A DNA stretch of 64,000 nt from contig JBBREP010000001.1 in the NCBI GenBank assembly GCA_038202885.1, positions 25,350 through 89,349 on the forward strand. The letters run 5' to 3'. Of the stretch, positions 1 through 64,000 are shown piece after piece; position 1 is the stretch's first letter, and every line of letters starts with the position of its first letter. Under the pieces are notes generated by a model, which made no database searches, was not told where the DNA came from, and saw only the letters and a program-made list of their open reading frames with translations. The translations under genes and the position numbers were made by a program. This stretch comes from Acidimicrobiia bacterium (GTDB lineage Bacteria; Actinomycetota; Acidimicrobiia; IMCC26256; PALSA-610).

Positions 1-263
1 GCGGGCTGACCGTCCTTGAACACGATGAGCGTCGGGATGCTGAGCACCTCGTAGCGCCGCGCGGTCTCGGGGTTGTCGTCGACGTTGAGTTTGGCGATCG
101 ACAATTTACCGGCGTGCTCCTTGGCGATGTCCTCGAGCACCGGGGCGATCATCTTGCACGGACCGCACCACTCGGCCCAGAAGTCGACGACGACCGCGGC
201 GTCGCTGGCGCCGACCGATTCGTCGAAGGTGGAGTCGGAGAGAGTGAGAATGCCTTCAGCCAT
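1..263 (-). CDS. trxA: Thioredoxin (3' end cut by window edge)
   Basis: Reverse translation from ATG at 263 gives MAEGILTLSDSTFDES...VDFWAEWCGPCKMIAPVLEDIA with the canonical WCGPC active site. It lies directly downstream of trxB. Confidence 0.9.
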   Translation of the reverse strand, partial: MAEGILTLSDSTFDESVGASDAAVVVDFWAEWCGPCKMIAPVLEDIAKEHAGKLSIAKLNVDDNPETARRYEVLSIPTLIVFKDGQP

Positions 264-320
264 GATGTATCGGTTCTTCCTGTCGGCGTCTCGCGTCGAT
301 GCGAGACGCAAGTGCGATTG

Positions 321-1250
321 TCAGTGCGCCCCGAGCGAGTCGATGTATCGCTCGGCTTCGAGTGCCGCCATGCAGCCCGAGCCGGCCGCGGTGATCGCCT
401 GGCGGTACACGTGGTCCTGCACGTCGCCAGCGGCGAACACCCCGGGGACATTCGTGCGGGTCGAGCCGGGCTCGGTGAGGATGTAGCCGGCATCGTCGAG
501 CGTGAGCTTGCCTTCGAACAACGCGGTGTTCGGGATGTGGCCGATGGCCATGAACACCGCCGAGACGGGGATCTCGCGTTCCATGCCGGTTTCGGTGTCG
601 CGCAGGCGAGTGCCCGTCACCTTGCCGTCACCAATGATGTCGATGACCTCGCTGTTCCACGCAAACTCGATCTTGGGGTTTGCAAAGGCGCGGTCTTGCA
701 TGATCTTGGATGCGCGCAGTTCCTTGCGGCGATGCACCACGGTGACCTTGGAGGCGAAGCGGGTGAGGAAGTTCGCTTCTTCGATGGCGGAGTCGCCACC
801 ACCGACAACCGCGATCGGAACGTCGCGAAAGAAGAAGCCGTCGCAGGTCGCGCAGGTCGAGACCCCGTGTCCGAGGAGCTGCGATTCGCTCGGCAGCCCG
901 AGCATCTGTGCGCGCGCCCCTGTCGAGATGATCATCGACCGACCGCTGTAGGTGTCCGGGCCAACGCTCACCGTGAATGGGGACTCGAGGCGGACGGCGT
1001 CGGCGTCGGCGGTGATGAACTCGGCGCCAAACCGCTCCGCCTGGGCGCGGAAGTGCGTCATCAGCTCGGGCCCCATGATGCCATCAGGGAATCCGGGATA
1101 GTTCTCGACCTCGGTGGTCAGCATGAGTTGCCCGCCCGCACCGATGCCTTCGATCACGACCGGGTGCAAGTTGGCCCGCGCGGTGTAGATCGCGGCAGTG
1201 AGACCGGCAGGTCCCGAACCGACGATCACGACGTCGCGCGCGTCGCTCAC
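321..1250 (-). CDS. trxB: Thioredoxin-disulfide reductase
   Basis: 309-aa ORF with a GTG start. It has the FAD motif [13 protein letters not shown] and the redox-active CATCDG. It is paired with trxA. Confidence 0.93.
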
Positions 1251-1308
1251 CGCTGGCCCCGTCCGCGCGCTGGCCTTCGGGTGACGGGGTACCGATCGCT
1301 ACTGCAGT

Positions 1309-1608
1309 TCATGTCTGGGCCTTTCGCTTCGCCCACACGAACGCTCCAGCACCCAAACAGATTCCCCCGAGGACCATCCATGCCATCCAGGTGTTGTCAT
1401 TCGGGTCCGGCAGGGTGTTGAACGCGGCCACCAGGGCCCGGAAGGCCACGATCACGACGATCACGACGGCGGTCAGGACAAAGAACGACCCGAGCAGGCC
1501 GTAGACGACGATCCGTGTGATGCGGTGAGCGGGATCCACGGTGCGTTCGCGTACGTTCGCGACGGTCCGTTCGATGAGGTCGGCCGTTTCCGATGCCCAA
1601 TCCGCCAT
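1309..1608 (-). CDS. Small membrane protein, unknown function
   Basis: 99 aa from ATG 1608 (MADWASET...). Two hydrophobic helices are present (IVVYGLLGSFFVLTAVVIVVIVAF and WMAWMVLGGICLGAGAFVWA). The upstream part of the 146-aa ORF looks non-coding. Confidence 0.5.
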   Translation of the reverse strand: MADWASETADLIERTVANVRERTVDPAHRITRIVVYGLLGSFFVLTAVVIVVIVAFRALVAAFNTLPDPNDNTWMAWMVLGGICLGAGAFVWAKRKAQT

Positions 1609-1694
1609 GGTGTTTCGGTCCTCCACGCAGCAAAGTAGGCGCAGCGTACCCCCGAGTTTGTGGCCAACGCCTTGCCGGGTGGGGCGCGGCGTGC

Positions 1695-2531
1695 TCAGCT
1701 GCCGGTGTAGAAGACGGCAATCGTGCAATTGGAAGGGCGGAAGCCCCACAGCACGACGGCGCCGTTGAGAGCACCGCGAGCGATCGTGATCGTTTCGCCG
1801 TGCCAGCGCGCCGTTGCGACGATCCGCAACCCGGTCGATCCCGAGGCCTCAGGCAGGTCGGCCAGGCAGCGCTGCGGGTTGGCGGCCTCGGTCAGGTTGA
1901 ACCGGTCGGACAAGGGACTCGGTTTTTTGCCGTCGACTGAGCGCTGCGTACTCGGCTGGCCCGACGCGGTCGTTGTGACGCTGTAGCTCTGTTCGGCGTT
2001 CGTGGTCGCCGGCGCAGGCGCAGGCGCGTGCGCGATCCCGAGCCGCTGCGCGATGTCGCGGCCGTCGGCCACATCGCCGAGGTCGCGCGGGGCAACGGTC
2101 GTGGTCGTGGCAGTGGCGGCGGCCGACGGGCCGGCCGCCGTCGACTTGGCGGAATCGTGGCGTCGGAGCGACGTGGCGGCAATCGCGACCAGTGCCACAG
2201 CTGCTGCTGCCGCCACAACGGCGAGCACGGGCCGTAACCGTGTGGCCGAGCGGGGCCGGGCGAATCGTGCGACGGTGGCGCCGACGATCCGGCGCCGGTC
2301 GAGTTCGTCCAACGCATCGGTGTCGTCGGTGGTCCCAACCGCGGCACGGGCGCCGTCGAGTTGTCGGCGGCGTGGGCCGTAGGCCGCGAGGGCGTCGCGC
2401 GCGTCGGCGATCGGCACGCCGAGGTCCTCGCACGCAGCGTCGAGTTCACCGTCGAGGTCGGCCGAGCACAGCTCGTCGAGTAATTCGGGCGACAGGATCG
2501 GGGTGGGCGGGCGCGGGTCGTCGTTACTCAT
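1695..2531 (-). CDS. Putative anti-sigma factor (single-pass membrane protein)
   Basis: ATG 2531 overlaps the sigma gene stop (ATGA at 2528-2531). It has a short cytoplasmic N-terminus, one TM helix (VLAVVAAAAAVALVAIAA), an Ala/Thr/Pro linker and a C-terminal external domain. Its position matches anti-SigM in mycobacteria. Confidence 0.6.
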   Translation of the reverse strand: MSNDDPRPPTPILSPELLDELCSADLDGELDAACEDLGVPIADARDALAAYGPRRRQLDGARAAVGTTDDTDALDELDRRRIVGATVARFARPRSATRLRPVLAVVAAAAAVALVAIAATSLRRHDSAKSTAAGPSAAATATTTTVAPRDLGDVADGRDIAQRLGIAHAPAPAPATTNAEQSYSVTTTASGQPSTQRSVDGKKPSPLSDRFNLTEAANPQRCLADLPEASGSTGLRIVATARWHGETITIARGALNGAVVLWGFRPSNCTIAVFYTGS

Positions 2532-3130
2532 GATGTACCGGTAGGGCGATCGGACCCCTCGGTTTGGTTCCCGAGTGTGTCGGCAAGCTTGGAACGCCCG
2601 CGAGCGATACGCGACCGAACCGTTCCGATGGGGATATCGAGCACGCGGGCGATCTCGGCGTAGTCGAGCCCGACCAGATCGCGCAGCGCTACTGCAGCGC
2701 GGTAGTCGGGCGCCAGTTCGAGCAGTGCGGCATCGAGCACGAGACGATCGGTGACCGAGGTGGCCAGATCCGCCGCGCCGGCGACCGCAGCCGGCACCGC
2801 GTCGACCGCGTCGACCGGTTCGGGACGCCGCCGCAGTCGGCGCGCCTCGTCGAGGGCCGCGTTGGTGGCGACGCGGTACATCCAGGTCGTGAACTGCGCC
2901 CGACCGTCGTAGCGTCCGATGCCGCGGGTAATGGCCAGCAGCGCTTCCTGTGCCGCGTCGCGCGCGTCCTCGCGGTTGACGAGCACGCGCCGACACACCG
3001 CGTACACCCGGTCGGCGTGACGGTCGAGCAACACCTCGAGGGCTCGGCGATCACCGTGCGCTGCCGCGCGCGCCAAGTCGCCGTCGCTCCGCCCACCAGA
3101 TCGCGCCACCCCCACAGCGTCGCGCGGCAA
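2528..3130 (-). CDS. ECF-type RNA polymerase sigma factor (SigM-like by synteny with trxB/trxA)
   Basis: The 200-aa ORF has a region 2 (DARDAAQEALLAITRGIGRYDGRAQFTTWMYRVATNAALD) and a region 4 HTH (LDYAEIARVLDIPIGTVRSRIARGR). The start codon is uncertain (TTG at 3130 or an internal GTG). Confidence 0.85.
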   Translation of the reverse strand: MPRDAVGVARSGGRSDGDLARAAAHGDRRALEVLLDRHADRVYAVCRRVLVNREDARDAAQEALLAITRGIGRYDGRAQFTTWMYRVATNAALDEARRLRRRPEPVDAVDAVPAAVAGAADLATSVTDRLVLDAALLELAPDYRAAVALRDLVGLDYAEIARVLDIPIGTVRSRIARGRSKLADTLGNQTEGSDRPTGTS

Positions 3131-3967
3131 CTACTGCTTCTCGTACCAGACGAGGCCAATGACGCCAGGGCCGGTGTGCACGCCGACCACGGGGCCGATG
3201 AGGCCGACAAGTAGCTCCTCGCGCGGGGCGAGCGGTTCGACCATGGCGCAGAATTCGTCGAGATCGGTGGCCTGTGCGTGCAGCACGCACAGGTCCTCGA
3301 CCGGCGACTCCTTCGCCTTGTCGATGAGGAACCGCAGCGCTTTCGAACGGGTCCGCACCTTGCCGGCCGCCTCAACAACGCCGTTGTGCATCGTCATGAT
3401 CGGCTTGATCGACAGCACCGAACCGAGGAAGGCCTGCGCGCCGCCGATGCGGCCGCCCCGTCGGAGGTACTCGAGCGTGTCGACGGTGAACAGCACGCGG
3501 GTGCGGCTGCGCCGAGCTTCGGTTTCGGCGACGATGGCCTGAAGGTCGGCGCCGTCACGCGCCATCTTGGCCGCGTGGAGCACCTGCAATCCGATGCCCA
3601 TCGACGCGCTCTCGGAGTCGATGACGACGATCGGACAGGCACCATCCATCCGGTCGGCAGCAATCTGTGCCGACTGCATCGTGGCCGACATCTTCGACGA
3701 GATGTTGATGCACACAATGCCGTCGGCACCCGTGTCGGCCAGCGACTGGAACGTTTCTTGGAACGCACCCACCGACGGCGCCGAGGTCTCGGGAAGCGCC
3801 GTTGCCGCACGCAGGCGGGGCCAGAACTGCTCGGTCGTGAGCTCCTTGCGGTCGAGGAGTTCCTCGTCACCGAAGCGCACGGTGAGCGGGACGACGTCGA
3901 TGCCGAATTCGTCGCACAGCGGTTGCGGAAGATCGCAAGCACTGTCGGTCACGATTCGAATTGCCAT
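3131..3967 (-). CDS. DegV family fatty-acid-binding protein
   Basis: From ATG 3967 the sequence reads MAIRIVTDSACDLPQPLCDEFGIDVVPLTVRFGDEE, a typical DegV N-terminus. About 278 aa. Confidence 0.85.
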   Translation of the reverse strand: MAIRIVTDSACDLPQPLCDEFGIDVVPLTVRFGDEELLDRKELTTEQFWPRLRAATALPETSAPSVGAFQETFQSLADTGADGIVCINISSKMSATMQSAQIAADRMDGACPIVVIDSESASMGIGLQVLHAAKMARDGADLQAIVAETEARRSRTRVLFTVDTLEYLRRGGRIGGAQAFLGSVLSIKPIMTMHNGVVEAAGKVRTRSKALRFLIDKAKESPVEDLCVLHAQATDLDEFCAMVEPLAPREELLVGLIGPVVGVHTGPGVIGLVWYEKQ

Positions 3968-4073
3968 GCGTGCACTCCACCCTTCGTCGGCCGGCCCGTC
4001 GCTGTGCAGGTCCGCGCGGAACCTGCCCATCCGAGGCGTTGACGCTCGTTGGACATCGAGCGTCGACGCATCG

Positions 4074-5684
4074 TTACACGCGCGGAGCCCCAGATTTGCG
4101 CATCAACGAGGTGAGGCCCCCAAGTTCGGGGGTCCGCAGCCCCCACAGCACGAATGTGTACACCACACCCGCGATCGCGATCGCGAGCACAGTGGGCGCG
4201 ATCGCACCACCGGCGACGCGGCCGATGGCCAGTGCGGCGAGTGTTGCCAGTGTGGCTGCGGCGATGGTGCGCGCGGTCAGCGAGCCGACAGGGGCAAGGG
4301 GGAAGCCGCCCAGTCGGCGATAGAGCAAGATCATGGCGATCAGTGCGGCGAGCGCATACGCGAGCGCGAACGCCAGCGCCAGTCCGCGCACGCCGAAGTG
4401 GGGGTAGAGCACGAGCGCGAGGATGACGTTGGCGCCGTTTTCGACGCAGTTGACGATGAACGGCGTTCGGGCGTCCGACATCGAATAGAACGCGCGCAGC
4501 GTATAGAGATACGCCGAGAACGCCACGAGGCCGACGGCGAATCCCGACACAGCGCGCGCGGTGTCGGAAATCGCGGCCGAGCTGAAGGTGCCGTGGTGCA
4601 GCACCGGATCGATGATGGGCCGAGCGAGCGCGATGAGGAGCGCCGCGGCAGGCACAGTCGCAAGCAGGAGATAGCGCAGCCCGAGCGTGTACTCGCGCCG
4701 CAACGTGGGCAGATCACGCTCGCGAGCCGCCGTCGCGAGTTGCGGTGCGATCGCCGTCATGATCGACACCGCAATGAGTCCGTGCGGCAGTTGGAAGAAT
4801 GTGTAGGCGTACGTGTATTCGGCGAACACGCCGTTGCGGTTGCGGCTCAACGCAACGACGAATGCAAACGCGAGTTGGTTTGCGACGACGTAGCCGACCG
4901 TCCAACCCGACATGCGGGCGATGCGCGTCACCGCTCGATGCCGCCACGCGAACGTGATTCTCGTGTGCACGCCCGCGTGGTGCAACGCGGGAATGAGCAC
5001 CGCGGCCATCGCGACAATTCCCGCCGTCGTGCCCACGCCAAGCGCGAACACCACACTGTGATTGTGGGCCGCGTGGTCGAGGCAGGCGTCGAAGGCGTCG
5101 CTGCGCTTCGTGCGACACGATGGCAGCGATGGGCGCACCGCGAGCAACACGATCACGACGACGACGTTGTTCAAGACGGGAGCGAACGCTGCCGCGGTGA
5201 AGCGTCGACGAGCATTGAGCGCGGCCGTTGCGAGCGCGGTGTACGCGTAGAAGATCATCTGCGGCAAGAACAACGCCACGAGCAGCGTGCCGACCGATTC
5301 CGCTTGGGCGCGCTGCGCCGGCGGAACGCGGCTTGACAGCGCCGCGGTGATCGCAGGCGCCAACAGCATCGCGATGCCGGTGAGCAACAGCACCGCGGTG
5401 AGCGCGACCGTGAAGATCGCGTTCGTCGCGGAGTCGTCGTGCTCGGCGTGGGCATCGACGAACACCGGCACGAGCGCCGCGGTCAGCACGCCCCCAAGGA
5501 GCAGTTCGTACACGATGTTGGGTGTGGAGTTCGCGACGTTGTAGGTGTCGGCGAGGCCCGCCGCGCCCAGCACCGACGCGGTGATCGCGACGCGCACAAC
5601 GCCGGTGATACGCGACGCCATGGTGCCCGCGCCCACAATGGCCGAACGGCGCGCGAGCCGTTGTGTTGCGTCGATGTCGCTCAC
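4074..5684 (-). CDS. murJ: Lipid II flippase MurJ/MviN
   Basis: Polytopic protein whose N-terminal motif RSAIVGAGTMASRITGVVRVAITASVLGAAGLADTYNVANSTPNIVYELLLGGVL is typical of MurJ. The GTG at 5684 overlaps the upstream stop (GTGA). The ORF could nominally extend to 5762. Confidence 0.85.
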   Translation of the reverse strand: MSDIDATQRLARRSAIVGAGTMASRITGVVRVAITASVLGAAGLADTYNVANSTPNIVYELLLGGVLTAALVPVFVDAHAEHDDSATNAIFTVALTAVLLLTGIAMLLAPAITAALSSRVPPAQRAQAESVGTLLVALFLPQMIFYAYTALATAALNARRRFTAAAFAPVLNNVVVVIVLLAVRPSLPSCRTKRSDAFDACLDHAAHNHSVVFALGVGTTAGIVAMAAVLIPALHHAGVHTRITFAWRHRAVTRIARMSGWTVGYVVANQLAFAFVVALSRNRNGVFAEYTYAYTFFQLPHGLIAVSIMTAIAPQLATAARERDLPTLRREYTLGLRYLLLATVPAAALLIALARPIIDPVLHHGTFSSAAISDTARAVSGFAVGLVAFSAYLYTLRAFYSMSDARTPFIVNCVENGANVILALVLYPHFGVRGLALAFALAYALAALIAMILLYRRLGGFPLAPVGSLTARTIAAATLATLAALAIGRVAGGAIAPTVLAIAIAGVVYTFVLWGLRTPELGGLTSLMRKSGAPRV

Positions 5685-7807
5685 TCGGCGGCCCTGCGGC
5701 GCCGGAACACGTGATGGGCCCACCACAGCGCGAGAAACGCGAGCGCGCCATAGGTGAGCCACGTACCGAACGAGCCGAAGACCCTGGAGTTGACCGTGAC
5801 GCGCGCGGGCTGACCGATCGGAAGCCCGCCCTTGATCGACGTCATCAACACCGACACCACAAAGCGGCCCGACGTTTTTACGTGCACGGCGAGACTCGCG
5901 GTGTGATTGCCCGTCGCGGGCAACGTGACGTCTTCGCTGCGGTGCACCTGATCGAGTTTGTTGCTGAGAAGCCGCACGCGGATGCGCACGGCATGGCCGG
6001 TGTCGTTCGTGAACGTGATGGGGATGCTCGTATTCGCGGCCGTGACCGTGACGCTGCGCGCCGACGCGTGAATACCGGCGCTGAAATCGGTGACCATCGT
6101 GTCGATGACGCCGAGGCGCCGCAACACGTCGCTGGGATCGGCGAGGGCCGACATCGATACGAGCAGCGACCGCTGCGATGCTGCGAGCTGTTCGTCGGGC
6201 GGACCGACGAGAAGACTCTCATAGCCCAGGAGCGAGCGAGCCGTTGCCTGAAGTGCTGCGGTCGGCACCGCGAACGGGCGCGGCGTGCGGCGTGCGAACT
6301 GGCGAACGAGGGGCCCTCCGCTGCCGTCGTTGCCGCGGGTGACCTCGGCGAAACTGTCGGAGAGCGTCGTGGCGTGCAGCAGCGGGTCGTCGTGCAGCGC
6401 CCGAGCGAAGGCAACGATCATCGCCCGGTCTGGCTCCCACTCCGACGCCGACGCGAGCACGACACCGGTGCGGCGCTGCGGTTGGTCGTATGCGAGCAAC
6501 GCCGTCGCGGCGATGAAGCGTTGCATGCGCAACGGTGCGGCGTCGCGTCCGCGTAGCAACCCCGAGAGAAACGAGTCGTCGGTGAGCACGCTGATCGGTG
6601 AACCAGCGACGGTGACCCGTTGATGTTCGAGGGCGGCGTCAACTGGTTCGAGTTCAGTGTCGCGCAGCCCGAGTTGTTCGACGCCGAGGCCCCGGAGCTG
6701 CTGCATGGTTGCGGCGTCGGAGTGATCGAGCCACGCAGTCGAGCGTTCGGGGAACACGCCGACCGCGTTGTGCACCGCAGCTGATTCGAGCGCGAACGCG
6801 TCGTGCACACTGTTGGGGAAACCCGCGTCGTTCACTGCTTTGACGTCGAGTGGTACCCACGGCGACAGCACGAACTGTGGGTCGACGCGTCGCACGGCAC
6901 CCTGAAAATTGGAGAAGGCCCGTGCGGTTCCCGGGTCGTGTTGTGCGGTCGCGCGCCAGGCCGTAAGTGTTTCACCCGACGCCGCGACGGTGATCGGCAT
7001 TGAGCCGGCCGCGTCAAGGGCTGCGGCAACTCGGGCGAGTCGCCCATGTTCGGCGAAAGCGTTGCGCGTCCGGTCGGTCAACGCGCCGTCGACGCCGAGG
7101 GGCGACGTCGCGACCTGCCACACCCAAGTGACGTTGACTCCGACAGGTTGCGCACCTGAGACCGCGACGACCCAGGTGACGAACGAGTCGACCATCGGAC
7201 AATTGATGCACTGCACGAGCGGTGCGGCGTTGGCGAGCGGGCGACAGGTGGCACAGCGCACGAGGTGAACGTCGAGTGCGTAGACGCCGGCTTGGATGAG
7301 CTTCAAGGTGCGTGCGAGCGGTCGCTCGCCCCGCTGTTGCAGCGGAAACGAGATCCGCAGGCTGCCGTCGGAGTCGGTGGGAATCTGCGTGAGATCGGCG
7401 GTGACGGGAGTGTCGTCGAGATGCCGTGGGAGCTCGTCGTTCGTGATGGCGTCGTCGAACGCCAGGCTGCTGGGTGTTGCCTCGTGGAGCGCGACTTGTA
7501 CGGCCGCGCGGCTCGGCGCGTTCGCCACGTGCACCCGCAACACGAGCGCGGGCGCGCCGAGTTGGAGCAACGGTTGCTGGCGTACGAGCGCGATCGACGG
7601 CGCACCCGGCTTCGCGGTCGACGACGCCGTCCCGGGGGCCGCGGTGGCACTTGTTGTCGTGGTCGGGGTCGAGGCCGCGGATTCGGCGGCCGCGCCAGCG
7701 TCGGGCGCGACCACGCCCATGGCGACACTCGCGGCGAGCAACAGCGCGACGCAGAGCAACGCAGTGGCTGAGCAGCACGCGCGCCACTGGGTTCGAGGAG
7801 GGGTCAC
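5681..7807 (-). CDS. Large secreted, C-terminally anchored protein of unknown function (Rv3909-like position upstream of murJ)
   Basis: 708 aa with a GTG start. It has an N-terminal signal/TM segment (ALLCVALLLAASVAMG) and a C-terminal TM segment (WLTYGALAFLALWWAHHVF). It is translationally coupled to murJ. Confidence 0.6.
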   Translation of the reverse strand: MTPPRTQWRACCSATALLCVALLLAASVAMGVVAPDAGAAAESAASTPTTTTSATAAPGTASSTAKPGAPSIALVRQQPLLQLGAPALVLRVHVANAPSRAAVQVALHEATPSSLAFDDAITNDELPRHLDDTPVTADLTQIPTDSDGSLRISFPLQQRGERPLARTLKLIQAGVYALDVHLVRCATCRPLANAAPLVQCINCPMVDSFVTWVVAVSGAQPVGVNVTWVWQVATSPLGVDGALTDRTRNAFAEHGRLARVAAALDAAGSMPITVAASGETLTAWRATAQHDPGTARAFSNFQGAVRRVDPQFVLSPWVPLDVKAVNDAGFPNSVHDAFALESAAVHNAVGVFPERSTAWLDHSDAATMQQLRGLGVEQLGLRDTELEPVDAALEHQRVTVAGSPISVLTDDSFLSGLLRGRDAAPLRMQRFIAATALLAYDQPQRRTGVVLASASEWEPDRAMIVAFARALHDDPLLHATTLSDSFAEVTRGNDGSGGPLVRQFARRTPRPFAVPTAALQATARSLLGYESLLVGPPDEQLAASQRSLLVSMSALADPSDVLRRLGVIDTMVTDFSAGIHASARSVTVTAANTSIPITFTNDTGHAVRIRVRLLSNKLDQVHRSEDVTLPATGNHTASLAVHVKTSGRFVVSVLMTSIKGGLPIGQPARVTVNSRVFGSFGTWLTYGALAFLALWWAHHVFRRRRAAE

Positions 7808-7856
7808 CGCCGTGTCAGCGTAGGCGCCGCCTCCGGAGGAGGATTACCGTTGCGGT

Positions 7857-8861
7857 GTGCTCCTCCTCGGTATCGATGATCGCTTCCATGAGCACGACAC
7901 CGGAGCCGGTCACCCGGAGCAGTCGGCACGCTTGCACGCAGTCACCGCCGGCCTCGAGCACGCCGACGCGCTGCGAGACCCGCTCGCCCGGATCGGACTG
8001 CGCACCGCATCACGCGCCGAATTGGAACGGGTACACACGCCCGGGTATCTCGATGAGCTCGAGCGGCGCTGCCGAGCCGGCGGCGGGCACCTCGATGGCG
8101 ACACGGTGGCGTCGCAAGGTTCCTGGGACGCGGCCACGCTCGCCGCCGGCGCGGGGATCGCTGCGGTCGAGGCCTTGCAGGCCGGTCTGGGCGACGCCGC
8201 ATTTCTGGCCGTGCGCCCGCCCGGGCACCATGCGGTGCCCGCGAACGCGATGGGATTTTGTTTGCTCAACAATGTCGCCGTCACCGCCGCGGCGCTCGTT
8301 GCGGCTGGCCAACGGGTACTGGTGCTCGACTGGGATGCGCACCACGGCAACGGCACCCAGGACATCTTCTATGCGTCGTCGGAAGTGCTCTACGTGTCGC
8401 TGCACGAATGGCCGCTCTACCCGGGTACGGGTCGGGCGACCGAGATCGGCACCGGCGCGGGGACGGGAACGACCGTGAATGTGCCGCTTCCGGCCGGGGC
8501 GACCGGCGACGTGTACTTGGAGGCCCTCGACACGCTGGTCGTGCCCGTCGTGGAGCGCTTCGCTCCCGACTGGGTGCTGGTGTCGGCCGGCTACGACGCG
8601 CACCGCGCCGACCCGCTCACCGGCCTCGATCTCTCCTCGGGCGACTTTGCCGACCTGACCGCCCGGGCCGCGAAGCTGGCGCCGGCTCCCGGACGGGTTG
8701 TCGTCTTCCTCGAGGGCGGCTACGACCTCGATGCGCTGCGGGCCGGGGTCGAGGCCACGAGTTCGACGCTCGAGGGCCATCCGAGCCGGCCCGAAGCGGC
8801 CACCTCAGGCGGCCCCGGCCACCAGGCCATCGCGACCGCCCGCGAGGTCCACGGCGTCTGA
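7857..8861 (+). CDS. Histone deacetylase-family (AcuC/acetylpolyamine amidohydrolase-like) deacetylase
   Basis: Motifs RPPGHHA, DWDAHHGNGTQDIF and YVSLH are present. A GGAGGAGG RBS lies upstream of GTG 7857. Confidence 0.85.
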   Translation: MLLLGIDDRFHEHDTGAGHPEQSARLHAVTAGLEHADALRDPLARIGLRTASRAELERVHTPGYLDELERRCRAGGGHLDGDTVASQGSWDAATLAAGAGIAAVEALQAGLGDAAFLAVRPPGHHAVPANAMGFCLLNNVAVTAAALVAAGQRVLVLDWDAHHGNGTQDIFYASSEVLYVSLHEWPLYPGTGRATEIGTGAGTGTTVNVPLPAGATGDVYLEALDTLVVPVVERFAPDWVLVSAGYDAHRADPLTGLDLSSGDFADLTARAAKLAPAPGRVVVFLEGGYDLDALRAGVEATSSTLEGHPSRPEAATSGGPGHQAIATAREVHGV

Positions 8862-8870
8862 CGCCACGCA

Positions 8871-8916
8871 CACCGGGCCGCAGGCGCCTACATCACCGGG
8901 CCGCAGGCGCTGTAGT
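8871..8916. repeat. 23-bp tandem direct repeat (2 units) upstream of pilT
   Basis: CACCGGGCCGCAGGCGCCTACAT followed by CACCGGGCCGCAGGCGCTGTAGT. The first 17 nt are identical. Intergenic. Confidence 0.85.
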
Positions 8917-8951
8917 GCGGGCGCCGATCTGCCGAGAATGTCGTAGCGGAG

Positions 8952-10043
8952 GTGATCGTGCTCGATCTTGATGAAGTACTGCGCGTGGCCGTCGCGCGCG
9001 ACGCGTCAGACATCCATATCAAAGTCGGTTCGCCGCCGATCGTGCGCGTCGACGGCCATCTCGACCGTCTCGACGGGCCGGCCGTGACGCCCGCGGAGAC
9101 CGAGCGGATCGCATTCGCGATCATGCCGAAGCCACGCGCCGAGGAGTTCCTCGCGGTGAGCGAGGCCGACTTCGCCTATTCGGTCGCGGGACTCGGTCGT
9201 TTCCGCGTCAACGTGCTGCGCCAACGGGGCGCGGTCGGCCTCGTGCTTCGTCGAGTCCAATCGTCGATCGCCTCGTTCGAGGATCTCGGTCTGCCGCAGG
9301 TCGTGCGCAGGCTCGCGGAGAACTCTCGTGGGCTCGTGTTGGTGACGGGCCCGACCGGTTCGGGCAAGACGACCACCCTCGCCGCGATGATCGATCACAT
9401 CAACTCGACCGCGTCGCGACACATCGTGACGATCGAGGACCCCATCGAGGTGTTGCACGCCGACAAGCGCTCGATCATCAATCAGCGCGAGATCGGGACC
9501 GACACGGCCGACTTCCACTCCGCGCTCAAGCGGGTGTTGCGCCAGGACCCCGATGTGATCCTGATCGGTGAGATGCGTGACTCCGACACCGTGCGTACCG
9601 CGCTGTCGGCCGCCGAGACGGGGCACCTTGTGTTCTCGACGCTGCACACGATCAACGCGACCGAAACGATCTCGCGGATCATCGACTTCTTCCCCCCGTA
9701 TGAACAACGTCAGGTACGCATGGCGCTCGCGGGCTCGTTGCGAGGGGTTGTGAGCCAGCGCTTGGTGGAGTGCCGCACCGGAGGACGCGTCGCCGCGATC
9801 GAGGTGCTCGTCGCGACGGGTCGAGTGTTCGACAAGATCGCGAATCCCGACGAGACCCACGAGATCGAGCAGATCATCGCCGACGGCGAGTACTACGGGA
9901 TGCAGACCTTCGATCAGAGCCTGCTGGCGCTCTACCAGCGTGGTGTGATCGAGCTGCGCGAGGCGATTGCAGCGTCGACCCGCCCGCACGACCTGCGCCT
10001 GATGATCGAACAACACACCTTGGCCGAGGCGGCCGGCGTATAA
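8952..10043 (+). CDS. pilT: PilT-type twitching-motility / type IV pilus retraction ATPase
   Basis: Has Walker A GPTGSGKTTTLAAMIDHIN, Walker B DVILIGEMRD and a C-terminal GMQTFDQSLLALYQRGVI. 363 aa. Confidence 0.85.
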   Translation: MIVLDLDEVLRVAVARDASDIHIKVGSPPIVRVDGHLDRLDGPAVTPAETERIAFAIMPKPRAEEFLAVSEADFAYSVAGLGRFRVNVLRQRGAVGLVLRRVQSSIASFEDLGLPQVVRRLAENSRGLVLVTGPTGSGKTTTLAAMIDHINSTASRHIVTIEDPIEVLHADKRSIINQREIGTDTADFHSALKRVLRQDPDVILIGEMRDSDTVRTALSAAETGHLVFSTLHTINATETISRIIDFFPPYEQRQVRMALAGSLRGVVSQRLVECRTGGRVAAIEVLVATGRVFDKIANPDETHEIEQIIADGEYYGMQTFDQSLLALYQRGVIELREAIAASTRPHDLRLMIEQHTLAEAAGV

Positions 10044-10094
10044 GCCGAGCTCGCCGCTGCCGCCGGAGGCGGCGCAGTAGACCAGAATGGGGCA

Positions 10095-11528
10095 GTGAGT
10101 GGCTTGCCGTCGCGGTTTGCGACGCTTCTCGGACCCGATACCCCGCTGCGAGCCCTCGCGGCGCGCCTCGATGCCAACGGACGCGAGTGTTACCTCGTCG
10201 GCGGCAGCGTGCGCGATGTGTTGCTCGGTCGGCCACTGGTGGACTTCGACCTGACCACAGACGCGCGGCCCGACGAAATCAAAGCCGCGCTGGGCGGGTG
10301 GGCCGACCATGTGTGGCTCCAAGGCGAGCGCTTCGGCACGATCGGCGCGCGGCGTGGCGACGACACGTTCGAGGTCACCACGTTCCGGGCCGACGTCTAC
10401 ATACCTGAGTCGCGTAAGCCCGAGGTGGTGTTCGGCGACTCGATCGAGGTCGATCTTGGGCGGCGCGATTTCACCGTGAACGCCATGGCGCTGCGCTTGA
10501 ACGGCGACAGCCCTGAACTCGTCGATCCCTTCGATGGCTTGGTCGATCTCACGGCCCGCCGGATCCGCACCCCTCAGTCGACGGAGATCTCGTTCGGCGA
10601 CGATCCATTGCGGATGTTGCGCGCCGCGCGCTTCGCGGCGACGTTGGAGTTCGAACCGGTCGACGAGGTCGTACGCGCGATGCACGACATGCGCAGCCGC
10701 CTCGAGATCGTGAGCGCCGAGCGCATTCGCGACGAGCTGAACAAAATGCTGGTCGCGGCCGACCCCGGGCCCGGTCTCTGGTTGATCGCACGCACTGGGC
10801 TCGCGGACGAATTCTTGCCCGAACTCAACCAGATGCAGCTCGAACAGGATCCGATCCACCGGCACAAAGACGTGTTGGCCCACACGATTGCTGTCGTGCA
10901 GAACACCGAACCGAAACTCTTGTTGCGGCTCGCGGCGCTCCTGCACGACGTGGGCAAACCCAAGACGCGCGGGTACTCCTCGAACGGTGTCACGTTCCAT
11001 CATCACGAGGTGGTCGGTGCCCGTATGGCGCGCACGCGCATGACCGCGTTGCGGTATCCGTCGCAGATGGTCGACGACGTCGCACGCCTTGTGGAACTGC
11101 ACCTGCGTTTCCATACCTATCGCATGGGTTGGACCGACTCCGCGGTGCGGCGGTACGTGCGCGACGCCGGGCCGTTGCTCGACGACCTCAATCAGCTGAC
11201 GCGCTGCGACTGCACCACTCGCAATCAGCGCAAGGCCGAAGCGCTGTCGCGCCGCATGGACGAACTCGACGTGCGTATCGCCGAACTGCGAGCGCAAGAG
11301 GAACTGGCTGGCATCAAGCCACCGCTCGACGGTGTGCAGGTGATGGCGTACCTCGGCGCGCGTCCCGGACGCGCCGTGGGCCAGGCCCTGGAGCACCTGC
11401 TCGAACTCCGACTTGATCACGGGCCCGTCACGATCGACGAGGCCTACCTGCAACTCGACGAGTGGGCCAGAGCCCAAGGCATTGAGCCAGCCGCCGAACG
11501 CGTGCCGGCCGCGAAACCTCGGGACTGA
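10095..11528 (+). CDS. cca: CCA tRNA nucleotidyltransferase / poly(A) polymerase family protein with HD domain
   Basis: Has a nucleotidyltransferase N-terminus (YLVGGSVRDVLLGRPLVDFDLTT, RRDFTVNAM) and an HD motif (LLHDVGKP). Confidence 0.85.
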   Translation: MSGLPSRFATLLGPDTPLRALAARLDANGRECYLVGGSVRDVLLGRPLVDFDLTTDARPDEIKAALGGWADHVWLQGERFGTIGARRGDDTFEVTTFRADVYIPESRKPEVVFGDSIEVDLGRRDFTVNAMALRLNGDSPELVDPFDGLVDLTARRIRTPQSTEISFGDDPLRMLRAARFAATLEFEPVDEVVRAMHDMRSRLEIVSAERIRDELNKMLVAADPGPGLWLIARTGLADEFLPELNQMQLEQDPIHRHKDVLAHTIAVVQNTEPKLLLRLAALLHDVGKPKTRGYSSNGVTFHHHEVVGARMARTRMTALRYPSQMVDDVARLVELHLRFHTYRMGWTDSAVRRYVRDAGPLLDDLNQLTRCDCTTRNQRKAEALSRRMDELDVRIAELRAQEELAGIKPPLDGVQVMAYLGARPGRAVGQALEHLLELRLDHGPVTIDEAYLQLDEWARAQGIEPAAERVPAAKPRD

Positions 11529-11535
11529 AGTTCTC

Positions 11536-12288
11536 TCAGTTGCCTTGTTTGCGGGCGCGGATGGCGATGATCCGGGGCAGCTCGGGACGGGGATCGGGAT
11601 TCTGTTCGCGCTGCGGCTCCGCGAGGATGTCGACGCCGAAACCAGCGCGTCCGAGCGCAGCAAAGATGTCGGCGAACGTGCGCGGATACAGCGTGAACGG
11701 TTCGCCGTACCGATCGATGCGCATCGGTTCCATCTCGAAGTAGGAGCGCTGCACCTCGAGTCGACCGAAGGGGAGCTCGCCGTCGCCCGAATCGTCGGGC
11801 CGGCACACGAGCGCCATCGGGTGCGCGTGGGTGAACACGAACGGGGCGCCGGTGCGCAGCACTCGGTGGATCTGACGCAGGGCCCGGTCGAGGTCTTCGA
11901 CCTCGGCGAGCGTGTCGACGCACAATGCGACGTCGACAGAATCGGCGCGCAGCCAAGCGAGCTCGGCCAGGTCGCTCGCGCGCCACTCGACCTTCACCGC
12001 GACGTCCTGGCCGAGTCGCCGCGCGTGCGCCAACATGGCCGGCGATCCGTCGACTGCGATCACGTTGGCGCCCTGATGGGTGAGCGCGACGGCATTGTGG
12101 CCCGCGCCGCAGCCGAGTTCGAGCGCGCGTTTGCCCTTGACGTTGCCGACGAGTCGTAGCTCAGTGTCGTCGGGGAGGTCGGCCCCGTAGCTGACGACAT
12201 CGAGTGAGGCGTCGAGCCCGGCGACGTGCTTGTCGGCGACGCGGTCCCACGCCTCGACGTTCGTGGCCGGAACGGGGAGATACTCCAC
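11536..12288 (-). CDS. Class I SAM-dependent methyltransferase
   Basis: Has motif I (ALELGCGAGHNAVAL). GTG starts at 12288 or 12297 lie just downstream of the ino1 stop. The rest of the 532-aa ORF is antisense to ino1. Confidence 0.75.
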   Translation of the reverse strand: MEYLPVPATNVEAWDRVADKHVAGLDASLDVVSYGADLPDDTELRLVGNVKGKRALELGCGAGHNAVALTHQGANVIAVDGSPAMLAHARRLGQDVAVKVEWRASDLAELAWLRADSVDVALCVDTLAEVEDLDRALRQIHRVLRTGAPFVFTHAHPMALVCRPDDSGDGELPFGRLEVQRSYFEMEPMRIDRYGEPFTLYPRTFADIFAALGRAGFGVDILAEPQREQNPDPRPELPRIIAIRARKQGN

Positions 12289-12302
12289 AGAACTCACGGA
12301 AC

Positions 12303-13640
12303 TCAATCTGTCATATCCGGCGCGTAGTAGTCGAGGCCGAGGTGCGTGAGTGGGTTCTCGCCGATCATCCAGCGCAGGGTGTTCTTCAGCTTTGTCTGCT
12401 GGATGAACAGATCGTGTTCGGGGTACAGGCCCGGCGCCACCTGCGGCGACTTGAAGTAGAAGCTCAGCCACTCCTGGATGCCGCCCATGCCCGCGCGTTT
12501 GGCGAGGTCGCACAGCAACACGAGATCGAGGGCCAGCGGCGCCGCGAGGATCGAGTCGCGGCACAAGAAATCGACCTTCATCTGCATCGGGTAGTTGAGC
12601 CACCCGAAGATGTCGATGTTGTCCCAGCCCTCTTTGTTGTCGCCGCGCGGCGGGTAATAGTTGATCCGCACCTTGTGGTACATGTCGCCGTAGAGCTGCG
12701 GGTACTTGTCGGGCTGGAGGATGTGCTCGAGCACACCGAGCTTGGACTCTTCCTTGGTCTTGAAGCTGTCCGGGTCGTCGAGGACTTCGCCGTCGCGGTT
12801 GCCGAGGATGTTCGTGGAGTACCAGCCGGCGACACCGAGCATGCGGGCCTTGAACATCGGAGCGAGGACGGTCTTCAGCAGCGTCTGGCCCGTTTTGAAG
12901 TCCTTGCCGCAGATCGGCACGCTGTGCTCGGTGGCGTAGTCGCGCAGCGCAGGCGTGTCGACCGTGAGGTTCGGCGCACCGTTTGCGAACGGGATGCCTT
13001 CCTGCAAGGCCGCATATGCGTAGAGCATCGATGGCGCGATGTCGTGCTCGTTGTTGTCGATCGCCTTTTCGAACGACTCGAGATCGGCGTGCGCCGGGCC
13101 CGGCTCGAGGAAGATCTCGGTCGAGCCGCACCACAACATCACGATCCGGTCGACCTTGTGCTCGTCGCGGAAACGCCCGATGTCTTCGCGCACGCCGTCG
13201 AGCATGGCTCGCTTGCTCGTGCGGTCCTTGACGTTCGGACCGTCGAGTCGCTTCACGTACTCGGGATCGAACGCGGCCGACATGGGCCGGACCGAGCGCA
13301 GTACCTCGGCGACGGGTTCGAGATGGCGGCCCGGCTCAAGGACACCGGCGCGCACTGCCGCGGTGTAGGCGTCGTCGGGGAAGGGGTCCCACGCGCCGAA
13401 CACGATGTCGTCGAGTGTGGCGAGCGGTACGGCGTCGCGGATCAGCGGAGTGCGATCCTCGGTGCGCTTGCCTAGGCGCAGCGTGCCCATCTGGGTGAGC
13501 GAGCCGATCGGCTCGGCCATGCCGCGCCGGGAGAGTTCGACGCCGGCGATCAATGTGCTTGCGACAGCGCCGAGACCGACGGTGAGCACGCCAAGGCGGC
13601 CCTCGGCCGGAGCGACGTTGGGAGTCTGGGGTGTCGCCAC
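12303..13640 (-). CDS. ino1: myo-Inositol-1-phosphate (inositol-3-phosphate) synthase
   Basis: Has MIPS-family motifs GKDFKTGQTLLK and STNILGNRDG, plus an N-terminal Rossmann segment VLTVGLGAVAST. GTG 13640 has GAGG 5 nt upstream. The ORF is nominally open to 13751. Confidence 0.8.
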   Translation of the reverse strand: MATPQTPNVAPAEGRLGVLTVGLGAVASTLIAGVELSRRGMAEPIGSLTQMGTLRLGKRTEDRTPLIRDAVPLATLDDIVFGAWDPFPDDAYTAAVRAGVLEPGRHLEPVAEVLRSVRPMSAAFDPEYVKRLDGPNVKDRTSKRAMLDGVREDIGRFRDEHKVDRIVMLWCGSTEIFLEPGPAHADLESFEKAIDNNEHDIAPSMLYAYAALQEGIPFANGAPNLTVDTPALRDYATEHSVPICGKDFKTGQTLLKTVLAPMFKARMLGVAGWYSTNILGNRDGEVLDDPDSFKTKEESKLGVLEHILQPDKYPQLYGDMYHKVRINYYPPRGDNKEGWDNIDIFGWLNYPMQMKVDFLCRDSILAAPLALDLVLLCDLAKRAGMGGIQEWLSFYFKSPQVAPGLYPEHDLFIQQTKLKNTLRWMIGENPLTHLGLDYYAPDMTD

Positions 13641-13757
13641 GGCTACCTCGTAGGGATCGGCTGGTTTCTCGCCGCTCACGGTATCGGTTGGGGCACGAGC
13701 TTGGCGCCTCGCCGACCGTCGCGAGCCGCTGGGCGGAAGTGCTGTGGACACCTACAC

Positions 13758-14129
13758 TTGCCGATCGTGCGGCGCGAGATCGACTACTCGCTCGCCCGTC
13801 GCGCTGTGGTCCGTGATTACCAGCGCGGCGCGCTCGCGAAGCCCGATGTGTGCGATGCACACCCCGAACTACTGCGCGCCGCCCGCAACCTCGGCCGGGC
13901 GTGCGACGCCGAGTGCCCGATCTGCGGTGCCGACGCAACGCTGCGGCGGGTCTCGTACGTCTATGGCGACGGTGCCAAGGCCCCGTACGGGCGGGCCGTC
14001 GCCAGCGCGGCCGAACTCCGCAAGCTGGGGCGCACCCACGACGAACTGCGCTGTTATGACGTCGAGGTCTGCCTCGAGTGCTCGTGGAACTACATGCTGC
14101 GCACCTACCTCATCGGCCGCACCGGCTGA
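13758..14129 (+). CDS. DUF5318-family Cys-rich small protein
   Basis: REIDYSLARRAVV...VCDAHPELLRAARNLG...CPICG...VEVCLECSWNYMLRTYLIG matches my memory of the actinobacterial DUF5318 pattern. Start is TTG 13758 or GTG 13767. Confidence 0.7.
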   Translation: MPIVRREIDYSLARRAVVRDYQRGALAKPDVCDAHPELLRAARNLGRACDAECPICGADATLRRVSYVYGDGAKAPYGRAVASAAELRKLGRTHDELRCYDVEVCLECSWNYMLRTYLIGRTG

Positions 14130-14139
14130 CCCCCCTTTT

Positions 14140-14192
14140 CGGTTTTCCTCTGCACCACGCGGCGTGTAGGGCCGTCAGGTGCAATCAGACCG
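14140..14192 (+). repeat. 53-nt conserved element, copy A (10 nt after the DUF5318 stop)
   Basis: CGGTTTTCCTCTGCACCACGCGGCGTGTAGGGCCGTCAGGTGCAATCAGACCG. It is 49/53 identical to the reverse complement of 39485-39537. Confidence 0.9.
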
Positions 14193-14350
14193 GTGTGCCC
14201 GGCGATCGGCCGCCGCGATGTGACGTCGGCGACGTGTCGAGGTGCAGCTGAGCCGCGACTGAACCTCGGACTGTACGGAGGGGGTTTCGGTCTGTATCGT
14301 TTGGTGTGACGCCGGGAGCCGAGTGGCCCTGGACGTTGGAGGTGAATGCG

Positions 14351-15241
14351 ATGACCACCGCAGAGTCCTCGGTCGCGACCCGTCGCCCGATCACGGCACC
14401 AGGGGTCGCGTCCCGCAAGGGCGGACCGACACCATTGGTGATGGTGACTGCATACGACGCGCCGTCGGCCAGAGTCGTCGATGGGGCGGGTGCCGACATG
14501 ATCTTGGTCGGCGACTCCGTCGCCATGGTCGTGCTTGGTTACGACGACACGATGCAGGTCACGATCGACGACATGGTGCACCACGTGGGTGCTGTGGCGC
14601 GGACGAAGCCGTCGGCGCTGATCGTGGGCGACCTGCCGTGGATGAGCTACCACCTCGATCGCTCCGACGCGGTCCGCAATGCCGCCGCGCTCGTGCGCGC
14701 CGGCGCGGGAGCCGTGAAGCTCGAGGGAGGACGCAAGCGCCTCGATGTCGTGCACGCCATCCTCGACGCCGAAGTTCCGGTGATGGGCCACATCGGCCTG
14801 ACGCCGCAGTCACTCTTGGCCCTGGGCGGTTTCAAGGTGCAGGGCAAGCAGCTCGACGCCGCGCACACGATTGTCGAAGATGCCATCGCGCTGGCCGACG
14901 CCGGCTGTTTCGCCGTGCTACTCGAATGCGTGCCCGACGGTGTGGCGCGCATGGTGACCGACTCGATTGGTGTGCCGACCATCGGTATCGGCGCCGGTCG
15001 TCACTGCGACGGTCAGGTGCTCGTGTACCACGACCTGCTCGGCATGTGCGGCCCTGGTCGCAAGGCGCCGAAGTTCGTTCGCCGGTACGCCGACCTGGAA
15101 ACGAGTGCCCTCGAGGCCGTGTCCGAGTTCGTCGACGACGTGCAGTGCGGGCGGTTCCCGTCCAGCGCCGAGACGTACCACATGGCCGACGGCATGAACC
15201 AAGGCCTAGGCCTCTACGGGGTAAGCGCCGCCTCGGTCTGA
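14351..15241 (+). CDS. panB: 3-methyl-2-oxobutanoate hydroxymethyltransferase
   Basis: LVMVTAYDAPSARVVDGAGADMILVGDSVAMVVLGYDDT and VKLEGG are typical PanB sequence. ATG 14351 is preceded by GGAGG. Confidence 0.9.
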   Translation: MTTAESSVATRRPITAPGVASRKGGPTPLVMVTAYDAPSARVVDGAGADMILVGDSVAMVVLGYDDTMQVTIDDMVHHVGAVARTKPSALIVGDLPWMSYHLDRSDAVRNAAALVRAGAGAVKLEGGRKRLDVVHAILDAEVPVMGHIGLTPQSLLALGGFKVQGKQLDAAHTIVEDAIALADAGCFAVLLECVPDGVARMVTDSIGVPTIGIGAGRHCDGQVLVYHDLLGMCGPGRKAPKFVRRYADLETSALEAVSEFVDDVQCGRFPSSAETYHMADGMNQGLGLYGVSAASV

Positions 15242-15323
15242 GCTGAATGGCATACCAACTGCGGTGGCGAAGCCATCGCAGGAGCGAGGGACGAGCGAGA
15301 TGCGTGGCGAGACACTCGCCGCG

Positions 15324-15341
15324 CCGGACGAAGTAGGCGCA
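15324..15341. repeat. Copy of the dispersed intergenic repeat CCGGACGRAGTAGGCGCA
   Basis: CCGGACGAAGTAGGCGCA is 17/18 identical to the two tandem copies at 31471-31512. Confidence 0.8.
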
Positions 15342-15482
15342 GTAGAGAGTGTCCGAGGCCCCTGTTAGCGTCTTGGGTGATAGGGAGCGTCGAGGACGGC
15401 GCTGCTAGGTTGACCGTTCCGATGTCTTTGGGCGGCTGACCGCGCAGACGTCGACACAATCTGATCCTGCCCCTCAGGGGGC

Positions 15483-15501
15483 CCGCGATCGACCATCGCG
15501 G
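15483..15501 (+). promoter_or_regulatory. Stem-loop in the rpsF 5' leader (candidate S6:S18 autoregulatory leader)
   Basis: CCGCGAT-CGACC-ATCGCGG forms a 7-bp stem 20 nt before the rpsF ATG. A smaller GCCCC/GGGGC hairpin lies at about 15469-15482. The functional assignment is an inference. Confidence 0.3.
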
Positions 15502-15521
15502 TCCGAAGGAGGTACGGCCCT

Positions 15522-15857
15522 ATGCGGCCTTACGAGGTCATGATCATTCTCGACGCCGACCTGGAAGAGGAGGCGATCCGAGGTTCGGTTGCGAAGTGGC
15601 TCAGCTTGATTGAGTCACATGGCGCCGTCCGTGGGTACGTCGATTTCTGGGGCAAGCGTCGCCTCGCCTACGAGATCAACCATCGGGCCGAGGGCTACTA
15701 CGTCGTCCTGCAGGCCAAGTCCGAACCAGCGGCGATGGAAGAGCTCCACCGGGTCCTCTCCCTTGCAGATGAAGTCATCCGCCACAAGGTGCTGCGCATT
15801 CCCGAGTCGGTCTACGGGCCGCCGGCGTCTGCGTCGGGTGCCGTCGCGGCGGAGTAG
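15522..15857 (+). CDS. rpsF: 30S ribosomal protein S6
   Basis: MRPYEVMIILDADLEEE...RRLAYEINHRAEGYYVVL. An AAGGAGG RBS is present. Confidence 0.93.
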   Translation: MRPYEVMIILDADLEEEAIRGSVAKWLSLIESHGAVRGYVDFWGKRRLAYEINHRAEGYYVVLQAKSEPAAMEELHRVLSLADEVIRHKVLRIPESVYGPPASASGAVAAE

Positions 15858-15876
15858 GCGTCGCGAAGCGACGCCT
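15856..15876 (+). other. Intercistronic stem-loop between rpsF and ssb
   Basis: AGGCGTCGC-GAA-GCGACGCCT forms a 9-bp perfect stem that begins inside the rpsF stop codon. Confidence 0.6.
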
Positions 15877-15896
15877 CGCAGTACAGGAGGACCATC

Positions 15897-16391
15897 ATGG
15901 CTAATGGCAACACTGTCACCCTCGTCGGGAACCTGACGCGTGACCCCGAGATGCGGTTCACGCCGAGTGGCGCCGGTCAGGCGATCGTCGGTCTCGCGGT
16001 GAGCCGTCGATACCAGGACCGCAACAACGAGTGGCAAGAAGAGACGGGTTTCTACAACATCGTCTGCTGGGGCGACCTCGCCGAGAACGTGCAGACGCTG
16101 AAAAAGGGCACCCGCGTCATCGTGAACGGGCGCTTGCGGCAGCGTTCGTGGGAGACCGAGAACGGCGACAAGCGCAGCGTCATCGAGGTGCAGGCCGACG
16201 AGATCGGTCCGAGCCTGCGGTGGGCGCGCGCTGAGGTGCACCGCAACGAGCGAAAAGCTCCTGGTGAAGGTGGCGGCGGGGGGCGCTCCTACGGGGGCGG
16301 CGCCACGCAGGGCGGCGGCGATGGCGGCAGTTCCGGAGCGGGGGGCTCCGGCGCGGCTGGGTATGACGAGCTGGGCGAAGAACCCTTCTAA
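15897..16391 (+). CDS. ssb: Single-stranded DNA-binding protein
   Basis: Has an OB-fold N-terminus (MANGNTVTLVGNLTRDPEMRFTPSG), a Gly-rich tail and an acidic tip (DELGEEPF). Confidence 0.93.
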   Translation: MANGNTVTLVGNLTRDPEMRFTPSGAGQAIVGLAVSRRYQDRNNEWQEETGFYNIVCWGDLAENVQTLKKGTRVIVNGRLRQRSWETENGDKRSVIEVQADEIGPSLRWARAEVHRNERKAPGEGGGGGRSYGGGATQGGGDGGSSGAGGSGAAGYDELGEEPF

Positions 16392-16439
16392 CGATGCAAC
16401 GTGCTCATGGCGACATGAGACGGCGAGAGGACACGTGAC

Positions 16440-16919
16440 ATGGCAAAGCCCATGCGCAAGAAGCCTGCGGGCACCGAAAAGAAACTGAAGAAGAAGACGT
16501 CGATCCTGACGGCCGAGAAGGTCGTGTGGGTCGACTACAAAGACGCGAACCTGTTGCGTCGCTTCATGTCGGATCGCGCCAAGATCCGGGCGCGCCGTGT
16601 GACGGGAAACGACCAGCAGCAGCAGGCCGCTGTCGCCAAGGCGATCAAGCTGTCGCGTGAGATGGCGTTGCTGCCGTACAGCGTGCGTCAGGTGCAGCAG
16701 CGGACGAAGGGTCGCGGTGGCAGGGATCGTCGCGACGCCGACCTGCAGCTCGAGACCGAGCTTCCGTCCGAGGTCGCCGCGGCTGCCGCTGCGGCAGCCG
16801 AGGCTGAACTGCTCGCTGCGAGCGAGGTGTCCGACGGCGTGCTTGACGACGTCGCCGTCGTGGAGATCGATACGGCCGAGGAGTTGGCCGAAGTTCCGGC
16901 TGGGAGTGACGACCAATGA
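16440..16919 (+). CDS. rpsR: 30S ribosomal protein S18 with a long acidic C-terminal extension
   Basis: The core sequence VDYKDANLLRRFMSDRAKIRARRVTGN...SREMALLPY is followed by about 75 extra residues. The stop overlaps the rplI ATG (ATGA at 16916). Confidence 0.9.
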   Translation: MAKPMRKKPAGTEKKLKKKTSILTAEKVVWVDYKDANLLRRFMSDRAKIRARRVTGNDQQQQAAVAKAIKLSREMALLPYSVRQVQQRTKGRGGRDRRDADLQLETELPSEVAAAAAAAAEAELLAASEVSDGVLDDVAVVEIDTAEELAEVPAGSDDQ

Positions 16920-17368
16920 AGATCGTCTTGCGTGACGACGTCAGCTCGCTCGGTCGCAAGGGCGACCTTGTCGAGGTCAAGCCCGGCTACGCGCGGAACT
17001 ATCTCGTGCCGCGCGGTCTTGCGATCGTCGCGAACCGCGGTGTCATCGCACAGTCCGAAGCGATGCGGCGCAATCGTGTCGTGCGCGACCTGAAGGACAA
17101 AGAAGCGGCATTGGAAGTCGCCGCTCGGCTCCAGGGCCAGGTGCTGACGATCGGTGTGCGTGCCGGTGAGGGCGGCAAGTTGTTCGGCTCCGTCGGAGCG
17201 GCCGATGTGGTGGCGGCAATCCACGAGCAGCTCGGCGTCCAGCTCGACCGGCGTATGGTCAGCGGCATCGACGAGCCGTGGAAAGAACTCGGGTCGTTCG
17301 AGATCACGGTCAAACTCCACGCCGAAGTGAAGCCGACGGTGAGCGTGAGTATCGTCAGCCAGGGCTGA
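16916..17368 (+). CDS. rplI: 50S ribosomal protein L9
   Basis: MKIVLRDDVSSLGRKGDLVEVKPGYARNYLVPRGLA. Confidence 0.92.
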   Translation: MKIVLRDDVSSLGRKGDLVEVKPGYARNYLVPRGLAIVANRGVIAQSEAMRRNRVVRDLKDKEAALEVAARLQGQVLTIGVRAGEGGKLFGSVGAADVVAAIHEQLGVQLDRRMVSGIDEPWKELGSFEITVKLHAEVKPTVSVSIVSQG

Positions 17369-17432
17369 TCGGCACGCCGCAATCTGGAACCGCCCGCGCG
17401 GTGTAGTCGCCGCGGGCGCCGTGTGGGTCGCG

Positions 17433-17632
17433 CTATCCACAGGTAGTCGCGCGCGCTTTTCCACAGGACTATCCACAGGCAACTACCCGGTTGCCCGGCA
17501 CGGCCGGCGCCATCCCGCGGACGTGTCCGAAGCCCGGTACACAATGCCTGTGGAGGAGTCGGTCGGTTGCCCACAGGTTCTCCGCAGCGAAGTTGCGGAT
17601 ATCCCCGGCTTTGCCCACTTACTCCCCACAGG
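17433..17632. promoter_or_regulatory. Cluster of CCACAGG / DnaA-box-like motifs in the rplI-dnaB intergenic region
   Basis: CTATCCACAGG at 17433 and 17469. TTTTCCACAGG at 17457. CCTGTGGAGG (reverse orientation) at 17547. TTGCCCACAGG at 17567. TTGCCCAC at 17611. CTCCCCACAGG at 17622. Confidence 0.6.
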
Positions 17633-17675
17633 ACCGCCATGAGATCGTGATGGCTCAGGGGAAAGGGTTTGCCGC

Positions 17676-19043
17676 GTGGTGCAGTTCTTCGAAGAAGCGC
17701 GGCAACGCCGCGTCGCGGATGGTGGTCGGATCCCGCCGCACAACATCGAAGCCGAGGAGTCGCTCCTCGGTGCCATGATGTTGACCCGTGACGCGATCAC
17801 CGCGGCCATCGAGGTTCGCATCGAAGCGCACGACTTCTACAAGCCGGCGAACGGTCATCTGTTCACGGCCGCGATTTCGTTGCACAACCGCGGCGAGGCC
17901 GTCGACCCGGTCACCGTGGCCGAATATCTGCGGCGCGACGGGCTGCTCGAGCCGATCGGCGGGCAGCCGACGCTCTTGCGCATCCAGGCCCAAACCCCGG
18001 CGTCGGCGAACGCGGGTGAATACGCCAACATCGTCCATGAGCTCGCGCTGCTCCGCAAGCTGATCGCGGTCGGTGGCGACATCGCCGAGATGGGCTACGC
18101 GGGCACCGAAGACATCGACATCACGCTTGACTCGGCCGAGGCCATGGTGTTCGAGATCGCCGAGCACCGCGTCGGCGATTCGTTGGTGTCGCTGTATCCG
18201 ATTCTCGAAGCAACGATGAACGAGCTCGAACAGCTCTACGACCGCGACAGCAGCGTCACGGGGGTGCGAAGCGGTTTCCGCGACCTCGACGAGTTGCTGC
18301 TCGGCTTCCAACGATCCAACCTCATCGTGCTCGCGGCCCGACCTGGCCAGGGCAAGACGTCGTTGGCGCTCGGCGCGGCGCTGCACGTCGCGCTCGAGGA
18401 CCGCAAGCCGGTGTTGTTCTTCTCGATGGAGATGGACCGGCTCGACCTCACGCGTCGATTGCTCTCGTCCGAAGCGCGCATCAACGCGCGTGACCTCCAG
18501 ACCGGCCGCCTCGCCGAAGGCGATTGGCCGAGGCTGAACCAGGCCGTTGGTCGTCTGGCCGAGGCGCCGTTCTTCATCGACGACGACCCTCGGTGCACGG
18601 TCATGGAAATGCGCGCCAAGGCGCGCCGCATCAAGGCCCAGTACGGCGATGTCGGATTGATCGTCGTCGACTACCTCCAACTCATGTCGACGAACAAGCG
18701 GATCGAGAGCCGCCAAGTCGAAGTGTCGGAGTTGTCGCGTGGCCTGAAGATCCTGGCGCGCGAGATGCAGGCGCCGGTGCTCGCACTGTCGCAGCTCAAC
18801 CGTCAGCTCGAATACCGCACCGACAAGCGGCCGATGCTGGCCGACCTGCGAGAGTCGGGTTCGATCGAACAAGACGCCGACGTCGTGATGTTCATCTACC
18901 GAGACGACTATTACAACACCGAGTCGGATCAGCGCGGCGTGGCTGAGATCATCGTCGGCAAGCACCGAGGTGGCCCCACCGGCACGGTCCGGCTCGCCTT
19001 CCTCGACAAGTTCACCAAGTTCGCCAACATGGCCAGGGATTAA
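17676..19043 (+). CDS. dnaB: Replicative DNA helicase DnaB (no intein)
   Basis: Has PPHNIEAEESLLGAMML, Walker A ARPGQGKTS, IVVDYLQLM and ALSQLNR. 455 aa. Confidence 0.93.
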   Translation: MVQFFEEARQRRVADGGRIPPHNIEAEESLLGAMMLTRDAITAAIEVRIEAHDFYKPANGHLFTAAISLHNRGEAVDPVTVAEYLRRDGLLEPIGGQPTLLRIQAQTPASANAGEYANIVHELALLRKLIAVGGDIAEMGYAGTEDIDITLDSAEAMVFEIAEHRVGDSLVSLYPILEATMNELEQLYDRDSSVTGVRSGFRDLDELLLGFQRSNLIVLAARPGQGKTSLALGAALHVALEDRKPVLFFSMEMDRLDLTRRLLSSEARINARDLQTGRLAEGDWPRLNQAVGRLAEAPFFIDDDPRCTVMEMRAKARRIKAQYGDVGLIVVDYLQLMSTNKRIESRQVEVSELSRGLKILAREMQAPVLALSQLNRQLEYRTDKRPMLADLRESGSIEQDADVVMFIYRDDYYNTESDQRGVAEIIVGKHRGGPTGTVRLAFLDKFTKFANMARD

Positions 19044-19151
19044 TGGGAACGGGAGCCATGCAGCTCGCAGCGCCGGACAGCGAGCGAAGCGTCCCGAAGG
19101 GCGGCGTCGCGGAGCAGCCGAGCCGAGCGAGCAAGTAGATACGTAGGCGCA

Positions 19152-19814
19152 TTAGAAAAGCGTCAAGCGGTCCGCGTCGGCGGCGTCGCGGTATTGGGCG
19201 AGGTCGACCTCGATGCATTCGATGCCCTTGCTCGCGGCGTACACGCGGGCCTGCGGCTTGATGCGTTCGGCGACGAACATACCGACGGTGGGTGCGAACC
19301 GCGAGTCGAGGTCGAGGCGTTCCTGGTACCGCAACAGCTGATCGACCCCGGCGATCTCGCCGACGCGTTTGATCTCGATCACCACTGTGCGTCCCGCCCC
19401 GTCGCGGCACAGCAAGTCGACCGGGCCGATGTCGGTCGGGTATTCGCGCCGGATCAGTTCGAGGTCGGCGCGCAGGTCTTGGACGCGCGCGGCGAGGGCT
19501 ACCTGCAGTTCGGCCTCGACGCCGTCCTTTTCGAGCCCGGGATCGTCGCCCAACGCGAATGTCTGGTCGAACAGCACTTCGTGCAGCGTGATCACGAGCG
19601 ATTCGCCCTTGGGCGTGTCGGCGCGGATCGCACCGTCGCGCTCGACAATCGTGCACGGAGGGTTCATCCAGTTCAGAGGCTTGTACGCCTTGGCGTCGGA
19701 GTGCACCGCGATCGAGCCGTCGCCCTTCAGCACGATGAGGCGCAGTGCCTCACCGAGACGCGCACCGAGACGGCCTTGGTATTCGACTCCGCAGCGAGCG
19801 ACGATGATCCGCAC
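19152..19814 (-). CDS. nucS: Endonuclease NucS (EndoMS)
   Basis: MRIIVARCGVEYQGRLGA...KAYKPLNWM...VVIEIKR, the typical NucS pattern. GTG start. Confidence 0.9.
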   Translation of the reverse strand: MRIIVARCGVEYQGRLGARLGEALRLIVLKGDGSIAVHSDAKAYKPLNWMNPPCTIVERDGAIRADTPKGESLVITLHEVLFDQTFALGDDPGLEKDGVEAELQVALAARVQDLRADLELIRREYPTDIGPVDLLCRDGAGRTVVIEIKRVGEIAGVDQLLRYQERLDLDSRFAPTVGMFVAERIKPQARVYAASKGIECIEVDLAQYRDAADADRLTLF

Positions 19815-19854
19815 GGTCCCGAGTCTGTCATGGGTGTCCCGCTACCGTCGCCGT

Positions 19855-20580
19855 GTGCACACGGTCGACCGGCGTCGCGGCCGCGCGCCCCGGGGGTTGG
19901 CCCTGGCGACGGTGTGCGTCGCGATCACGATGGCGACGGCAACCTGCTCGGGCGGGTCGAGCGCGCACGCGCCGACGTCGTCGACGACGGGCTCCGATGA
20001 GGTGTTGCGTTCCTTGGTGGCAATCGCCGCCCGTGGCGATACCCACGAGTCGCGCGTCGTGTACTCGGTCGTCCGAACGGCGGGTGGTCAAGACGCTCGG
20101 AGTATGGAGATCGAGTGGTATCGCCCTTCGCCGCGTCTTGTTGCCACCGTCGAGGGTGGCGAGCTCAACATCGAACGCGCCGGTGTCGAGACGAACTGCA
20201 CGCCCCGACCAACACCGAGGACATGCACCCGGATCGGTCCGGCCGAGCACGGTGCCGCCTCGAGCGCCGACCCCTATCTCGTGGCCGTCCGATCGAATCG
20301 CTATTCGGTCAGCGTTGGCGCCGATCGCAACATCGTCGGTGCCCGCGCGCGATGTTTTCGCCTTGCGCTGCGTGTCGGGCAGCCGCTGATCGTGGGGCTC
20401 GGCTACAGCTCGGAGACGTGTTTCGCTGCCGACGGCGTCGTGGTCCGGACTGAGCGTGACGCGCCGGGTGGTACCGAAACGGCGGTGGCGATTGCTGTCG
20501 AACGCTCCGTGCGCTGCGCCGAACTGCGACGCGTGTGGCGCGATTACGGCACGACCGACCTCGCCGACCCATGCCGTTGA
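19855..20580 (+). CDS. Putative lipoprotein, unknown function
   Basis: From GTG 19855 there is a basic N-region, a hydrophobic core and a lipobox-like TATCSGG. No recognisable domain. Confidence 0.5.
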   Translation: MHTVDRRRGRAPRGLALATVCVAITMATATCSGGSSAHAPTSSTTGSDEVLRSLVAIAARGDTHESRVVYSVVRTAGGQDARSMEIEWYRPSPRLVATVEGGELNIERAGVETNCTPRPTPRTCTRIGPAEHGAASSADPYLVAVRSNRYSVSVGADRNIVGARARCFRLALRVGQPLIVGLGYSSETCFAADGVVVRTERDAPGGTETAVAIAVERSVRCAELRRVWRDYGTTDLADPCR

Positions 20581-20606
20581 CGATGCGCCTTCTACGCTGA
20601 GCGGCC

Positions 20607-20888
20607 GTGGACTTCTACGGCGAAGTACTCCAGGAGCTCGTGGTGGCGTTGGGCGCCGCGCTGCTCGTTGCCAATGTGGCCGCACTCATTCGGCGGCGGC
20701 GAGATCGTGACACCGCGGCGCAACGCAAGATCGCGAAGTCGCGGCCGGGCAGTCCGGTCCGGCGTCTCGGCCAAGCCGACGGCCACGGCGACCTGCCGGT
20801 GGCGCCGTTTGCCCGCACCGTCACCTATGCCGCGGTGGGCCTGGTCGTGATGGTGTGGGGTGTGGCGTCGATCGTGGGCGGGCGCTGA
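20607..20888 (+). CDS. Small two-TM membrane protein
   Basis: 93 aa. Hydrophobic segments are LVVALGAALLVANVAALI and YAAVGLVVMVWGVASIVGG. Confidence 0.4.
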   Translation: MDFYGEVLQELVVALGAALLVANVAALIRRRRDRDTAAQRKIAKSRPGSPVRRLGQADGHGDLPVAPFARTVTYAAVGLVVMVWGVASIVGGR

Positions 20889-20933
20889 GCGCCGAAACAT
20901 CAAGACCGAGGGTGACTCGGCCGATATGCGAGT

Positions 20934-22427
20934 GTGTACAACTCGGGGACCGAGGCGAAATGCAGCCCTCGTTCCCGCTGGGCACGCGCGGCCCTCGCGC
21001 TGGGCCTTGTGCCGGCGGCAGCGTCGTGCGCCTACCTCACGCCCCGTCCGAGTTTCGGTCGTGGCGCCGGCGCGACGCATGTCTCAGCGTCGACGAGTGC
21101 TGCTTCTGGGAAGCGCGTGGTTCCGCGCGTGCACGACGACACTCGCTGGCAAACCTTCGTACCCGTCGCGGCCGACTTCACTACGACGTACTGGGTAACG
21201 GCATCGGGCGCTGACACTGCGCCGGGCTCGATCGACGCGCCCTGGCGCACGCTGCAACACGCCGTCGATGCCGCGACTCCAGGCGCGCGGATCCTCATTG
21301 GCTCAGGAACCTATACGGGCTTCCGGATGACGACGAGCGGTGGGCCCGGGACGCCGACCGTGATCGCCGCTGGTCCGGGCGCCAATGTTGCAGTCACCGC
21401 ACCGCTCGCGAGCGGTGACGTGATCGACCTCGTTGCCGTCCATGATGTGGCCGTTCGTGGGATCACAGTGCGCGGCGCGCGCGGGAACTGGCGTGCGGGC
21501 ATCCTTGTACGCGACGGCGCGACGCGGGTCGAGATCAGCGACGATGTAGTCACCGACAACGCCGACTACGGCGTGCGGATTATCGATGCGACCAACGTTG
21601 AGGTCACCCGTGACGACATCAGCCACAACGGTGCGGGTGTCATTGTCGAACGGGCTGGGTCGGGCGTTCACATCCACGCCAACATCGTGCACGACAACGA
21701 TCGCATGATTGTCAACGACGCCGCGCCCGGCAACGATACGGGCGCGATGGGGATCGTGTTCCAATTCGCGACCGGCCCGGTCACCGCGGACCACAACGTC
21801 ATCTTCGCCAACCGGGCGCAATCACACGACTTCGGCTACGACGGCTCGGGCTTTGAAATCTTCGGGGCCGCACACGTGACGATGGCTTCGAACGTGCTGT
21901 ACGACAACGAGGCCGTGCTTGAGACCGGCACCGATGGCCCGGACTGCGTCGGAAACCGCTTCGAGGGCAACGTCGCGTGGGGCCCCGGCCACGCGACGGT
22001 CGACGTGCAGGTGCCGCAGTCGAATGGCGTGCTGTTGCGATGCGCGACGTCGATGGTGGTCGAACACAACACGCTGTATGACCTTGATGGGTTCGCGGTG
22101 TGGTTCGACGCCAGCAACGCCGCGATGGGCGGGGTCGCGGGCCTGCGCGTCAGCGACAACCTGCTGGTGCAACCGAGCTCACCCGTGTACGAACTCGACA
22201 GTTCGCTGCCGAACACGGTGACCGTCGATGCCAACGACGTCGTCGGCCGAGGCGCAATGCTCGCGCGGATCGTGGGCCAGGATGCGCCGACCAACCTCGC
22301 TGAACTCCAGCACGCGCTCGGCTTCGACATGCACGGCGTGTCGATCGAGCCGGTGTTCGCGTATCAGGCCGGCTATGACCTGCGCGCGATGAGTCCCGCA
22401 GTGCGCGGGCGTTACGGCGCGACGTGA
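20934..22427 (+). CDS. Secreted right-handed parallel beta-helix repeat protein (probable lipoprotein)
   Basis: Has a signal peptide with lipobox AAASC, APWRTLQHAVDAATPGARILIGSGTY, and repeated units of about 23 aa with N/D-rich turns (VTDNADYGVRI, ISHNGAGVIV, VHDNDRMIV, VLYDNEAVL). Confidence 0.65.
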   Translation: MYNSGTEAKCSPRSRWARAALALGLVPAAASCAYLTPRPSFGRGAGATHVSASTSAASGKRVVPRVHDDTRWQTFVPVAADFTTTYWVTASGADTAPGSIDAPWRTLQHAVDAATPGARILIGSGTYTGFRMTTSGGPGTPTVIAAGPGANVAVTAPLASGDVIDLVAVHDVAVRGITVRGARGNWRAGILVRDGATRVEISDDVVTDNADYGVRIIDATNVEVTRDDISHNGAGVIVERAGSGVHIHANIVHDNDRMIVNDAAPGNDTGAMGIVFQFATGPVTADHNVIFANRAQSHDFGYDGSGFEIFGAAHVTMASNVLYDNEAVLETGTDGPDCVGNRFEGNVAWGPGHATVDVQVPQSNGVLLRCATSMVVEHNTLYDLDGFAVWFDASNAAMGGVAGLRVSDNLLVQPSSPVYELDSSLPNTVTVDANDVVGRGAMLARIVGQDAPTNLAELQHALGFDMHGVSIEPVFAYQAGYDLRAMSPAVRGRYGAT

Positions 22428-23221
22428 ATCGCTTCGGACCACGAACAGGCGGCGGCACGAGCGACGGGAATCGCCGACGGTGTCGACGAGCCGCAGTCGG
22501 TGCCGAGCATGTCGTGTAACACCACGGGATCGAGGATCAACTCCGGTCGGTGATCGGCCGGGCCGCTGTCCTCGAGCGCGATCGTCGTGCGCGCCTTGGG
22601 GAACGGAACAACGACGTGTGCGGTGGCGCCGCTCGACAGGTACGCGCTCGACCACAGCGGCACCTCACGGTTGCCGCGGCGTTCCACGACGGTGACCGGT
22701 CCTGAGCGCGCGGTGGTGATGGCGATGCTCACCTGTCGTGCCGTCACCGTGTCGACCGCGACCTGGGCGGGCGTCGTGATGGCGTCGTCGGCCGCCTGAT
22801 ACGCGAGCGCGATGCCGACGGCAACGATGGTCGCGCCGATCACTGCAAGCAGCACCGTGTGCTGCCCGATGTCGTCCACGGCGGGCAGCCGCGGTTGCAC
22901 GTCGATCTGGCGCCACATCGCTGCGGCCAGAACTGCGGTGGCGACGACACCCCAGGCGATACTCCATGACGCGCGCGTCAAACCCCACGGCAGCGCGTCC
23001 AGTAGGTAACCCATTGCGATCAGCGCGGCGATCGTCGAGGCAATCGCGAGTACCCAACGTCGCAGTGGGTCACCGGTGGCGAGCATGGTGATGAGCCGTA
23101 CCGTCACCACGAGCGATGCCGCGCCGAGCGGCGCCGCGACGAGTGGGTGCGCAGACGCGACGCCGCAGATTGCCGCGAACGCGATGATGGCGAAGATAGA
23201 GACTTGGTCACGAAGACGCAT
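22412..23221 (-). CDS. Polytopic membrane protein with C-terminal external domain (last gene of the glycan operon)
   Basis: 269 aa with about 5 TM helices. The ATG at 23221 overlaps the upstream gene by 14 nt. Confidence 0.5.
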   Translation of the reverse strand: MRLRDQVSIFAIIAFAAICGVASAHPLVAAPLGAASLVVTVRLITMLATGDPLRRWVLAIASTIAALIAMGYLLDALPWGLTRASWSIAWGVVATAVLAAAMWRQIDVQPRLPAVDDIGQHTVLLAVIGATIVAVGIALAYQAADDAITTPAQVAVDTVTARQVSIAITTARSGPVTVVERRGNREVPLWSSAYLSSGATAHVVVPFPKARTTIALEDSGPADHRPELILDPVVLHDMLGTDCGSSTPSAIPVARAAACSWSEAIHVAP

Positions 23222-25052
23222 TGATGCCTCGGATGTCGTAGACGATGACGGCGCCGTTGTCGTAGATCCGCGCCACGCCGGGGATGTTGTCGAACTTCGT
23301 CAGAGCGACGCGCGTGACGGGGAACTTGTGCGCGTAGCTCGCGTCCTCGCCCTGCTCCAGGTAGACGCCGACATGCGGCAGCCCCGTCGACATACGCACA
23401 TCGACGACCAGGTACTGGATCCGACCCTTGCGAATGAGCGCAAGGTCGTTGGGGGTCGGCGAGTGGTCGAAGAACACTCGGGAGGCATCGATGTTGTCAC
23501 CGACGTGCGTGACGCTGTATGACGTGCCGATCGCGGCAGCGAGAAGCCGACCGATGCGGTCCGACAACACCCTGCTGTTCGGCGGGAGGTGCTGACCGAT
23601 CCACTCGGCCGTCGCCACGTTGTAACGATCGACCGTACGATTGTCGGCCGACACGAGGTACGGCCCGGGCATACGCAGCCAACTTGGCCCGAATCCGGTC
23701 AGGACGCCGCCGACGAACATGAATGTGAGCACGAGCGTGATCGCGACGGTCCAGTCGCGCGTCCGATGCAAGAGCACGACGCCGGCCCACCATGCGAGCG
23801 CGAAGCCGACACCGACGAAGATCAGTCCTGTCGAACGGTCAGCGAACTCCGAAGTAGCGAGCGTGAGGTGCCCGATGGGCAAGAGTGGGAACGCGGCCGC
23901 GGTGACGAGCAACGCAATGGCGCGCGAGTCGCGGCGCTTGAACCACGCGCGACCCTTCCATAGGGCGGGGAGGAGCAACAGCCCGATCAGCGCGAGTGAC
24001 GACACCGACCAGATGCGCTCCCACAGCGCGGCCGTGCTGCCACCCCCGTCGACGAACAATTTGTGGTTACTGCTGCCCGTGATGAACGCGTTGATCTGTT
24101 CGCCGGAACCTTTCAGCGCGCTGCCGACGTAGCGCATCACGATCGTGCCTGGGAACAGCGTGTACAGACCGAGCATTGCCGTCGCGGCCGCGGCCACAAT
24201 GCCGTACAGGTGCGACTCGCGGTTGTAGCCGCGCGCGACGCGCTCGACTCTCCACAGGACGAAGACGGCACCAACGAACGCAAGCCCCATCAGGTGGTGG
24301 CTCACTATCGCGGCGCCTCCGATGGCGATGGCCGGGAGCACCGCGCGGCGATGGCGCGGGTGCGAGCGGTCGACGAGGAGATACACGGCTGCGAGCGCGA
24401 GCGGCAGTGCGAGGGACTGGTACGAGAATTGCGAGTTGAAAAAGAGATACTGCGGGTTCGCGGCGTACACGAGTGCAGCTATGGCAGCAACGCGCTCGGA
24501 ACCCGTCAGCCATTCCACAAACGCGATGAGCGCGAGCGTGGAGAGCACGCGTGCGAGGACGAGGACGATGACGCCACTGGTATGCCCGGTGAGGCCGGTG
24601 AGCGACGACACCGCGTGCGTGACGATCTCGAGACCGGGGTAATAGCGAACGACCGGCAGGGTCGATGTTGCATGGAACAGTCGGTGGGTCGATGTGAGTA
24701 GTCGCAGCGCCTCGACGTGGACCAACTCGTCGTGATACACGAAGAACTTCGGGTAGAGCACGACTTGACTGAACACCGCGGCGGCGCCGAGCACGAGCGA
24801 CAACGTGATGCGCTCGCGCCGCACAGTGTCGCGACCGACGATACGGAATGCGCAGGGCACGAAGATGATGATGAGGCTGATCCAGAACAGTGGCGTGGCG
24901 TACCAGTGCTCGTGCCGGCTGGCTATCCCTGCGAGCGCGTGGAGGAACAACCCGACGCACACGGACAGGATGGCCCACCCGGTGAGGTCGCGCTGGGGCG
25001 ATCGTGCCCGGCGGAACAGTTCCTGAAGGCCGGCTTCATCCTCGAGCAACAT
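23208..25052 (-). CDS. GT-C-fold-like polytopic glycosyltransferase candidate
   Basis: 614 aa from ATG 25052 (RBS GGAAGGA). It has more than 10 TM helices, a first-loop motif YHDELVH resembling the DE motif of PMT/ArnT-type enzymes, and a C-terminal soluble domain. Confidence 0.55.
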   Translation of the reverse strand: MLLEDEAGLQELFRRARSPQRDLTGWAILSVCVGLFLHALAGIASRHEHWYATPLFWISLIIIFVPCAFRIVGRDTVRRERITLSLVLGAAAVFSQVVLYPKFFVYHDELVHVEALRLLTSTHRLFHATSTLPVVRYYPGLEIVTHAVSSLTGLTGHTSGVIVLVLARVLSTLALIAFVEWLTGSERVAAIAALVYAANPQYLFFNSQFSYQSLALPLALAAVYLLVDRSHPRHRRAVLPAIAIGGAAIVSHHLMGLAFVGAVFVLWRVERVARGYNRESHLYGIVAAAATAMLGLYTLFPGTIVMRYVGSALKGSGEQINAFITGSSNHKLFVDGGGSTAALWERIWSVSSLALIGLLLLPALWKGRAWFKRRDSRAIALLVTAAAFPLLPIGHLTLATSEFADRSTGLIFVGVGFALAWWAGVVLLHRTRDWTVAITLVLTFMFVGGVLTGFGPSWLRMPGPYLVSADNRTVDRYNVATAEWIGQHLPPNSRVLSDRIGRLLAAAIGTSYSVTHVGDNIDASRVFFDHSPTPNDLALIRKGRIQYLVVDVRMSTGLPHVGVYLEQGEDASYAHKFPVTRVALTKFDNIPGVARIYDNGAVIVYDIRGINASS

Positions 25053-26361
25053 GATCGGGTTCCTTCCCGAGAGTGTCCTGGCGCAGGATCCTTCGCACCA
25101 TGAATCTGGTCGTGAATAGCGAGACGATCGACTGTCCGACGAGCCATCCCAATGCGGGTGCGCACACGCCGATGTGGTGCACCAACAGCGCACCAGTACC
25201 GATGGTGAAAATGCACACGACACCGTTGATCACCGCGACCCACTTCGTGCGTCCGGTGACGCGCAGCACGCCCACGGCCACGTTGTTGAGGGCCCGAGGG
25301 ATGCACGCGAGGCCCATGAGGCGAATCACCCACGCTCCCGCGCGCGCGTATCCCGGTCCGTACACCTCTAGCGCGAACGGCGCGATCACGACCGCTGCGA
25401 TACTCAGGGGCACCATGACCGCGAACGTGTGGCGCAACGCCGATCGCAGCAGGTCCGGAAGTCGGTCACGGTCGCGCGCGCCCTCGACGGTGAGGGCCGT
25501 GGCCATGTTCAACGCCAACAGGTCGATGGTGAGCGCCGACGTCCATGCCAACGCGAAGTAGCCGGTCTCCTTGCTGCCCACCCATTGCAGCATCAACGCA
25601 GGTACGAGCGCGGCCGACGCGTAGTTGAACAACGAGGCCACATAGTCGGGCCCGGCGAAGCGGGCGGCTTCGGGCAGCGCCAAGGTCTCGGGCCGGGCGC
25701 TTGACGCGGTGTGAATCAGGCGCCGGAAGATGAGCACGTTGATCGGGATGAGCGACGCCAGCGCGCCGATCACCCACGGTGCGAACACGCCCATCGCGCC
25801 ACCAGCGGCCGCGAATACGACGAGCAGCGCGAGCTTGACGACACCGAAGATGGCGTTCTCCACGGGGACCCAGTGCGCGCCGCGCAGCGCGGTGAGGGCC
25901 GCGTCTTGCAAACTGAACACGGTCCAGCCGACAGCGGCCACTACGAAGAGCGGCGCAAGGAATCGACTGGTTTGGAGCGCACCCGCGCCGACGCGATCGT
26001 CGTAGGCCACGTAGCCGATCGCAACGAGCAACGTGAGCGTGCACGTGACGCCATACGAGAGACGCAGCGCGCGTGCCCTGCGCTCGTCCAGTACCGGCAA
26101 GTAGCGCCCGAGGAAGCTGATCATGTTGAGTTGGCTGATGCCGCTCACGAAGAGCATGGCGCTGATCACGGCGGTGGCTCGTCCGACATCGCGCGCGTCG
26201 TAGAGCCGGGCTGCCGCGATCCAGAACAACACGCCGAGGACGGCCGTGAGGCCGGTGTTGAGCATCAACGAATAGGCCGCGTGCAGCAGCGGGCTGCGTT
26301 CGGCGATTGCCGCCCAGCGGCGTTCGTTCGTGGGGGCCGACGCCTCGACGCGCAGTGTCAT
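25036..26361 (-). CDS. Polysaccharide/oligosaccharide flippase (MOP/Wzx-like)
   Basis: 441 aa from ATG 26361 (ATGA overlap). It has about 12-14 TM helices and a polysaccharide-biosynthesis-protein-like N-terminus (LLHAAYSLMLNTGLTAVLGVLFWIAAARLY). Confidence 0.65.
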   Translation of the reverse strand: MTLRVEASAPTNERRWAAIAERSPLLHAAYSLMLNTGLTAVLGVLFWIAAARLYDARDVGRATAVISAMLFVSGISQLNMISFLGRYLPVLDERRARALRLSYGVTCTLTLLVAIGYVAYDDRVGAGALQTSRFLAPLFVVAAVGWTVFSLQDAALTALRGAHWVPVENAIFGVVKLALLVVFAAAGGAMGVFAPWVIGALASLIPINVLIFRRLIHTASSARPETLALPEAARFAGPDYVASLFNYASAALVPALMLQWVGSKETGYFALAWTSALTIDLLALNMATALTVEGARDRDRLPDLLRSALRHTFAVMVPLSIAAVVIAPFALEVYGPGYARAGAWVIRLMGLACIPRALNNVAVGVLRVTGRTKWVAVINGVVCIFTIGTGALLVHHIGVCAPALGWLVGQSIVSLFTTRFMVRRILRQDTLGKEPDHVARG

Positions 26362-27569
26362 GACGGGTTCGCCGATCCGAGCACGCGCTCGTAGAACGTG
26401 CCCATCCGGTTGGCAGCGGCAGCGATCGTGAAGTGATCGCGGAACCGTCGTTCGGCGGCGTCGATACACGCGGCGACGCGCGGTCCGCCGTCGAGCGCGT
26501 CGTCGAGCGCGGTTGCGAGCGCGCCGGGGTCGTCGGTGCGCACGTAGTGAAAGGCGGTCACATCAAGCGCCTCCACGAGCGGCTCGATGCGCGAGGCAAC
26601 GACGGGAAGGCGCAACGCCATCGCCTCGAGTGCGGCCCCGCCGAACCCCTCCCAGCGCGAGGGGTACGACAACACGTCGGCTGCACACATCAGATCGGGT
26701 ACGTCGCTGCGATGACCGAGCAGCCGTACCGATGGGCCGACCGACGTGGCGAGTTGCTCGACCAGCGCGCTCGCTGTGTCGGCGCCGCCGGCGATGAGGA
26801 GTACGGCGTCGGGTCGGCGTTCGCGCAACATTGCGAAGGCGCGGATCGAGGTGTCGACTCCTTTTTGGTCGGCGAGTCGAGCGGGCGCGAGCACGACGGG
26901 CGTTCCGCCAGGTATGCCCAGCGACGCTCGGACCTCAGCGCGTCGCCGGGGTGACGGCGTACCCAGGCGCGCTTCGTCGCGGCCGCGCCACACCACGTCG
27001 ACGCGTTCGTCGGGCACATGCAGCCGCTTCGCCATCGTGCTTGCGATCGAGGCCGACACCGATTGGAATCGCCGAACCAGTCGGGCCGTAGCGATGTCGC
27101 AGCCGTGGACGCCGCGCACCGCGAGCCGTCCGTAACTCGACGTGGCGCGATGCTCAGGGCCGTACGTCAGGTTCGCCAAGGTGGAAACGACCGGCACGTT
27201 GGCCGCGCGCGCCGCGGTGCGGCCGCACAGGTCCGCCCACAGCAACGTCGTGTGCACGACGTCGGGTCGGCGCGCCCGGATCAGCGAGCGCAGGCTCACA
27301 ACCCGGCGGACGGGTCGCGGCCCACTCAGCGAGTGGACGACAAAGCCGCGTTCGCGCAGCCGCGCGCGGAGCACGCCGTCGTCGTCGAGCAGCGTTGCGA
27401 CCTCGACCTCGATGCCGAGGGCGCGCAGGTGCGGCGCCACGTCAACGAGCGATTGCTCCGCGCCGCCGCCGCGCAAGTTGTCGATGATGTGCAGCACGCG
27501 CATCGTGCCGCCGGACACCGGCGGCGAGAGGGCGACGTCGCTGCGGCCGAGCAGCGGAGCTGAACTCAT
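26358..27569 (-). CDS. Glycosyltransferase family 4 (GT-B)
   Basis: MRVLHIIDNLRGGGAEQSLVD and a C-terminal EGFGGAALEAMALRLPVVASR (E-x7-E region). Start is 27569 (ATGA overlap) or 27503. Confidence 0.8.
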   Translation of the reverse strand: MSSAPLLGRSDVALSPPVSGGTMRVLHIIDNLRGGGAEQSLVDVAPHLRALGIEVEVATLLDDDGVLRARLRERGFVVHSLSGPRPVRRVVSLRSLIRARRPDVVHTTLLWADLCGRTAARAANVPVVSTLANLTYGPEHRATSSYGRLAVRGVHGCDIATARLVRRFQSVSASIASTMAKRLHVPDERVDVVWRGRDEARLGTPSPRRRAEVRASLGIPGGTPVVLAPARLADQKGVDTSIRAFAMLRERRPDAVLLIAGGADTASALVEQLATSVGPSVRLLGHRSDVPDLMCAADVLSYPSRWEGFGGAALEAMALRLPVVASRIEPLVEALDVTAFHYVRTDDPGALATALDDALDGGPRVAACIDAAERRFRDHFTIAAAANRMGTFYERVLGSANPS

Positions 27570-29626
27570 GCGCCAGCCACGCTCCTGTACACGTCGGCGA
27601 TGCGCTCCGCGCAGGCGTCCCAGGTGGGCAGGTCGGGTGTCGGCCGGGCGCGTGCGAGTGTGGAGGCCACCGCGTCAGCGATTTCATCGGGGCTGGCGTC
27701 GACGTCGACGCCCGAGATGAGATCGTCGTCGATCAGTTCGGAGAGCCCCGACGTGCGTGCGCCGAGCACGGGAACGCCCAGGCTGAGCGCCTCGATGACC
27801 GACACCGGGTGGGCTTCGTAGTCGCTGAGGAGCACGACCGCGTCGGCCCGCGCGATGAGTCGGCCGAGTTCGGCACGGTTCCCCGATCCGTACGAGCGGA
27901 AGTGGGTGTTACGGGGCGCGACCTCACGAGCCAGACGGCGCAATTCGTCGCGGTAGGGCCCATTTCCCACGATCACAAGTGTCGCGTCGGGGAAGCGGCG
28001 GGTGATCGCCGCCATCGCCCCGATCGCACGATGGTGACCCTTGTAACGCTCGAGGCGGCCAATCGACAAGAGCAGCGGCGCGCCCGCGATCGTGTCGTCG
28101 TCGGACGCCGCGGCGATCGGGAGTGTGCTGACGCCGTTGCGGACGACCTGAATCGATGACCGGTCGACGCCGAACCCTCGAGCGAGCGTGTCGGCTTCGA
28201 ACTCGCTCACGGCCACGATCGAATCGGCGTGGCGGACGAGGGGACGCAGCGCACGCCACTGCAGCGACCGCAACTTGTGGCGCCACTTCGACGAGTGCCC
28301 ACCCGTGTGGAGCTGCACGATGCACGGCACCTTGGCCCGACGGGCTGCCAGCATCCCGAGGATCGCCGAAAACGTATGGATGCCCTCGATGTGTACGACG
28401 TCGAACGCACCGCGCGCCGCAGCGCGGTACAACCCAGGGGCGAAGTACCAATCCCGGGTGTGTGGATACGACCGAAAGCGCGCCACGCGCACTCCGTCGC
28501 GTTCCTCACTCGTGGGCGTGCCGTCGCGAGGGTCGGTGGTGAGCAGCTCGACTTGGAAGCCTGCGTGCGCGAGCCGCGGTGCAACCTCCTCGATGTGCGT
28601 CTCGATGCCACCCATGAACGGGTACGCACGCGCCGCGATCATCGCAACCTTCACGGGCCGAGTCGGTGATCCGCCGAAGTGCGGTGGCCGCCGACCAAAC
28701 GTTGCCGCGCGGCCGACGCAATACCCGGCGCCGGCCGCCGCAAACGCGAGCATCGACACGACGAGTCGCACTGCCGCGAAGACTTGTAGTCGCAGGGCGG
28801 CCTTGAGGTCGTTCGCCCACGCACCGAGAATCGCGTCGCGGACGTAGTTGCGCTCGACCGAAAGTGCAGCCCCAGATCCGGTGAGCCACCGCACTGTCGC
28901 CTTTGACCGGCCCTCGGCGAACGATCGGCGGAACAAGTACCGCAGGGTGAGCCGCTCGACCGGAACGTAGTGACGAACCGTGGCCGCTGGCTCATACACG
29001 AAGGCGGTTCCGGCGATGGCGTTCGTCGCACGCACGCACAGCTCGGCCTCCTCGCCGCCGGCCGCACCGCGCACGCGTCGCCCGAGCTCGGGACGGAAAC
29101 CGCCCACGCGTTCGAAGGTATTGCGCCGCACGACCGCACACCCGCCGAAGAAATTGCGAACGGTGCTGCGCGTGGTTGGCAGCCCTCGGTAGGTGCATCC
29201 GACTGTCCACCACAGTTCAGGAGCAAGCCAACTCGGAGGGTTGCGTTGCCAGTCGGGCTGCACCGATCCGCTCGCGCCAAGGATGCGCGGCTCAAGCGTG
29301 GCTACCAGCAGTTCGAGCCAATCAGGCGCAGCGGCGGCGTCGTCATCGAGGAAGGCAACGAGCTCGCCCGTCGCGGCGTCGATGCCCGTGTTGCGCGCAG
29401 TCGACAGACCGAGGTTGCAGGGCAGCGCGATCACTTGTACGCGCTCGCCGAGCGTACGCGCTCGTGCGGCGAGCTGCTCGTGCCCGTCGATCACCACGAT
29501 GATCTCGAGCGGACGATGATGCTGGTGCTCGATCGACTCGATGGCACGCAGGAGCAATGGCCAGCGGTCGAGCCGATGGGCTGCGATTACCACGGACACC
29601 GTCGGGTACGAGGGGCCTACGGTCAT
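27566..29626 (-). CDS. Bifunctional glycosyltransferase: N-terminal GT2, central TM segment, C-terminal GT4
   Basis: From ATG 29626 (ATGA overlap). The GT2 part has VSVVIAAHRLDRW...FLDDDA. The TM segment is FAAVRLVVSMLAFAAAGAGYCVG. The GT4 part has VKVAMIAARAYPFMGGIETHIEEV...EAHPVSVIEALSLGVPVLG. Confidence 0.75.
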   Translation of the reverse strand: MTVGPSYPTVSVVIAAHRLDRWPLLLRAIESIEHQHHRPLEIIVVIDGHEQLAARARTLGERVQVIALPCNLGLSTARNTGIDAATGELVAFLDDDAAAAPDWLELLVATLEPRILGASGSVQPDWQRNPPSWLAPELWWTVGCTYRGLPTTRSTVRNFFGGCAVVRRNTFERVGGFRPELGRRVRGAAGGEEAELCVRATNAIAGTAFVYEPAATVRHYVPVERLTLRYLFRRSFAEGRSKATVRWLTGSGAALSVERNYVRDAILGAWANDLKAALRLQVFAAVRLVVSMLAFAAAGAGYCVGRAATFGRRPPHFGGSPTRPVKVAMIAARAYPFMGGIETHIEEVAPRLAHAGFQVELLTTDPRDGTPTSEERDGVRVARFRSYPHTRDWYFAPGLYRAAARGAFDVVHIEGIHTFSAILGMLAARRAKVPCIVQLHTGGHSSKWRHKLRSLQWRALRPLVRHADSIVAVSEFEADTLARGFGVDRSSIQVVRNGVSTLPIAAASDDDTIAGAPLLLSIGRLERYKGHHRAIGAMAAITRRFPDATLVIVGNGPYRDELRRLAREVAPRNTHFRSYGSGNRAELGRLIARADAVVLLSDYEAHPVSVIEALSLGVPVLGARTSGLSELIDDDLISGVDVDASPDEIADAVASTLARARPTPDLPTWDACAERIADVYRSVAGA

Positions 29627-30468
29627 CGGTGCGGCCTTCCGGTGGATGCGGCGCGGCCGCCGAGGTGGCGGGCGCGGCGCACTTGGCGCCACGGCGTTGC
29701 GGCGACCTGCTTCGCCACACGTTCGGCGCGCGCCGCCTGTCCTTGCGCGAGCAGAAGTACGTGCGAGGCAGAGTGTTGGCCGCGCACGATCAGGCGCCGG
29801 ACCGCGAAGCGATCGGCGGCAACAGGATGGCGATCGTGGCCGATGATGCACGCCGACTCGAAACCGGCGTCGCGTACGGCGCCGCGGGTCGAGGTTCCGG
29901 CATAGCCGTTGGGGTACGCGAAGCTCGTCGCGTCGATGCCGAGCCGGTCACCAAGTACTTCGCGACTGCGCCGCAGCTCTGCGGTGACGACGGCGGGGAG
30001 TTCGAGGTCGAACGGATGGTGCTCGTGGCCGTGCGAGCCGATCTCGATGCCGGCGTCGCGCATCGCGGCCAGCTCGTTCCAGCTGAGCAAACGTTGGCGC
30101 CCGAGTTCGCCGCGGATCCACGTGGCGCGTCCGCCCACGTGCGCCGTCGGCACGTACATCGTCGCTGACCATCCCAGGCGTTGCAAGATTGGGAGCGCAA
30201 ATTCGGTGAACCCGCCGAAGGCGTCGTCGAAGCTCAGCGCGACGACGTTGGTGATGTCGTCGCCTGCGTCGATGCGCCGGAGGGCCTCGGTGACGCCGAC
30301 ACCGTGCCAGCCATACGCGTGCAGCGCAGAAACGTGCTCGTCAAAGGTCGCGACCGATACCTCGAGGTCACCGCGCACGCGCTCGATCGAGCCAGTCACC
30401 CGGTGGTACAGCAACACGGGCAAGCGCGCCGACTGTGTTACTGCTGCTGATGTTGGCGTCGATGTCAT
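29623..30468 (-). CDS. Polysaccharide deacetylase (NodB homology domain)
   Basis: Has LPVLLYHRV, LSFDDAF, GSHGHEH and FAYPNG. Confidence 0.8.
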   Translation of the reverse strand: MTSTPTSAAVTQSARLPVLLYHRVTGSIERVRGDLEVSVATFDEHVSALHAYGWHGVGVTEALRRIDAGDDITNVVALSFDDAFGGFTEFALPILQRLGWSATMYVPTAHVGGRATWIRGELGRQRLLSWNELAAMRDAGIEIGSHGHEHHPFDLELPAVVTAELRRSREVLGDRLGIDATSFAYPNGYAGTSTRGAVRDAGFESACIIGHDRHPVAADRFAVRRLIVRGQHSASHVLLLAQGQAARAERVAKQVAATPWRQVRRARHLGGRAASTGRPHR

Positions 30469-30545
30469 GCGTTCATCCGTGCTGCGGGTCGATCATCCAT
30501 GGAGCGTTGTGCGAGCCGCGTCCCGCGGTGCGCAGGCGAAACACG

Positions 30546-31331
30546 TCAGGTCGGGCGAAGGCGCTCGGCGATGATCGTGCGCAGAATGCGCAGGCCGTCT
30601 CGACGCGCCGAAAGGTTCGAGTCGCCCGAGAGTCGAGTCGATTCGTACGAGGGCACTTCGACGATGCGCAGTCGGTTGCGCGCGGCCTTGATGTTGAGGA
30701 GCGTCTCGACCTCGAACCCGTTGCAGTCGATGTGGAGGTCGGGCAGACACGTTCGCCAAAACGCGTTATAGCCGTAACAGAGGTCGGTGAACTGCACGCC
30801 CCACATGCGATTTACGAGCGCGCCGAGCGCTCGATTACCGGCCCGCCGGACTCGGGTGATGTCGGCCGAACCGCCGCCCATCGCGAAGCGCGTGCCTTTG
30901 GCGAAGTCGGCGCCGGTGCGCAGCGCGGCGACAAAGCGCGGAATCTCGGCCGGGTCGGTCGAGCCATCGGCGTTGAGCATCACGATGATGTCGCCTTTGG
31001 CGGCGTTGAATCCGCAGGCGAGCGCGTCGCCTTTCCCGCGTCCGAGTTGGTCGATCACGACGACATCGGCGCGCGCGGCACGGGCGATCTCCCCCGTGCC
31101 GTCGGTGGAGTGGCCGTCGACGACGAGTACCTCGTCGACCCAGCTCGGAATCCGGGCGATGACGTGGGCGATGTTGTCGGCTTCGTTGAGGGTGGGAATG
31201 ACCGCGCTGACCGTCGGAGGTGATCCGTGCTCACGCTCCGCGGCCAAATCCAATGCGCGCGCCAACGACCGCTCTTCGCTGTCGCTTCGACTCGCTCGCC
31301 TCGCAGCTACTTCTTCAAGTACTGCGCCCAT
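30546..31331 (-). CDS. GT2 glycosyltransferase, polyprenyl-phosphate sugar synthase-like (GtrB/Ppm-like)
   Basis: VSAVIPTLNEADNI...VVDGHSTDGT...MLNADGSTDP. ATG 31331 has a GGGAG RBS. Confidence 0.8.
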   Translation of the reverse strand: MGAVLEEVAARRASRSDSEERSLARALDLAAEREHGSPPTVSAVIPTLNEADNIAHVIARIPSWVDEVLVVDGHSTDGTGEIARAARADVVVIDQLGRGKGDALACGFNAAKGDIIVMLNADGSTDPAEIPRFVAALRTGADFAKGTRFAMGGGSADITRVRRAGNRALGALVNRMWGVQFTDLCYGYNAFWRTCLPDLHIDCNGFEVETLLNIKAARNRLRIVEVPSYESTRLSGDSNLSARRDGLRILRTIIAERLRPT

Positions 31332-31470
31332 CCTGTGCTCCCGCCCGCCACCACCGGTGACCCAGGTGCGGCAATTGAGCCGCACGATAGCGGCGAATGC
31401 CACATTCAGGCAAAGCGCGACCGCGAAGTGTGGCAATTGTTGGCCGGCCGTCCCGCTCGATGTCGCGGCG

Positions 31471-31512
31471 CCGGACGGAGTAGGCGCAGGGAGACCGGAC
31501 GGAGTAGGCGCA
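31471..31512. repeat. Tandem pair of the 18-nt repeat CCGGACGGAGTAGGCGCA (24-bp period)
   Basis: Perfect copies lie at 31471-31488 and 31495-31512, in a divergent intergenic region. Confidence 0.9.
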
Positions 31513-31593
31513 CAAAACTCTGCCCACTACGGTGTCGCCGCGAACTCCAACGCCCGATACGACCGATTTCGACGGCTTCGAGAGGTGCACGAG

Positions 31594-33018
31594 ATGCGCA
31601 GGATGTTGCGACTGTCGGTGGCGAGCGGACTGCTCGCGGCGTCGACGATCATCGCACCGCATACCGCCGCGGCCGCCACGGGCTTCTCGGCGGGTCGTCC
31701 CGTCGGAGCGCCCGAGGAAGATGTGGGCGCTGCCGTCGACGCCGGCGCCGTCACATGGCTGCCCAACGGGGGTGCTGGCTTGACGGGAACGCACAGCATC
31801 ACGCTCACTGAAGCAACGGTGGGCGGCACGGTGCGAGCGGGCGACCGTTTCGGTGCGGCCGTGGCCGTTGACCAATCGGCGGGGCTACCGGGCAAGTTGG
31901 TCATCGGCGCACCCGGAGCCGACCGGGGTGCCGGGCGTGTCTATGTCGTGCCGTTCAGCGCAAGTCAGACGCGGTTCGACTATGCGCATGTGACGGTCCT
32001 GCGCCCCGGTCACGGCGCCGTCGGGTCGAGCGCGCAGATCGGTGAGCACTTCGGAGCCACGCTCGCGTGGGGTAGGGCTACGAACGATTACCTCGTCATC
32101 GGCGCACCCGACTTCGACCTAGGTGCGCTGCAGGACGTCGGCAGAGTGTTCGTCACCCAGGCGGGAGCGACCGCGCTCGCGCTCACGCCTGGTTCGGTGG
32201 GTGTACCCGACGCGCCGCACAGCGGAGACCATTTCGGAGCGGCGTTGCTCGTCGGCGCCACGAGCGTGTTTGTCGGTGTCCCGAATGCGTGGGACGGTCC
32301 GGTGGCACACGCCGGCGAAGTCGACCGATTCACGTTGCCGCCGTTGGGTTCGCTGTCGGGAGTGGCGTATCGCCAAGGCTCGGGCGGGATCGCGGGTTCG
32401 TCCGAAGCGGGCGACCACTTCGGAGCGTCGCTGGCAGCGATCACCCAGAACGGGCAACAGGTCATTGCGATTGGGGCGCCAGCCGAAGACGTCGGACCCA
32501 TTGTGGATGCTGGTGCGGTCACGATCCTCGGGACGGCGCCGCACACCTATGTCCAAGGATCGGTTCCCGGGCTGTCGGGTGCGCCCGAAGCGGGCGACCA
32601 GTTCGGCTACGCCTTGGCCGGAGACGGAGCGAACCTGATCATCGGCGTGCCTGGTGAGGACGTCGGCCCGGTCGCGAACGCCGGACAAGTGCAAGCGCTC
32701 TACCCGGACAGTTTCTCGACGCCCACGAGAATGGCGAGCGGTGGCTCCTTCGTCGAGAGTTGGGGCGGTGCGCCTGGCCTCGTGCAGGTCGGCGCGCGCT
32801 TTGGTGCCTCGGTCAGCGCGTACGCCGGCTGGTTGAGCGCGGGTGCGTCGGGCCAGAACACGGGCGGCGCGCAAGGTGGCGGCGCCTTCGTCGTGCTCCC
32901 GGGTCTGAGCGCCAGCACGCACTGGACGACGTTGGGGAGCTACATCGTGACCCAGGAGACCAACGGTGTGCCTGGCGCCAGCGAGACCGGCGACCACTTC
33001 GGTGCGGCCCTCGCGTGA
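31594..33018 (+). CDS. Secreted FG-GAP / integrin-alpha-like 7-repeat beta-propeller protein
   Basis: Signal peptide MRRMLRLSVASGLLAASTIIAPHTAAAA. There are seven G(D/E/A)xFG(A/Y)(A/S/T)(L/V) repeats (GDRFGAAVA, GEHFGATLA, GDHFGAALL, GDHFGASLA, GDQFGYALA, GARFGASVS, GDHFGAALA). Confidence 0.7.
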   Translation: MRRMLRLSVASGLLAASTIIAPHTAAAATGFSAGRPVGAPEEDVGAAVDAGAVTWLPNGGAGLTGTHSITLTEATVGGTVRAGDRFGAAVAVDQSAGLPGKLVIGAPGADRGAGRVYVVPFSASQTRFDYAHVTVLRPGHGAVGSSAQIGEHFGATLAWGRATNDYLVIGAPDFDLGALQDVGRVFVTQAGATALALTPGSVGVPDAPHSGDHFGAALLVGATSVFVGVPNAWDGPVAHAGEVDRFTLPPLGSLSGVAYRQGSGGIAGSSEAGDHFGASLAAITQNGQQVIAIGAPAEDVGPIVDAGAVTILGTAPHTYVQGSVPGLSGAPEAGDQFGYALAGDGANLIIGVPGEDVGPVANAGQVQALYPDSFSTPTRMASGGSFVESWGGAPGLVQVGARFGASVSAYAGWLSAGASGQNTGGAQGGGAFVVLPGLSASTHWTTLGSYIVTQETNGVPGASETGDHFGAALA

Positions 33019-33086
33019 CGTGACCATCGCGCCGCTGCGCCCCGCAATAGCCGCTGGTCCCGCCCCCAGTCCCGTCCCCAGTCCCA

Positions 33087-33128
33087 ATGCGTCGTTTGGG
33101 GGTCATATACACCCCCGAAACGACGCAT
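33087..33128. terminator. Hairpin between convergent genes (candidate bidirectional terminator)
   Basis: ATGCGTCGTTTGGGGGT-CATATAC-ACCCCCGAAACGACGCAT forms a stem of about 17 bp with one bulge. Confidence 0.5.
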
Positions 33129-33134
33129 CGGCGA

Positions 33135-34661
33135 TCAGGTCAGGCGGTAGACGTACCAGGAACCTTGGTGGGTTTCTAGGGTGAACGGATAGCGGCGGTC
33201 GGTCACCAGGTAGCGGGCGTTGTAGCTCGTGACGAGGCTGTGGATCCGGGTCGTCGTCAGCGCGCGGTACTCGTCGTCGATCGACGTCCCGGTGTCGAGC
33301 GCGTGACGCGCGGCCGCGTCGCTGGGCCCGAGCTGCTGGAGGATCCGGCGTTTCCATTCCACGATCTCATCCCAGCGTGGCACTCCGAACGTTGCGATCT
33401 GGGCCCGCTCGGTGTCGTAGTGGGGATCGTTTCCGGGCGGCGCGATTATGACTGCATTGGTCGGCGTGTGATCGCGCACCCAGTGGTACGCGCGCGTGAG
33501 ATCAGTATCGGTGCGAGCGTTGTGACCGGTCCAATCGCGCACGTTGCGGCGCACGAGGAACCCTGCTTCACGCACGGGGTTCTGCGCGATCACGCCGAGC
33601 GCGAGTGTCAGCGCGATCGCGCCGAGCACGGCGCTCGGCCGCGGTGTGATCTCTCGACGCTGCCACCAACGCGGCGCCGCGTGTGCGACGGTAAGCGCGA
33701 AGCCGAGCGAGACGATGATCGGAAAGACTCGAAAAGGAAAGAAACGCAGGTATTCGTAGCGCCCGGTCGTCCACGCGAGGAGTCCGAGCGCACTCGGCAC
33801 GGCCGTGACTAGCTCGACGTGCGCGAGGAACCGGAGTGGGTGAGCGCGTTCCAAGCTGTACGCATACCAAGTGTTGACGCACGCCATCGCGACGAGCGCG
33901 ATCAACGTGAGGCCGCCGAAGTACCACGGGTCCATGTGAAACGGATAGATGTCTCGCGCGATGAAACGCCAGAGGTCTCGGTTCCCGGCGCTGCCGTGCA
34001 TGTCGCGCACGATCCCGACGACGCCGGGCGCGGCGGCCAATGCCGCGAGTGGCAGCGCCCGCACCGCGGCGCGCCGAGTCGCCGGGTCGACGAGCAACGC
34101 AATGGCGATCGCGGGCATTGCCGCGACGCCCACACCAGGGTGGGCGCTGACCACGACGCCGCCGAGCAGCATCGCGAGCGCGACGCGCCGGTCGAGCGCG
34201 GCAATGATCGCGCCGAGTACGGCGACATACGCGATCGGCTTGGCCTCGAAGGAGCCGAACATCCAATCGCCGCCGACGATACGGAGCTGCCACGGCATCC
34301 ATACCAACACCGCCAGCACCCCTGCCCATCGGGCGATGCCGAGCCGTCGCGTGAGCGCGACCAGCAACGCCGAGAGCGCGGCCCAGCAGGTGACGCGGCC
34401 GATCCACGCGACCACGACGATCGACCAAGCGCGGGCGATCGGCGTGAACAACGTGTTGAACACGAGGTTTTCGCCGAAGCTGCCCGACAACGACCAGTCG
34501 TGCGCGAGGTAGTGCGGATCAGCGACCGAACGGAGCCGTACCAGATAGACGTACTCGTTGATGAAGGGCGCGCGACTGGCGAACAACATCGCCGCGCCTG
34601 CGAAGATCGCGGCCCACGCTGCCCACGATGCCGGCGCCCCCCGCCGCGCCGCCGTCGTCAC
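33135..34661 (-). CDS. Polytopic membrane protein (second GT-C-like candidate) with C-terminal soluble domain
   Basis: 508 aa with more than 10 TM helices. GTG 34661 overlaps the msrA stop (GTGA). The first loop has FINEYVY. Confidence 0.5.
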
Positions 34662-35308
34662 GCGCCGGCGATCCCGATCGGGCAGGAGACGCCCGTGCCA
34701 CCGAGCCCGCAGTAACCCGCGGGGTTCTTGGCGAGGTACTGCTGGTGGTAATCCTCGGCGTAATAGAACGTCGGCGCCGCGCCAATCTCAGTCGTGATCT
34801 CGCCGTAGCCGGCACTGCGGAGGTTGGCCTCGAACGCGGCCGCCGAAGCAGTGGCGGCGTGTTCTTGCGCGTCGGAGTGCCAGTAGAGCGCCGAGCGGTA
34901 TTGCGTGCCGACGTCATTGCCTTGGCGCATCCCTTGCGTGGGATCGTGGTGCTCCCAGAACGCTTGCAGCATGTCGTTGTAGGTCGTGCGTTCGGGATCG
35001 AACACCACGAGCACGGCCTCGGTGTGTCCGGTACGACCGGAGCAGACCTCGCGATAGGTGGGGTTCGCCGTGATGCCCCCGGCATACCCAACTGCGGTCG
35101 TGTAGACGCCCGGCAGTTGCCAAAAGACCCGCTCGGCGCCCCAGAAGCAGCCCATGGCGAACACGGCTCGTTCGAAACCGACGGGGAACGGTGGCTCCAA
35201 GGGCGTGCCGAGCACGAAGTGTTCCGACGGAACGTCGAAGCCCCGCGTGTCTCGACCGGGAAGCGCGTCCGCGCTGGTTACCACTGCTTTGTGCTTGCCG
35301 AAGAGCAT
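34658..35308 (-). CDS. msrA: Peptide methionine (S)-S-oxide reductase
   Basis: Has the GCFWGAE active-site motif and [11 protein letters not shown]. Confidence 0.92.
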
Positions 35309-35342
35309 CGCGTCACCTCTCGTTCCGAGGCGAGGATACCCG

Positions 35343-37094
35343 TCAGTGGCCTACCCACAGGCTGGTCGTTCCCGACGGTGAGACCCACGCTATGTCGTCG
35401 GCACCGTCACCGTTCAGGTCGCCCGCAGCAGGGGTGTACGTGCCACCGACGGTCACATCGGGGCCCTGCGTGAAACTCGTACCGCCCGCGTACCACAGGG
35501 AGTCGATCGCGCCACCCGGGCCGTACCAGAGCACGTCGGTGCGGTGATCGCTGTTGAAGTCACCGGCAATGGGCGTATACGCGCCGTGGATGCTGATCGC
35601 GGCACCGTTCGCGAACGTGCCGTTGAGTTTGCCGAGTCGGAGGTAGTCGGTGCCGGCGCCCGGCGCGTACCAGAGCACGTCGTCGCGTCCGTCGCCGTTG
35701 TAGTCGCCGACGATCGGCTTGTACGCACCGTTCACGTTGATGGCCGGGCCATCGGTGAAGGTGCCGTCACCGACGCCGATGTACTCGTGGTCGGGTCCGG
35801 GTCCGGCTTGGTACAGGATCAGGTCGCACTTGCCGTCGCCGTTGAAATCGCCGGCAATGGGTTCGTAGTTCGAATTGATCGCGAACAGCACTTTCGAAGT
35901 GAAGTTCGAGGTGTCGTTGGTGCCGAACAGCACGTAGTCGCGGGCGATTCCCGGAGCGACGAGGATGATGTCGTCCTTGCCGTCGCCGTTCACGTCGCAC
36001 ACGGCATCGTGGTACGTACCGGAAATCGTCACAGGAAGCGATGACGAACCGGTGACCAGGTGGCGATACAACGCGTCGCTCAGCGTTCCGGGACGGTACT
36101 GGAGCACGTCGGCGATGCCGTCGCCGTTGAAATCGCCGACGATCGGTTCGGCATTCGCCAACATCGTGCGCGTGACGCCATTGGCGAGCGGCGGCGCGGC
36201 GATTGGCACACCGAACGATTCCAACCAACTTCTGAACGTTGCGACGCGCGTGAACGCGACGGTTTCACCACCACACACAATGCCCCACGACACGAGACCG
36301 ATGAGTTGACGCTTGCCCTGAAAGCCGGCAACCGTGAGCGGGCCGCCGCTGTCACCGAAGCACGGTCCCGGAGCCGCGTTCGTGGTGCTGGGGTTCGCGG
36401 CACACAACATCGTTGCGGGATCGAAGTCGACGTTGTACTGGGCGTAGCGGGGTTGGCAGTACGAGTTGGGATGCACAGGAACGCTGGCGCCGCGCAGTTG
36501 GTTCGGATAGTCGGTAGGCGAGGTGCAGTCCGACCCCGCGCTCAAGCAACCCCAGCCCGAGATGAAGCCGGTTGCACCCGATACGTAGCGGTAGTCGCTC
36601 TGCGCGGGCACGACGTCGACCGGCGTGGTCGACACTGGGGTCGACAAGGTCAACAAGGCGAGATCGTTGCGGTCGCTGTGCACCGGGTCGTAGCTCGGGT
36701 GGCGGTGGATCGCGGCAACGCTGACGACCGTCCCACCTGTCGCGAGCTTGTCGGTGTTGACGACGACCTTCAGGTTCGCCGCGTCTTCTTTGACGCCATT
36801 GCGCAGGTCGCGGTACGTGCAGTGGCCGGCCGTGATGACCAGCGTCGAGGTGAGGACCGACCCGCCGCACTCGAACGCGTCGTTTCTGTCGTTCGTGTTG
36901 CGGGTGTCGAGGATCGCCGCCTGGAACGGCACCTTGCTGAGCGGTATCGCGCCACCGTTGACGATGAAGGGCGTCACGGATGTGTGTGTGCCCGAGGTGG
37001 CGCCCGAGGGCGTCACCGTCGCGCTGGCCGAGACCGAGCCGAGGCACAGCACGACTGCGGTCAGCACCCCACCCAACCGGATTGTGCGAGACAT
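35343..37094 (-). CDS. Secreted trypsin-like S1 serine protease fused to FG-GAP/VCBS repeats
   Basis: From ATG 37094 there is a signal peptide, IVNGG, and the catalytic triad (ITAGHC, NDLALL, GDSGGPL). Six GD(F/Y/L)NGDGxxD(V/I/L) repeats follow. Confidence 0.8.
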
Positions 37095-37140
37095 GTTCAG
37101 CTCTATCGACGTGTGCGGAGGGAGTCTTGCACGATTTCGG

Positions 37141-37776
37141 TCAGTCCGTGACGGTGTCTGCGGCGGATATCTCATGAGCATCGCAAAGCGCGGTGAGTGT
37201 GTCGCGCGCGAGCAACCGAGCGCTGGCGGGGTCGTAGTCGACCCAGATACCGCCGACATTGCGCAGCACCGTGGCGGTCGCGTGCCCGGCGCGGGCTGTC
37301 GCGGCCCGGGCCAACCCGCCGTGGGTGACCACCAGGAGTAATCCGGGTGCCATGGCAGCGTGGAGGCGAGCGAGCGCGGCATCGAAGCGGGCGAGGAGCG
37401 TGGCCGTGTCCTCGCCCCCGACGGGTGCGTCGATGCGGCCGTGTCGCAACGCCTCGAATTCGTTGGGCCATTCGCGCTCGATCTCGTCGCGGGTACGCCC
37501 TTGCCACTCGCCCCCGTTGCGCTCGCGTAAGCCGGCATCGGTCACGACCGGGCCGAGGTCGAGCGCACTCGCGATGATCTCGGCCGTTGCTCGGGCCCGG
37601 GCCAACGGTGAGGACGCCACGCCCACGAACCCATGGCCAGCCGCGGCGAGCTGACGGGCCCGGCGCTGCGCCTGGTCGATCCCCACAGCACTGAGTTCGA
37701 CGTCCAGCCAGCCCTGCCAGCGGGCCTCGGCGTTCCACGCCGTCTCGCCGTGGCGGAGCAACAGCAGGGGGCGCAT
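37141..37776 (-). CDS. Histidine phosphatase family (phosphoglycerate mutase-like) protein
   Basis: From ATG 37776: MRPLLLLRHGETAWNAEARWQGW...SSPLARA. Confidence 0.8.
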   Translation of the reverse strand: MRPLLLLRHGETAWNAEARWQGWLDVELSAVGIDQAQRRARQLAAAGHGFVGVASSPLARARATAEIIASALDLGPVVTDAGLRERNGGEWQGRTRDEIEREWPNEFEALRHGRIDAPVGGEDTATLLARFDAALARLHAAMAPGLLLVVTHGGLARAATARAGHATATVLRNVGGIWVDYDPASARLLARDTLTALCDAHEISAADTVTD

Positions 37777-37787
37777 CCCTCGCAGTT

Positions 37788-37821
37788 CACCAGGTGCGGG
37801 CCCGAGCCCGGGAACCTGGTG
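37788..37821. promoter_or_regulatory. 8-bp perfect inverted repeat in a divergent promoter region (candidate operator)
   Basis: CACCAGGT-N18-ACCTGGTG lies between the phosphatase (-) and thiolase (+) starts. Confidence 0.3.
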
Positions 37822-37904
37822 CCGGGCAGGGCCCGTGGCGATTTCTTGACCGAGCGGTCTATCCTCGGGTATCTCGCTGTAGAGGCCCACCGAAGGAGCC
37901 CACC

Positions 37905-39068
37905 ATGCCCAGTGCCGTGATCGTCGATGCTGTTCGCACACCGCTCGGACGTCGCAACGGAGGCCTCGCCGGCACCCACCCGGTTGACCTGGCCGCCCAT
38001 GTGCTCAAGTCGCTGGTCGATCGCACCGGTATCGATCCGGCCCTGATCGAAGACGTCATCATGGGCTGTGTCATGCAAGTGGGTGAGCAGGCCGTCAACA
38101 TCGCTCGCAACTCGGCGCTCGCCGCCGGACTGCCCGACACCACACCCGGCACCACCGTCGACCGTCAATGCGGCAGCTCCCAGCAGTCGGCGCATTTCGC
38201 GGCCCAGGGCGTGATTGCAGGCGCGTACGACGTTGTCATCGCCGCCGGCGTCGAGAACATGTCGCGTGTGCCGATGGGCGCGAGCTTCGCCAAAGGTGAA
38301 TACGGCATTCCGTTCAGCGAGTTGCTCACGCAGCACTACCCGAACCTCGTGCCGCAAGGAATCTCGGCCGAGATGATCTCGGAGAAGTGGAGCATCAGCC
38401 GCGAACAGAATGACGCGTTCGCGCTGCAGTCGCATCAGCGTGCTTCTCGCGCGCGTGATGAGGGCCGTTTCGACCGCGAGATCGTGCCCGTCATCGTGCA
38501 TGGCGAACAAGGTGAGCAACTCGTGTCGATCGACGAGGGGATCCGCCCCGACAGCTCGCTTGAGACCTTGGCCCGGCTCAAGCCCGCGTTCAAGCCCGAC
38601 GGTGTGATTACCGCAGGCAACTCCTCGCAGATCACCGACGGCGCGGCCGCGATGCTGATCATGGAGGAGGAGACGGCGAAGCGTCTTGGGCTCACACCGC
38701 GCGCTCGGTTCCACACGTTCGCGCTCGCTGGCGCCGACCCGGTGCTCATGCTCACGGCCCCGATCCCGGCGACGTCGAAAGTGCTCGAGCGTGCGGGAAT
38801 GACCATCGACCAGATGGACATCATCGAGATCAACGAGGCGTTCGCGCCGGTCGTGCTCGCATGGGCCGCCGAGCACAACCCCGACATGGCGAAGGTGAAC
38901 CCCAACGGTGGTGCCATCGCACTCGGTCACCCGCTGGGGTGCTCGGGTGCGCGCCTCATGGCGACGCTCCTGTGCGAGTTGGAACGGACCGGTGGCCGCT
39001 TCGGCCTCCAGACGATGTGCGAAGGCGGCGGTATGGCCAACGCCACCATCATCGAGCGCTTGGGGTAA
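37905..39068 (+). CDS. Acetyl-CoA C-acyltransferase (thiolase)
   Basis: GAAGGAG RBS. MPSAVIVDAVRTPLGRRNG, active-site DRQCGSSQQ, NEAFA, GGAIALGHPLGCSGARL. Confidence 0.9.
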   Translation: MPSAVIVDAVRTPLGRRNGGLAGTHPVDLAAHVLKSLVDRTGIDPALIEDVIMGCVMQVGEQAVNIARNSALAAGLPDTTPGTTVDRQCGSSQQSAHFAAQGVIAGAYDVVIAAGVENMSRVPMGASFAKGEYGIPFSELLTQHYPNLVPQGISAEMISEKWSISREQNDAFALQSHQRASRARDEGRFDREIVPVIVHGEQGEQLVSIDEGIRPDSSLETLARLKPAFKPDGVITAGNSSQITDGAAAMLIMEEETAKRLGLTPRARFHTFALAGADPVLMLTAPIPATSKVLERAGMTIDQMDIIEINEAFAPVVLAWAAEHNPDMAKVNPNGGAIALGHPLGCSGARLMATLLCELERTGGRFGLQTMCEGGGMANATIIERLG

Positions 39069-39075
39069 TTCCGAG

Positions 39076-39333
39076 GTGTTCGTCGTCAAGGTCGTGCTGG
39101 CTGGCATCGTGGTACTGGTGCTGTATCTCGTCGGCGCTGGTTTCGTTCGCAGCTTCGCCGAGGGCCAGCCTGATCCCGCCGACGACGACGTTGCGCTGTC
39201 CGATGTCGACCTGCGGTATCGCTGCATCGTGTGCGGTGCGGAGGTCGTGATGTATGCCGCGCCCGACGGCGAACTGCCGATGCCGCCGCGACATTGTGCC
39301 GAACGCATGGCGCTCATCAGTCCAGTGAGCTGA
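39076..39333 (+). CDS. Small membrane-anchored protein with a CxxC...HC motif
   Basis: From GTG 39076 there is a TM helix (VVKVVLAGIVVLVLYLVGAGFV), an acidic linker and then RYRCIVCGAEVVMYAAPDGELPMPPRHCAERM. No homology was recognised. Confidence 0.4.
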   Translation: MFVVKVVLAGIVVLVLYLVGAGFVRSFAEGQPDPADDDVALSDVDLRYRCIVCGAEVVMYAAPDGELPMPPRHCAERMALISPVS

Positions 39334-39379
39334 CCCAGCTGGCCTGGGGCCCAGTGAGCTGACCCAGCTGGCCTGGGGC
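39322..39379. repeat. Perfect 29-bp tandem duplication
   Basis: CCAGTGAGCTGACCCAGCTGGCCTGGGGC occurs twice. The first unit contains the stop codon of the small ORF. CCAGCGGC-CG-CCAGCGGC follows. Confidence 0.95.
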
Positions 39380-39396
39380 CAGCGGCCGCCAGCGGC

Positions 39397-39437
39397 TTGT
39401 CCACAGGCTGCGATGTTTTCCCCAACCTGTGGACGAC
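39397..39437. promoter_or_regulatory. Inverted pair of DnaA-box-like motifs
   Basis: TTGTCCACAGG (39397-39407) and CCTGTGGACGA (39427-39437) are separated by 19 nt in a convergent intergenic region. Confidence 0.5.
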
Positions 39438-39484
39438 GCTGTGCAAATTACAGGGGTGTCGTTTCCGAAGGAGCCCTCGTCCCG

Positions 39485-39537
39485 CGGTCTGATTGCGCTG
39501 GACGGCGCTACACGCCGCGTGGTGCAGAGGAAAACCG
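39485..39537 (-). repeat. 53-nt conserved element, copy B (25 nt after the crgA stop)
   Basis: The reverse complement is 49/53 identical to 14140-14192. The first 30 nt are identical. Confidence 0.9.
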
Positions 39538-39562
39538 GTTGGGGCGGTTTTGGGGCGCGGGG

Positions 39563-39799
39563 TTAGCGGTAGTTGGCGGCGAGGGTGAAGCCGAAGACGA
39601 CCCAGAACAGGCCGAGGAACAGGTAGCGGTTCTCGGGCTGGGGCCCCGGCAGCAGGTTCAGGTAGTTCAAGACGATCATGAACAGCCCGGTGAGAAACGA
39701 CGTGCCCATCAGCACGGGAATCCAGAAGGGGCTTTCCTTTTCGGCCTTGGGTTTGGGCGGCGTATAGCGGCCGCTTGTCGCTGCTCCCTTGGTCGCCAC
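39563..39799 (-). CDS. crgA: Cell division protein CrgA
   Basis: RYTPPKPK...PFWIPVLMGTSFLTGLFMIVLNYLNLLP...YLFLGLFWVVFGFTLAANYR shows two TM helices. GTG 39799 places YTPP where I recall it in Streptomyces CrgA. The ORF is nominally open to 39877, which would overlap trpG. Confidence 0.75.
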   Translation of the reverse strand: MATKGAATSGRYTPPKPKAEKESPFWIPVLMGTSFLTGLFMIVLNYLNLLPGPQPENRYLFLGLFWVVFGFTLAANYR

Positions 39800-39851
39800 G
39801 CCCGCGAATCTACCCGCGGCGCGTGAGCTCGGCGCGGGTACCGTCCTCGGC

Positions 39852-40448
39852 GTGGTCCGGGTCCTCGTCATCGACAACTACGACAGCTTCGTCTACAACC
39901 TCGTGCAGTACCTCGGTGAGCTCGGCGCCGAACCCGTGGTGTACCGCAACGATGCCCTCGACGTGGCCGGGCTCCGAGCCTGCGCACCCGACGCCGTGCT
40001 CGTGTCGCCGGGGCCAGGACGACCCGAAGACGCCGGTGTGTCGACCGACGCCATTCGCGCGTTCGGCGAAGCGGGTATCCCGGTGCTCGGCGTGTGCCTC
40101 GGCCATCAGTGCATCGGCCAGCTCTACGGCGCCACGGTGACGCGCGCGCTGGCGGTGATGCACGGCAAGACCTCGCAGATCACGCATTCGGGCGAAGGTG
40201 TGTTCTGCGACATCGACAGTCCCTTTACCGCCACGCGCTATCACTCGCTCGTGGTGGATCGCTCGACGGTGCACGCGCCGCTCGAGATCACCGCGGAGTC
40301 CGAAGACGGCCTCGTGATGGGGTTACGCCATCGCGAGCTACCGATCGAAGGCGTGCAGTTTCATCCCGAGTCGATCCTCACCGATGCTGGCCACCACCTG
40401 TTGCGCAATTTCCTCAGCGCTGCGGCAGGCTCACGCGCCCGCGGTTGA
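39852..40448 (+). CDS. trpG: Glutamine amidotransferase, anthranilate/aminodeoxychorismate synthase component II
   Basis: VLVIDNYDSFVYNLVQYL, GVCLGHQ, FHPES. Start at GTG 39852. Confidence 0.85.
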   Translation: MVRVLVIDNYDSFVYNLVQYLGELGAEPVVYRNDALDVAGLRACAPDAVLVSPGPGRPEDAGVSTDAIRAFGEAGIPVLGVCLGHQCIGQLYGATVTRALAVMHGKTSQITHSGEGVFCDIDSPFTATRYHSLVVDRSTVHAPLEITAESEDGLVMGLRHRELPIEGVQFHPESILTDAGHHLLRNFLSAAAGSRARG

Positions 40449-41220
40449 CGCGAGCGAGGCCATCGGTCACGAGTGACGCGACCGCGTCGGCGTCGAGTTC
40501 GGAACATTTCACCGAGGGTTCGGCGCGCAAGCGCGCGAGCACTGCGCCGCGCCGTTCGCGCATCGAACCGCGGTACGGCGGCTGCCGCCGCGGTCGTTCA
40601 CCGTCGAGTTCCCCTTGGGTCGCGCAACGCGGTTGCAATGGGCATGCGGTGCATGCCGGGTCGCGCGGGGTGCACACGAGCGCGCCGAGATCCATCAGCG
40701 CGAGCAATCGGGTGCGACCTTGCAGCGGCGCGGCAATGTCGATGGCCTCGCGCTCAGCGGCGCGATCCGACAGCGTGGTGCCCGCGAGTCGTTGCACCAC
40801 TCGGCGGATGTTGACGTCGACACCGATGGCGTCGGCCGCGTCGTCGGCTTGCGCGGCAAGCGCACCCGCGGTGTAGCGGCCAACACCCGGCAACGTCTGG
40901 TAGTCGTCCGGCCAGCCGCGTTCGTGCACGACGACGGCTGTTTCCCAGAGGCGACGCGCTCGCCGGGGATAGCCCAGCCGACCCCATTTCGCGATGACTG
41001 CACCAGGCCCCGCGGCTGCCGCGGCGCCCACGTTCGCAAACGCGGCCATGAATGTCGGCCACGCGGTCGCGACGCGGGCCACTTGGGTCTGCGCGAGCAT
41101 CACTTCCGACACGAGCACGGCCCAGCGATCGCGCGTCGTGCGCCACGCCAGGTCGTGGCGGCCGTGCGCGGTGTACCAGTCGCCGAGTGGGCAGGTCGAT
41201 CGCGGCGCAGCGGCGCTCAC
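40414..41220 (-). CDS. mutY: A/G-specific adenine glycosylase-like HhH-GPD protein with 4Fe-4S cluster loop
   Basis: VSEVMLAQTQV, KWGRLGYPRRARRL, VDVNIRRV, CTPRDPACTACPLQPRC. GTG 41220 overlaps the pknB stop (GTGA). Confidence 0.65.
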   Translation of the reverse strand: MSAAAPRSTCPLGDWYTAHGRHDLAWRTTRDRWAVLVSEVMLAQTQVARVATAWPTFMAAFANVGAAAAAGPGAVIAKWGRLGYPRRARRLWETAVVVHERGWPDDYQTLPGVGRYTAGALAAQADDAADAIGVDVNIRRVVQRLAGTTLSDRAAEREAIDIAAPLQGRTRLLALMDLGALVCTPRDPACTACPLQPRCATQGELDGERPRRQPPYRGSMRERRGAVLARLRAEPSVKCSELDADAVASLVTDGLARVNRGRVSLPQR

Positions 41221-43148
41221 GTCGTGGTGGTCGTCCCGCCGGTCGTGGTCGGCGTCGTCGTCGTGCTGTTGGGTTGCTTGCCCACGGTGATCTCGACCGT
41301 GCTGTGCGGATCAACGAGCGTGTTAGCCGTTGGGTTCTGCGAGATGACGATCCCGACGTTGTTCGGATCGACGACGCGTTTCACCTTGCACGACAGCCCC
41401 CTGATGGTCAGCGTCGGGCACGCCGAACTCTCGCTCTGGCCGGTCACATCCGGAACGCTGACCTTGGCCGGCCCCATCGACACGATGATCTTGATCGGAG
41501 TCGTTGGGGGCACGCTCGCGTTGGCGGCGGGCTCGGTACGGATGACTTGATGGATCGGCACGGTGTCGCTCGACTCGAGCACCTTGGAGAACGTCTTGAA
41601 TCCCTTTGCCAGCAGGTCGCGCACGGCATCGTCGTAGAGCTTGCCGCTCTCGTCGGGCACCGCGACCGCCTTCGGCCCGTCCGAGATGATGAGTACCACC
41701 GGGGTGTTCGGACCCACGACGGTGTCACGGGGCGGATCGGTGCCCATCACCGCATCCTTGGGCACGTCCGACGTGCCGCCCGCGCGCGTTTGCGGGTCGG
41801 CGGCGAGGCCCTTCTGGGTGAGCAACGCCTGAGCGTCGGCCAGCGACTGACCGGTGAGATCCGGTACCGCGATACCCGAGACCACGAGGGTGACGGTCGA
41901 GCCTTTGTCGACGGGCGTGTGCGCGTCGGGGGATTGCGAGATGACCTGCCCGGGCGGAAAATTGCCGTCGTTGATCTTGTAGGTGACGTCGCCGACCTTG
42001 AAGCCTTTGGCTTGCAACAAGGTGCGGGCGTCTTGTTCGGTCTTGTGGGCGACATCGGGTGGCTTGACCTGCGCCTGACTCGTGCCCGACTGGCGACGCG
42101 TCACCAAGAGGATGATCGCCACCACAAGGGCGAGGGCGAGGACGGTGAGGATCGCGGCAAGCGTGCGTCCGAATGTGCTGCGCGGCGCGACGTACTCGGC
42201 GGTCGGGTGGCGGTCGACCTGCGGCTGCAGCATCGTCGTTTCGCCTGCGGCACCGAACGCTGCCGCGGCGCCCGCCGCGGCAACGGGCGTGACCAGCGCA
42301 GTGATCGGACCGGCGGCGGGCGCGCGGCCGCGCTGCACTCGCAGCAGGTCGTCGCGCAGATCCGCAGCGGTCTGGTAACGCTGATTCGGGTCTTTCGCCA
42401 TCGCCGTCGCAACGACGTGTTCGAGATCGGCACTGATCGCCGGATTACGGCGGCTCGGTTGTACCGGTTCTTCGCGCACGTGCTTGTACGCGACGGCAAC
42501 GGGTGAGTCGCCGCTGAAGGGCGGGACGCCGGTGAGCATCTCGTAGAGCACGACGCCGAGCGAATAAAGGTCGCTGCGCGAATCGACCGGCAGGCCCTGT
42601 GCCTGTTCGGGCGAGAAGTAGGTGGCGGTGCCCATGACCGAACCGGTCTGGGTGAGCGCATCGCTCGTACCCGCGCGCGCGATACCGAAGTCGGCAACCT
42701 TCACCGCACCGGCTGCGGTGACGAGCACGTTGCCGGGCTTGATGTCGCGGTGCACGACGCCATTGCTGTGCGCGTCGTCGAGGGCCAAGGCGATCGCAGC
42801 GGCGATGTTGATCGCCGTCTGGGGGTCGATCGGACCAGTGCTGCGGATCATGTCGCGCAGCGACCGACCCTCGACGTACTCCATCACGATGAAGTACGTG
42901 CCCTTTTCCTGACCCCAGTCGTAGATCGAGACGATGTTGGGATGGTTGAGCGCCGCGGCCGACTGGGCCTCGCGCCGGAAACGCTCCACGAACGAGGGTT
43001 CGCGCGCGTATTCCGGGAAGAGCACCTTCAGCGCGACGCGTCGATCGAGCGACTGGTCGTGCGCGAGGAAGACCTCGGCCATACCGCCGCGCGCGATCGA
43101 CTGCTCGATCACATATCGATTTCCGAAGACTTGACCCACAGCTGACAT
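41217..43148 (-). CDS. pknB: Ser/Thr protein kinase PknB with four PASTA domains
   Basis: GGMAEV, HRDIKPGN, DFGIA, SPEQA, then a TM helix and four repeats of about 65 aa with KGF/KGL motifs. Start is ATG 43148 (alternative GTG 43157). Confidence 0.9.
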   Translation of the reverse strand: MSAVGQVFGNRYVIEQSIARGGMAEVFLAHDQSLDRRVALKVLFPEYAREPSFVERFRREAQSAAALNHPNIVSIYDWGQEKGTYFIVMEYVEGRSLRDMIRSTGPIDPQTAINIAAAIALALDDAHSNGVVHRDIKPGNVLVTAAGAVKVADFGIARAGTSDALTQTGSVMGTATYFSPEQAQGLPVDSRSDLYSLGVVLYEMLTGVPPFSGDSPVAVAYKHVREEPVQPSRRNPAISADLEHVVATAMAKDPNQRYQTAADLRDDLLRVQRGRAPAAGPITALVTPVAAAGAAAAFGAAGETTMLQPQVDRHPTAEYVAPRSTFGRTLAAILTVLALALVVAIILLVTRRQSGTSQAQVKPPDVAHKTEQDARTLLQAKGFKVGDVTYKINDGNFPPGQVISQSPDAHTPVDKGSTVTLVVSGIAVPDLTGQSLADAQALLTQKGLAADPQTRAGGTSDVPKDAVMGTDPPRDTVVGPNTPVVLIISDGPKAVAVPDESGKLYDDAVRDLLAKGFKTFSKVLESSDTVPIHQVIRTEPAANASVPPTTPIKIIVSMGPAKVSVPDVTGQSESSACPTLTIRGLSCKVKRVVDPNNVGIVISQNPTANTLVDPHSTVEITVGKQPNSTTTTPTTTGGTTTTT

Positions 43149-43250
43149 GCCGGGCACGAACCCTACCTTGGACCTTTGGCGCCGAAGTTGCGCTCCACCG
43201 AGCGCGGCACGTTGCTCACGACGATCTCGACCTCGGACGGCCCGGGCGCG

Positions 43251-44717
43251 TTACGCACCGGGCCGCAGCAAGGTTGTGAAGATGTCGCGTGCGATCGGCG
43301 CCGCGATCGCACCACCGGTGACCTCGCTGTTGGCGTTGCCGCCGTGCTCCACGAGCACCGCGATCACGTACTGCGGATCGTTGGCTGGCGCGAACCCCAC
43401 GAACCAGGCGTGCGGTTTCTCGCCGACAACGTTCTCAGCCGTACCGGTCTTCCCGGCCACCGGGATCCCGGCGATCTGCGCCGCGGTGCCGGTGCCATGT
43501 TGGACAACTCCGATCATCATGTCGGTCAACGTTGCGGCAGTCGTCGGGGGCATCACGGTGCGCCACGTGACGGTGTCCGCCCGCTTCGCCACCGTGTGGC
43601 GACTGTCGGAGTTTTCGATCTGTTGCATGACATGGGGCACCAAGATGCGGCCGCCGGTTGCCACGGCCTCGGCGGCGAGCGCCATCTCGAGCGGCGTCGC
43701 GGCGATGTCCTGCTGCCCGATGGCGTCGAGCATGAAGGCCGGCTGGTTGTGCGCGAACGTTCCGTTGTTCGGGTCGGGACCCTTGCTTGCGACCAAACCC
43801 GGGCTGAGGTCGAGTGGTGGTGCGTCGGTGCCGAATCCGAATCGTCGTGCGCCTGACGTGAGGGTGTCGCCGAGCTCGAAACCGATCTTGGCGAAGGTGG
43901 TATTGCACGAGTGCCGGAAGCTGTCGGTGAGGTTGCCGCCGCATAGTTCGCGGCCGAAGTTTGTGAGCTGGCGGTTGTTCGTTTGAGGTAGGGCTATCTC
44001 GCGCAATACCGGGAAGAATGGTTGGAGTGCGGTGACGATTCCGGCGTCGAGTGCAGTCGCGGCCGTCACGATCTTGAAGGTGGAACCCGGCGGGTACAGC
44101 TCGCGATAGGCGCGGGCGAGCATCGGGTTCGTGGCGTTGAGCGTCGACAGCGTGAACGCGCGGCGAGCGTCGGCGGTGGTATGGGTTGCAAGCGAGTTCG
44201 GGTCGAACGTGGGGTTCGAGTACAGCGCCACGACGCCGCCCGTCTTGGCATCGAGTACCACCACTGAGCCGCGCCGTCCTGCTAGCGCGTTCGCCGCCGC
44301 TCCTTGAGCGCGAGAGTCGATCGTGAGTCGCACGTTCTGGGTGGCGTCGGAGTGCAGGATCGAGTCGACGGTGGCGACGTGGTGTCCGAGCAACGTCGAG
44401 TTGTAGTAGCGCTCGACGCCGCTTGAGCCGTAGAGCAACGACTGGAATCCGGTGACCTGCGCGTAGAGCCCCTGTTGCGGGTAGACGCGCAGGTACTTCA
44501 GTTCGTCGCTGACTCGCTTCGAGTAGGCCACGACCATGCCGTCGGCAGTGATGATCTCGCCGCGCGCGTGCACGAAATCGTGCCTGCTCACGCGAAAGTT
44601 TGCGGGATCGGCGTTGAGCGTGTCTGACCGAGCGAGCTGCACGTAGGTGAGCTGGCCGACCAGTGCGAGCATGAGCACCACGAGACCGATGCCGACGCGC
44701 CGAATGGGTCCGTTCAC
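43251..44717 (-). CDS. pbpA: Penicillin-binding protein (class B transpeptidase) PbpA
   Basis: Has STFK, SCN and KTGTA motifs. The GTG start overlaps the rodA stop. Confidence 0.88.
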   Translation of the reverse strand: MNGPIRRVGIGLVVLMLALVGQLTYVQLARSDTLNADPANFRVSRHDFVHARGEIITADGMVVAYSKRVSDELKYLRVYPQQGLYAQVTGFQSLLYGSSGVERYYNSTLLGHHVATVDSILHSDATQNVRLTIDSRAQGAAANALAGRRGSVVVLDAKTGGVVALYSNPTFDPNSLATHTTADARRAFTLSTLNATNPMLARAYRELYPPGSTFKIVTAATALDAGIVTALQPFFPVLREIALPQTNNRQLTNFGRELCGGNLTDSFRHSCNTTFAKIGFELGDTLTSGARRFGFGTDAPPLDLSPGLVASKGPDPNNGTFAHNQPAFMLDAIGQQDIAATPLEMALAAEAVATGGRILVPHVMQQIENSDSRHTVAKRADTVTWRTVMPPTTAATLTDMMIGVVQHGTGTAAQIAGIPVAGKTGTAENVVGEKPHAWFVGFAPANDPQYVIAVLVEHGGNANSEVTGGAIAAPIARDIFTTLLRPGA

Positions 44718-46039
44718 GATCGCGCCATGCGGGCTGTGGATGCGCCGTCGGAGACGCGTGCGAGCAACGCGATCACGATGAAGTTGCCGATGAGCGACGA
44801 ACCGCCATACGACACGAACGGCAACGTGACGCCGGTGAGCGGGATCAAGCGGGTGACGCCTCCGACGATCACAAACGTCTGCACGCCGAGGATCACGGTC
44901 AGTCCGGTCGCGAGCAGTTGCGCGAACGGATCGGGGTGATCGATCGCGGCGCGCAGGCCTGCGCCGATGAGCAGCAGAAACAAGATGACGACGGCAACGG
45001 TGCCAAACAGACCGAGCTCCTCACCGATGGCCGCGAGGATGAAGTCGCTCACGGCCACCGGCACCTTGTCGGGTGCGCCGAGACCGAGGCCCCGGCCCGA
45101 GATACCGCCGGCGCCGAACGCGTACCACGACTGGATGATCTGATACCCGCCGGTCTGGGCTTGCGGCCACGGGTTGAGCCACGTGTCGACGCGCACGCGC
45201 ACGTGCTCGGCGTACTTGTAGGCAAACGTCGCTCCTACGGCGAACAGGACGAAGCTGCCGCCGAGGTACGCGCCGCGATTCGTCGCGACGTAGAGCATCG
45301 ACACGAACACGCTGAACAGCAACAGCGACGACCCGAGATCCTTTTCGGCTACGAGCACGATGATCGACATTGCCCACACCGCGAGCAACGGTCCGAGGTG
45401 CTTCGGATCGGGCACGCGGAACGGGCCGACGCGGCGCGTCCCTTGCGCGAGCAGGTCGCGGTTGTCGACGAGATAGCCGGCAAAGAACACCACGAGGAGC
45501 ACCTTGGCGAGCTCGCCGGGTTGGAACGAGATCGGCCCGAGTCGGGCCCAGATCCGCGCGCCGTTGATGGTCTCGCCAATGGGATGGGGTACGAGCGGCA
45601 GCAGCAACAGCACGGTTCCGGCGAAAGCGCTGGTGTAGCGGTAGCGGATGAGCATGCGCAGATCGCGCACGATGAAGAGCGTGGCGACGAAGATGGCCAC
45701 GCCGAGCGCGGTCCACGTGGATTGCACGCTCGGAAGGTGGTGGATCTTGGGGTTGTCGCGCACGAGACGCGAGATGGCGACGAAGCCGATGCCGTTCAAC
45801 GTGGCGACGATCGGAATGATCGTGCCGTCGGCGTTGGGGGCAAACCGGCGCAGCGCCAGGTGCGCGACGAGGTAAAGACCACCGATTCCGGCCAGCAAAT
45901 ACGGCGTTTCTGGCGGGAGGCTCGGGCCGCTGGCGAGCGCGAGCAGGATGTAGGCGCCGATCACGATCGCGATGGCATGGATGCCGAGGCCGAGTTCGTG
46001 GTTGCGCCGACGCCGTCCGAGCGCGGTGATCGTGCTCAC
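44714..46039 (-). CDS. rodA: SEDS-family peptidoglycan polymerase RodA/FtsW
   Basis: 10-TM FtsW/RodA/SpoVE-like sequence. The GTG start overlaps the pstP stop. Confidence 0.9.
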   Translation of the reverse strand: MSTITALGRRRRNHELGLGIHAIAIVIGAYILLALASGPSLPPETPYLLAGIGGLYLVAHLALRRFAPNADGTIIPIVATLNGIGFVAISRLVRDNPKIHHLPSVQSTWTALGVAIFVATLFIVRDLRMLIRYRYTSAFAGTVLLLLPLVPHPIGETINGARIWARLGPISFQPGELAKVLLVVFFAGYLVDNRDLLAQGTRRVGPFRVPDPKHLGPLLAVWAMSIIVLVAEKDLGSSLLLFSVFVSMLYVATNRGAYLGGSFVLFAVGATFAYKYAEHVRVRVDTWLNPWPQAQTGGYQIIQSWYAFGAGGISGRGLGLGAPDKVPVAVSDFILAAIGEELGLFGTVAVVILFLLLIGAGLRAAIDHPDPFAQLLATGLTVILGVQTFVIVGGVTRLIPLTGVTLPFVSYGGSSLIGNFIVIALLARVSDGASTARMARS

Positions 46040-47136
46040 GGGCTCGGCGTCGACTGGATCGTCTTGGCGGTCGTCGGCTTCACGGCGGTTGTCGTCGCCG
46101 TGGTCGAGGTGCGCGGCGCGGTGGTGCTCGGCGCCACCGTCGTGGTCGTCGTGGCAGGGGTGTCGTTGTTGTAGACGACGTAGCCGATGGTGGCGAACGC
46201 GGCGATCGGCACCACCGTCACTGCGGTCCAGAACACGCCGCGGCCGATGCGACGGGCCCGTCCTGGGCGGATCTCGGCGGTGAGACTGGCATCTACCCCG
46301 ACGGCCGTCGCCGGGTCGTCATCGTTCGCACCGACGACCGGAAGCAACGTGGTGTGATCGGTGGCGTCTCCGGTCGCCGGCGGCGCCGTGCCCGCGATCG
46401 CCGCGACGCTGTCGAGATCGCCAGTGGCGTCGACCTCGCTGATGTCGATCACCACCGCGGTCACGTTGTCGGTGCCGCCAGCCTGGAGCGCGGCGTCGAC
46501 GAGTTGTTCGGCCGCAGTCTGCGGGTCGGCGTTGTCGTGCAACAGCCGCTGTACCGCGGCCTCTTCGATCATGGTCGTGAGTCCGTCCGAGCACAACAGG
46601 ACGCGATCTCCGGTGGCGACCACGAGGGGATAGAGATCGACGTCGATCTCAGGTTCCACGCCGAGCGCGCGCGTGATGATCGAGCGCTGCGGGTGCACTG
46701 CGGCCTGTTCTTCTGTGATGCGGCCCTCGCGCACGAGTTCCTCGACGAGGCTGTGATCTTCGGTGAGGCGGATCAGATCGTCGCCGCGCGCGAGATACGC
46801 GCGTGAGTCGCCGACATGACCGAACAGCAAGGCGGCGGGGCCGCCCGGCACGAGCGCGGTCAGCGTCGTGCCCATGCCAGAGAGCGATTCGTCGGTGCCG
46901 GCGCGTTCGAACACTGCGGCATTGGCACGGCGCACCGCGTCGTCGATGGTGTTCCCCGACGCGACTGCGGCGCGCAACGTCTCGATCGCGGTACGGCTCG
47001 CGACCTCACCGCCGAGGTGGCCACCCATTCCGTCGGCGACCGCAAACAGCGCGAGCTGGCCATCGACGACGAAGGAATCTTCGTTGCCGTCGCGGACGCG
47101 TCCGACGTCGGTGGCGTAACCAGCGACGAGCTTCAC
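46036..47136 (-). CDS. pstP: PP2C-family Ser/Thr phosphatase PstP
   Basis: From GTG 47136 (GTGA overlap): VGRVRDGNEDSF, FAVADGMGGH, SDGLT, GGTDNVT. A TM helix and a Thr/Pro-rich tail follow. Confidence 0.88.
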   Translation of the reverse strand: MKLVAGYATDVGRVRDGNEDSFVVDGQLALFAVADGMGGHLGGEVASRTAIETLRAAVASGNTIDDAVRRANAAVFERAGTDESLSGMGTTLTALVPGGPAALLFGHVGDSRAYLARGDDLIRLTEDHSLVEELVREGRITEEQAAVHPQRSIITRALGVEPEIDVDLYPLVVATGDRVLLCSDGLTTMIEEAAVQRLLHDNADPQTAAEQLVDAALQAGGTDNVTAVVIDISEVDATGDLDSVAAIAGTAPPATGDATDHTTLLPVVGANDDDPATAVGVDASLTAEIRPGRARRIGRGVFWTAVTVVPIAAFATIGYVVYNNDTPATTTTTVAPSTTAPRTSTTATTTAVKPTTAKTIQSTPSP

Positions 47137-47669
47137 CGTGTCGCCTCGAGCACGGTGCCCCCAATCGTGACCCGGTCGCCGCGACGCAGGCGCGCCGGCT
47201 CGGTGAGCGGTTGATCGTTCACGAGCGTGCCGTTGGTGCTGCCAAGGTCTTCGATCCACAGTGCGCCGTCGTGGTCGAACGCTCGTGCGTGCACGGTCGA
47301 CACGTACGTGTCCGACGGCAACGCAATGCCACACCCGCCCCCGCGCCCAATCGTCAGCTCGCCGACCACCCGAAACTCGGTGCCACGTGCGGCCGCGGGC
47401 TCGGCGACCACGAGCCGCCATCCCTTGGCGCCCTGGTCGGGCTGAGCGTGCTTGCGATCACGTCGCGAGGGCGGTACTGCCGGCGCGAGTGGTGGTGCGC
47501 CCGCCTGGTCGACACCGCGTGCCATCGCGCCGGTGCCAGGCGCAGCGACGCGGCCGAGTCCCGGCGTGCCGCGCAGTTCCGAGGCCACGAGCAGCACGAC
47601 CCTGAGCAGGAACAGGTAGAGCAAGACGAGGAGGCAGACCTTGAGGATCCCCAGCGCGGCGTCCGACAC
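47133..47669 (-). CDS. fhaB: FHA-domain membrane protein FhaB/FipA
   Basis: N-terminal TM helix plus a C-terminal FHA domain (TIGRGGGCGIALPSDTYVSTVHARA...STNGTLVN). Confidence 0.85.
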   Translation of the reverse strand: MSDAALGILKVCLLVLLYLFLLRVVLLVASELRGTPGLGRVAAPGTGAMARGVDQAGAPPLAPAVPPSRRDRKHAQPDQGAKGWRLVVAEPAAARGTEFRVVGELTIGRGGGCGIALPSDTYVSTVHARAFDHDGALWIEDLGSTNGTLVNDQPLTEPARLRRGDRVTIGGTVLEATR

Positions 47670-48323
47670 TCAGCGCTCCTCGAAGCGCATCGACGTGTTG
47701 CCGATGCGGATCGTGTCGCCGTCGCGCAACGCGTGCTCGGTGATCCGAACGTCGTTGACGTAGGTGCCGTTGGTGGAGCCGAGGTCGACGACGGTCGCGC
47801 CGTCGGGACCTCGACGGATCTCGGCGTGCTGGCGGCTCGACTGCGGGTCGGAGAGGGGGACGGCGCATTCGGGCAGTCGGCCGATCGTGTTGAGCGCCTG
47901 GGGAAGGGCCACCCGCCGCCCGTCGGCGAGCACGAGCACCGGCTCCATCGGGGTTGCACCCTGCTCGATCCGTGCGTGTACTTCGAAGCCGCCGCGATGG
48001 TGGTGCGCATCGGCTGTGAACGCCACCGCGACCGGTCCGACGAAGTGGTAGCCCTCGTCGCGGGCGTGTTCACGGGCGGCTTCGACGAGTTCTGTGGCCA
48101 GCGCGTCGCGAAAGGAAGCGAAGCGCGTCTCGTCGTCGGGAGACAGCAACACCTCGAAGTGATTCGGCGCGACCGCGCCGCGCGGGCCGAGCTGGCGGCC
48201 GTCGTCCATCTCGCGAGCAATGCGGCGGCCGAGCTCGACCGGTTGCACGCCGCTGCGGAACGCGCGCCCGAACGCGCCTTCCACGAGGCGTTCGAGACGC
48301 CGCTCGAAGCCTTGGAGCACCAC
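47670..48323 (-). CDS. fhaA: FHA-domain protein FhaA (DUF3662 N-terminal domain)
   Basis: From GTG 48323/48320: LQGFERRLERLVEGAFGRAF. The C-terminal FHA domain reads IGRLPECAVPLSDPQSSRQHAEI...STNGTYVN. Confidence 0.85.
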   Translation of the reverse strand: MVLQGFERRLERLVEGAFGRAFRSGVQPVELGRRIAREMDDGRQLGPRGAVAPNHFEVLLSPDDETRFASFRDALATELVEAAREHARDEGYHFVGPVAVAFTADAHHHRGGFEVHARIEQGATPMEPVLVLADGRRVALPQALNTIGRLPECAVPLSDPQSSRQHAEIRRGPDGATVVDLGSTNGTYVNDVRITEHALRDGDTIRIGNTSMRFEER

Positions 48324-48391
48324 AGCGTGAGCGTAGCGAGCAACGCTGGCGGGTTCGCGGCGATGCGCTGGTAGCGTGTCCGTTCCACACA

Positions 48392-48475
<84 letters not shown>

Positions 48476-48541
48476 ACTGGTAGACGGCGGTATGGCCGCC
48501 GCTGCGATGAACACGTGGCACCCAGGTTTTATCCTTCGTCA

Positions 48542-49129
48542 TCAGATATGGCGGAACACGGCTCGAATCTCAGCTGCGCAGGTGGCGCGCTCTGCTCGCC
48601 AGCCCGCTCGCCGGGCGGTGTCGATGTTGGCCTGCGAATCGTCCAGGAGAAGCGCGGTTGTGCCGTTGATCGCGAGGCGATTCTCGGTGCGCGAGAAGTA
48701 TGCGACGTCTGTCTTGACCGCGCGCACATGCCACGAAGCTGCGAGGTCAGAGAACCGCAGAGCCACGGTATCGAGCGGCCGGGCGAGACAGTGGTCGATC
48801 ATCGGCCCGTTGTTCGTCGCCAGCACGAGGCGCTCAGTGCGAGTGGCGAGCGTTTCGAGGACTTCGGCGTCGGGCTCGAATGCCAAGCTCCACGCATCCA
48901 CGAGTTCCGCGTGAGTGATGCGACACTCAAGTACGTCCAGTATCGCCGCGATCGACTCAGCGGCGCCATAGGCGCCGGTCTCCATCGCCGCATCGAGGCC
49001 TGAGCCGAATATCCGCTGATGAACGTCGCTGGTCGTGAGTTGCGTCCGCTCGGCCATCGCGGCAAGCCGCGCGTCGGGACAAAAGCGCGCCACCACGCCG
49101 CCGAGATCGACGGCGAGTGTGGTGATCAT
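48542..49129 (-). CDS. HAD-superfamily hydrolase-like protein
   Basis: From ATG 49129 (ATGA overlap): MITTLAVDLGGV (a variant motif I) and LLLDDSQANIDTARRAGW (motif IV). Confidence 0.55.
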   Translation of the reverse strand: MITTLAVDLGGVVARFCPDARLAAMAERTQLTTSDVHQRIFGSGLDAAMETGAYGAAESIAAILDVLECRITHAELVDAWSLAFEPDAEVLETLATRTERLVLATNNGPMIDHCLARPLDTVALRFSDLAASWHVRAVKTDVAYFSRTENRLAINGTTALLLDDSQANIDTARRAGWRAERATCAAEIRAVFRHI

Positions 49130-49638
49130 CGAGAATCGTCCCCCAAGATTCGTTGCATCAGCACGAGATCGAGCCATCGCCCGAACTTGATGCCCGTCTC
49201 CGGCATGCGCCCGACGATCTCGAAGCCGAGGCGCTGATGGAACGCGATCGAAGCCTCGTTGGCTCCGTCGACGGCTGCCACCATGACGTGGATCGACGAA
49301 GCGCTCGCCCGCTTGACGAGCTCGTCCATGAGCGCGCGCCCAACGCCACAACCCCACATCGACTCATCAACGTGGATGGAGTGCTCGACCGTATACCGGT
49401 ACCCGGGCCAACGTCCTTCGCCGCGGAAGCTGCCATACGCGGCGTAGCCAACCACGTCACGGCCGTGCTCCGCGACGAGGACTGGGAAGTGCGCGTCGCG
49501 CTGGCGAGCGAACCAGCGTTCGCGTTCTTGCAGGGTCTCGGGGATTTCGGTCCAGGCACCGGTCGTGGATTCGATGAGACCGTTGTAGAGGTCGCGAATC
49601 CGAGCTAGGTCCCACCGAGTCGCGTCACGGACGATCAT
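49126..49638 (-). CDS. GNAT N-acetyltransferase (phosphinothricin acetyltransferase-like)
   Basis: 170 aa. GCGVGRALMDELVKRA, AFHQRLGFEIVG. Confidence 0.85.
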   Translation of the reverse strand: MIVRDATRWDLARIRDLYNGLIESTTGAWTEIPETLQERERWFARQRDAHFPVLVAEHGRDVVGYAAYGSFRGEGRWPGYRYTVEHSIHVDESMWGCGVGRALMDELVKRASASSIHVMVAAVDGANEASIAFHQRLGFEIVGRMPETGIKFGRWLDLVLMQRILGDDSR

Positions 49639-50251
49639 GACTCGACCTTCGCCAGCGCGCCGAGCAGCAACGCGCTCAGGCCGAATTCGAAATGCGCATC
49701 GAAATCGGCGCGCTCGTAGTGTCGCGTCTGGGAACGCAGGTATGGCAGGGCCGTTTCGGCGGCGTACACGTTCAGCGCCCGTTGGACTACGCCGGCGCTA
49801 CGCACCTGCTCTTCGGCCTGCACCCGCATCAGCACAAAGGTCATGACTGCATTGGTCACGGCGACGCCGTCGAATCCACTCACTCCGGCCCGATCGGCGC
49901 GCTCGAGCAAGCGGTCGACCTGTTGCAGCATCACCGGCAACTCGAACCACGTGCACATCAACGCGGATGAGACGCCCGCGAACGAACCCAACGTGGCGCG
50001 AACGGCGCGCGCCCATTCGCGTAGGTCATCGTCGAGAGGCCCGGCGTTGCCAACCAATGGCAGGAGGGTCGCGATCGCGTCGAGCGCGCCCAAGCGCAGC
50101 GCGGTTCCGTCGGCAACGTGGCGGTACAGCGCCATCGGCGTCACTCCCAGTGCCGCGGCTACAGCGCGCAACGACACGGAGCCGAACGATTCTCGCCGCG
50201 CGAGGTCGACAGCGGTGTCGACGATGGTTTCGTGCGTCAAACGCTTGAGCA
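49635..50251 (-). CDS. TetR-family transcriptional regulator
   Basis: From ATG 50251: the N-terminal HTH reads SLRAVAAALGVTPMALYRHV. ATGA overlap with the GNAT gene. Confidence 0.85.
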
Positions 50252-50258
50252 TCCTGGA

Positions 50259-50274
50259 AGTATACGGCCGTATA
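50259..50274. promoter_or_regulatory. Perfect 16-bp palindrome, candidate TetR operator
   Basis: GTATACGGCCGTATAC lies 8 nt upstream of the TetR start codon. Confidence 0.5.
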
Positions 50275-50406
50275 CCACTTCGCAAGGCCCTATCGCAAGC
50301 CTCAGAACCGGGAGCGCGCGGTGAACGGGGGACAGTGTTAGCATCAAACGATGCAGTATCTGATGCAGACGCTGACGGAGGCGTTGCCGCCTCGGAGGAG
50401 CCCGGG

Positions 50407-50604
50407 ATGCGCACGACGGTAACGATCGACGACGACCTTGCTGCCGAGGCTGAGCGCCTCACGGGGATCACCGAACGTGCGACGCTGCTGCGCCGCGGCC
50501 TCGAAACGCTGGTCGAAGTCGAGAGCGCTCGTCGCCTGGCGCAACTCGGAGGCACAGACCCGTACGCCTCAGCGGCACCGCGACGCCGCGGCGAAAGCGC
50601 ATGA
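50407..50604 (+). CDS. vapB: VapB-type (ribbon-helix-helix) antitoxin
   Basis: MRTTVTIDDDLAAEAERLTGITERATLLRRGLETLV. The stop overlaps the vapC ATG. Confidence 0.8.
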   Translation: MRTTVTIDDDLAAEAERLTGITERATLLRRGLETLVEVESARRLAQLGGTDPYASAAPRRRGESA

Positions 50605-50969
50605 TCCTGGTCGACACTTCGGTGTGGATCGACCATCTGCGTCGCAACGACGCTCACCTCGCGACGTTGTTGGAGCGCAACGAAGTGGTGATGCACCGGA
50701 TGGTGCTCGGCGAACTAGCGCTCGGCTCGCTCGCGCGGCGTTCGGAGACGCTCGCGTTACTCGCGAATCTCGTGAGCGTCACTCGCGTCAACGACGACGA
50801 GGTCCTCGTGTTTATCGAACAGCAGAAGTTGTGGTCTCGCGGCCTCGGTCTGGTCGACGCACACCTGCTCGCAGCGGTCCGGGTCGCTCCAGGCACAACA
50901 CTTTGGACGCGCGACGAACGTCTTCGCGTCGCGGCACTTGACTTCGATGTGGCCTACGCGGGTGGTTAA
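50601..50969 (+). CDS. vapC: VapC PIN-domain ribonuclease toxin
   Basis: MILVDTSVWIDHLR...GLVDAHLLA. 122 aa. Confidence 0.88.
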   Translation: MILVDTSVWIDHLRRNDAHLATLLERNEVVMHRMVLGELALGSLARRSETLALLANLVSVTRVNDDEVLVFIEQQKLWSRGLGLVDAHLLAAVRVAPGTTLWTRDERLRVAALDFDVAYAGG

Positions 50970-51079
50970 GCACCTCGGTCGTCGGAGCGAAGGCGCGATC
51001 CGTCGGCGCTGACGCATGCGTCGTTGAACAGTCGGGGTGGGATCAACTCCGGGTTCAAGTACCGTCGCATCTCGCGCAC
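50966..51079 (-). pseudogene. Short fragment paralogous to the 5' end of the gene at 53574-53999
   Basis: The GTG at 51079 gives VREMRRYLNP, compared with VRELRRYSNP. 28/31 nt are identical over 51050-51080, and the sequences diverge after that. Confidence 0.3.
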
Positions 51080-51226
51080 TCTCGTTGTCGATTCGACAAC
51101 GTTTGCCCAGGTCAGGCGCGGGGTTCTAGTTGCGTCTCCGCAGGTGTCGCGCGCAGCGCCGATGCACCGCGACGGAGCGTGCATATCGGCAGATCGCAGT
51201 GCCCAGGCGGAGGTAGCGCCTGCCGG

Positions 51227-52792
51227 TTACGAGCAGGCAGTTGCTCCACACGACGGCAGGTCGAATGTGAGCTCGCTGTCTTCGGTCGGGCCGAGGAGGC
51301 CGGTTCCGTCAGTGCCGAGAACGATCTTCGAGACGGCGTAGCCAAGGTTGTTGCAATTGAGGAGGTTCGTGAGCGCGCCGATACCAGGAACGACGTAGCC
51401 GCCCGTCCATGTGGAAAGGCCAGGCACGCCAGCTGATTGCATGAGCATCTTGGCGCTGACGATCGCGCCCTTGGCGACGCCGGACGACACGACGCCCGTG
51501 AGTGTCACCTCGTCGAGTAGCGAGTTAACGCCTGGGGTTGGCGTTGCCGGCCCGATCACCACATCAGCCTTGAACTTGTAGGGCTTGCCTAGAGCGTCAT
51601 TGTTCGCGAACCGCCCGGTGAGTACACCTGTGAGCGGGTATTGGTCGGGGTCGATTGTGTAGGGGCTGAACGGGTCGCAGTTGGGCCGACCATGGAGTGT
51701 GCCGGTGAGGCCGACAAGGTCGCCGACGATCGCCGCGTAGTCGTCGTTGGCAATCGGGTAGTTGCCCGTGCATGGCGACGTGGTGTTGTCGGCGAAGGCT
51801 GCGCCTATCGAGGCCGGGAGCCACGGCTCGACGACGTTGCGAGCCGCAGCGACGTCGTAGATGTTGCTCGAAAATGTTGCGTAACCACCGACGTGATCGC
51901 AGGTGAGCACGGTGGTGCGGTTCTCGGGAACGAACGGGATATATGCCGACGAAGAAGATGCGGTCGGCAGCGCGAACGTGACGGCGCTGTTCTCAAATCC
52001 CCCGAGCAGGGAAGGGCCGTTGGTCGCGACGATCCATTCGCGAATACCGGGCCCACCGTTCAAACAGACGAACGAAGCAAGCGTCGACGGATCGCCGGGA
52101 ACGAGCGTGCCGTGCGCCGGGTCGAGTACGGAACCGCCGCCGATCAATGCGGCCGCATTGCTGTTGTCGTTGGTCTTCGTCGGTTGGAACAACCAGTGTG
52201 CGGTCAGCAGGGCGCCCTTGGCGACTCCGCTGTACACGACGCCATACATCGTGAACTCGTCGATATGGTCGACGGCGGGTCCGAGCACGACGTGTGCGCT
52301 GGCGCGGTAGTTGCGGTTCGTGATCGGGTCGATGTTCGTGAACGTCATGCCCACAGTGCCGGAGAATGGATACTGATCCTTGTTCACTCCGCCGTATTTC
52401 AGTGAAGTGCTGCAACTTTCGCGTCCCGTGAACTTAAGCGCCCAGCTCTTGAGATCGCCGACGTCGGGTTGGCCAGTCGCGCCATGGGTGAACGCGCCGG
52501 TGCAAGGCGCCGTGTACTTCTTCGGACTATGGCCGCTCGCGACTGTCGTGAGGCCCGTCCATTCAGCCGAGTTGGGGTCGGCAGGTGCCGGCTTCGCCGG
52601 CGGTACCGCGACGAGGCCAGGAGCTGAGGTTCTGGCAGTGCCGATGACGTGATCGCAGCGCAACACCGTCGCGGTACCATCGGCACCCGACCACGTGCCC
52701 GTTGTGGCTTGCACCCCGGGAGTCGCCAGCGTCGTCGCCCCAATAATGCTCGCAACAGCCAGCACGCCGATGGCCCCTGTCCGAACAATCAT
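51227..52792 (-). CDS. Secreted Cys-rich protein with two tandem homologous halves, unknown function
   Basis: Signal peptide MIVRTGAIGVLAVASIIGATTLATPGVQA. Motifs repeated in each half: TVL(R/T)CDHV, PCTG, DQYP(F/L)(S/T)G, SGVAKGA, LLG..E.S..TF.LP. Confidence 0.6.
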   Translation of the reverse strand: MIVRTGAIGVLAVASIIGATTLATPGVQATTGTWSGADGTATVLRCDHVIGTARTSAPGLVAVPPAKPAPADPNSAEWTGLTTVASGHSPKKYTAPCTGAFTHGATGQPDVGDLKSWALKFTGRESCSTSLKYGGVNKDQYPFSGTVGMTFTNIDPITNRNYRASAHVVLGPAVDHIDEFTMYGVVYSGVAKGALLTAHWLFQPTKTNDNSNAAALIGGGSVLDPAHGTLVPGDPSTLASFVCLNGGPGIREWIVATNGPSLLGGFENSAVTFALPTASSSSAYIPFVPENRTTVLTCDHVGGYATFSSNIYDVAAARNVVEPWLPASIGAAFADNTTSPCTGNYPIANDDYAAIVGDLVGLTGTLHGRPNCDPFSPYTIDPDQYPLTGVLTGRFANNDALGKPYKFKADVVIGPATPTPGVNSLLDEVTLTGVVSSGVAKGAIVSAKMLMQSAGVPGLSTWTGGYVVPGIGALTNLLNCNNLGYAVSKIVLGTDGTGLLGPTEDSELTFDLPSCGATACS

Positions 52793-53102
52793 GTCGCCCC
52801 CTCAGCGCCGTCCAACGTGCGCGGACGGGATGCGGAACGTACTCGACTTCGCGCGGCCCCGCTCGCTGAGCCGAGAAGTCCACGTGACCGGTCTGCTCGT
52901 ACTTGCGTCGAGAAGCTGCGGCTTCTGACCCGCGCTGGGCGACTCCCTCGTCGCCGAGGATCTGGTGTAGAGGGGCGCGATTCACCGACCTGATGGATCG
53001 CATGGCTGGCAGCTTCCTGACGACACCACCGCCTCGTGATCCGATCAACCCGACGCCGTGCCAGTGCGGTTCGGCAGTTCGTGCGACGCTGGGCTCAGGC
53101 GG

Positions 53103-53573
53103 TTACGAGAAGTCTTTCGACGGAGTGGCCTCGTTGTTGCGCCAGAACTCCTCGCAGTGCTCAGTGTCCGGGTCGACCGTCCACAAGCGATCGGACTTGC
53201 CATCGGGGCGCAACCGACTGAAGTAAATCGCCGTATTGTCGAACTTGTCGCCCGTGGGCGCCTCGCCGGTCTCGTGGATCACACTGATCGCCACCCTGTC
53301 GTCTGCGTAGATACAGCGTGCGTCTTGGTGGAAGGTGCCTCCCAAAGCACCAGCAAACTCCAGCAGCATCAGGGCCATGTCGTCCTTGCTCGTCGCTCGA
53401 TGCCACGGCCCCGCGCCAGGCCCGTTCTCTACGACTATGTCGTCGGCGATGCTGTCGAACGACGGTCCGTAGTCGCCCGCTCGTGCCGCCGCCCATGCCG
53501 CTTCCGCGCGGTCGAAGTTGGGTCTGCCCCTGGTTCGGTTGACTTCTTGATGTGCTCGCCTCGTCGCCTCGCG
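53103..53573 (-). pseudogene. SnoaL/NTF2-like protein coding region without a usable start codon
   Basis: The open frame reads ...NFDRAEAAWAAARAGDYGPSFDSIADDIVVENGPG...MALMLLEF.... The only ATG (53378) lies mid-domain. No ATG, GTG or TTG lies between the in-frame TGA at 53574-53576 and 53378. Confidence 0.4.
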
Positions 53574-53999
53574 TCAGTAGCCGCGACGTGAGGGTCGAAC
53601 TGCCACGTGGGCCGATCGGAACGCGCGCAGCACGCTCCACGCGCTGACGCCGAACTGCTCACCGACTTTCGCGAGCGAGAGACCCGACCCGTACAACGCC
53701 GCCGCAGCAGCCACGTCCGCTTCGTCGACGAGTCGATACTTCACTTCAACGCCGCGCTCGCGCAGCAGATCGGCGAGGAGCGCGCGTTCGATGCTGAACT
53801 CGGACGCGAGCGCATGCAGCGTGTCCCCCGCCGCGTACCGCTCCGCGAGTCGATCGAGCGTTTCAACGTCGATTCGTGTCCGATTTGTCGATAGCGATGG
53901 GCCGGGTCGATGAGACACGCGATCACGGCCGTGACCAGAGAGAACGCGCTCCAGACGCGTCACGATGTTCGGGTTGGAGTACCGTCGCAGCTCGCGCAC
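53574..53999 (-). CDS. Helix-turn-helix protein, two HTH-like repeats, unknown function
   Basis: GTG 53999 lies 14 nt after the vapC stop. The repeats are LDRLAERYAAGDTLHALASEFSIERALLADLL and AAAALYGSGLSLAKVGEQFGVSAWSVLRAF. Confidence 0.45.
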   Translation of the reverse strand: MRELRRYSNPNIVTRLERVLSGHGRDRVSHRPGPSLSTNRTRIDVETLDRLAERYAAGDTLHALASEFSIERALLADLLRERGVEVKYRLVDEADVAAAAALYGSGLSLAKVGEQFGVSAWSVLRAFRSAHVAVRPSRRGY

Positions 54000-54013
54000 T
54001 TCGATCGGCGTCT

Positions 54014-54424
54014 TCAGGCGCGGTCTGGGTGGCGTACCGCGACGACACTGAGCGCGTCGACGCCGGTGAAATCGTGCGGATTGCAGGTGTGGACTGGCAG
54101 TTCGCGAGCGACCGCGATCGCAGCGATCATCGCGTCATAGGCCCGTGCTTGAGGCTTGCGTCCATTTCGGCGCAGTGACGCGGCCACCGCGCCAAAGGCC
54201 CGAGCAGCGGCCGCGTCAAACGGAAGCGGGTCGAAGTCGGCCTCGGCGGCTTGAAGGTGTGCCTGGCGAGCGACGCGCTCGTGCTCATTCGAAGCCACGA
54301 GCGGACCGACGGACAGCTCGGCCAACGTCACCGCAGTGATGAACGCGTCGTCGGGCAACGCAGCGACATCATCGATCCGCCCGAGCAAGATGAGCGTGCT
54401 CGTGTCGAGTATCCCGGCGCTCAC
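54014..54424 (-). CDS. vapC: VapC PIN-domain toxin
   Basis: ILDTSTLILL...TAVTLAEL...YDAMIAAIA. The GTG start overlaps the antitoxin stop (GTGA). Confidence 0.85.
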   Translation of the reverse strand: MSAGILDTSTLILLGRIDDVAALPDDAFITAVTLAELSVGPLVASNEHERVARQAHLQAAEADFDPLPFDAAAARAFGAVAASLRRNGRKPQARAYDAMIAAIAVARELPVHTCNPHDFTGVDALSVVAVRHPDRA

Positions 54425-54660
54425 GACAGCGCGCCATCCATGGCCGCGTCCAAATCCTGGAGCAACGCATCCGGATCGACGACCGGCAGGTGGGCGCGGC
54501 GGCGAATCAATTCGGCGATGGGAAAGGGGCGAGGACCGATGGGGTGGAGCTCGGCGACCGGCTTGCCACTGCGCGTGACGGTGATCCGTTCGCCGCGAGC
54601 AACGCGGTCGACGACCTCACCGCCATGGTTTCGCAGATCCCGAATCGAAACGTCAGCCAC
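54421..54660 (-). CDS. Phd/YefM-type antitoxin
   Basis: ADVSIRDLRNHGGEVVDRVARGERITVTRSGKPVAEL. 79 aa. Confidence 0.8.
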   Translation of the reverse strand: MADVSIRDLRNHGGEVVDRVARGERITVTRSGKPVAELHPIGPRPFPIAELIRRRAHLPVVDPDALLQDLDAAMDGALS

Positions 54661-54672
54661 CTCGCCAATGTA

Positions 54673-54682
54673 TCACGCGTGA
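54673..54682. promoter_or_regulatory. 10-bp palindrome upstream of the antitoxin gene (candidate TA operator)
   Basis: TCACGCGTGA lies 13 nt upstream of the antitoxin GTG. Confidence 0.35.
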
Positions 54683-54710
54683 GACAGGCGGGGCAGTGGG
54701 GGTTCCACGG

Positions 54711-54769
54711 GGTTTCGTGGCCGACAACGTGTCGATCTACCGGCGCCTCCTCACCGGCGACACCGCGGC
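54711..54769 (+). repeat. 59-bp direct repeat, intergenic copy (partner at 57439-57497 inside the STAND gene)
   Basis: 55/59 identical. Both copies would encode GFVADN(V/M)SIYR(R/H)LL(T/A)GDTAA. Confidence 0.9.
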
Positions 54770-54867
54770 ACGAACTCTGCACCTATGCAGGTGCAGAGCA
54801 ATTCCGGGCGAACGCGGGTCCCCAGTCGCGGTTCTCGCACTGATGCGCACCGGCGGACCGCTCGGCC

Positions 54868-57800
54868 ATGATGGTCGGTGATGGCCACGATGTCGGACCG
54901 GCGCGTGCCCGTTCGCTGCCACCTGGGGCGAACCGGGTGAGCGCGCCGGAATCTGCGCTGGGACTGCCAGTCGGAACGGCGACGTTCCTGCTGACCGATG
55001 TCGCCGGATCGACCCGCCTCTGGAACCACGAAGACGACGCGGCGATGCGAGCCGCGATCGTTCGCCACTATGAGATTCTCCACGAGGCCGTCGAACGAAA
55101 CCGCGGCGTTCGCCCACTCGAACAGGGCGAGGGCGACTCGATCGTGGCGGCATTCGAGCGACCGTCGGACGCGCTGCACGCCGCCAGCGACGCGTTGGTG
55201 AAACTCGCCGCTGAGCCGTGGCCGACGAGTGAGCCGTTGCAAGTACGGATGGCCGTGCACACCGGTGAGGCGCAGCTCCGCGACGATGCCAACTATGCGG
55301 GGCTCGCGATTATCCGTACGGCGCGACTCCGCGCGCTAGCGCATGGGGGGCAGGTGCTGGTGTCGGGCGCGACCCGAGGTCTCGTGGTCGACGAGTCCGT
55401 TGACCGGTTCGCGTTTCGGTCGTTAGGCGAGCATCGCCTACGCGATCTCGACCGTCCCGAAAACGTGTGGCAGCTCCTCGTTGACGGTGTCGCCGCCGAC
55501 TTTGAATCGTTGCAGACCACCGAAGCGGTTCCGAACTCGTTGCCGACGACACTGTCGAGCTTCATCGGTCGCACGAATGAGATCGCCTCGCTAGGCCGTC
55601 TCGTGGCGACGGACCGCTTGGTGACCGTGATCGGCAGTGGTGGTGCCGGAAAGACGCGGCTGGCCCGCGAGGTCGGCGCGGCGGCTCTCGACGAGTTCCC
55701 CGCGGGTGTGTGGTGGGCGGAACTCGCGGCGGTGGATGCCGACGGTGTTGAATCTTCTGTGCGCGCCGCGTTCGGGATCAGCGAGGGCGCGACCTCTGCG
55801 CTGGAGGAGTCGGTGCACCGCCTGCTCGGTGGCCGGCAGTGCTTGTTGATCGTCGACAACTGTGAGCATGTCGCCGACACGGTGCGACCGCTCGTCGACC
55901 GGTTGTTGTCTCGCGATCCGTCGCTGCATGTGTTGGCGACGAGTCGGGTGATGCTCGATGTTCCGGGTGAGACCGGGTGGCGGATCCCGCCGCTCGGCGT
56001 CCCCGACACCGCCAGCGGAGTTTCGCTCGAGTCGGCGGCGCGTTTCGAGGCGGTGTCGCTGTTCTGCGAGCGGGCGCAGCGAGCGCGACCGACCTTCGCA
56101 CTGAGCGACGACAATGCAGCGGTCGTTGCCGAGATCTGTCACCGCCTCGACGGGATCCCTCTCGCGATCGAACTGGCTGCTGCCCGGTGTCGTCTGCTCG
56201 ACCCGACGCAGATCCTCGCCGGACTCGACAACGCGTTTCGGATCCTTTCCGGTGGATCCAAGGCGTTGATGGCCCGCCAACAAACGCTGGAGGCGTCGAT
56301 CAGCTGGTCATACGACCTGTTGTCTCCTGCGGAACGGACGCTGCTGTGCCGCCTGTCGGTGTTCGTCGACGGTTGGACCCTCGATGCCGCCGTCGCAATC
56401 TGCTGCGATCTCGACGACACAAGCGAACCGGGGCCGCTCGACCCGCTCGGCGTGTTCGATGCGATGGACCGTCTCGTTGACCATTCGCTCGTGCACACCG
56501 CCGACACCGCGACCGGCGTTCGATTCGGGATGCTCGAAACTGTCCGCCAGTACGCCACCCGACTGCTCGGAGTGGCACGCCCCGGCATCCGCCTCCGCCA
56601 TTCGCAGTACTACGTCGCATGGGCCTCATCGCTGGACGAAGACCTGGTTGTGCGCGGCGAACCCGACCTCGCAGACACCGTCACGGCCGAGCGCGCCAAC
56701 ATCGTCGCCGCGACGCGGTACGCCATCAGCGAGGGCGACGCAACCGCGGCGTGTCACGCCCTCGGCATGCTCCGGTTGATCATCGAACGATCCGGATGGG
56801 CGTCGATGGGGTCGCGAATCCTCGCGCAGACCGACGAGTTGCTCGGGGCGGTCTCACCGGCCGACGAATGGCTGGTCCACGCAATCCGCCGGTCCGTACT
56901 TGCGCAGCGATCCGACCCATTGAACGAATTGACGACGTTGGACGCGATGCGCGGGGCCGCCGAGGCGGCGGACCAGCAAGTGGGTGTGCTGACCGCCAGA
57001 ATGCAGACGGTCGTCATGCTCTCACTGACCGGTGCGCACGTGTTCGAGGAACTGCGTCAGATCGGCGACGACCTCGAAACACGCGATCCCACGTACGCAG
57101 AAATCACTCGCTGGGCGGCCGCCGCGGTGGCCGCCTACACCGGAAACCTGCGCTTTTACGACTCCTTTCGCAGCCTGGTGCGCGGCGGCAGCGCGCGATC
57201 GATGAGTGCGGCGGCGCTCGACGCCGCCGACGGAGTCGCGGCGTTCTTCCGGGGTGATCCGTTGGCGGCGATCGCGTCGTTGTCCGCTGCGACATCCGCG
57301 GGATGCCTGAATGTCAGCATGACCAATATCGCTGAAGGGATACTCTCGGCAGCAACTGCCGACGTCGGGCGCACCCCCGATCTCGACGTCGAGCTCCGCC
57401 TCCGGAGGGCCTCCCAGGTCGACGACAACATCCCCGGTGGTTTCGTGGCCGACAACATGTCGATCTACCGGCACCTTCTCGCCGGCGACACCGCGGCCGC
57501 CGATGTTGTGAATGCCGGAGTGGTGCGAGGCTGGGAGGCGTTCGGCATCGCCGGCGGCGTCTTCCAGCTGAACTACCTGCTCGTCGCGGCAGGGCTCGGA
57601 CAACCGGCGAAGATGCCGCGAGGCGATGTCGCGCCCATCGTCGCCGCGGAAACCATGCGAACGGTCGCCGAGCAGTTGCTGCGCGCCGGCGACCCGAGCG
57701 GCGCTCTCGACGCGGCGCACCGCGCCCTCGACGTCGAGGTGCAGGAGGGACTTATTCGGGGCATGCTCCACAGCCTCGAGTGCGTCGCTCGAATCAGTAC

Positions 57801-58038
57801 TGCATCGGGACACCACGCCGAAGCTGCGCGCATCTTCGGCGCGTGCGACGAGTTCCGCAGCCAACGCACCTTGTTCGCGCTGCCATGCCTGCAGCACCTG
57901 ATCGACCAAGCGCTCGGCACGCTGCGCACCGAACTCGGCATCGACGCCTTCGACCGCGCGTGGGCCGACGGCTCGACACTCACACTGGAGGCCGCGGCGG
58001 CTGACGCCGGTGAACGCCGCCGCGATCCACCGAGCTGA
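54868..58038 (+). CDS. Class III nucleotidyl cyclase domain - STAND P-loop NTPase - TPR-like repeat protein (no C-terminal HTH)
   Basis: The cyclase region has TATFLLTDVAGSTRLW and GEGDSIVAAF. The P-loop reads VIGSGGAGKTRLA. A long helical repeat region follows. The protein ends RAWADGSTLTLEAAAADAGERRRDPPS without a LuxR HTH. Confidence 0.85.
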   Translation: MMVGDGHDVGPARARSLPPGANRVSAPESALGLPVGTATFLLTDVAGSTRLWNHEDDAAMRAAIVRHYEILHEAVERNRGVRPLEQGEGDSIVAAFERPSDALHAASDALVKLAAEPWPTSEPLQVRMAVHTGEAQLRDDANYAGLAIIRTARLRALAHGGQVLVSGATRGLVVDESVDRFAFRSLGEHRLRDLDRPENVWQLLVDGVAADFESLQTTEAVPNSLPTTLSSFIGRTNEIASLGRLVATDRLVTVIGSGGAGKTRLAREVGAAALDEFPAGVWWAELAAVDADGVESSVRAAFGISEGATSALEESVHRLLGGRQCLLIVDNCEHVADTVRPLVDRLLSRDPSLHVLATSRVMLDVPGETGWRIPPLGVPDTASGVSLESAARFEAVSLFCERAQRARPTFALSDDNAAVVAEICHRLDGIPLAIELAAARCRLLDPTQILAGLDNAFRILSGGSKALMARQQTLEASISWSYDLLSPAERTLLCRLSVFVDGWTLDAAVAICCDLDDTSEPGPLDPLGVFDAMDRLVDHSLVHTADTATGVRFGMLETVRQYATRLLGVARPGIRLRHSQYYVAWASSLDEDLVVRGEPDLADTVTAERANIVAATRYAISEGDATAACHALGMLRLIIERSGWASMGSRILAQTDELLGAVSPADEWLVHAIRRSVLAQRSDPLNELTTLDAMRGAAEAADQQVGVLTARMQTVVMLSLTGAHVFEELRQIGDDLETRDPTYAEITRWAAAAVAAYTGNLRFYDSFRSLVRGGSARSMSAAALDAADGVAAFFRGDPLAAIASLSAATSAGCLNVSMTNIAEGILSAATADVGRTPDLDVELRLRRASQVDDNIPGGFVADNMSIYRHLLAGDTAAADVVNAGVVRGWEAFGIAGGVFQLNYLLVAAGLGQPAKMPRGDVAPIVAAETMRTVAEQLLRAGDPSGALDAAHRALDVEVQEGLIRGMLHSLECVARISTASGHHAEAARIFGACDEFRSQRTLFALPCLQHLIDQALGTLRTELGIDAFDRAWADGSTLTLEAAAADAGERRRDPPS

Positions 58039-58126
58039 TCGCGTTCGCCCCGTCAGTTCGGGAGTGCGGGGCCGGGATTTGTGGGCATCCTGGCGAACCC
58101 GCGGCGATTCGGCGTAGCTTCCCTCG

Positions 58127-59614
58127 ATGAAACGACGCGGTCGCACGTCAGCTGGACTTCTCGTACTCGTCGTGGGGGCACTCGCCGTCGGCGCGCTGGG
58201 CTCGCCGCAAAGCGCGAGCGCCGCCCCCCTGGTACCGCAGCAGCTGCATTTCGAGTACGGGCCGGTGCATCTCAATCCTGGCCAGAACATCATCCAGTAC
58301 TCGTCGCCGAACATCCCGAAGCCGACGGTGCCCGGGTGGATCACCGGGATCCGCGCCAACATGGTCTTCCTCGATGGGACGGTTCCTCAGTCTGACGTGA
58401 TCATGTTGCACCACGCCGTGTGGCTCAACCTGTCGGCGCAGGACCTCACCTCGCCCTTCACGCCCGAGCGGTTCTTCGCCACTGGCGAAGAGAAGAGCAT
58501 CCTGACCTTGCCAAAGGGTTTCGGCTATCGCTACGAGCCGACCGATCAGTGGCTCCTCAACTACATGCTGCACGTGCTCGTCAACCAATCGTTCAACGTG
58601 CGGGTGACCTACGACCTCGACTTCGTCCCCGCGACGGCTGGCACGCTGCGGTCGGTCCGGCCGCTTTGGATGGACGTACAGAACGGTTCGTCGTACCCGG
58701 TGTTCGACGCGGTGAAGGGAACCGGCGTCGCCGGCAACTACACCTACCCGGCGATGGCGAACAACCCCTACGGTTCGGGGCCGAAGCTCAATGAGTACAC
58801 CGTCCCGACTGGCGGTGCCATCGTCGAGGCCACAGGTCATCTTCATTCGGGCGGCCTTTCCACGGAGCTCTCTCTGACGCGTCGCCAGGGAAAGACCTTC
58901 AAGACACAGCGGGTCTTCAAGTCGGACGCGGTGTACTGGAACCCTGACGGTCCCATCTCGTGGGACATGTCGATGACCGCGACACCCTCGACATGGAGGC
59001 TTCACGTGAAGCCGGGTGACGTCTTGAGCCTTCAGGCCACCTATGACGTCAGCAGTCGATCGTGGTACGAATCGATGGGCATCATGATGGCTTGGTTCGC
59101 GCCCGCCGTGGGTGGAAAAGGACCGTTCAATCCCAAGCTCGATGTGCCCGGCGTCGTGACTCACGGTCACCTGTCGCCCGAAAACGACAATCGCGGCGGT
59201 CTGTTCGACGCAGGTCTTCCGGACCCCGCCGGGTTGCCGAACGGCGCGCCGACGAGCACCATCAACATCAGCGCCTTCGAATATGGCCCCGCTGACCTCG
59301 ACGCGTTGGGCCAGGTGCCGACTGTGGCGCAGGGGGGGCACATCACGTTCAAGAATCTCGATGCCCCAGCGAGCGGCAACGGCACCTTCCATACGATCAC
59401 GGGATGCGAGCTCCCCTGCAACAAGACGACTGGTCTGTCGTTCCCGCTGCCGGACAGTGCCGTTGTGTTCGACTCCGGCCAGCTCGGGAACGCCGGCGCA
59501 CCCACCAAAGGCTCGCTGACATGGAATACGCCCGCGACCCTTCCGCAGGGTAACTACACCTTCTACTGCCGCATCCACCCGTTCATGCGAGGGGTGTTCC
59601 GCGTCACGCCCTAG
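58127..59614 (+). CDS. Secreted PHM/DBH-like copper monooxygenase domain fused to an amicyanin-like cupredoxin
   Basis: The signal has an RR pair (MKRRGRTSAG...). Candidate CuH ligands are LHHAVW and MLHVLV, with LPKGFGYR nearby. Candidate CuM ligands are GHLHSG and YESMGIMMAWF. The C-terminal type-1 Cu site reads TFHTITG...FYCRIHPFMRGVFRV. Confidence 0.75.
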   Translation: MKRRGRTSAGLLVLVVGALAVGALGSPQSASAAPLVPQQLHFEYGPVHLNPGQNIIQYSSPNIPKPTVPGWITGIRANMVFLDGTVPQSDVIMLHHAVWLNLSAQDLTSPFTPERFFATGEEKSILTLPKGFGYRYEPTDQWLLNYMLHVLVNQSFNVRVTYDLDFVPATAGTLRSVRPLWMDVQNGSSYPVFDAVKGTGVAGNYTYPAMANNPYGSGPKLNEYTVPTGGAIVEATGHLHSGGLSTELSLTRRQGKTFKTQRVFKSDAVYWNPDGPISWDMSMTATPSTWRLHVKPGDVLSLQATYDVSSRSWYESMGIMMAWFAPAVGGKGPFNPKLDVPGVVTHGHLSPENDNRGGLFDAGLPDPAGLPNGAPTSTINISAFEYGPADLDALGQVPTVAQGGHITFKNLDAPASGNGTFHTITGCELPCNKTTGLSFPLPDSAVVFDSGQLGNAGAPTKGSLTWNTPATLPQGNYTFYCRIHPFMRGVFRVTP

Positions 59615-59823
59615 CGAGTTGCGCTAAGCACGGGGAGCAACGCCCGGGCCACTTCCGCAGGCAACGGCTGGAGGAAGAACTCGTCGAACTCGCCGTCGAG
59701 CAAGGACCGATCGGCGAACGCGTCACCCAACACGAATCGGTTCCTTCGTAATCGTGGTCGTCCGGCGAGCCACCCCAGCGCCGCGCCGATCACGTTGACG
59801 CGCTGACGCGACCCATGTTTCAC
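59611..59823 (-). pseudogene. Possible C-terminal remnant of an alpha/beta hydrolase
   Basis: The ORF tail DEFFLQPLPAEVARALLPVL resembles the HFLQ..PEEVA..LL.FL C-termini of alpha/beta hydrolases. No N-terminal domain is present. Confidence 0.3.
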
Positions 59824-59906
59824 CGGGTCCGCGCGGCGCGTTACTCTCCCCGGCGGATTCCAGATCCGGCCGTGACGGTGCCGGCTCGTCGTGACGGGAG
59901 CGTGGA

Positions 59907-60899
59907 TTGCGCGCGTATGTCAGCTCACGGTCGGTTGCTCTGTTTTCGCTCGCGTGCGCGCTGGCGATCGGCGCATGTAGCAGCAGCAAGTCATCGACGT
60001 TGCCCACCGCGAACGGTGGCTACGGATCCCCGACGACCACCAGCGGCAGCGGCAGCGGCACGACGCCGCCTGGTGTCAGGACGAGCCTGACGATCAAGCT
60101 CGCGGTGAAGGTGAAGGTGTTGAACCTCGCCGCTGACGCGAGCGGCGTGGGGAGCGACATCGACGTGTGGGCGGGGAGCGGTCCGTCGGGCGGCGTCAAG
60201 CTCGCGACCGTGCACTACGCGCAGCGGTCCGACGACCTGACGCCGCTCGCGAGCAAGTACTACGAACCCACCGAGACGAACGGTCAGAAGATCTACCCGT
60301 ACCAGATCAGCTTTGTGGCGAGCGGGACGACGCCCGCCACCGCGCTCGCGGTGCAGAACGAAGACGCCTACCCGGGTGACGAGCTGACGATGGTGATCGC
60401 GTCGGCGCCGCGGGTGTCGCAGGGCGGTACACCCGGCTACGCCACCCAGGTGCTGCTCACCAAGACGGGTTCGGGGCGCACCGGGGGCGGTTTGGGAGGT
60501 GAGCTCTTCTCGGGTTTGAAGGCGCCGGCGAACGATCGACTGCTCTACTTCAACGCGTTTGGGCTCGTTGGTACTGCGGCGACCGCTACGACCGGTTCGA
60601 ACCCGCCGTCGTATGACCTTGGACTCGCCGGTTCGGGCTGCGTGGGCGAAGTCGGAGCGAGCGACCAGCCGCCAGTGAGCACCGCGAACTCGCGGGTGTC
60701 GGTCGGACAGAGCTCCTTCAGCACCTTCGCGTACACGCCAGCTGTTTCGGCGACGGCCGTCGGCGTGTATCCGTCCGCCACCCAGTGCGCGGGCACGGCG
60801 CTGGCGCAGATCCCGCTTCCCGCATCGAGCGGCGATCGCGTGATCGCTTTCCTGTATGGCCCTCTGAACGGGCTGAAGAGCCTCACCTTCGCAGGGTGA
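59907..60899 (+). CDS. Lipoprotein, unknown function (first of four)
   Basis: TTG start. Has a lipobox (LAIGACSS) and a Ser/Thr/Gly linker. The beta-rich body may be DUF4397-like (VKVLNLAADASGVGSDIDVWAG). Confidence 0.6.
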   Translation: MRAYVSSRSVALFSLACALAIGACSSSKSSTLPTANGGYGSPTTTSGSGSGTTPPGVRTSLTIKLAVKVKVLNLAADASGVGSDIDVWAGSGPSGGVKLATVHYAQRSDDLTPLASKYYEPTETNGQKIYPYQISFVASGTTPATALAVQNEDAYPGDELTMVIASAPRVSQGGTPGYATQVLLTKTGSGRTGGGLGGELFSGLKAPANDRLLYFNAFGLVGTAATATTGSNPPSYDLGLAGSGCVGEVGASDQPPVSTANSRVSVGQSSFSTFAYTPAVSATAVGVYPSATQCAGTALAQIPLPASSGDRVIAFLYGPLNGLKSLTFAG

Positions 60900-61507
60900 C
60901 TCGCAAAGACGACGTGCGACGCAGCGAATCGCCGCGCGCCCGCGCCCGCGCTGGCGTAGGCGCGACCGTGCTCGTCCTCGCTGTCGGTGCCGCCGCGTGC
61001 TCGAGCGGTTCCGGTCACACGGCGCGCAATACGCAGGCAGCGAAGGTCGCGGGGACGTTCCCAAGGCTGTCGGATACCGGCACGTGCGATGTGGCGCCCA
61101 CCGGAGACCTCGGCGGCGGAAGTCCGCCACCTTCGGGGCCCGGCGCCGGCACCGCCCCCACAGTGCCGCCGTCGATCGACGTGGGTCCGACTGGCTCTGG
61201 TCCCGGCAGCGGGAACCCGTACACGGTCGTCGGCGCGCGGCCCGTGCCCGGACCGGGAATGACAAATACGACGCTCGGTCCTGACCCGGTGTCGCGCGTC
61301 GTGGCGATCCCGCCGAATCCCGATGTCGGTTCGCCCGCAGGGACTCCCGCCGGCGCGACCACGGTGCCGACGCCGCCGACCACCGCGCCGCCACCGCTTC
61401 CCAGCACGCCGACGACTGCCCCGGGTGCGACGACGCCGACGACGGTGGCGCAGCTGATGAAGCCGGCCCCTGATCCCGGCTGTGTCGCGGGGGTCGACGA
61501 CCCATGA
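60896..61507 (+). CDS. Pro/Thr/Gly-rich lipoprotein
   Basis: GTG 60896 overlaps the upstream stop (GTGA). Has a lipobox (VGAAACSS) and a low-complexity PT-rich body. Confidence 0.55.
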   Translation: MTRKDDVRRSESPRARARAGVGATVLVLAVGAAACSSGSGHTARNTQAAKVAGTFPRLSDTGTCDVAPTGDLGGGSPPPSGPGAGTAPTVPPSIDVGPTGSGPGSGNPYTVVGARPVPGPGMTNTTLGPDPVSRVVAIPPNPDVGSPAGTPAGATTVPTPPTTAPPPLPSTPTTAPGATTPTTVAQLMKPAPDPGCVAGVDDP

Positions 61508-63396
61508 CCGACTGCCACCTCACGCCACGCCGGCACCGAGTCGCAACGACGGGTACGGCGCTCGCGATCATCGTCGCGTCCGTGACGGCGTGTTCGGCGA
61601 GCCACAACACCAGTACCGCTTCGACGACGCGTGCCGCGACGACATCGACGACATCGTCAACGTCTGACGGGCAGGTCGCTCCGGTGGCGCTCGGCAAGGG
61701 CCAGGTCGACCACGTCGTGGGCGCGACGTTCCAATACGGGGCCTTCCAGATCACCGTCGGGCATCTCGTGTACGACTCGACGAACCAGCAGGCGCTCGTG
61801 GGATTGCAGTTCCGAAACCTCAGCGGGAACTGGGCGCAGAGCGCGATCGCCGGCGAACTGCTCGTCGGCGGTGCGTCGGTGCCGTTCTCGGGCCAGCCGT
61901 ACGACGTGGCGCCGGGCGCGGCCGTCGACAGTACGGGCACGAGCTCGAACGTGGCGTCGGATCCCGTGAAGGAAGGTCGCATCCGCTGGGGCGACGTTGG
62001 CCGCAACCGACCTGTGATCGCGCTCGACGGTTCGGGCGTCGTGGGTGGCTGGCTTCCGACCCCGGTCGCGATCAGCGGTTGGGCGCACATCGGCAAGTAC
62101 GCGGTCGAGGCGACGGGGGGCGAGATCCTTGCTGGCCGCCTCGGCGACGGGATCCAAGCGGCCGAGCACCGGCGCATCCTGCGCGTGATCTTCGACTTGT
62201 ACGCGGCGCGCGGCTCCGGCGTCAGCGGGTTCAGCCCCGCGAGCAACCTTACGTTGCGTACTCCAGACGGCACGCTTCTCGACGCCGTCGACGGCTCGCC
62301 GCTGTGGGGTCCGATCAGCTGGACCAGCCGGTCGGCCAACTGGGTCGAGTTCGCGATCAGCGACAAGTTCGCGGGGAGCTACGGGCTCGAGTTGGCGAGC
62401 ATCGGCAAGCTCGACTTCGGTGTGATCCGACCGGAGTTGATCGTGCGGCGTCCGATCGCATTCCGTCTGGCCGACCTGCGATCGAGCGCGGCACCGAAGG
62501 AGCCGCTCGTCATGCCGGACCTCACGTCGCCGAGTGCACCGGCCACCGGTGCGGCCTTCGACCGGCCGTTGTCGGTCGGCACGATGAACGTGCCGGGGTT
62601 CCTCTACCGACCGACTCGCCTGCGATGGGACCCCGCGGCGCAGACCGCGACGATGGACGGCATCGCCACGTACATCCAAACCGAGAGCTCGGCAGGCGGC
62701 CTGTTGTCGTCCAAGCCGCAGTTCGGGTTCAGCGAGCTGCTCGTGTCCGACGGCCGCCCGTATACCGGCATCGTCACGGGTCCGACCCAGGTCGACCCAG
62801 TGCATCCGACGCCGATCTCGCTGCAGTTCTTGAGCGTCAAGAGCCTCGACCCGACCCGCGCCGCGTTGTACATCGGCGCACGCGACGCGCTCGCGGCGAG
62901 CATGCCGCTCGGCCCCGGGTCGTCCGTGGCGCTGTACCCGCCAGCTCCGGCAAGTTCGCGCATCACCGCGCCCACGGTGACGGCGGGCGACTGGACGGTA
63001 CGGATGCGCACCTATCGACTCGGACTGCTCCAGACGGCGTTCCCACCGGCGCCCGGGCGGCGCGACCTGGAGGTGTCGATGGACGTGACGGCGGCCAGCG
63101 CTGCGCACGTCGGTGCGCTCGGGCTCAGCTTCACGCCGAAGTACCAAGTGCTGTTGGCCGACCCGAGCGGCTACGACACACAGGCCGTCGCCGATAGCGG
63201 ATACGTCGAGCAGCGTCGGGGCCAGACCCTGAGGCTGTCGGTGACGTTCGAGGTTCCCGAGACATGGAAGGGCGGCTCCACCGGGTTCGTGCTCCGCAGC
63301 CACTCCGAGATCGGTGAGCTGGCGACGAGCTACGTCGAGACCCGATTCCTTGCGCAACTGGGCGCCGCTGGCGACGCCGCGGGAAGTGGGCTGTGA
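61504..63396 (+). CDS. Large lipoprotein, unknown function
   Basis: ATGA overlap with the upstream gene. Has a lipobox (SVTACSAS) and an S/T-rich linker. The 630-aa body appears to be built from several beta-sandwich-like modules. Confidence 0.6.
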   Translation: MTDCHLTPRRHRVATTGTALAIIVASVTACSASHNTSTASTTRAATTSTTSSTSDGQVAPVALGKGQVDHVVGATFQYGAFQITVGHLVYDSTNQQALVGLQFRNLSGNWAQSAIAGELLVGGASVPFSGQPYDVAPGAAVDSTGTSSNVASDPVKEGRIRWGDVGRNRPVIALDGSGVVGGWLPTPVAISGWAHIGKYAVEATGGEILAGRLGDGIQAAEHRRILRVIFDLYAARGSGVSGFSPASNLTLRTPDGTLLDAVDGSPLWGPISWTSRSANWVEFAISDKFAGSYGLELASIGKLDFGVIRPELIVRRPIAFRLADLRSSAAPKEPLVMPDLTSPSAPATGAAFDRPLSVGTMNVPGFLYRPTRLRWDPAAQTATMDGIATYIQTESSAGGLLSSKPQFGFSELLVSDGRPYTGIVTGPTQVDPVHPTPISLQFLSVKSLDPTRAALYIGARDALAASMPLGPGSSVALYPPAPASSRITAPTVTAGDWTVRMRTYRLGLLQTAFPPAPGRRDLEVSMDVTAASAAHVGALGLSFTPKYQVLLADPSGYDTQAVADSGYVEQRRGQTLRLSVTFEVPETWKGGSTGFVLRSHSEIGELATSYVETRFLAQLGAAGDAAGSGL

Positions 63397-64000
63397 ACGT
63401 GCGCCGCGCTGCTGCTGGTGCCGTCGTTGCTGCGCTCCTCGCCGCGTCGTGTTCGGGGTCGTCGTCGAACACGGCGAGCTCGCCCGACGCGCGCCTGTCG
63501 GCAGCCGAGTACCGATACGGCGCGTCGCCGACCCGCAACAGCCACGTCACCTACCAACCCGATGTCGTGATCCCCGGTGGCGGCGCATCGAGTGTCCGGT
63601 CGGTCAGCGCCGACGGGCTGACGTGGACGCTCGACGGGCACGCAACCGACGTCGACAAGCTCGTGCCGGGCAAGATCCTGTTCGTCACCAACCGCGGTGC
63701 GGGGCGCGTGCTCGGCACGCGCAAGGTGGGCGGCGATGTCGCGGTCACGATCGGTCCCGCCGCGATCACCGACGTGATCCGCGACGCGAACCTTTCGCAG
63801 TCCGGACCGCTCGACACCAAATCGATCCAGTTCCGACCGGGTCCGATGATTCCCGGCAACGTCGTGCAGATCGGGAAGTCTGCGAGCACAACCACGACGT
63901 CGGCGCAGGGCGCGAGTGCCGACGGGTCGCGGCCAGTGACCTTCGAACCGGCTGCCATGCGGGCGGCCGCATCGACCCCACCGCTGCCCAATGGCACGCT
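63393..64000 (+). CDS. Lipoprotein, unknown function (3' end beyond the window)
   Basis: GTG 63393 overlaps the upstream stop (GTGA). VNVRRAAAGAVVAALLAASCSGSS carries a lipobox. I translated the frame by hand and it stays open to the window end. Confidence 0.5.
   Translation, partial: MNVRRAAAGAVVAALLAASCSGSSSNTASSPDARLSAAEYRYGASPTRNSHVTYQPDVVIPGGGASSVRSVSADGLTWTLDGHATDVDKLVPGKILFVTNRGAGRVLGTRKVGGDVAVTIGPAAITDVIRDANLSQSGPLDTKSIQFRPGPMIPGNVVQIGKSASTTTTSAQGASADGSRPVTFEPAAMRAAASTPPLPNGT

Follow-up and report, generated by a model that had tools for sequence, protein, structure and literature searches.

The window analyzed here, a 64-kb stretch of DNA with 65-70% GC from an uncultured actinobacterium, carries the 53-nt sequence CGGTTTTCCTCTGCACCACGCGGCGTGTAGGGCCGTCAGGTGCAATCAGACCG at two places, each time shortly behind the stop codon of a gene. 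Which kind of element recurs in this way? The original prediction had left three options open, namely a 3′ UTR or sRNA element, a protein-binding DNA site, and a small repeat. Since the element is missing from relatives, from all collections scanned, and from Rfam, the small repeat is favored over a conserved regulatory element. Judged from the sequence, there is about an even chance that the element is a lineage-specific dispersed short repeat, i.e., a GC-rich imperfect palindrome of 53 bp and of the REP/MITE kind that was copied behind two stop codons.

Copies A and B derive from one sequence

Rechecking of the sequence confirmed the two copies, which lie in inverted orientation and 25.3 kb apart (Table 1). 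As had been described, they are identical at 49 of 53 positions, the first 30 nt do not differ at all, and the palindrome CACGC-G-GCGTG is present. The differences between copy A and copy B affect element positions 31 (G/C), 38 (A/C), 39 (G/A), and 41 (T/C). All four fall within the last 23 nt (probability 0.03), and the 5′ 30 nt may either be more strongly constrained or have been homogenized. With dinucleotide shuffles, the expected number of chance matches to the 53-mer was 0; on sequence grounds, chance is excluded and the copies share one origin. Nor are they an assembly artefact, since they differ at four positions and the synteny across each of them is as in relatives. Searches of the window with blastn-short, with nhmmer, and with an unfiltered covariance model revealed these two copies only. 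A third covariance-model match of 20 bits (54579-54622) falls within coding sequence, in a Phd/YefM-like antitoxin gene, and a 14-mer match (17671-17684) runs antisense within the N-terminal coding sequence of dnaB; both were attributed to chance.

The placement of the copies was likewise found as predicted, and Pfam supports the identity of both preceding genes. Copy A starts 10 nt past the TGA of the DUF5318 gene (14127-14129) and copy B 25 nt past the TAA of crgA (39565-39563). Both are oriented alike with respect to the upstream gene, are no more than 25 nt from its stop codon, and reside in spacers of ~220 nt. The flanks had been called unrelated, which holds in so far as blastn of the 1.2-kb surroundings of copy A against those of copy B returned exactly 53 nt and nothing else of note, with both ends sharp. 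The left flanks, however, retain a weak residual similarity (43-50% vs. 28% background), because both spacers are C-rich and contain ancestral stop-proximal sequence. For the same two reasons, a 91-nt extension of the inverted repeat (I1) was rejected as part of the unit. Directly after the DUF5318 stop codon, GACCCC is also found in L001, a relative without the element, and AAAACCG in the spacer between crgA and copy B is able to pair with the first 7 nt of the element in an extended fold.

Table 1. Coordinates of the two copies and of neighboring features in the window.
Feature	Position	Strand	Remarks
DUF5318 gene	13758-14129	+	Pfam PF17249, 1.2e-33; 123-aa product, identical to P0001
C/T-rich spacer, DUF5318 stop to copy A	14130-14139	+	CCCCCCTTTT
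Copy A, 53-nt imperfect-palindromic repeat	14140-14192	+	
panB, next gene downstream of copy A	14351-15241	+	Pfam Pantoate_transf, 1.2e-102
Hairpin from two inverted DnaA-box-like motifs	39397-39436		TTGTCCACA / TCGTCCACA; conserved in relatives
Copy B, 53-nt imperfect-palindromic repeat	39485-39537	-	
C-rich spacer, crgA stop to copy B	39538-39562	-	CCCCGCGCCCCAAAACCGCCCCAAC
crgA	39563-39799	-	78 aa; Pfam CrgA, 4.2e-06; P0123 (78 aa), 99% over shared length

According to Pfam, the window starts with trxB-like, DegV, murJ, DUF6049, deacetylase, PilT-like ATPase, and cca genes, followed by ino1 on the - strand and the DUF5318 gene, whose homologues at 50-58% identity carry the labels Acidimicrobiia or Actinomycetota MAGs. 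For the region after panB, we infer the order rpsF-ssb-rpsR-rplI-dnaB from the positions and lengths of the ORFs and from synteny with the relative L002. The rplI-dnaB spacer contains four DnaA-box-like motifs (YYNTCCACA) within 125 nt (17433-17557). After dnaB follow nucS on the - strand and an 18-kb glycosyltransferase and envelope cluster. While L002 has a thiolase-family gene (4615-6017) directly after dnaB, ~18.7 kb (19100-37600) separate dnaB from its thiolase in the window, and this interval comprises nucS, glycosyltransferases, MATE-like and PMT-like membrane proteins, and beta-helix, FG-GAP, and trypsin proteins. It is probably a lineage-variable envelope-polysaccharide island, with the counterpart thiolases matched by family only. 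Near copy B, the order is thiolase (+), a small conserved ORF (+, ends at 39333), copy B, crgA (-), and trpG (+); a large ORF on the - strand (41217-43157) is taken to be pknB from the expected synteny. The GC skew does not change sign within the window, and the sole Rfam family found in it is a tRNA-Leu at 48393. Pfam gave a result for 39 window ORFs, without any transposase, recombinase, RAYT, or IS200 domain among them.

Absence from relatives and from sequence collections

Conservation in related genomes, whose absence had been named beforehand as a refuting outcome, was found at neither site in the loci of six relatives, which speaks against a conserved regulatory element. For locus A, the nearest relatives are L001, L015, and L002 (87%, 87%, and 75% amino acid identity of DUF5318, respectively), and for locus B they are L004, L006, and L005 (79%, 79%, and 73% for crgA). 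At the orthologous DUF5318-panB site, the junction is retained and the element missing in 3/3 relatives, and the same applies to the crgA/small-ORF site in the other three. In place of the element, L001 has ~93 nt of unrelated GC-rich sequence. The spacer of L015 comprises only 103 nt, so that the stretch of the element is absent and the DUF5318 stop codon nearly abuts the conserved region upstream of panB. L002 has a 437-nt spacer with a small ORF on the reverse strand (1183-1404), encoding a cysteine-rich protein of 73 aa, which marks the spot of the repeat as a site of repeated lineage-specific gain. The spacers upstream of panB are otherwise unalignable; one block directly upstream of the gene (14304-14345) is strongly conserved in four lineages (L001 ~2270-2310, L002 ~1410-1450, and L015 672-712). 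It reads GTGA(C/T)GCCGGGAGCC(GAG/ACG)(T/G)GGCCCTGGACG..GGAGG, has no Rfam match, and may be a panB leader or regulatory element.

At locus B, the arrangement of trpG, crgA, and the convergent small ORF is retained in L004, L005, and L006. The window and these three lineages have in common two TCCACA motifs, inverted to each other, at some distance downstream of crgA; in the window, this DnaA-box-like pair doubles as a hairpin and, beyond copy B, marks the border of the lineage-specific insert. Hairpins directly behind crgA differ between the relatives: L005 has a different strong one (z -3.5), L004 only a weak one, and the GC-rich sequence of L006 no significant fold. The spacer between the small ORF and crgA has furthermore accumulated several small duplications in the window. 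An exact tandem duplication of 2 x 29 nt (39322-39380; CCAGTGAGCTGACCCAGCTGGCCTGGGGC) spans the stop codon of the small ORF convergent with crgA, and another short tandem repeat follows at 39378-39396 (10 nt x 1.9). Per site, the lineage-specific extra sequence of the window amounts to ~100-118 nt. Only 53 nt of it are common to both sites, and it cannot be shown that precisely these were inserted cleanly. Compared with the relatives, the element thus sits in two fast-evolving spacers and is specific to the lineage of the window at both.

Beyond the relatives, a 20-mer from the invariant part was compared with 185,579 GTDB species genomes (596 Gb). The single match, in Xanthomonas, is attributable to chance, as one match is the number expected and its flanks are unrelated. 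A second 20-mer had no match in the JGI metagenomes. A pattern of the termini with free interior gave eight matches there, all of them chance matches with unrelated interiors and 43-55% GC. Pattern scans of IMG/VR, PLSDB plasmids, and GenBank phages yielded nothing. The covariance-model search of Rfam 15 that the original prediction had proposed found no family over either copy at gathering thresholds, nor any credible match over them at an E-value limit of 10.

Hairpin structure and possible roles of the element

RNA folding showed that the imperfect palindrome can form a three-tier hairpin. In the gene-sense direction, copy A (+ strand) folds with -24.0 kcal/mol (z -3.4) and copy B (- strand) with -18.7 kcal/mol (z -1.8), its hairpin being weakened by two stem mismatches. 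Folds of the opposite strands reach -22.5 kcal/mol for copy A (- strand) and -23.1 kcal/mol for copy B (+ strand), with z-values of about -2.5 for both. With DNA parameters, the folds were weak for copy B. A C/U-rich, G-poor tract precedes the element on the sense strand, and UCCUC is exposed in an internal loop. At neither copy was a U-tract following the hairpin or a terminator-like site found. It had been noted that TGCACC/GGTGCA pairs in copy A only and that the mismatches are not compensated. This applies to the gene-sense strand; on the opposite strand, both middle-stem substitutions (A-U to G-U and C-G to U-G) lead to G-U pairs. Double-sided compensatory changes are absent from the stems, two sequences being too few for a covariation test.

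The element presumably spread by a copy-paste process. Its mover may have been an enzyme acting in trans from a gene beyond the window, much as REP/RAYT or IS200/IS605-type hairpin elements are transposed without leaving a target duplication; a patch of recombination or gene conversion could alternatively have placed the second copy. Persistence of the copies 10-25 nt behind stop codons would then reflect tolerance of insertions at these positions. If the element has a function at all, the DUF5318 and crgA mRNAs would carry the hairpin at their 3′ ends. There it could act as a terminator without U-tract after a C/U-rich, G-poor tract, possibly assisted by Rho, or as a barrier against 3′ exonucleases. 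A 3′ hairpin is the most likely role, if any, because both copies have the same orientation near stop codons and because other hairpins without T-tract are found at gene ends in the window (15856-15876, 33087-33128, and 39399-39434). By this model, the function would probably be a lineage-specific one in ending or stabilizing the DUF5318 and crgA transcripts. More far-reaching readings are possible, albeit unlikely: the copies could belong to a larger, unreported REP-like family moved by a transposase outside the window, or represent a lineage-specific module of terminator or stabilizer hairpins, which might give rise to 3′ UTR-derived or antisense sRNAs with UCCUC as an exposed anti-Shine-Dalgarno-like loop.

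The opposite strand could instead encode a structured RNA that runs antisense to DUF5318 and crgA at their 3′ ends, either as a small cis-antisense RNA or as a hairpin that halts convergent transcription before these genes. RNAalifold gives the reverse strand the better consensus (-21.05 kcal/mol with 17 pairs vs. -15.2 kcal/mol with 15 pairs on the sense strand), where the middle-stem substitutions maintain pairing and both copies reach about -23 kcal/mol. Copy B moreover lies in a convergent spacer downstream of the small ORF on the + strand. However, a transition in a stem always allows wobble pairing on one of the two strands, so the reverse-strand consensus is a hint and no test: the chance that both transitions favor the same strand is about one half, and the two sequences hold no double-sided changes. 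No sigma-70-like promoter was found near the copies and no Rfam family matches them, copy A has no convergent gene against which protection would be needed, and relatives lack the element. We therefore regard an antisense RNA as improbable.

A double-stranded DNA site for a regulator or nucleoid-associated protein, bound via CACGC-G-GCGTG or the TGCACC/GGTGCA arms, would be consistent with the presence of the former palindrome within the invariant 30 nt and with a perfect palindrome in a divergent promoter region (54775-54798) that has the same arm sequence. Still, the 53 conserved nucleotides are much longer than an operator, and palindromes with 5-bp arms are common at 67% GC. The arm spacing is unequal between the sites (22 nt vs. 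4-6 nt), the right arm of copy B is degenerate (AGCGCA), the element is located behind genes and not at promoters, and relatives have the same genes without it. Such a site seems even a little less probable than an antisense RNA.

The palindrome at 54775-54798 deserves a description of its own. It forms a perfect hairpin with a 10-bp stem, CTCTGCACCT-ATGC-AGGTGCAGAG, between a Phd/VapC-like toxin-antitoxin pair (-) and a divergent STAND NTPase gene (+, 54868-58038). Its 9-mer CTCTGCACC and its GGTGCA arm also occur in the middle stem of the element (arm CTCTGCACC/GGTGCAGAG), for which we put the probability of coincidence at 0.01-0.05, a rough estimate made post hoc. The palindrome could be an operator or kin of the stem of the element. 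Nearby, a 59-nt direct repeat with 93% identity (54711-54769 and 57439-57497) arises from a second copy, just upstream of the start of the STAND NTPase gene (1056 aa), of a piece of its C-terminal part; this upstream duplicate ends 5 nt before the palindrome.

As inverted copies, A and B might also be recombination sites around an invertible or mobile segment of 25.3 kb, and as an inverted repeat pair (I1) they are indeed the longest in the window. Such a role is highly improbable, since the segment holds the core genes panB, rpsF, ssb, rpsR, rplI, dnaB, and nucS, since the Pfam results for 39 window ORFs include no recombinase, and since the outer junctions DUF5318/panB and small ORF/crgA have the same order in relatives without the element. 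From these conserved junctions it follows that no inversion occurred and that the copies lie inside ancestral spacers.

The original prediction had also pointed out that both copies are in the same codon phase relative to the upstream stop codon and read VFLCTTRRV(G/A)PS(G/S)AIRP in that phase. Both the phase and the peptide were reproduced; past the two stops, the next stop in this frame comes only after 59 and 81 codons. The coincidence of phase carries no weight, as its probability is 1 in 3. Coding sequence, either as a read-through C-terminal extension or as a small peptide, is the least probable explanation of all, given that long open frames are normal at 67% GC, that the shared frame has no start codon and a GC3 of only 0.59 and 0.71 (vs. 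0.80-0.88 for the window ORFs that passed a gene filter of GC3 > 0.80), that three of the four substitutions between the copies are non-synonymous, and that the products of DUF5318 and crgA end exactly as their orthologues without the element.

Comparison with known repeats and terminators

The dispersed repeat, as the preferred explanation, has its closest counterparts among short palindromic elements of other bacteria. REPs often form inverted pairs 60-100 bp apart. Like REPs and REPINs, the element is a short, GC-rich, imperfect palindrome that is strictly extragenic and found at gene 3′ ends; it is species- or lineage-specific, lacks a target-site duplication, and has single-strand hairpin potential, both copies being GC-rich stem-loop palindromes outside genes. 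Classical REPs carry a GT(A/G)G head at their 5′ end, occur in >100 copies, flank a RAYT gene, and were found only in gammaproteobacteria in one study (PMC2817692). The element, by contrast, starts with CGGT, and its only GTAG (positions 27-30) lies in the apical loop and not in a 5′ head. In the 64-kb window it occurs in two copies 25.3 kb apart, whereas REPs typically number >100 per genome, a high copy number being the hallmark of REP and MITE families alike. RAYTs are IS200/IS605-like Y1 transposases, and the Pfam results for 39 window ORFs include none. The 53-nt unit is also longer, and it belongs to an actinobacterial host.

With MITEs, the element has in common that it is non-coding, short, dispersed, and intergenic, and that its ends form an inverted repeat. 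This inverted repeat is perfect for CGGT/ACCG only and matches at 5/6 positions for CGGTTT/AGACCG; at 4-6 bp, it falls short of the ~10 bp or more that characterize the termini of MITEs. The flanks (TTTT/GTGT for copy A and CAAC/CGGG for copy B) contain no target-site duplication. A length of 53 bp is furthermore at or below the usual lower size limit, and no parent IS was found. Two further candidates were dropped. In integron attC sites, the core sites RYYYAAC ... GTTRRRY bound an imperfect palindrome behind a cassette gene; the element has no GTTRRRY at its 3′ end, and the genes flanking it are core genes. A resemblance to Tn3-like inverted repeats (GGTCTGA) was dismissed as the defining motifs are missing.

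Other parallels relate to gene ends. The U-tract-less terminators proposed for actinobacteria and REP-type stabilizers of mRNA 3′ ends resemble the element in being stable hairpins that begin 10-25 nt past a stop codon. A C/U-rich tract precedes the element, and behind crgA relatives have hairpins of their own in the corresponding position. The imperfect sense-strand hairpin of copy B sets the element apart from such 3′ hairpins. Of the two parts of a canonical intrinsic terminator, the GC-rich hairpin is present and the U-tract is not. Orthologous conservation with compensatory changes, as in a conserved cis-regulatory element or sRNA, was not found in the loci of the six relatives. Within actinobacteria, the mycobacterial MIRUs are intergenic repeats of ~50 nt that form tandem arrays within operons and contain small ORFs overlapping the flanking stop and start codons. 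The element agrees with them in its actinobacterial host, its intergenic position, a length of ~50 nt, and an open frame that keeps the phase of the flanking gene, but its copies are single, without tandem array and start codon.

For this uncultured actinobacterial lineage, our results show at least one short palindromic repeat behind stop codons, in spacers that turn over rapidly. Its importance would reach little beyond annotation, and if the genome has two copies only, it would be a minor duplication. Many copies in the full genome would instead point to a REP-like system in a high-GC Gram-positive lineage, useful as a strain-typing marker and as a handle on the mobilizing enzyme; to our knowledge, REP-like systems are poorly documented in high-GC Gram-positives. 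Measured against the systems compared here, the element is a new repeat of an already known kind, the short intergenic repeats, and as such real but ordinary.

Follow-up and report, generated by a model that had tools for sequence, protein, structure and literature searches.

A probable DnaA-box cluster between rplI and dnaB in an uncultured Acidimicrobiia-like actinobacterium, at the position of a DnaA-bound locus of mycobacteria

The closest described counterpart of the locus considered here comes from the mapping of DnaA binding in mycobacteria by Hicks et al. 2020, using IDAP-seq in M. tuberculosis and ChIP-seq in M. smegmatis (PMC7738170). Five top DnaA regions were common to both methods: oriC, rpmH-dnaA, Rv0057 (upstream of dnaB), Rv0010c-Rv0011c and Rv3843c-RVnc0040. 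Strongest of all, in vitro as well as in vivo, was the site between rplI and dnaB, with IDAP enrichments of 35.6-44.9 against 7.9-15.1 for oriC at 150 nM and, in M. smegmatis, a ChIP enrichment of 225-fold against 44-fold for oriC (PMC7738170). The DnaA variant I282T combines weaker binding at the dnaB promoter with uniquely low dnaB expression, which indicates positive control of dnaB in mycobacteria, and the same authors mention DnaA binding upstream of dnaB in Caulobacter (PMC7738170). At the Rv0010c-Rv0011c site, where Rv0011c is crgA, the bound palindrome carries two box-like sequences 88-113 nt past the crgA end; its discovery paper saw 'no obvious correspondence' in other bacteria (PMC7738170).

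Related arrangements are known further afield. Escherichia coli DnaA prefers double boxes 2-3 bp apart in vivo, and head-to-tail pairs of this kind are found at the dnaA, nrdA, polA and purH promoters (PMC11317965). DARS1/DARS2 and datA of the same organism are extra-origin multi-box loci; a DARS, or DnaA-reactivating sequence, promotes ADP release and has a core made of oppositely oriented and head-to-tail boxes (PMC6868365). In Bacillus subtilis, intergenic DnaA-box clusters (DBCs) near oriC have two effects: they control the genes beside them, and they retain DnaA and so hold back initiation (PMC3245932).

The window analysed here, a 64,000-nt stretch of high-GC DNA (~67%) from an uncultured Acidimicrobiia-like actinobacterium whose nearest database proteins bear the label of Acidimicrobiia MAGs, carries a dense group of DnaA-box-like motifs in the spacer between rplI and dnaB, positionally orthologous to the DnaA-bound mycobacterial locus. 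As in mycobacteria, the site follows rplI, lies ~100-330 nt before dnaB and is origin-proximal, in a member of the same phylum, and a second site, formed by two inverted boxes, lies ~90-170 nt past the crgA 3′ end. The likeness described here is one of position, and the class differs (Acidimicrobiia-like here, Actinomycetes for mycobacteria). In mycobacteria the interval also contains an annotated ORF, Rv0057, which has no equivalent in the lineage of the window. The cluster shares with the B. subtilis DBCs its intergenic boxes near oriC, although those have other neighbour genes and none is found at rplI-dnaC (PMC3245932). It shares with the E. coli promoters their head-to-tail pairs with 2-3 bp gaps, but it is made of several pairs plus an inverted box, and the 16 regions bound in E. 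coli ChIP do not include dnaB (PMC11317965). It resembles DARS1/DARS2 and datA in being an extra-origin multi-box locus, but the three-box DARS core has a 5-bp gap between boxes I and II, while in the window lineage 8-9 bp separate boxes B and C (defined below) and a variable 1-7 bp separate A and B (PMC6868365).

The rplI-dnaB spacer and its boxes

By Pfam assignment the gene string reads panB, rpsF, ssb, rpsR, rplI, the 307-bp spacer and dnaB, followed by nucS on the opposite strand; trxA-trxB, DegV, DUF6049 and cca occupy the left end of the window. Predicted boxes were scored with a position weight matrix (PWM) built solely from 14 origin and dnaA-promoter boxes of two relatives (L162 and L163, described below), and their layout was compared across eight genomes in an alignment, A2. 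The elements are, in window coordinates:

16916..17368, plus strand: rplI (ribosomal protein L9), with Pfam Ribosomal_L9_N and Ribosomal_L9_C; precedes dnaB in 7/7 relatives
17369-17675: rplI-dnaB spacer, 307 bp, flanked by rplI and dnaB
17391..17418, plus strand: GC-rich hairpin 3′ of the rplI stop, from sequence reading and a minimum free energy fold, with no U-tract; probable rplI terminator
17433..17443, plus strand: distal DnaA box CTATCCACAGG; PWM 16.7, one of the three best scores in the window
17457..17479, plus strand: double DnaA box TTTTCCACA-gga-CTATCCACAgg, its two boxes 3 bp apart; PWM 17.7 (first in the window) and 16.7 (joint second)
17533..17541, plus strand: degenerate box A, CGGTACACA; aligns with cGTCCACAc of relatives (A2 columns 201-210)
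17547..17557, minus strand: inverted box B, reading TCCTCCACAGG on the minus strand; the inverted motif CCTGTGGAGG covers 17547-17556
17567..17586, plus strand: double box C/D, TTGCCCACA-gg-TTCTCCGCA, its two boxes 2 bp apart (alignment A2)
17596..17604, plus strand: degenerate box-like block ATATCCCCG; aligned consensus of relatives TATCCcC / TATCCAC (A2 columns 271-280)
17611..17632, plus strand: proximal double box TTGCCCACT-ta-CTCCCCACAgg; invariant A2 columns C259-G264
17640..17648, plus strand: putative extended -10, TGaGATCGT; cross-genome consensus TGnGAnnnT, with T272, G273 and T280 invariant in A2
17659..17668, plus strand: ribosome-binding site GGGGAAAGGG; AGGGGG block conserved in A2
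17676..19043, plus strand: dnaB (replicative helicase), GTG start, with Pfam DnaB and DnaB_C

The original prediction listed seven motifs in this spacer as lying 1-3 mismatches from the DnaA box consensus TT(A/G)TCCACA, and all seven are where it placed them, within that distance. Besides the distal box and the inverted motif, these are TTTTCCACAGG at 17457, a second CTATCCACAGG copy at 17469, TTGCCCACAGG at 17567, TTGCCCAC at 17611 and CTCCCCACAGG at 17622. Three head-to-tail double boxes result: 17457/17469 (3 bp), 17567/17578 (2 bp) and 17611/17622 (2 bp), the first of which matches the double box of the E. coli dnaA promoter in both its spacing and its 'gga' spacer. Within the 307 bp there are at least eight boxes with two or fewer mismatches, and about ten boxes in total; the six with a CCACAGG core have strong to moderate scores and the others are degenerate. 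One further box in the spacer has no GG tail.

The CCACAGG core had been counted nine times in the window, eight of them in this spacer and in the site at 39397. There are in fact 12 copies on both strands, while the figure of eight for the two sites stands (six at 17437-17632, two at 39401-39432), with the remaining copies at 24252, 35355, 35493 and 58830. The window total is in itself unremarkable, given that dinucleotide shuffles contain a mean of 6.65 and 4/100 of them reach 12. Their concentration is another matter: the spacer holds six copies in 196 bp, where ~0.02 are expected per 200 bp (Poisson P ~1e-13), and the maximum over 300 shuffles was 3 per 200 bp. The PWM derived from the relatives gives a similar picture, with 6 matches per 300 bp at the spacer against a shuffle maximum of 4.

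Hairpins equivalent to the probable rplI terminator are found in relatives, at about 2787-2830 in L005, where GGCGGCCAAATTGGCCGCC is followed by a T-rich stretch, and at about 2725-2760 in L001. The distal boxes precede the hairpin, within the rplI 3′ UTR, in L005, L001, L003 and L004, and follow it in the window. An ORF spanning much of the spacer (17421-17642) was considered as coding sequence and rejected, owing to the lack of a GC3 signal and to non-triplet indels in the alignment.

Consensus scans of 17300-17750 for sigma-70 promoters and terminators returned no match, so that the putative extended -10 is drawn only from the invariant alignment columns; the TG...T columns at 17640-17648 are a possible element of that type. 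The proximal boxes keep a constant distance from the start of dnaB, whose promoter they probably overlap.

Conservation in relatives and their origin boxes

DnaB searches of genome and metagenome collections gave seven usable relatives (L001-L005, L082 and L085) with DnaB 67-85% identical to that of the window, the remaining matches belonging to Firmicutes, Proteobacteria and others at ~45% identity. The same strain is represented by an 11-kb Logan contig, whose spacer is 100% identical to that of the window and thus adds no comparative information; the dnaB start is called identically on the matching Logan contig L081. In each of the seven relatives rplI lies directly upstream of dnaB, with spacers of 230-340 bp, and each of these spacers contains DnaA boxes. 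Among them, L005 and L001 have the perfect boxes TTGTCCACA and TTATCCACA, while TCGTCCACA is found in L003, L004, L082 and L085. The 2.8 kb upstream of dnaB contain 21 boxes with at most one mismatch, against 6 in 42.8 kb of flanks, a ~50-fold enrichment.

Beyond the number of boxes, their arrangement is conserved. In A2, the ~130 bp adjoining dnaB show a conserved order of elements, namely box A (plus), box B (minus), an 8-9 bp gap, the double box C/D (plus), the TATCCcC block and the proximal pair, followed by the invariant TG...T columns, the AGGGGG ribosome-binding site and the GTG start. An inverted box occupies the position of box B in seven of the eight genomes, always 8-9 bp ahead of box C, and the 2-bp double box C/D is kept in L005, L001, L002, L085, L004 and L003. 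The proximal CACAGG (17627-17632) is invariant in 8/8 genomes, whereas the 5′ half of that box is not conserved; this CACAGG may therefore be constrained for a reason other than being a box, for example as a promoter element. Toward rplI, the distal boxes differ in number and position among the genomes.

The dnaB genes of three relatives (L003 and L004 at 4216-4815, L082 at 3854-4471) carry an insertion of ~600 bp which splits the DnaB match near residue 400 and looks like an intein. The dnaB of the window is free of it.

Three other actinobacterial dnaB loci (L018, L022 and L042) have no box cluster, which means that not every member of the phylum carries the element. Boxes at the helicase gene recur in an unrelated phylum, upstream of dnaB in Xanthomonadales-like gammaproteobacterial loci. 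In nine of these (L033, L035, L038, L060, L096, L102, L123, L132 and L135) near-perfect boxes (TTATCCACAg...), mostly paired, sit ~100-150 bp upstream of dnaB, with 0-2 boxes in the remaining 3-9 kb. The start-to-start spacing of the pair is 21 bp in 7/9 loci and 32 bp in L135; the exceptions to pairing are L038, with a single box, and L096, whose second box is distant.

For comparison with origin sequences, two relatives were found through TrxB homologues, L162 (from a 4.59-Mb genome) and L163 (on the same contig as L005), so that the comparison of box flavour is based on relatives with 77-85% TrxB identity and not on the oriC of the window genome itself. Both present the gene order trxB, trxA, cwlM, parB, parA, gidB, jag, yidC, rnpA, dnaA, dnaN. 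Their dnaA-dnaN spacers read T(T/C)GTCCACA-ATCCACAGG, then 0-2 bp, then a (C)TACTACTACAAC run, and further hold TTTTCCACAGG, TTTCCACAGG and TTATCCACC; AATCCACAGG is also among the boxes of the dnaA-dnaN spacer or dnaA promoter of these relatives, and the dnaA promoter of L163 carries TTTCCACACCTGTGGATTGTGCTGTGGATAA. The core of this region (L163 19694-19735, L162 19838-19875) consists of two overlapping boxes, a TACTACTACAAC(TACAAC) run and AT-richer DNA. The TACTACTACAAC run is DnaA-trio-like, with 3′-GAT repeats on the opposite strand.

The boxes of the window are of this same origin flavour. The TTTTCCACAGG at 17457 is identical to one oriC box of L163, and the five best PWM matches in the window (17457, 17469, 17433, 39397 and 39426) all belong to the two sites. 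CCACAGG itself is concentrated at the relatives' origins: in L163 all three copies found in 21 kb lie in the dnaA-dnaN spacer and dnaA promoter, and the dnaA-dnaN spacer of L162 accounts for three of its five copies. The seven relatives, the shared flavour with oriC and dnaA-promoter boxes, the double-box spacing and the DnaA binding seen in mycobacteria all support the DnaA-box cluster that had been proposed from the window alone, and the CCACAGG motifs of the spacer are very probably DnaA binding sites.

A second site beside crgA

Two further boxes lie between a small ORF and crgA:

39397..39436: palindromic DnaA-box pair, TTGTCCACAGG (plus strand, 39397-39407) and TCGTCCACAGG (minus strand, 39426-39436); PWM ranks 4 and 5
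39563-39877, minus strand: crgA, with the box palindrome 126-166 nt past its 3′ end
L165 3635-3655, L166 3544-3643, L167 3632-3664 and L168 3451-3483: boxes on the crgA side in relatives, as an inverted pair or cluster

In four relatives (L165-L168), the best PWM matches of each 8.6-kb locus are again those in the short spacer that follows the 3′ end of crgA. The site of the window corresponds to the mycobacterial Rv0010c-Rv0011c DnaA site, from which it differs in its neighbour, a convergent small ORF instead of Rv0010c. By synteny, it is estimated to lie ~48 kb from dnaA-dnaN. Since it is placed between convergent genes, a role as a promoter operator is unlikely.

The small ORF itself, of 85-90 aa, lies between a thiolase gene and crgA (window 39076-39333, plus strand; L165 3311-3574, L167 3355-3627, L168 3170-3433). 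It is conserved, the window and L165 versions sharing 74% identity. It presents an N-terminal hydrophobic helix and a CxxC...HC motif that looks like a zinc ribbon, and matches no Pfam family. A minus-strand ORF at 39049-39294 was considered as the Rv0010c counterpart and discarded, as it lacks membrane character and the real gene is the plus-strand small ORF. Between 39322 and 39378 a 28-bp unit, CCAGTGAGCTGACCCAGCTGGCCTGGGG, is perfectly duplicated in tandem with a period of 29, beginning in the last codons and stop of the small ORF and lying immediately before the DnaA-box palindrome.

Readings of the cluster

The reading that we favour, with a probability of roughly 75%, is that of an origin-proximal DnaA-box cluster bound by DnaA that controls dnaB and probably acts as a DnaA sink as well. 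DnaA would bind cooperatively, through the double boxes and by oligomerisation, over a region just upstream of the dnaB promoter and overlapping it, and the amount or activity of DnaA would be coupled to dnaB transcription. By analogy with mycobacteria, the effect of DnaA on dnaB is most likely positive. The sink function is suggested by the distance of ~26 kb from oriC together with the high-affinity, multi-site character of the cluster, for which the B. subtilis clusters offer a parallel. Control of dnaB and titration of DnaA are both viable and do not exclude each other.

The cluster might instead be purely an element of the DnaA cycle, of the datA, DARS or DBC type, with no direct role in dnaB transcription. 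This we regard as unlikely, though several observations fit it. The cluster is multi-site and close to the origin, its M. smegmatis ortholog outcompetes oriC in ChIP, and B. subtilis DBCs do restrain initiation; the distal boxes vary among genomes and can precede the rplI terminator hairpin, the conserved inverted box beside head-to-tail boxes recalls the DARS core, and the companion site at crgA has convergent genes on its two sides, a setting in which a promoter would not be expected. What speaks for a direct link with dnaB is that the best-conserved ~130 bp are locked to its ribosome-binding site and start codon, with indels mostly in the distal part. The mycobacterial I282T variant moreover ties weaker binding at this very site to lower dnaB expression, and the presence of boxes upstream of dnaB in Xanthomonadales, and reportedly in Caulobacter, points to a gene-linked function.

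A broader version of the same idea takes the rplI-dnaB and crgA sites together as an ancient, Actinomycetota-wide pair belonging to the DnaA cycle, which sets the timing of initiation and for which dnaB regulation is secondary. The pair would act in a datA- or DARS-like manner, sequestering DnaA or remodelling its nucleotide state. The fixed 8-9 bp gap of the inverted box, the greater occupancy of the site than of oriC in M. smegmatis and the convergent-gene setting of the crgA site are all compatible with such a pair, which we nevertheless hold to be improbable. We know of no characterised Hda, datA or DARS system in actinobacteria.

The GG that follows the boxes had been taken as a hint that another factor is possible. 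On such a reading a different protein would recognise YCCACAGG, and the likeness to the DnaA box would be coincidental or due to co-binding. The tail is indeed unevenly distributed, with CCACA followed by GG in 8/9 cases inside the two sites against 4/115 elsewhere in the window, and several boxes have departed from the 5′ TT(A/G)T half. The same tail, however, is carried by origin boxes of the relatives, which makes it a genuine origin-box feature of the lineage and not the sign of another factor; at oriC these GG-tailed boxes directly adjoin the trio run, where DnaA must bind. At the same positions of the spacer, L005 and L001 have perfect canonical boxes without GG, and often the GG is merely the 2-3 bp spacer of a double box. 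In E. coli, ChIP-bound boxes are likewise frequently followed by G, and TTATCCACAggaCTTTCCAGA of the dnaA promoter closely resembles TTTTCCACAggaCTATCCACA of the window (PMC11317965). We consider recognition by another protein very unlikely. As to named candidates, none of the RecA-NDp/PafBC, LexA and MtrA motifs known to us fits.

The suggestion that the spacer is a replication origin, or one half of a bipartite origin, finds some appeal in the many DnaA boxes adjoining the helicase gene and in their origin-proximal part of the chromosome, but it fits the sequence so badly that we give it almost no credence. GC skew is positive on both sides, from 1 to ~50 kb, with no switch near 17.5 kb. No AT-rich stretch that could serve as a DUE exists in the spacer (the maximum AT in any 20 bp is 0.55), nor any DnaA-trio-like run, whereas the dnaA-dnaN spacers of the relatives have both a trio run and AT-rich DNA. 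In Actinomycetota, oriC typically adjoins dnaA/dnaN, and neither gene was found in the window by a Pfam scan of part of its ORFs. The synteny with L162 and L163 (trxB...parBA-gidB-jag-yidC-rnpA-dnaA-dnaN) places dnaA-dnaN ~8.5 kb left of the window, hence ~26 kb from the spacer.

Because ~130 bp of non-coding DNA are conserved ahead of an essential gene, a structured RNA might be suspected, either a 5′ leader of dnaB or a small RNA. This can be dismissed with near certainty: no Rfam family reaches gathering score in the spacer (the whole-window scan returned tRNA-Leu only), the RNAalifold energy is -8.3 kcal/mol and its covariation term is unfavourable, the main 'helix' (9/18 predicted pairs) is the two inverted boxes pairing, the other two stems are short and without compensatory changes, the single-sequence fold has z = -1.14, and one box is kept in inverted orientation, as expected of double-stranded DNA sites.

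The cluster is thus a known kind of element, at the same position as the strongest DnaA-bound locus of mycobacteria, and what is new is its occurrence in an uncultured actinobacterial lineage. Two mycobacterial DnaA loci, rplI-dnaB and the one adjacent to crgA, are hereby extended to a distant Acidimicrobiia-like group, and their presence in a distant class implies that the link between initiator and helicase, like the crgA site, is older than the divergence of the actinobacterial classes. For annotation, a dense DnaA-box cluster adjoining dnaB should not be called an origin. The main added value lies in the deep conservation of both sites and in a defined box architecture, whose double boxes, fixed-distance inverted box and GG tail offer a basis for designing mutations in tractable mycobacteria; drug tolerance in mycobacteria has been linked to variants of dnaA and of the crgA site.
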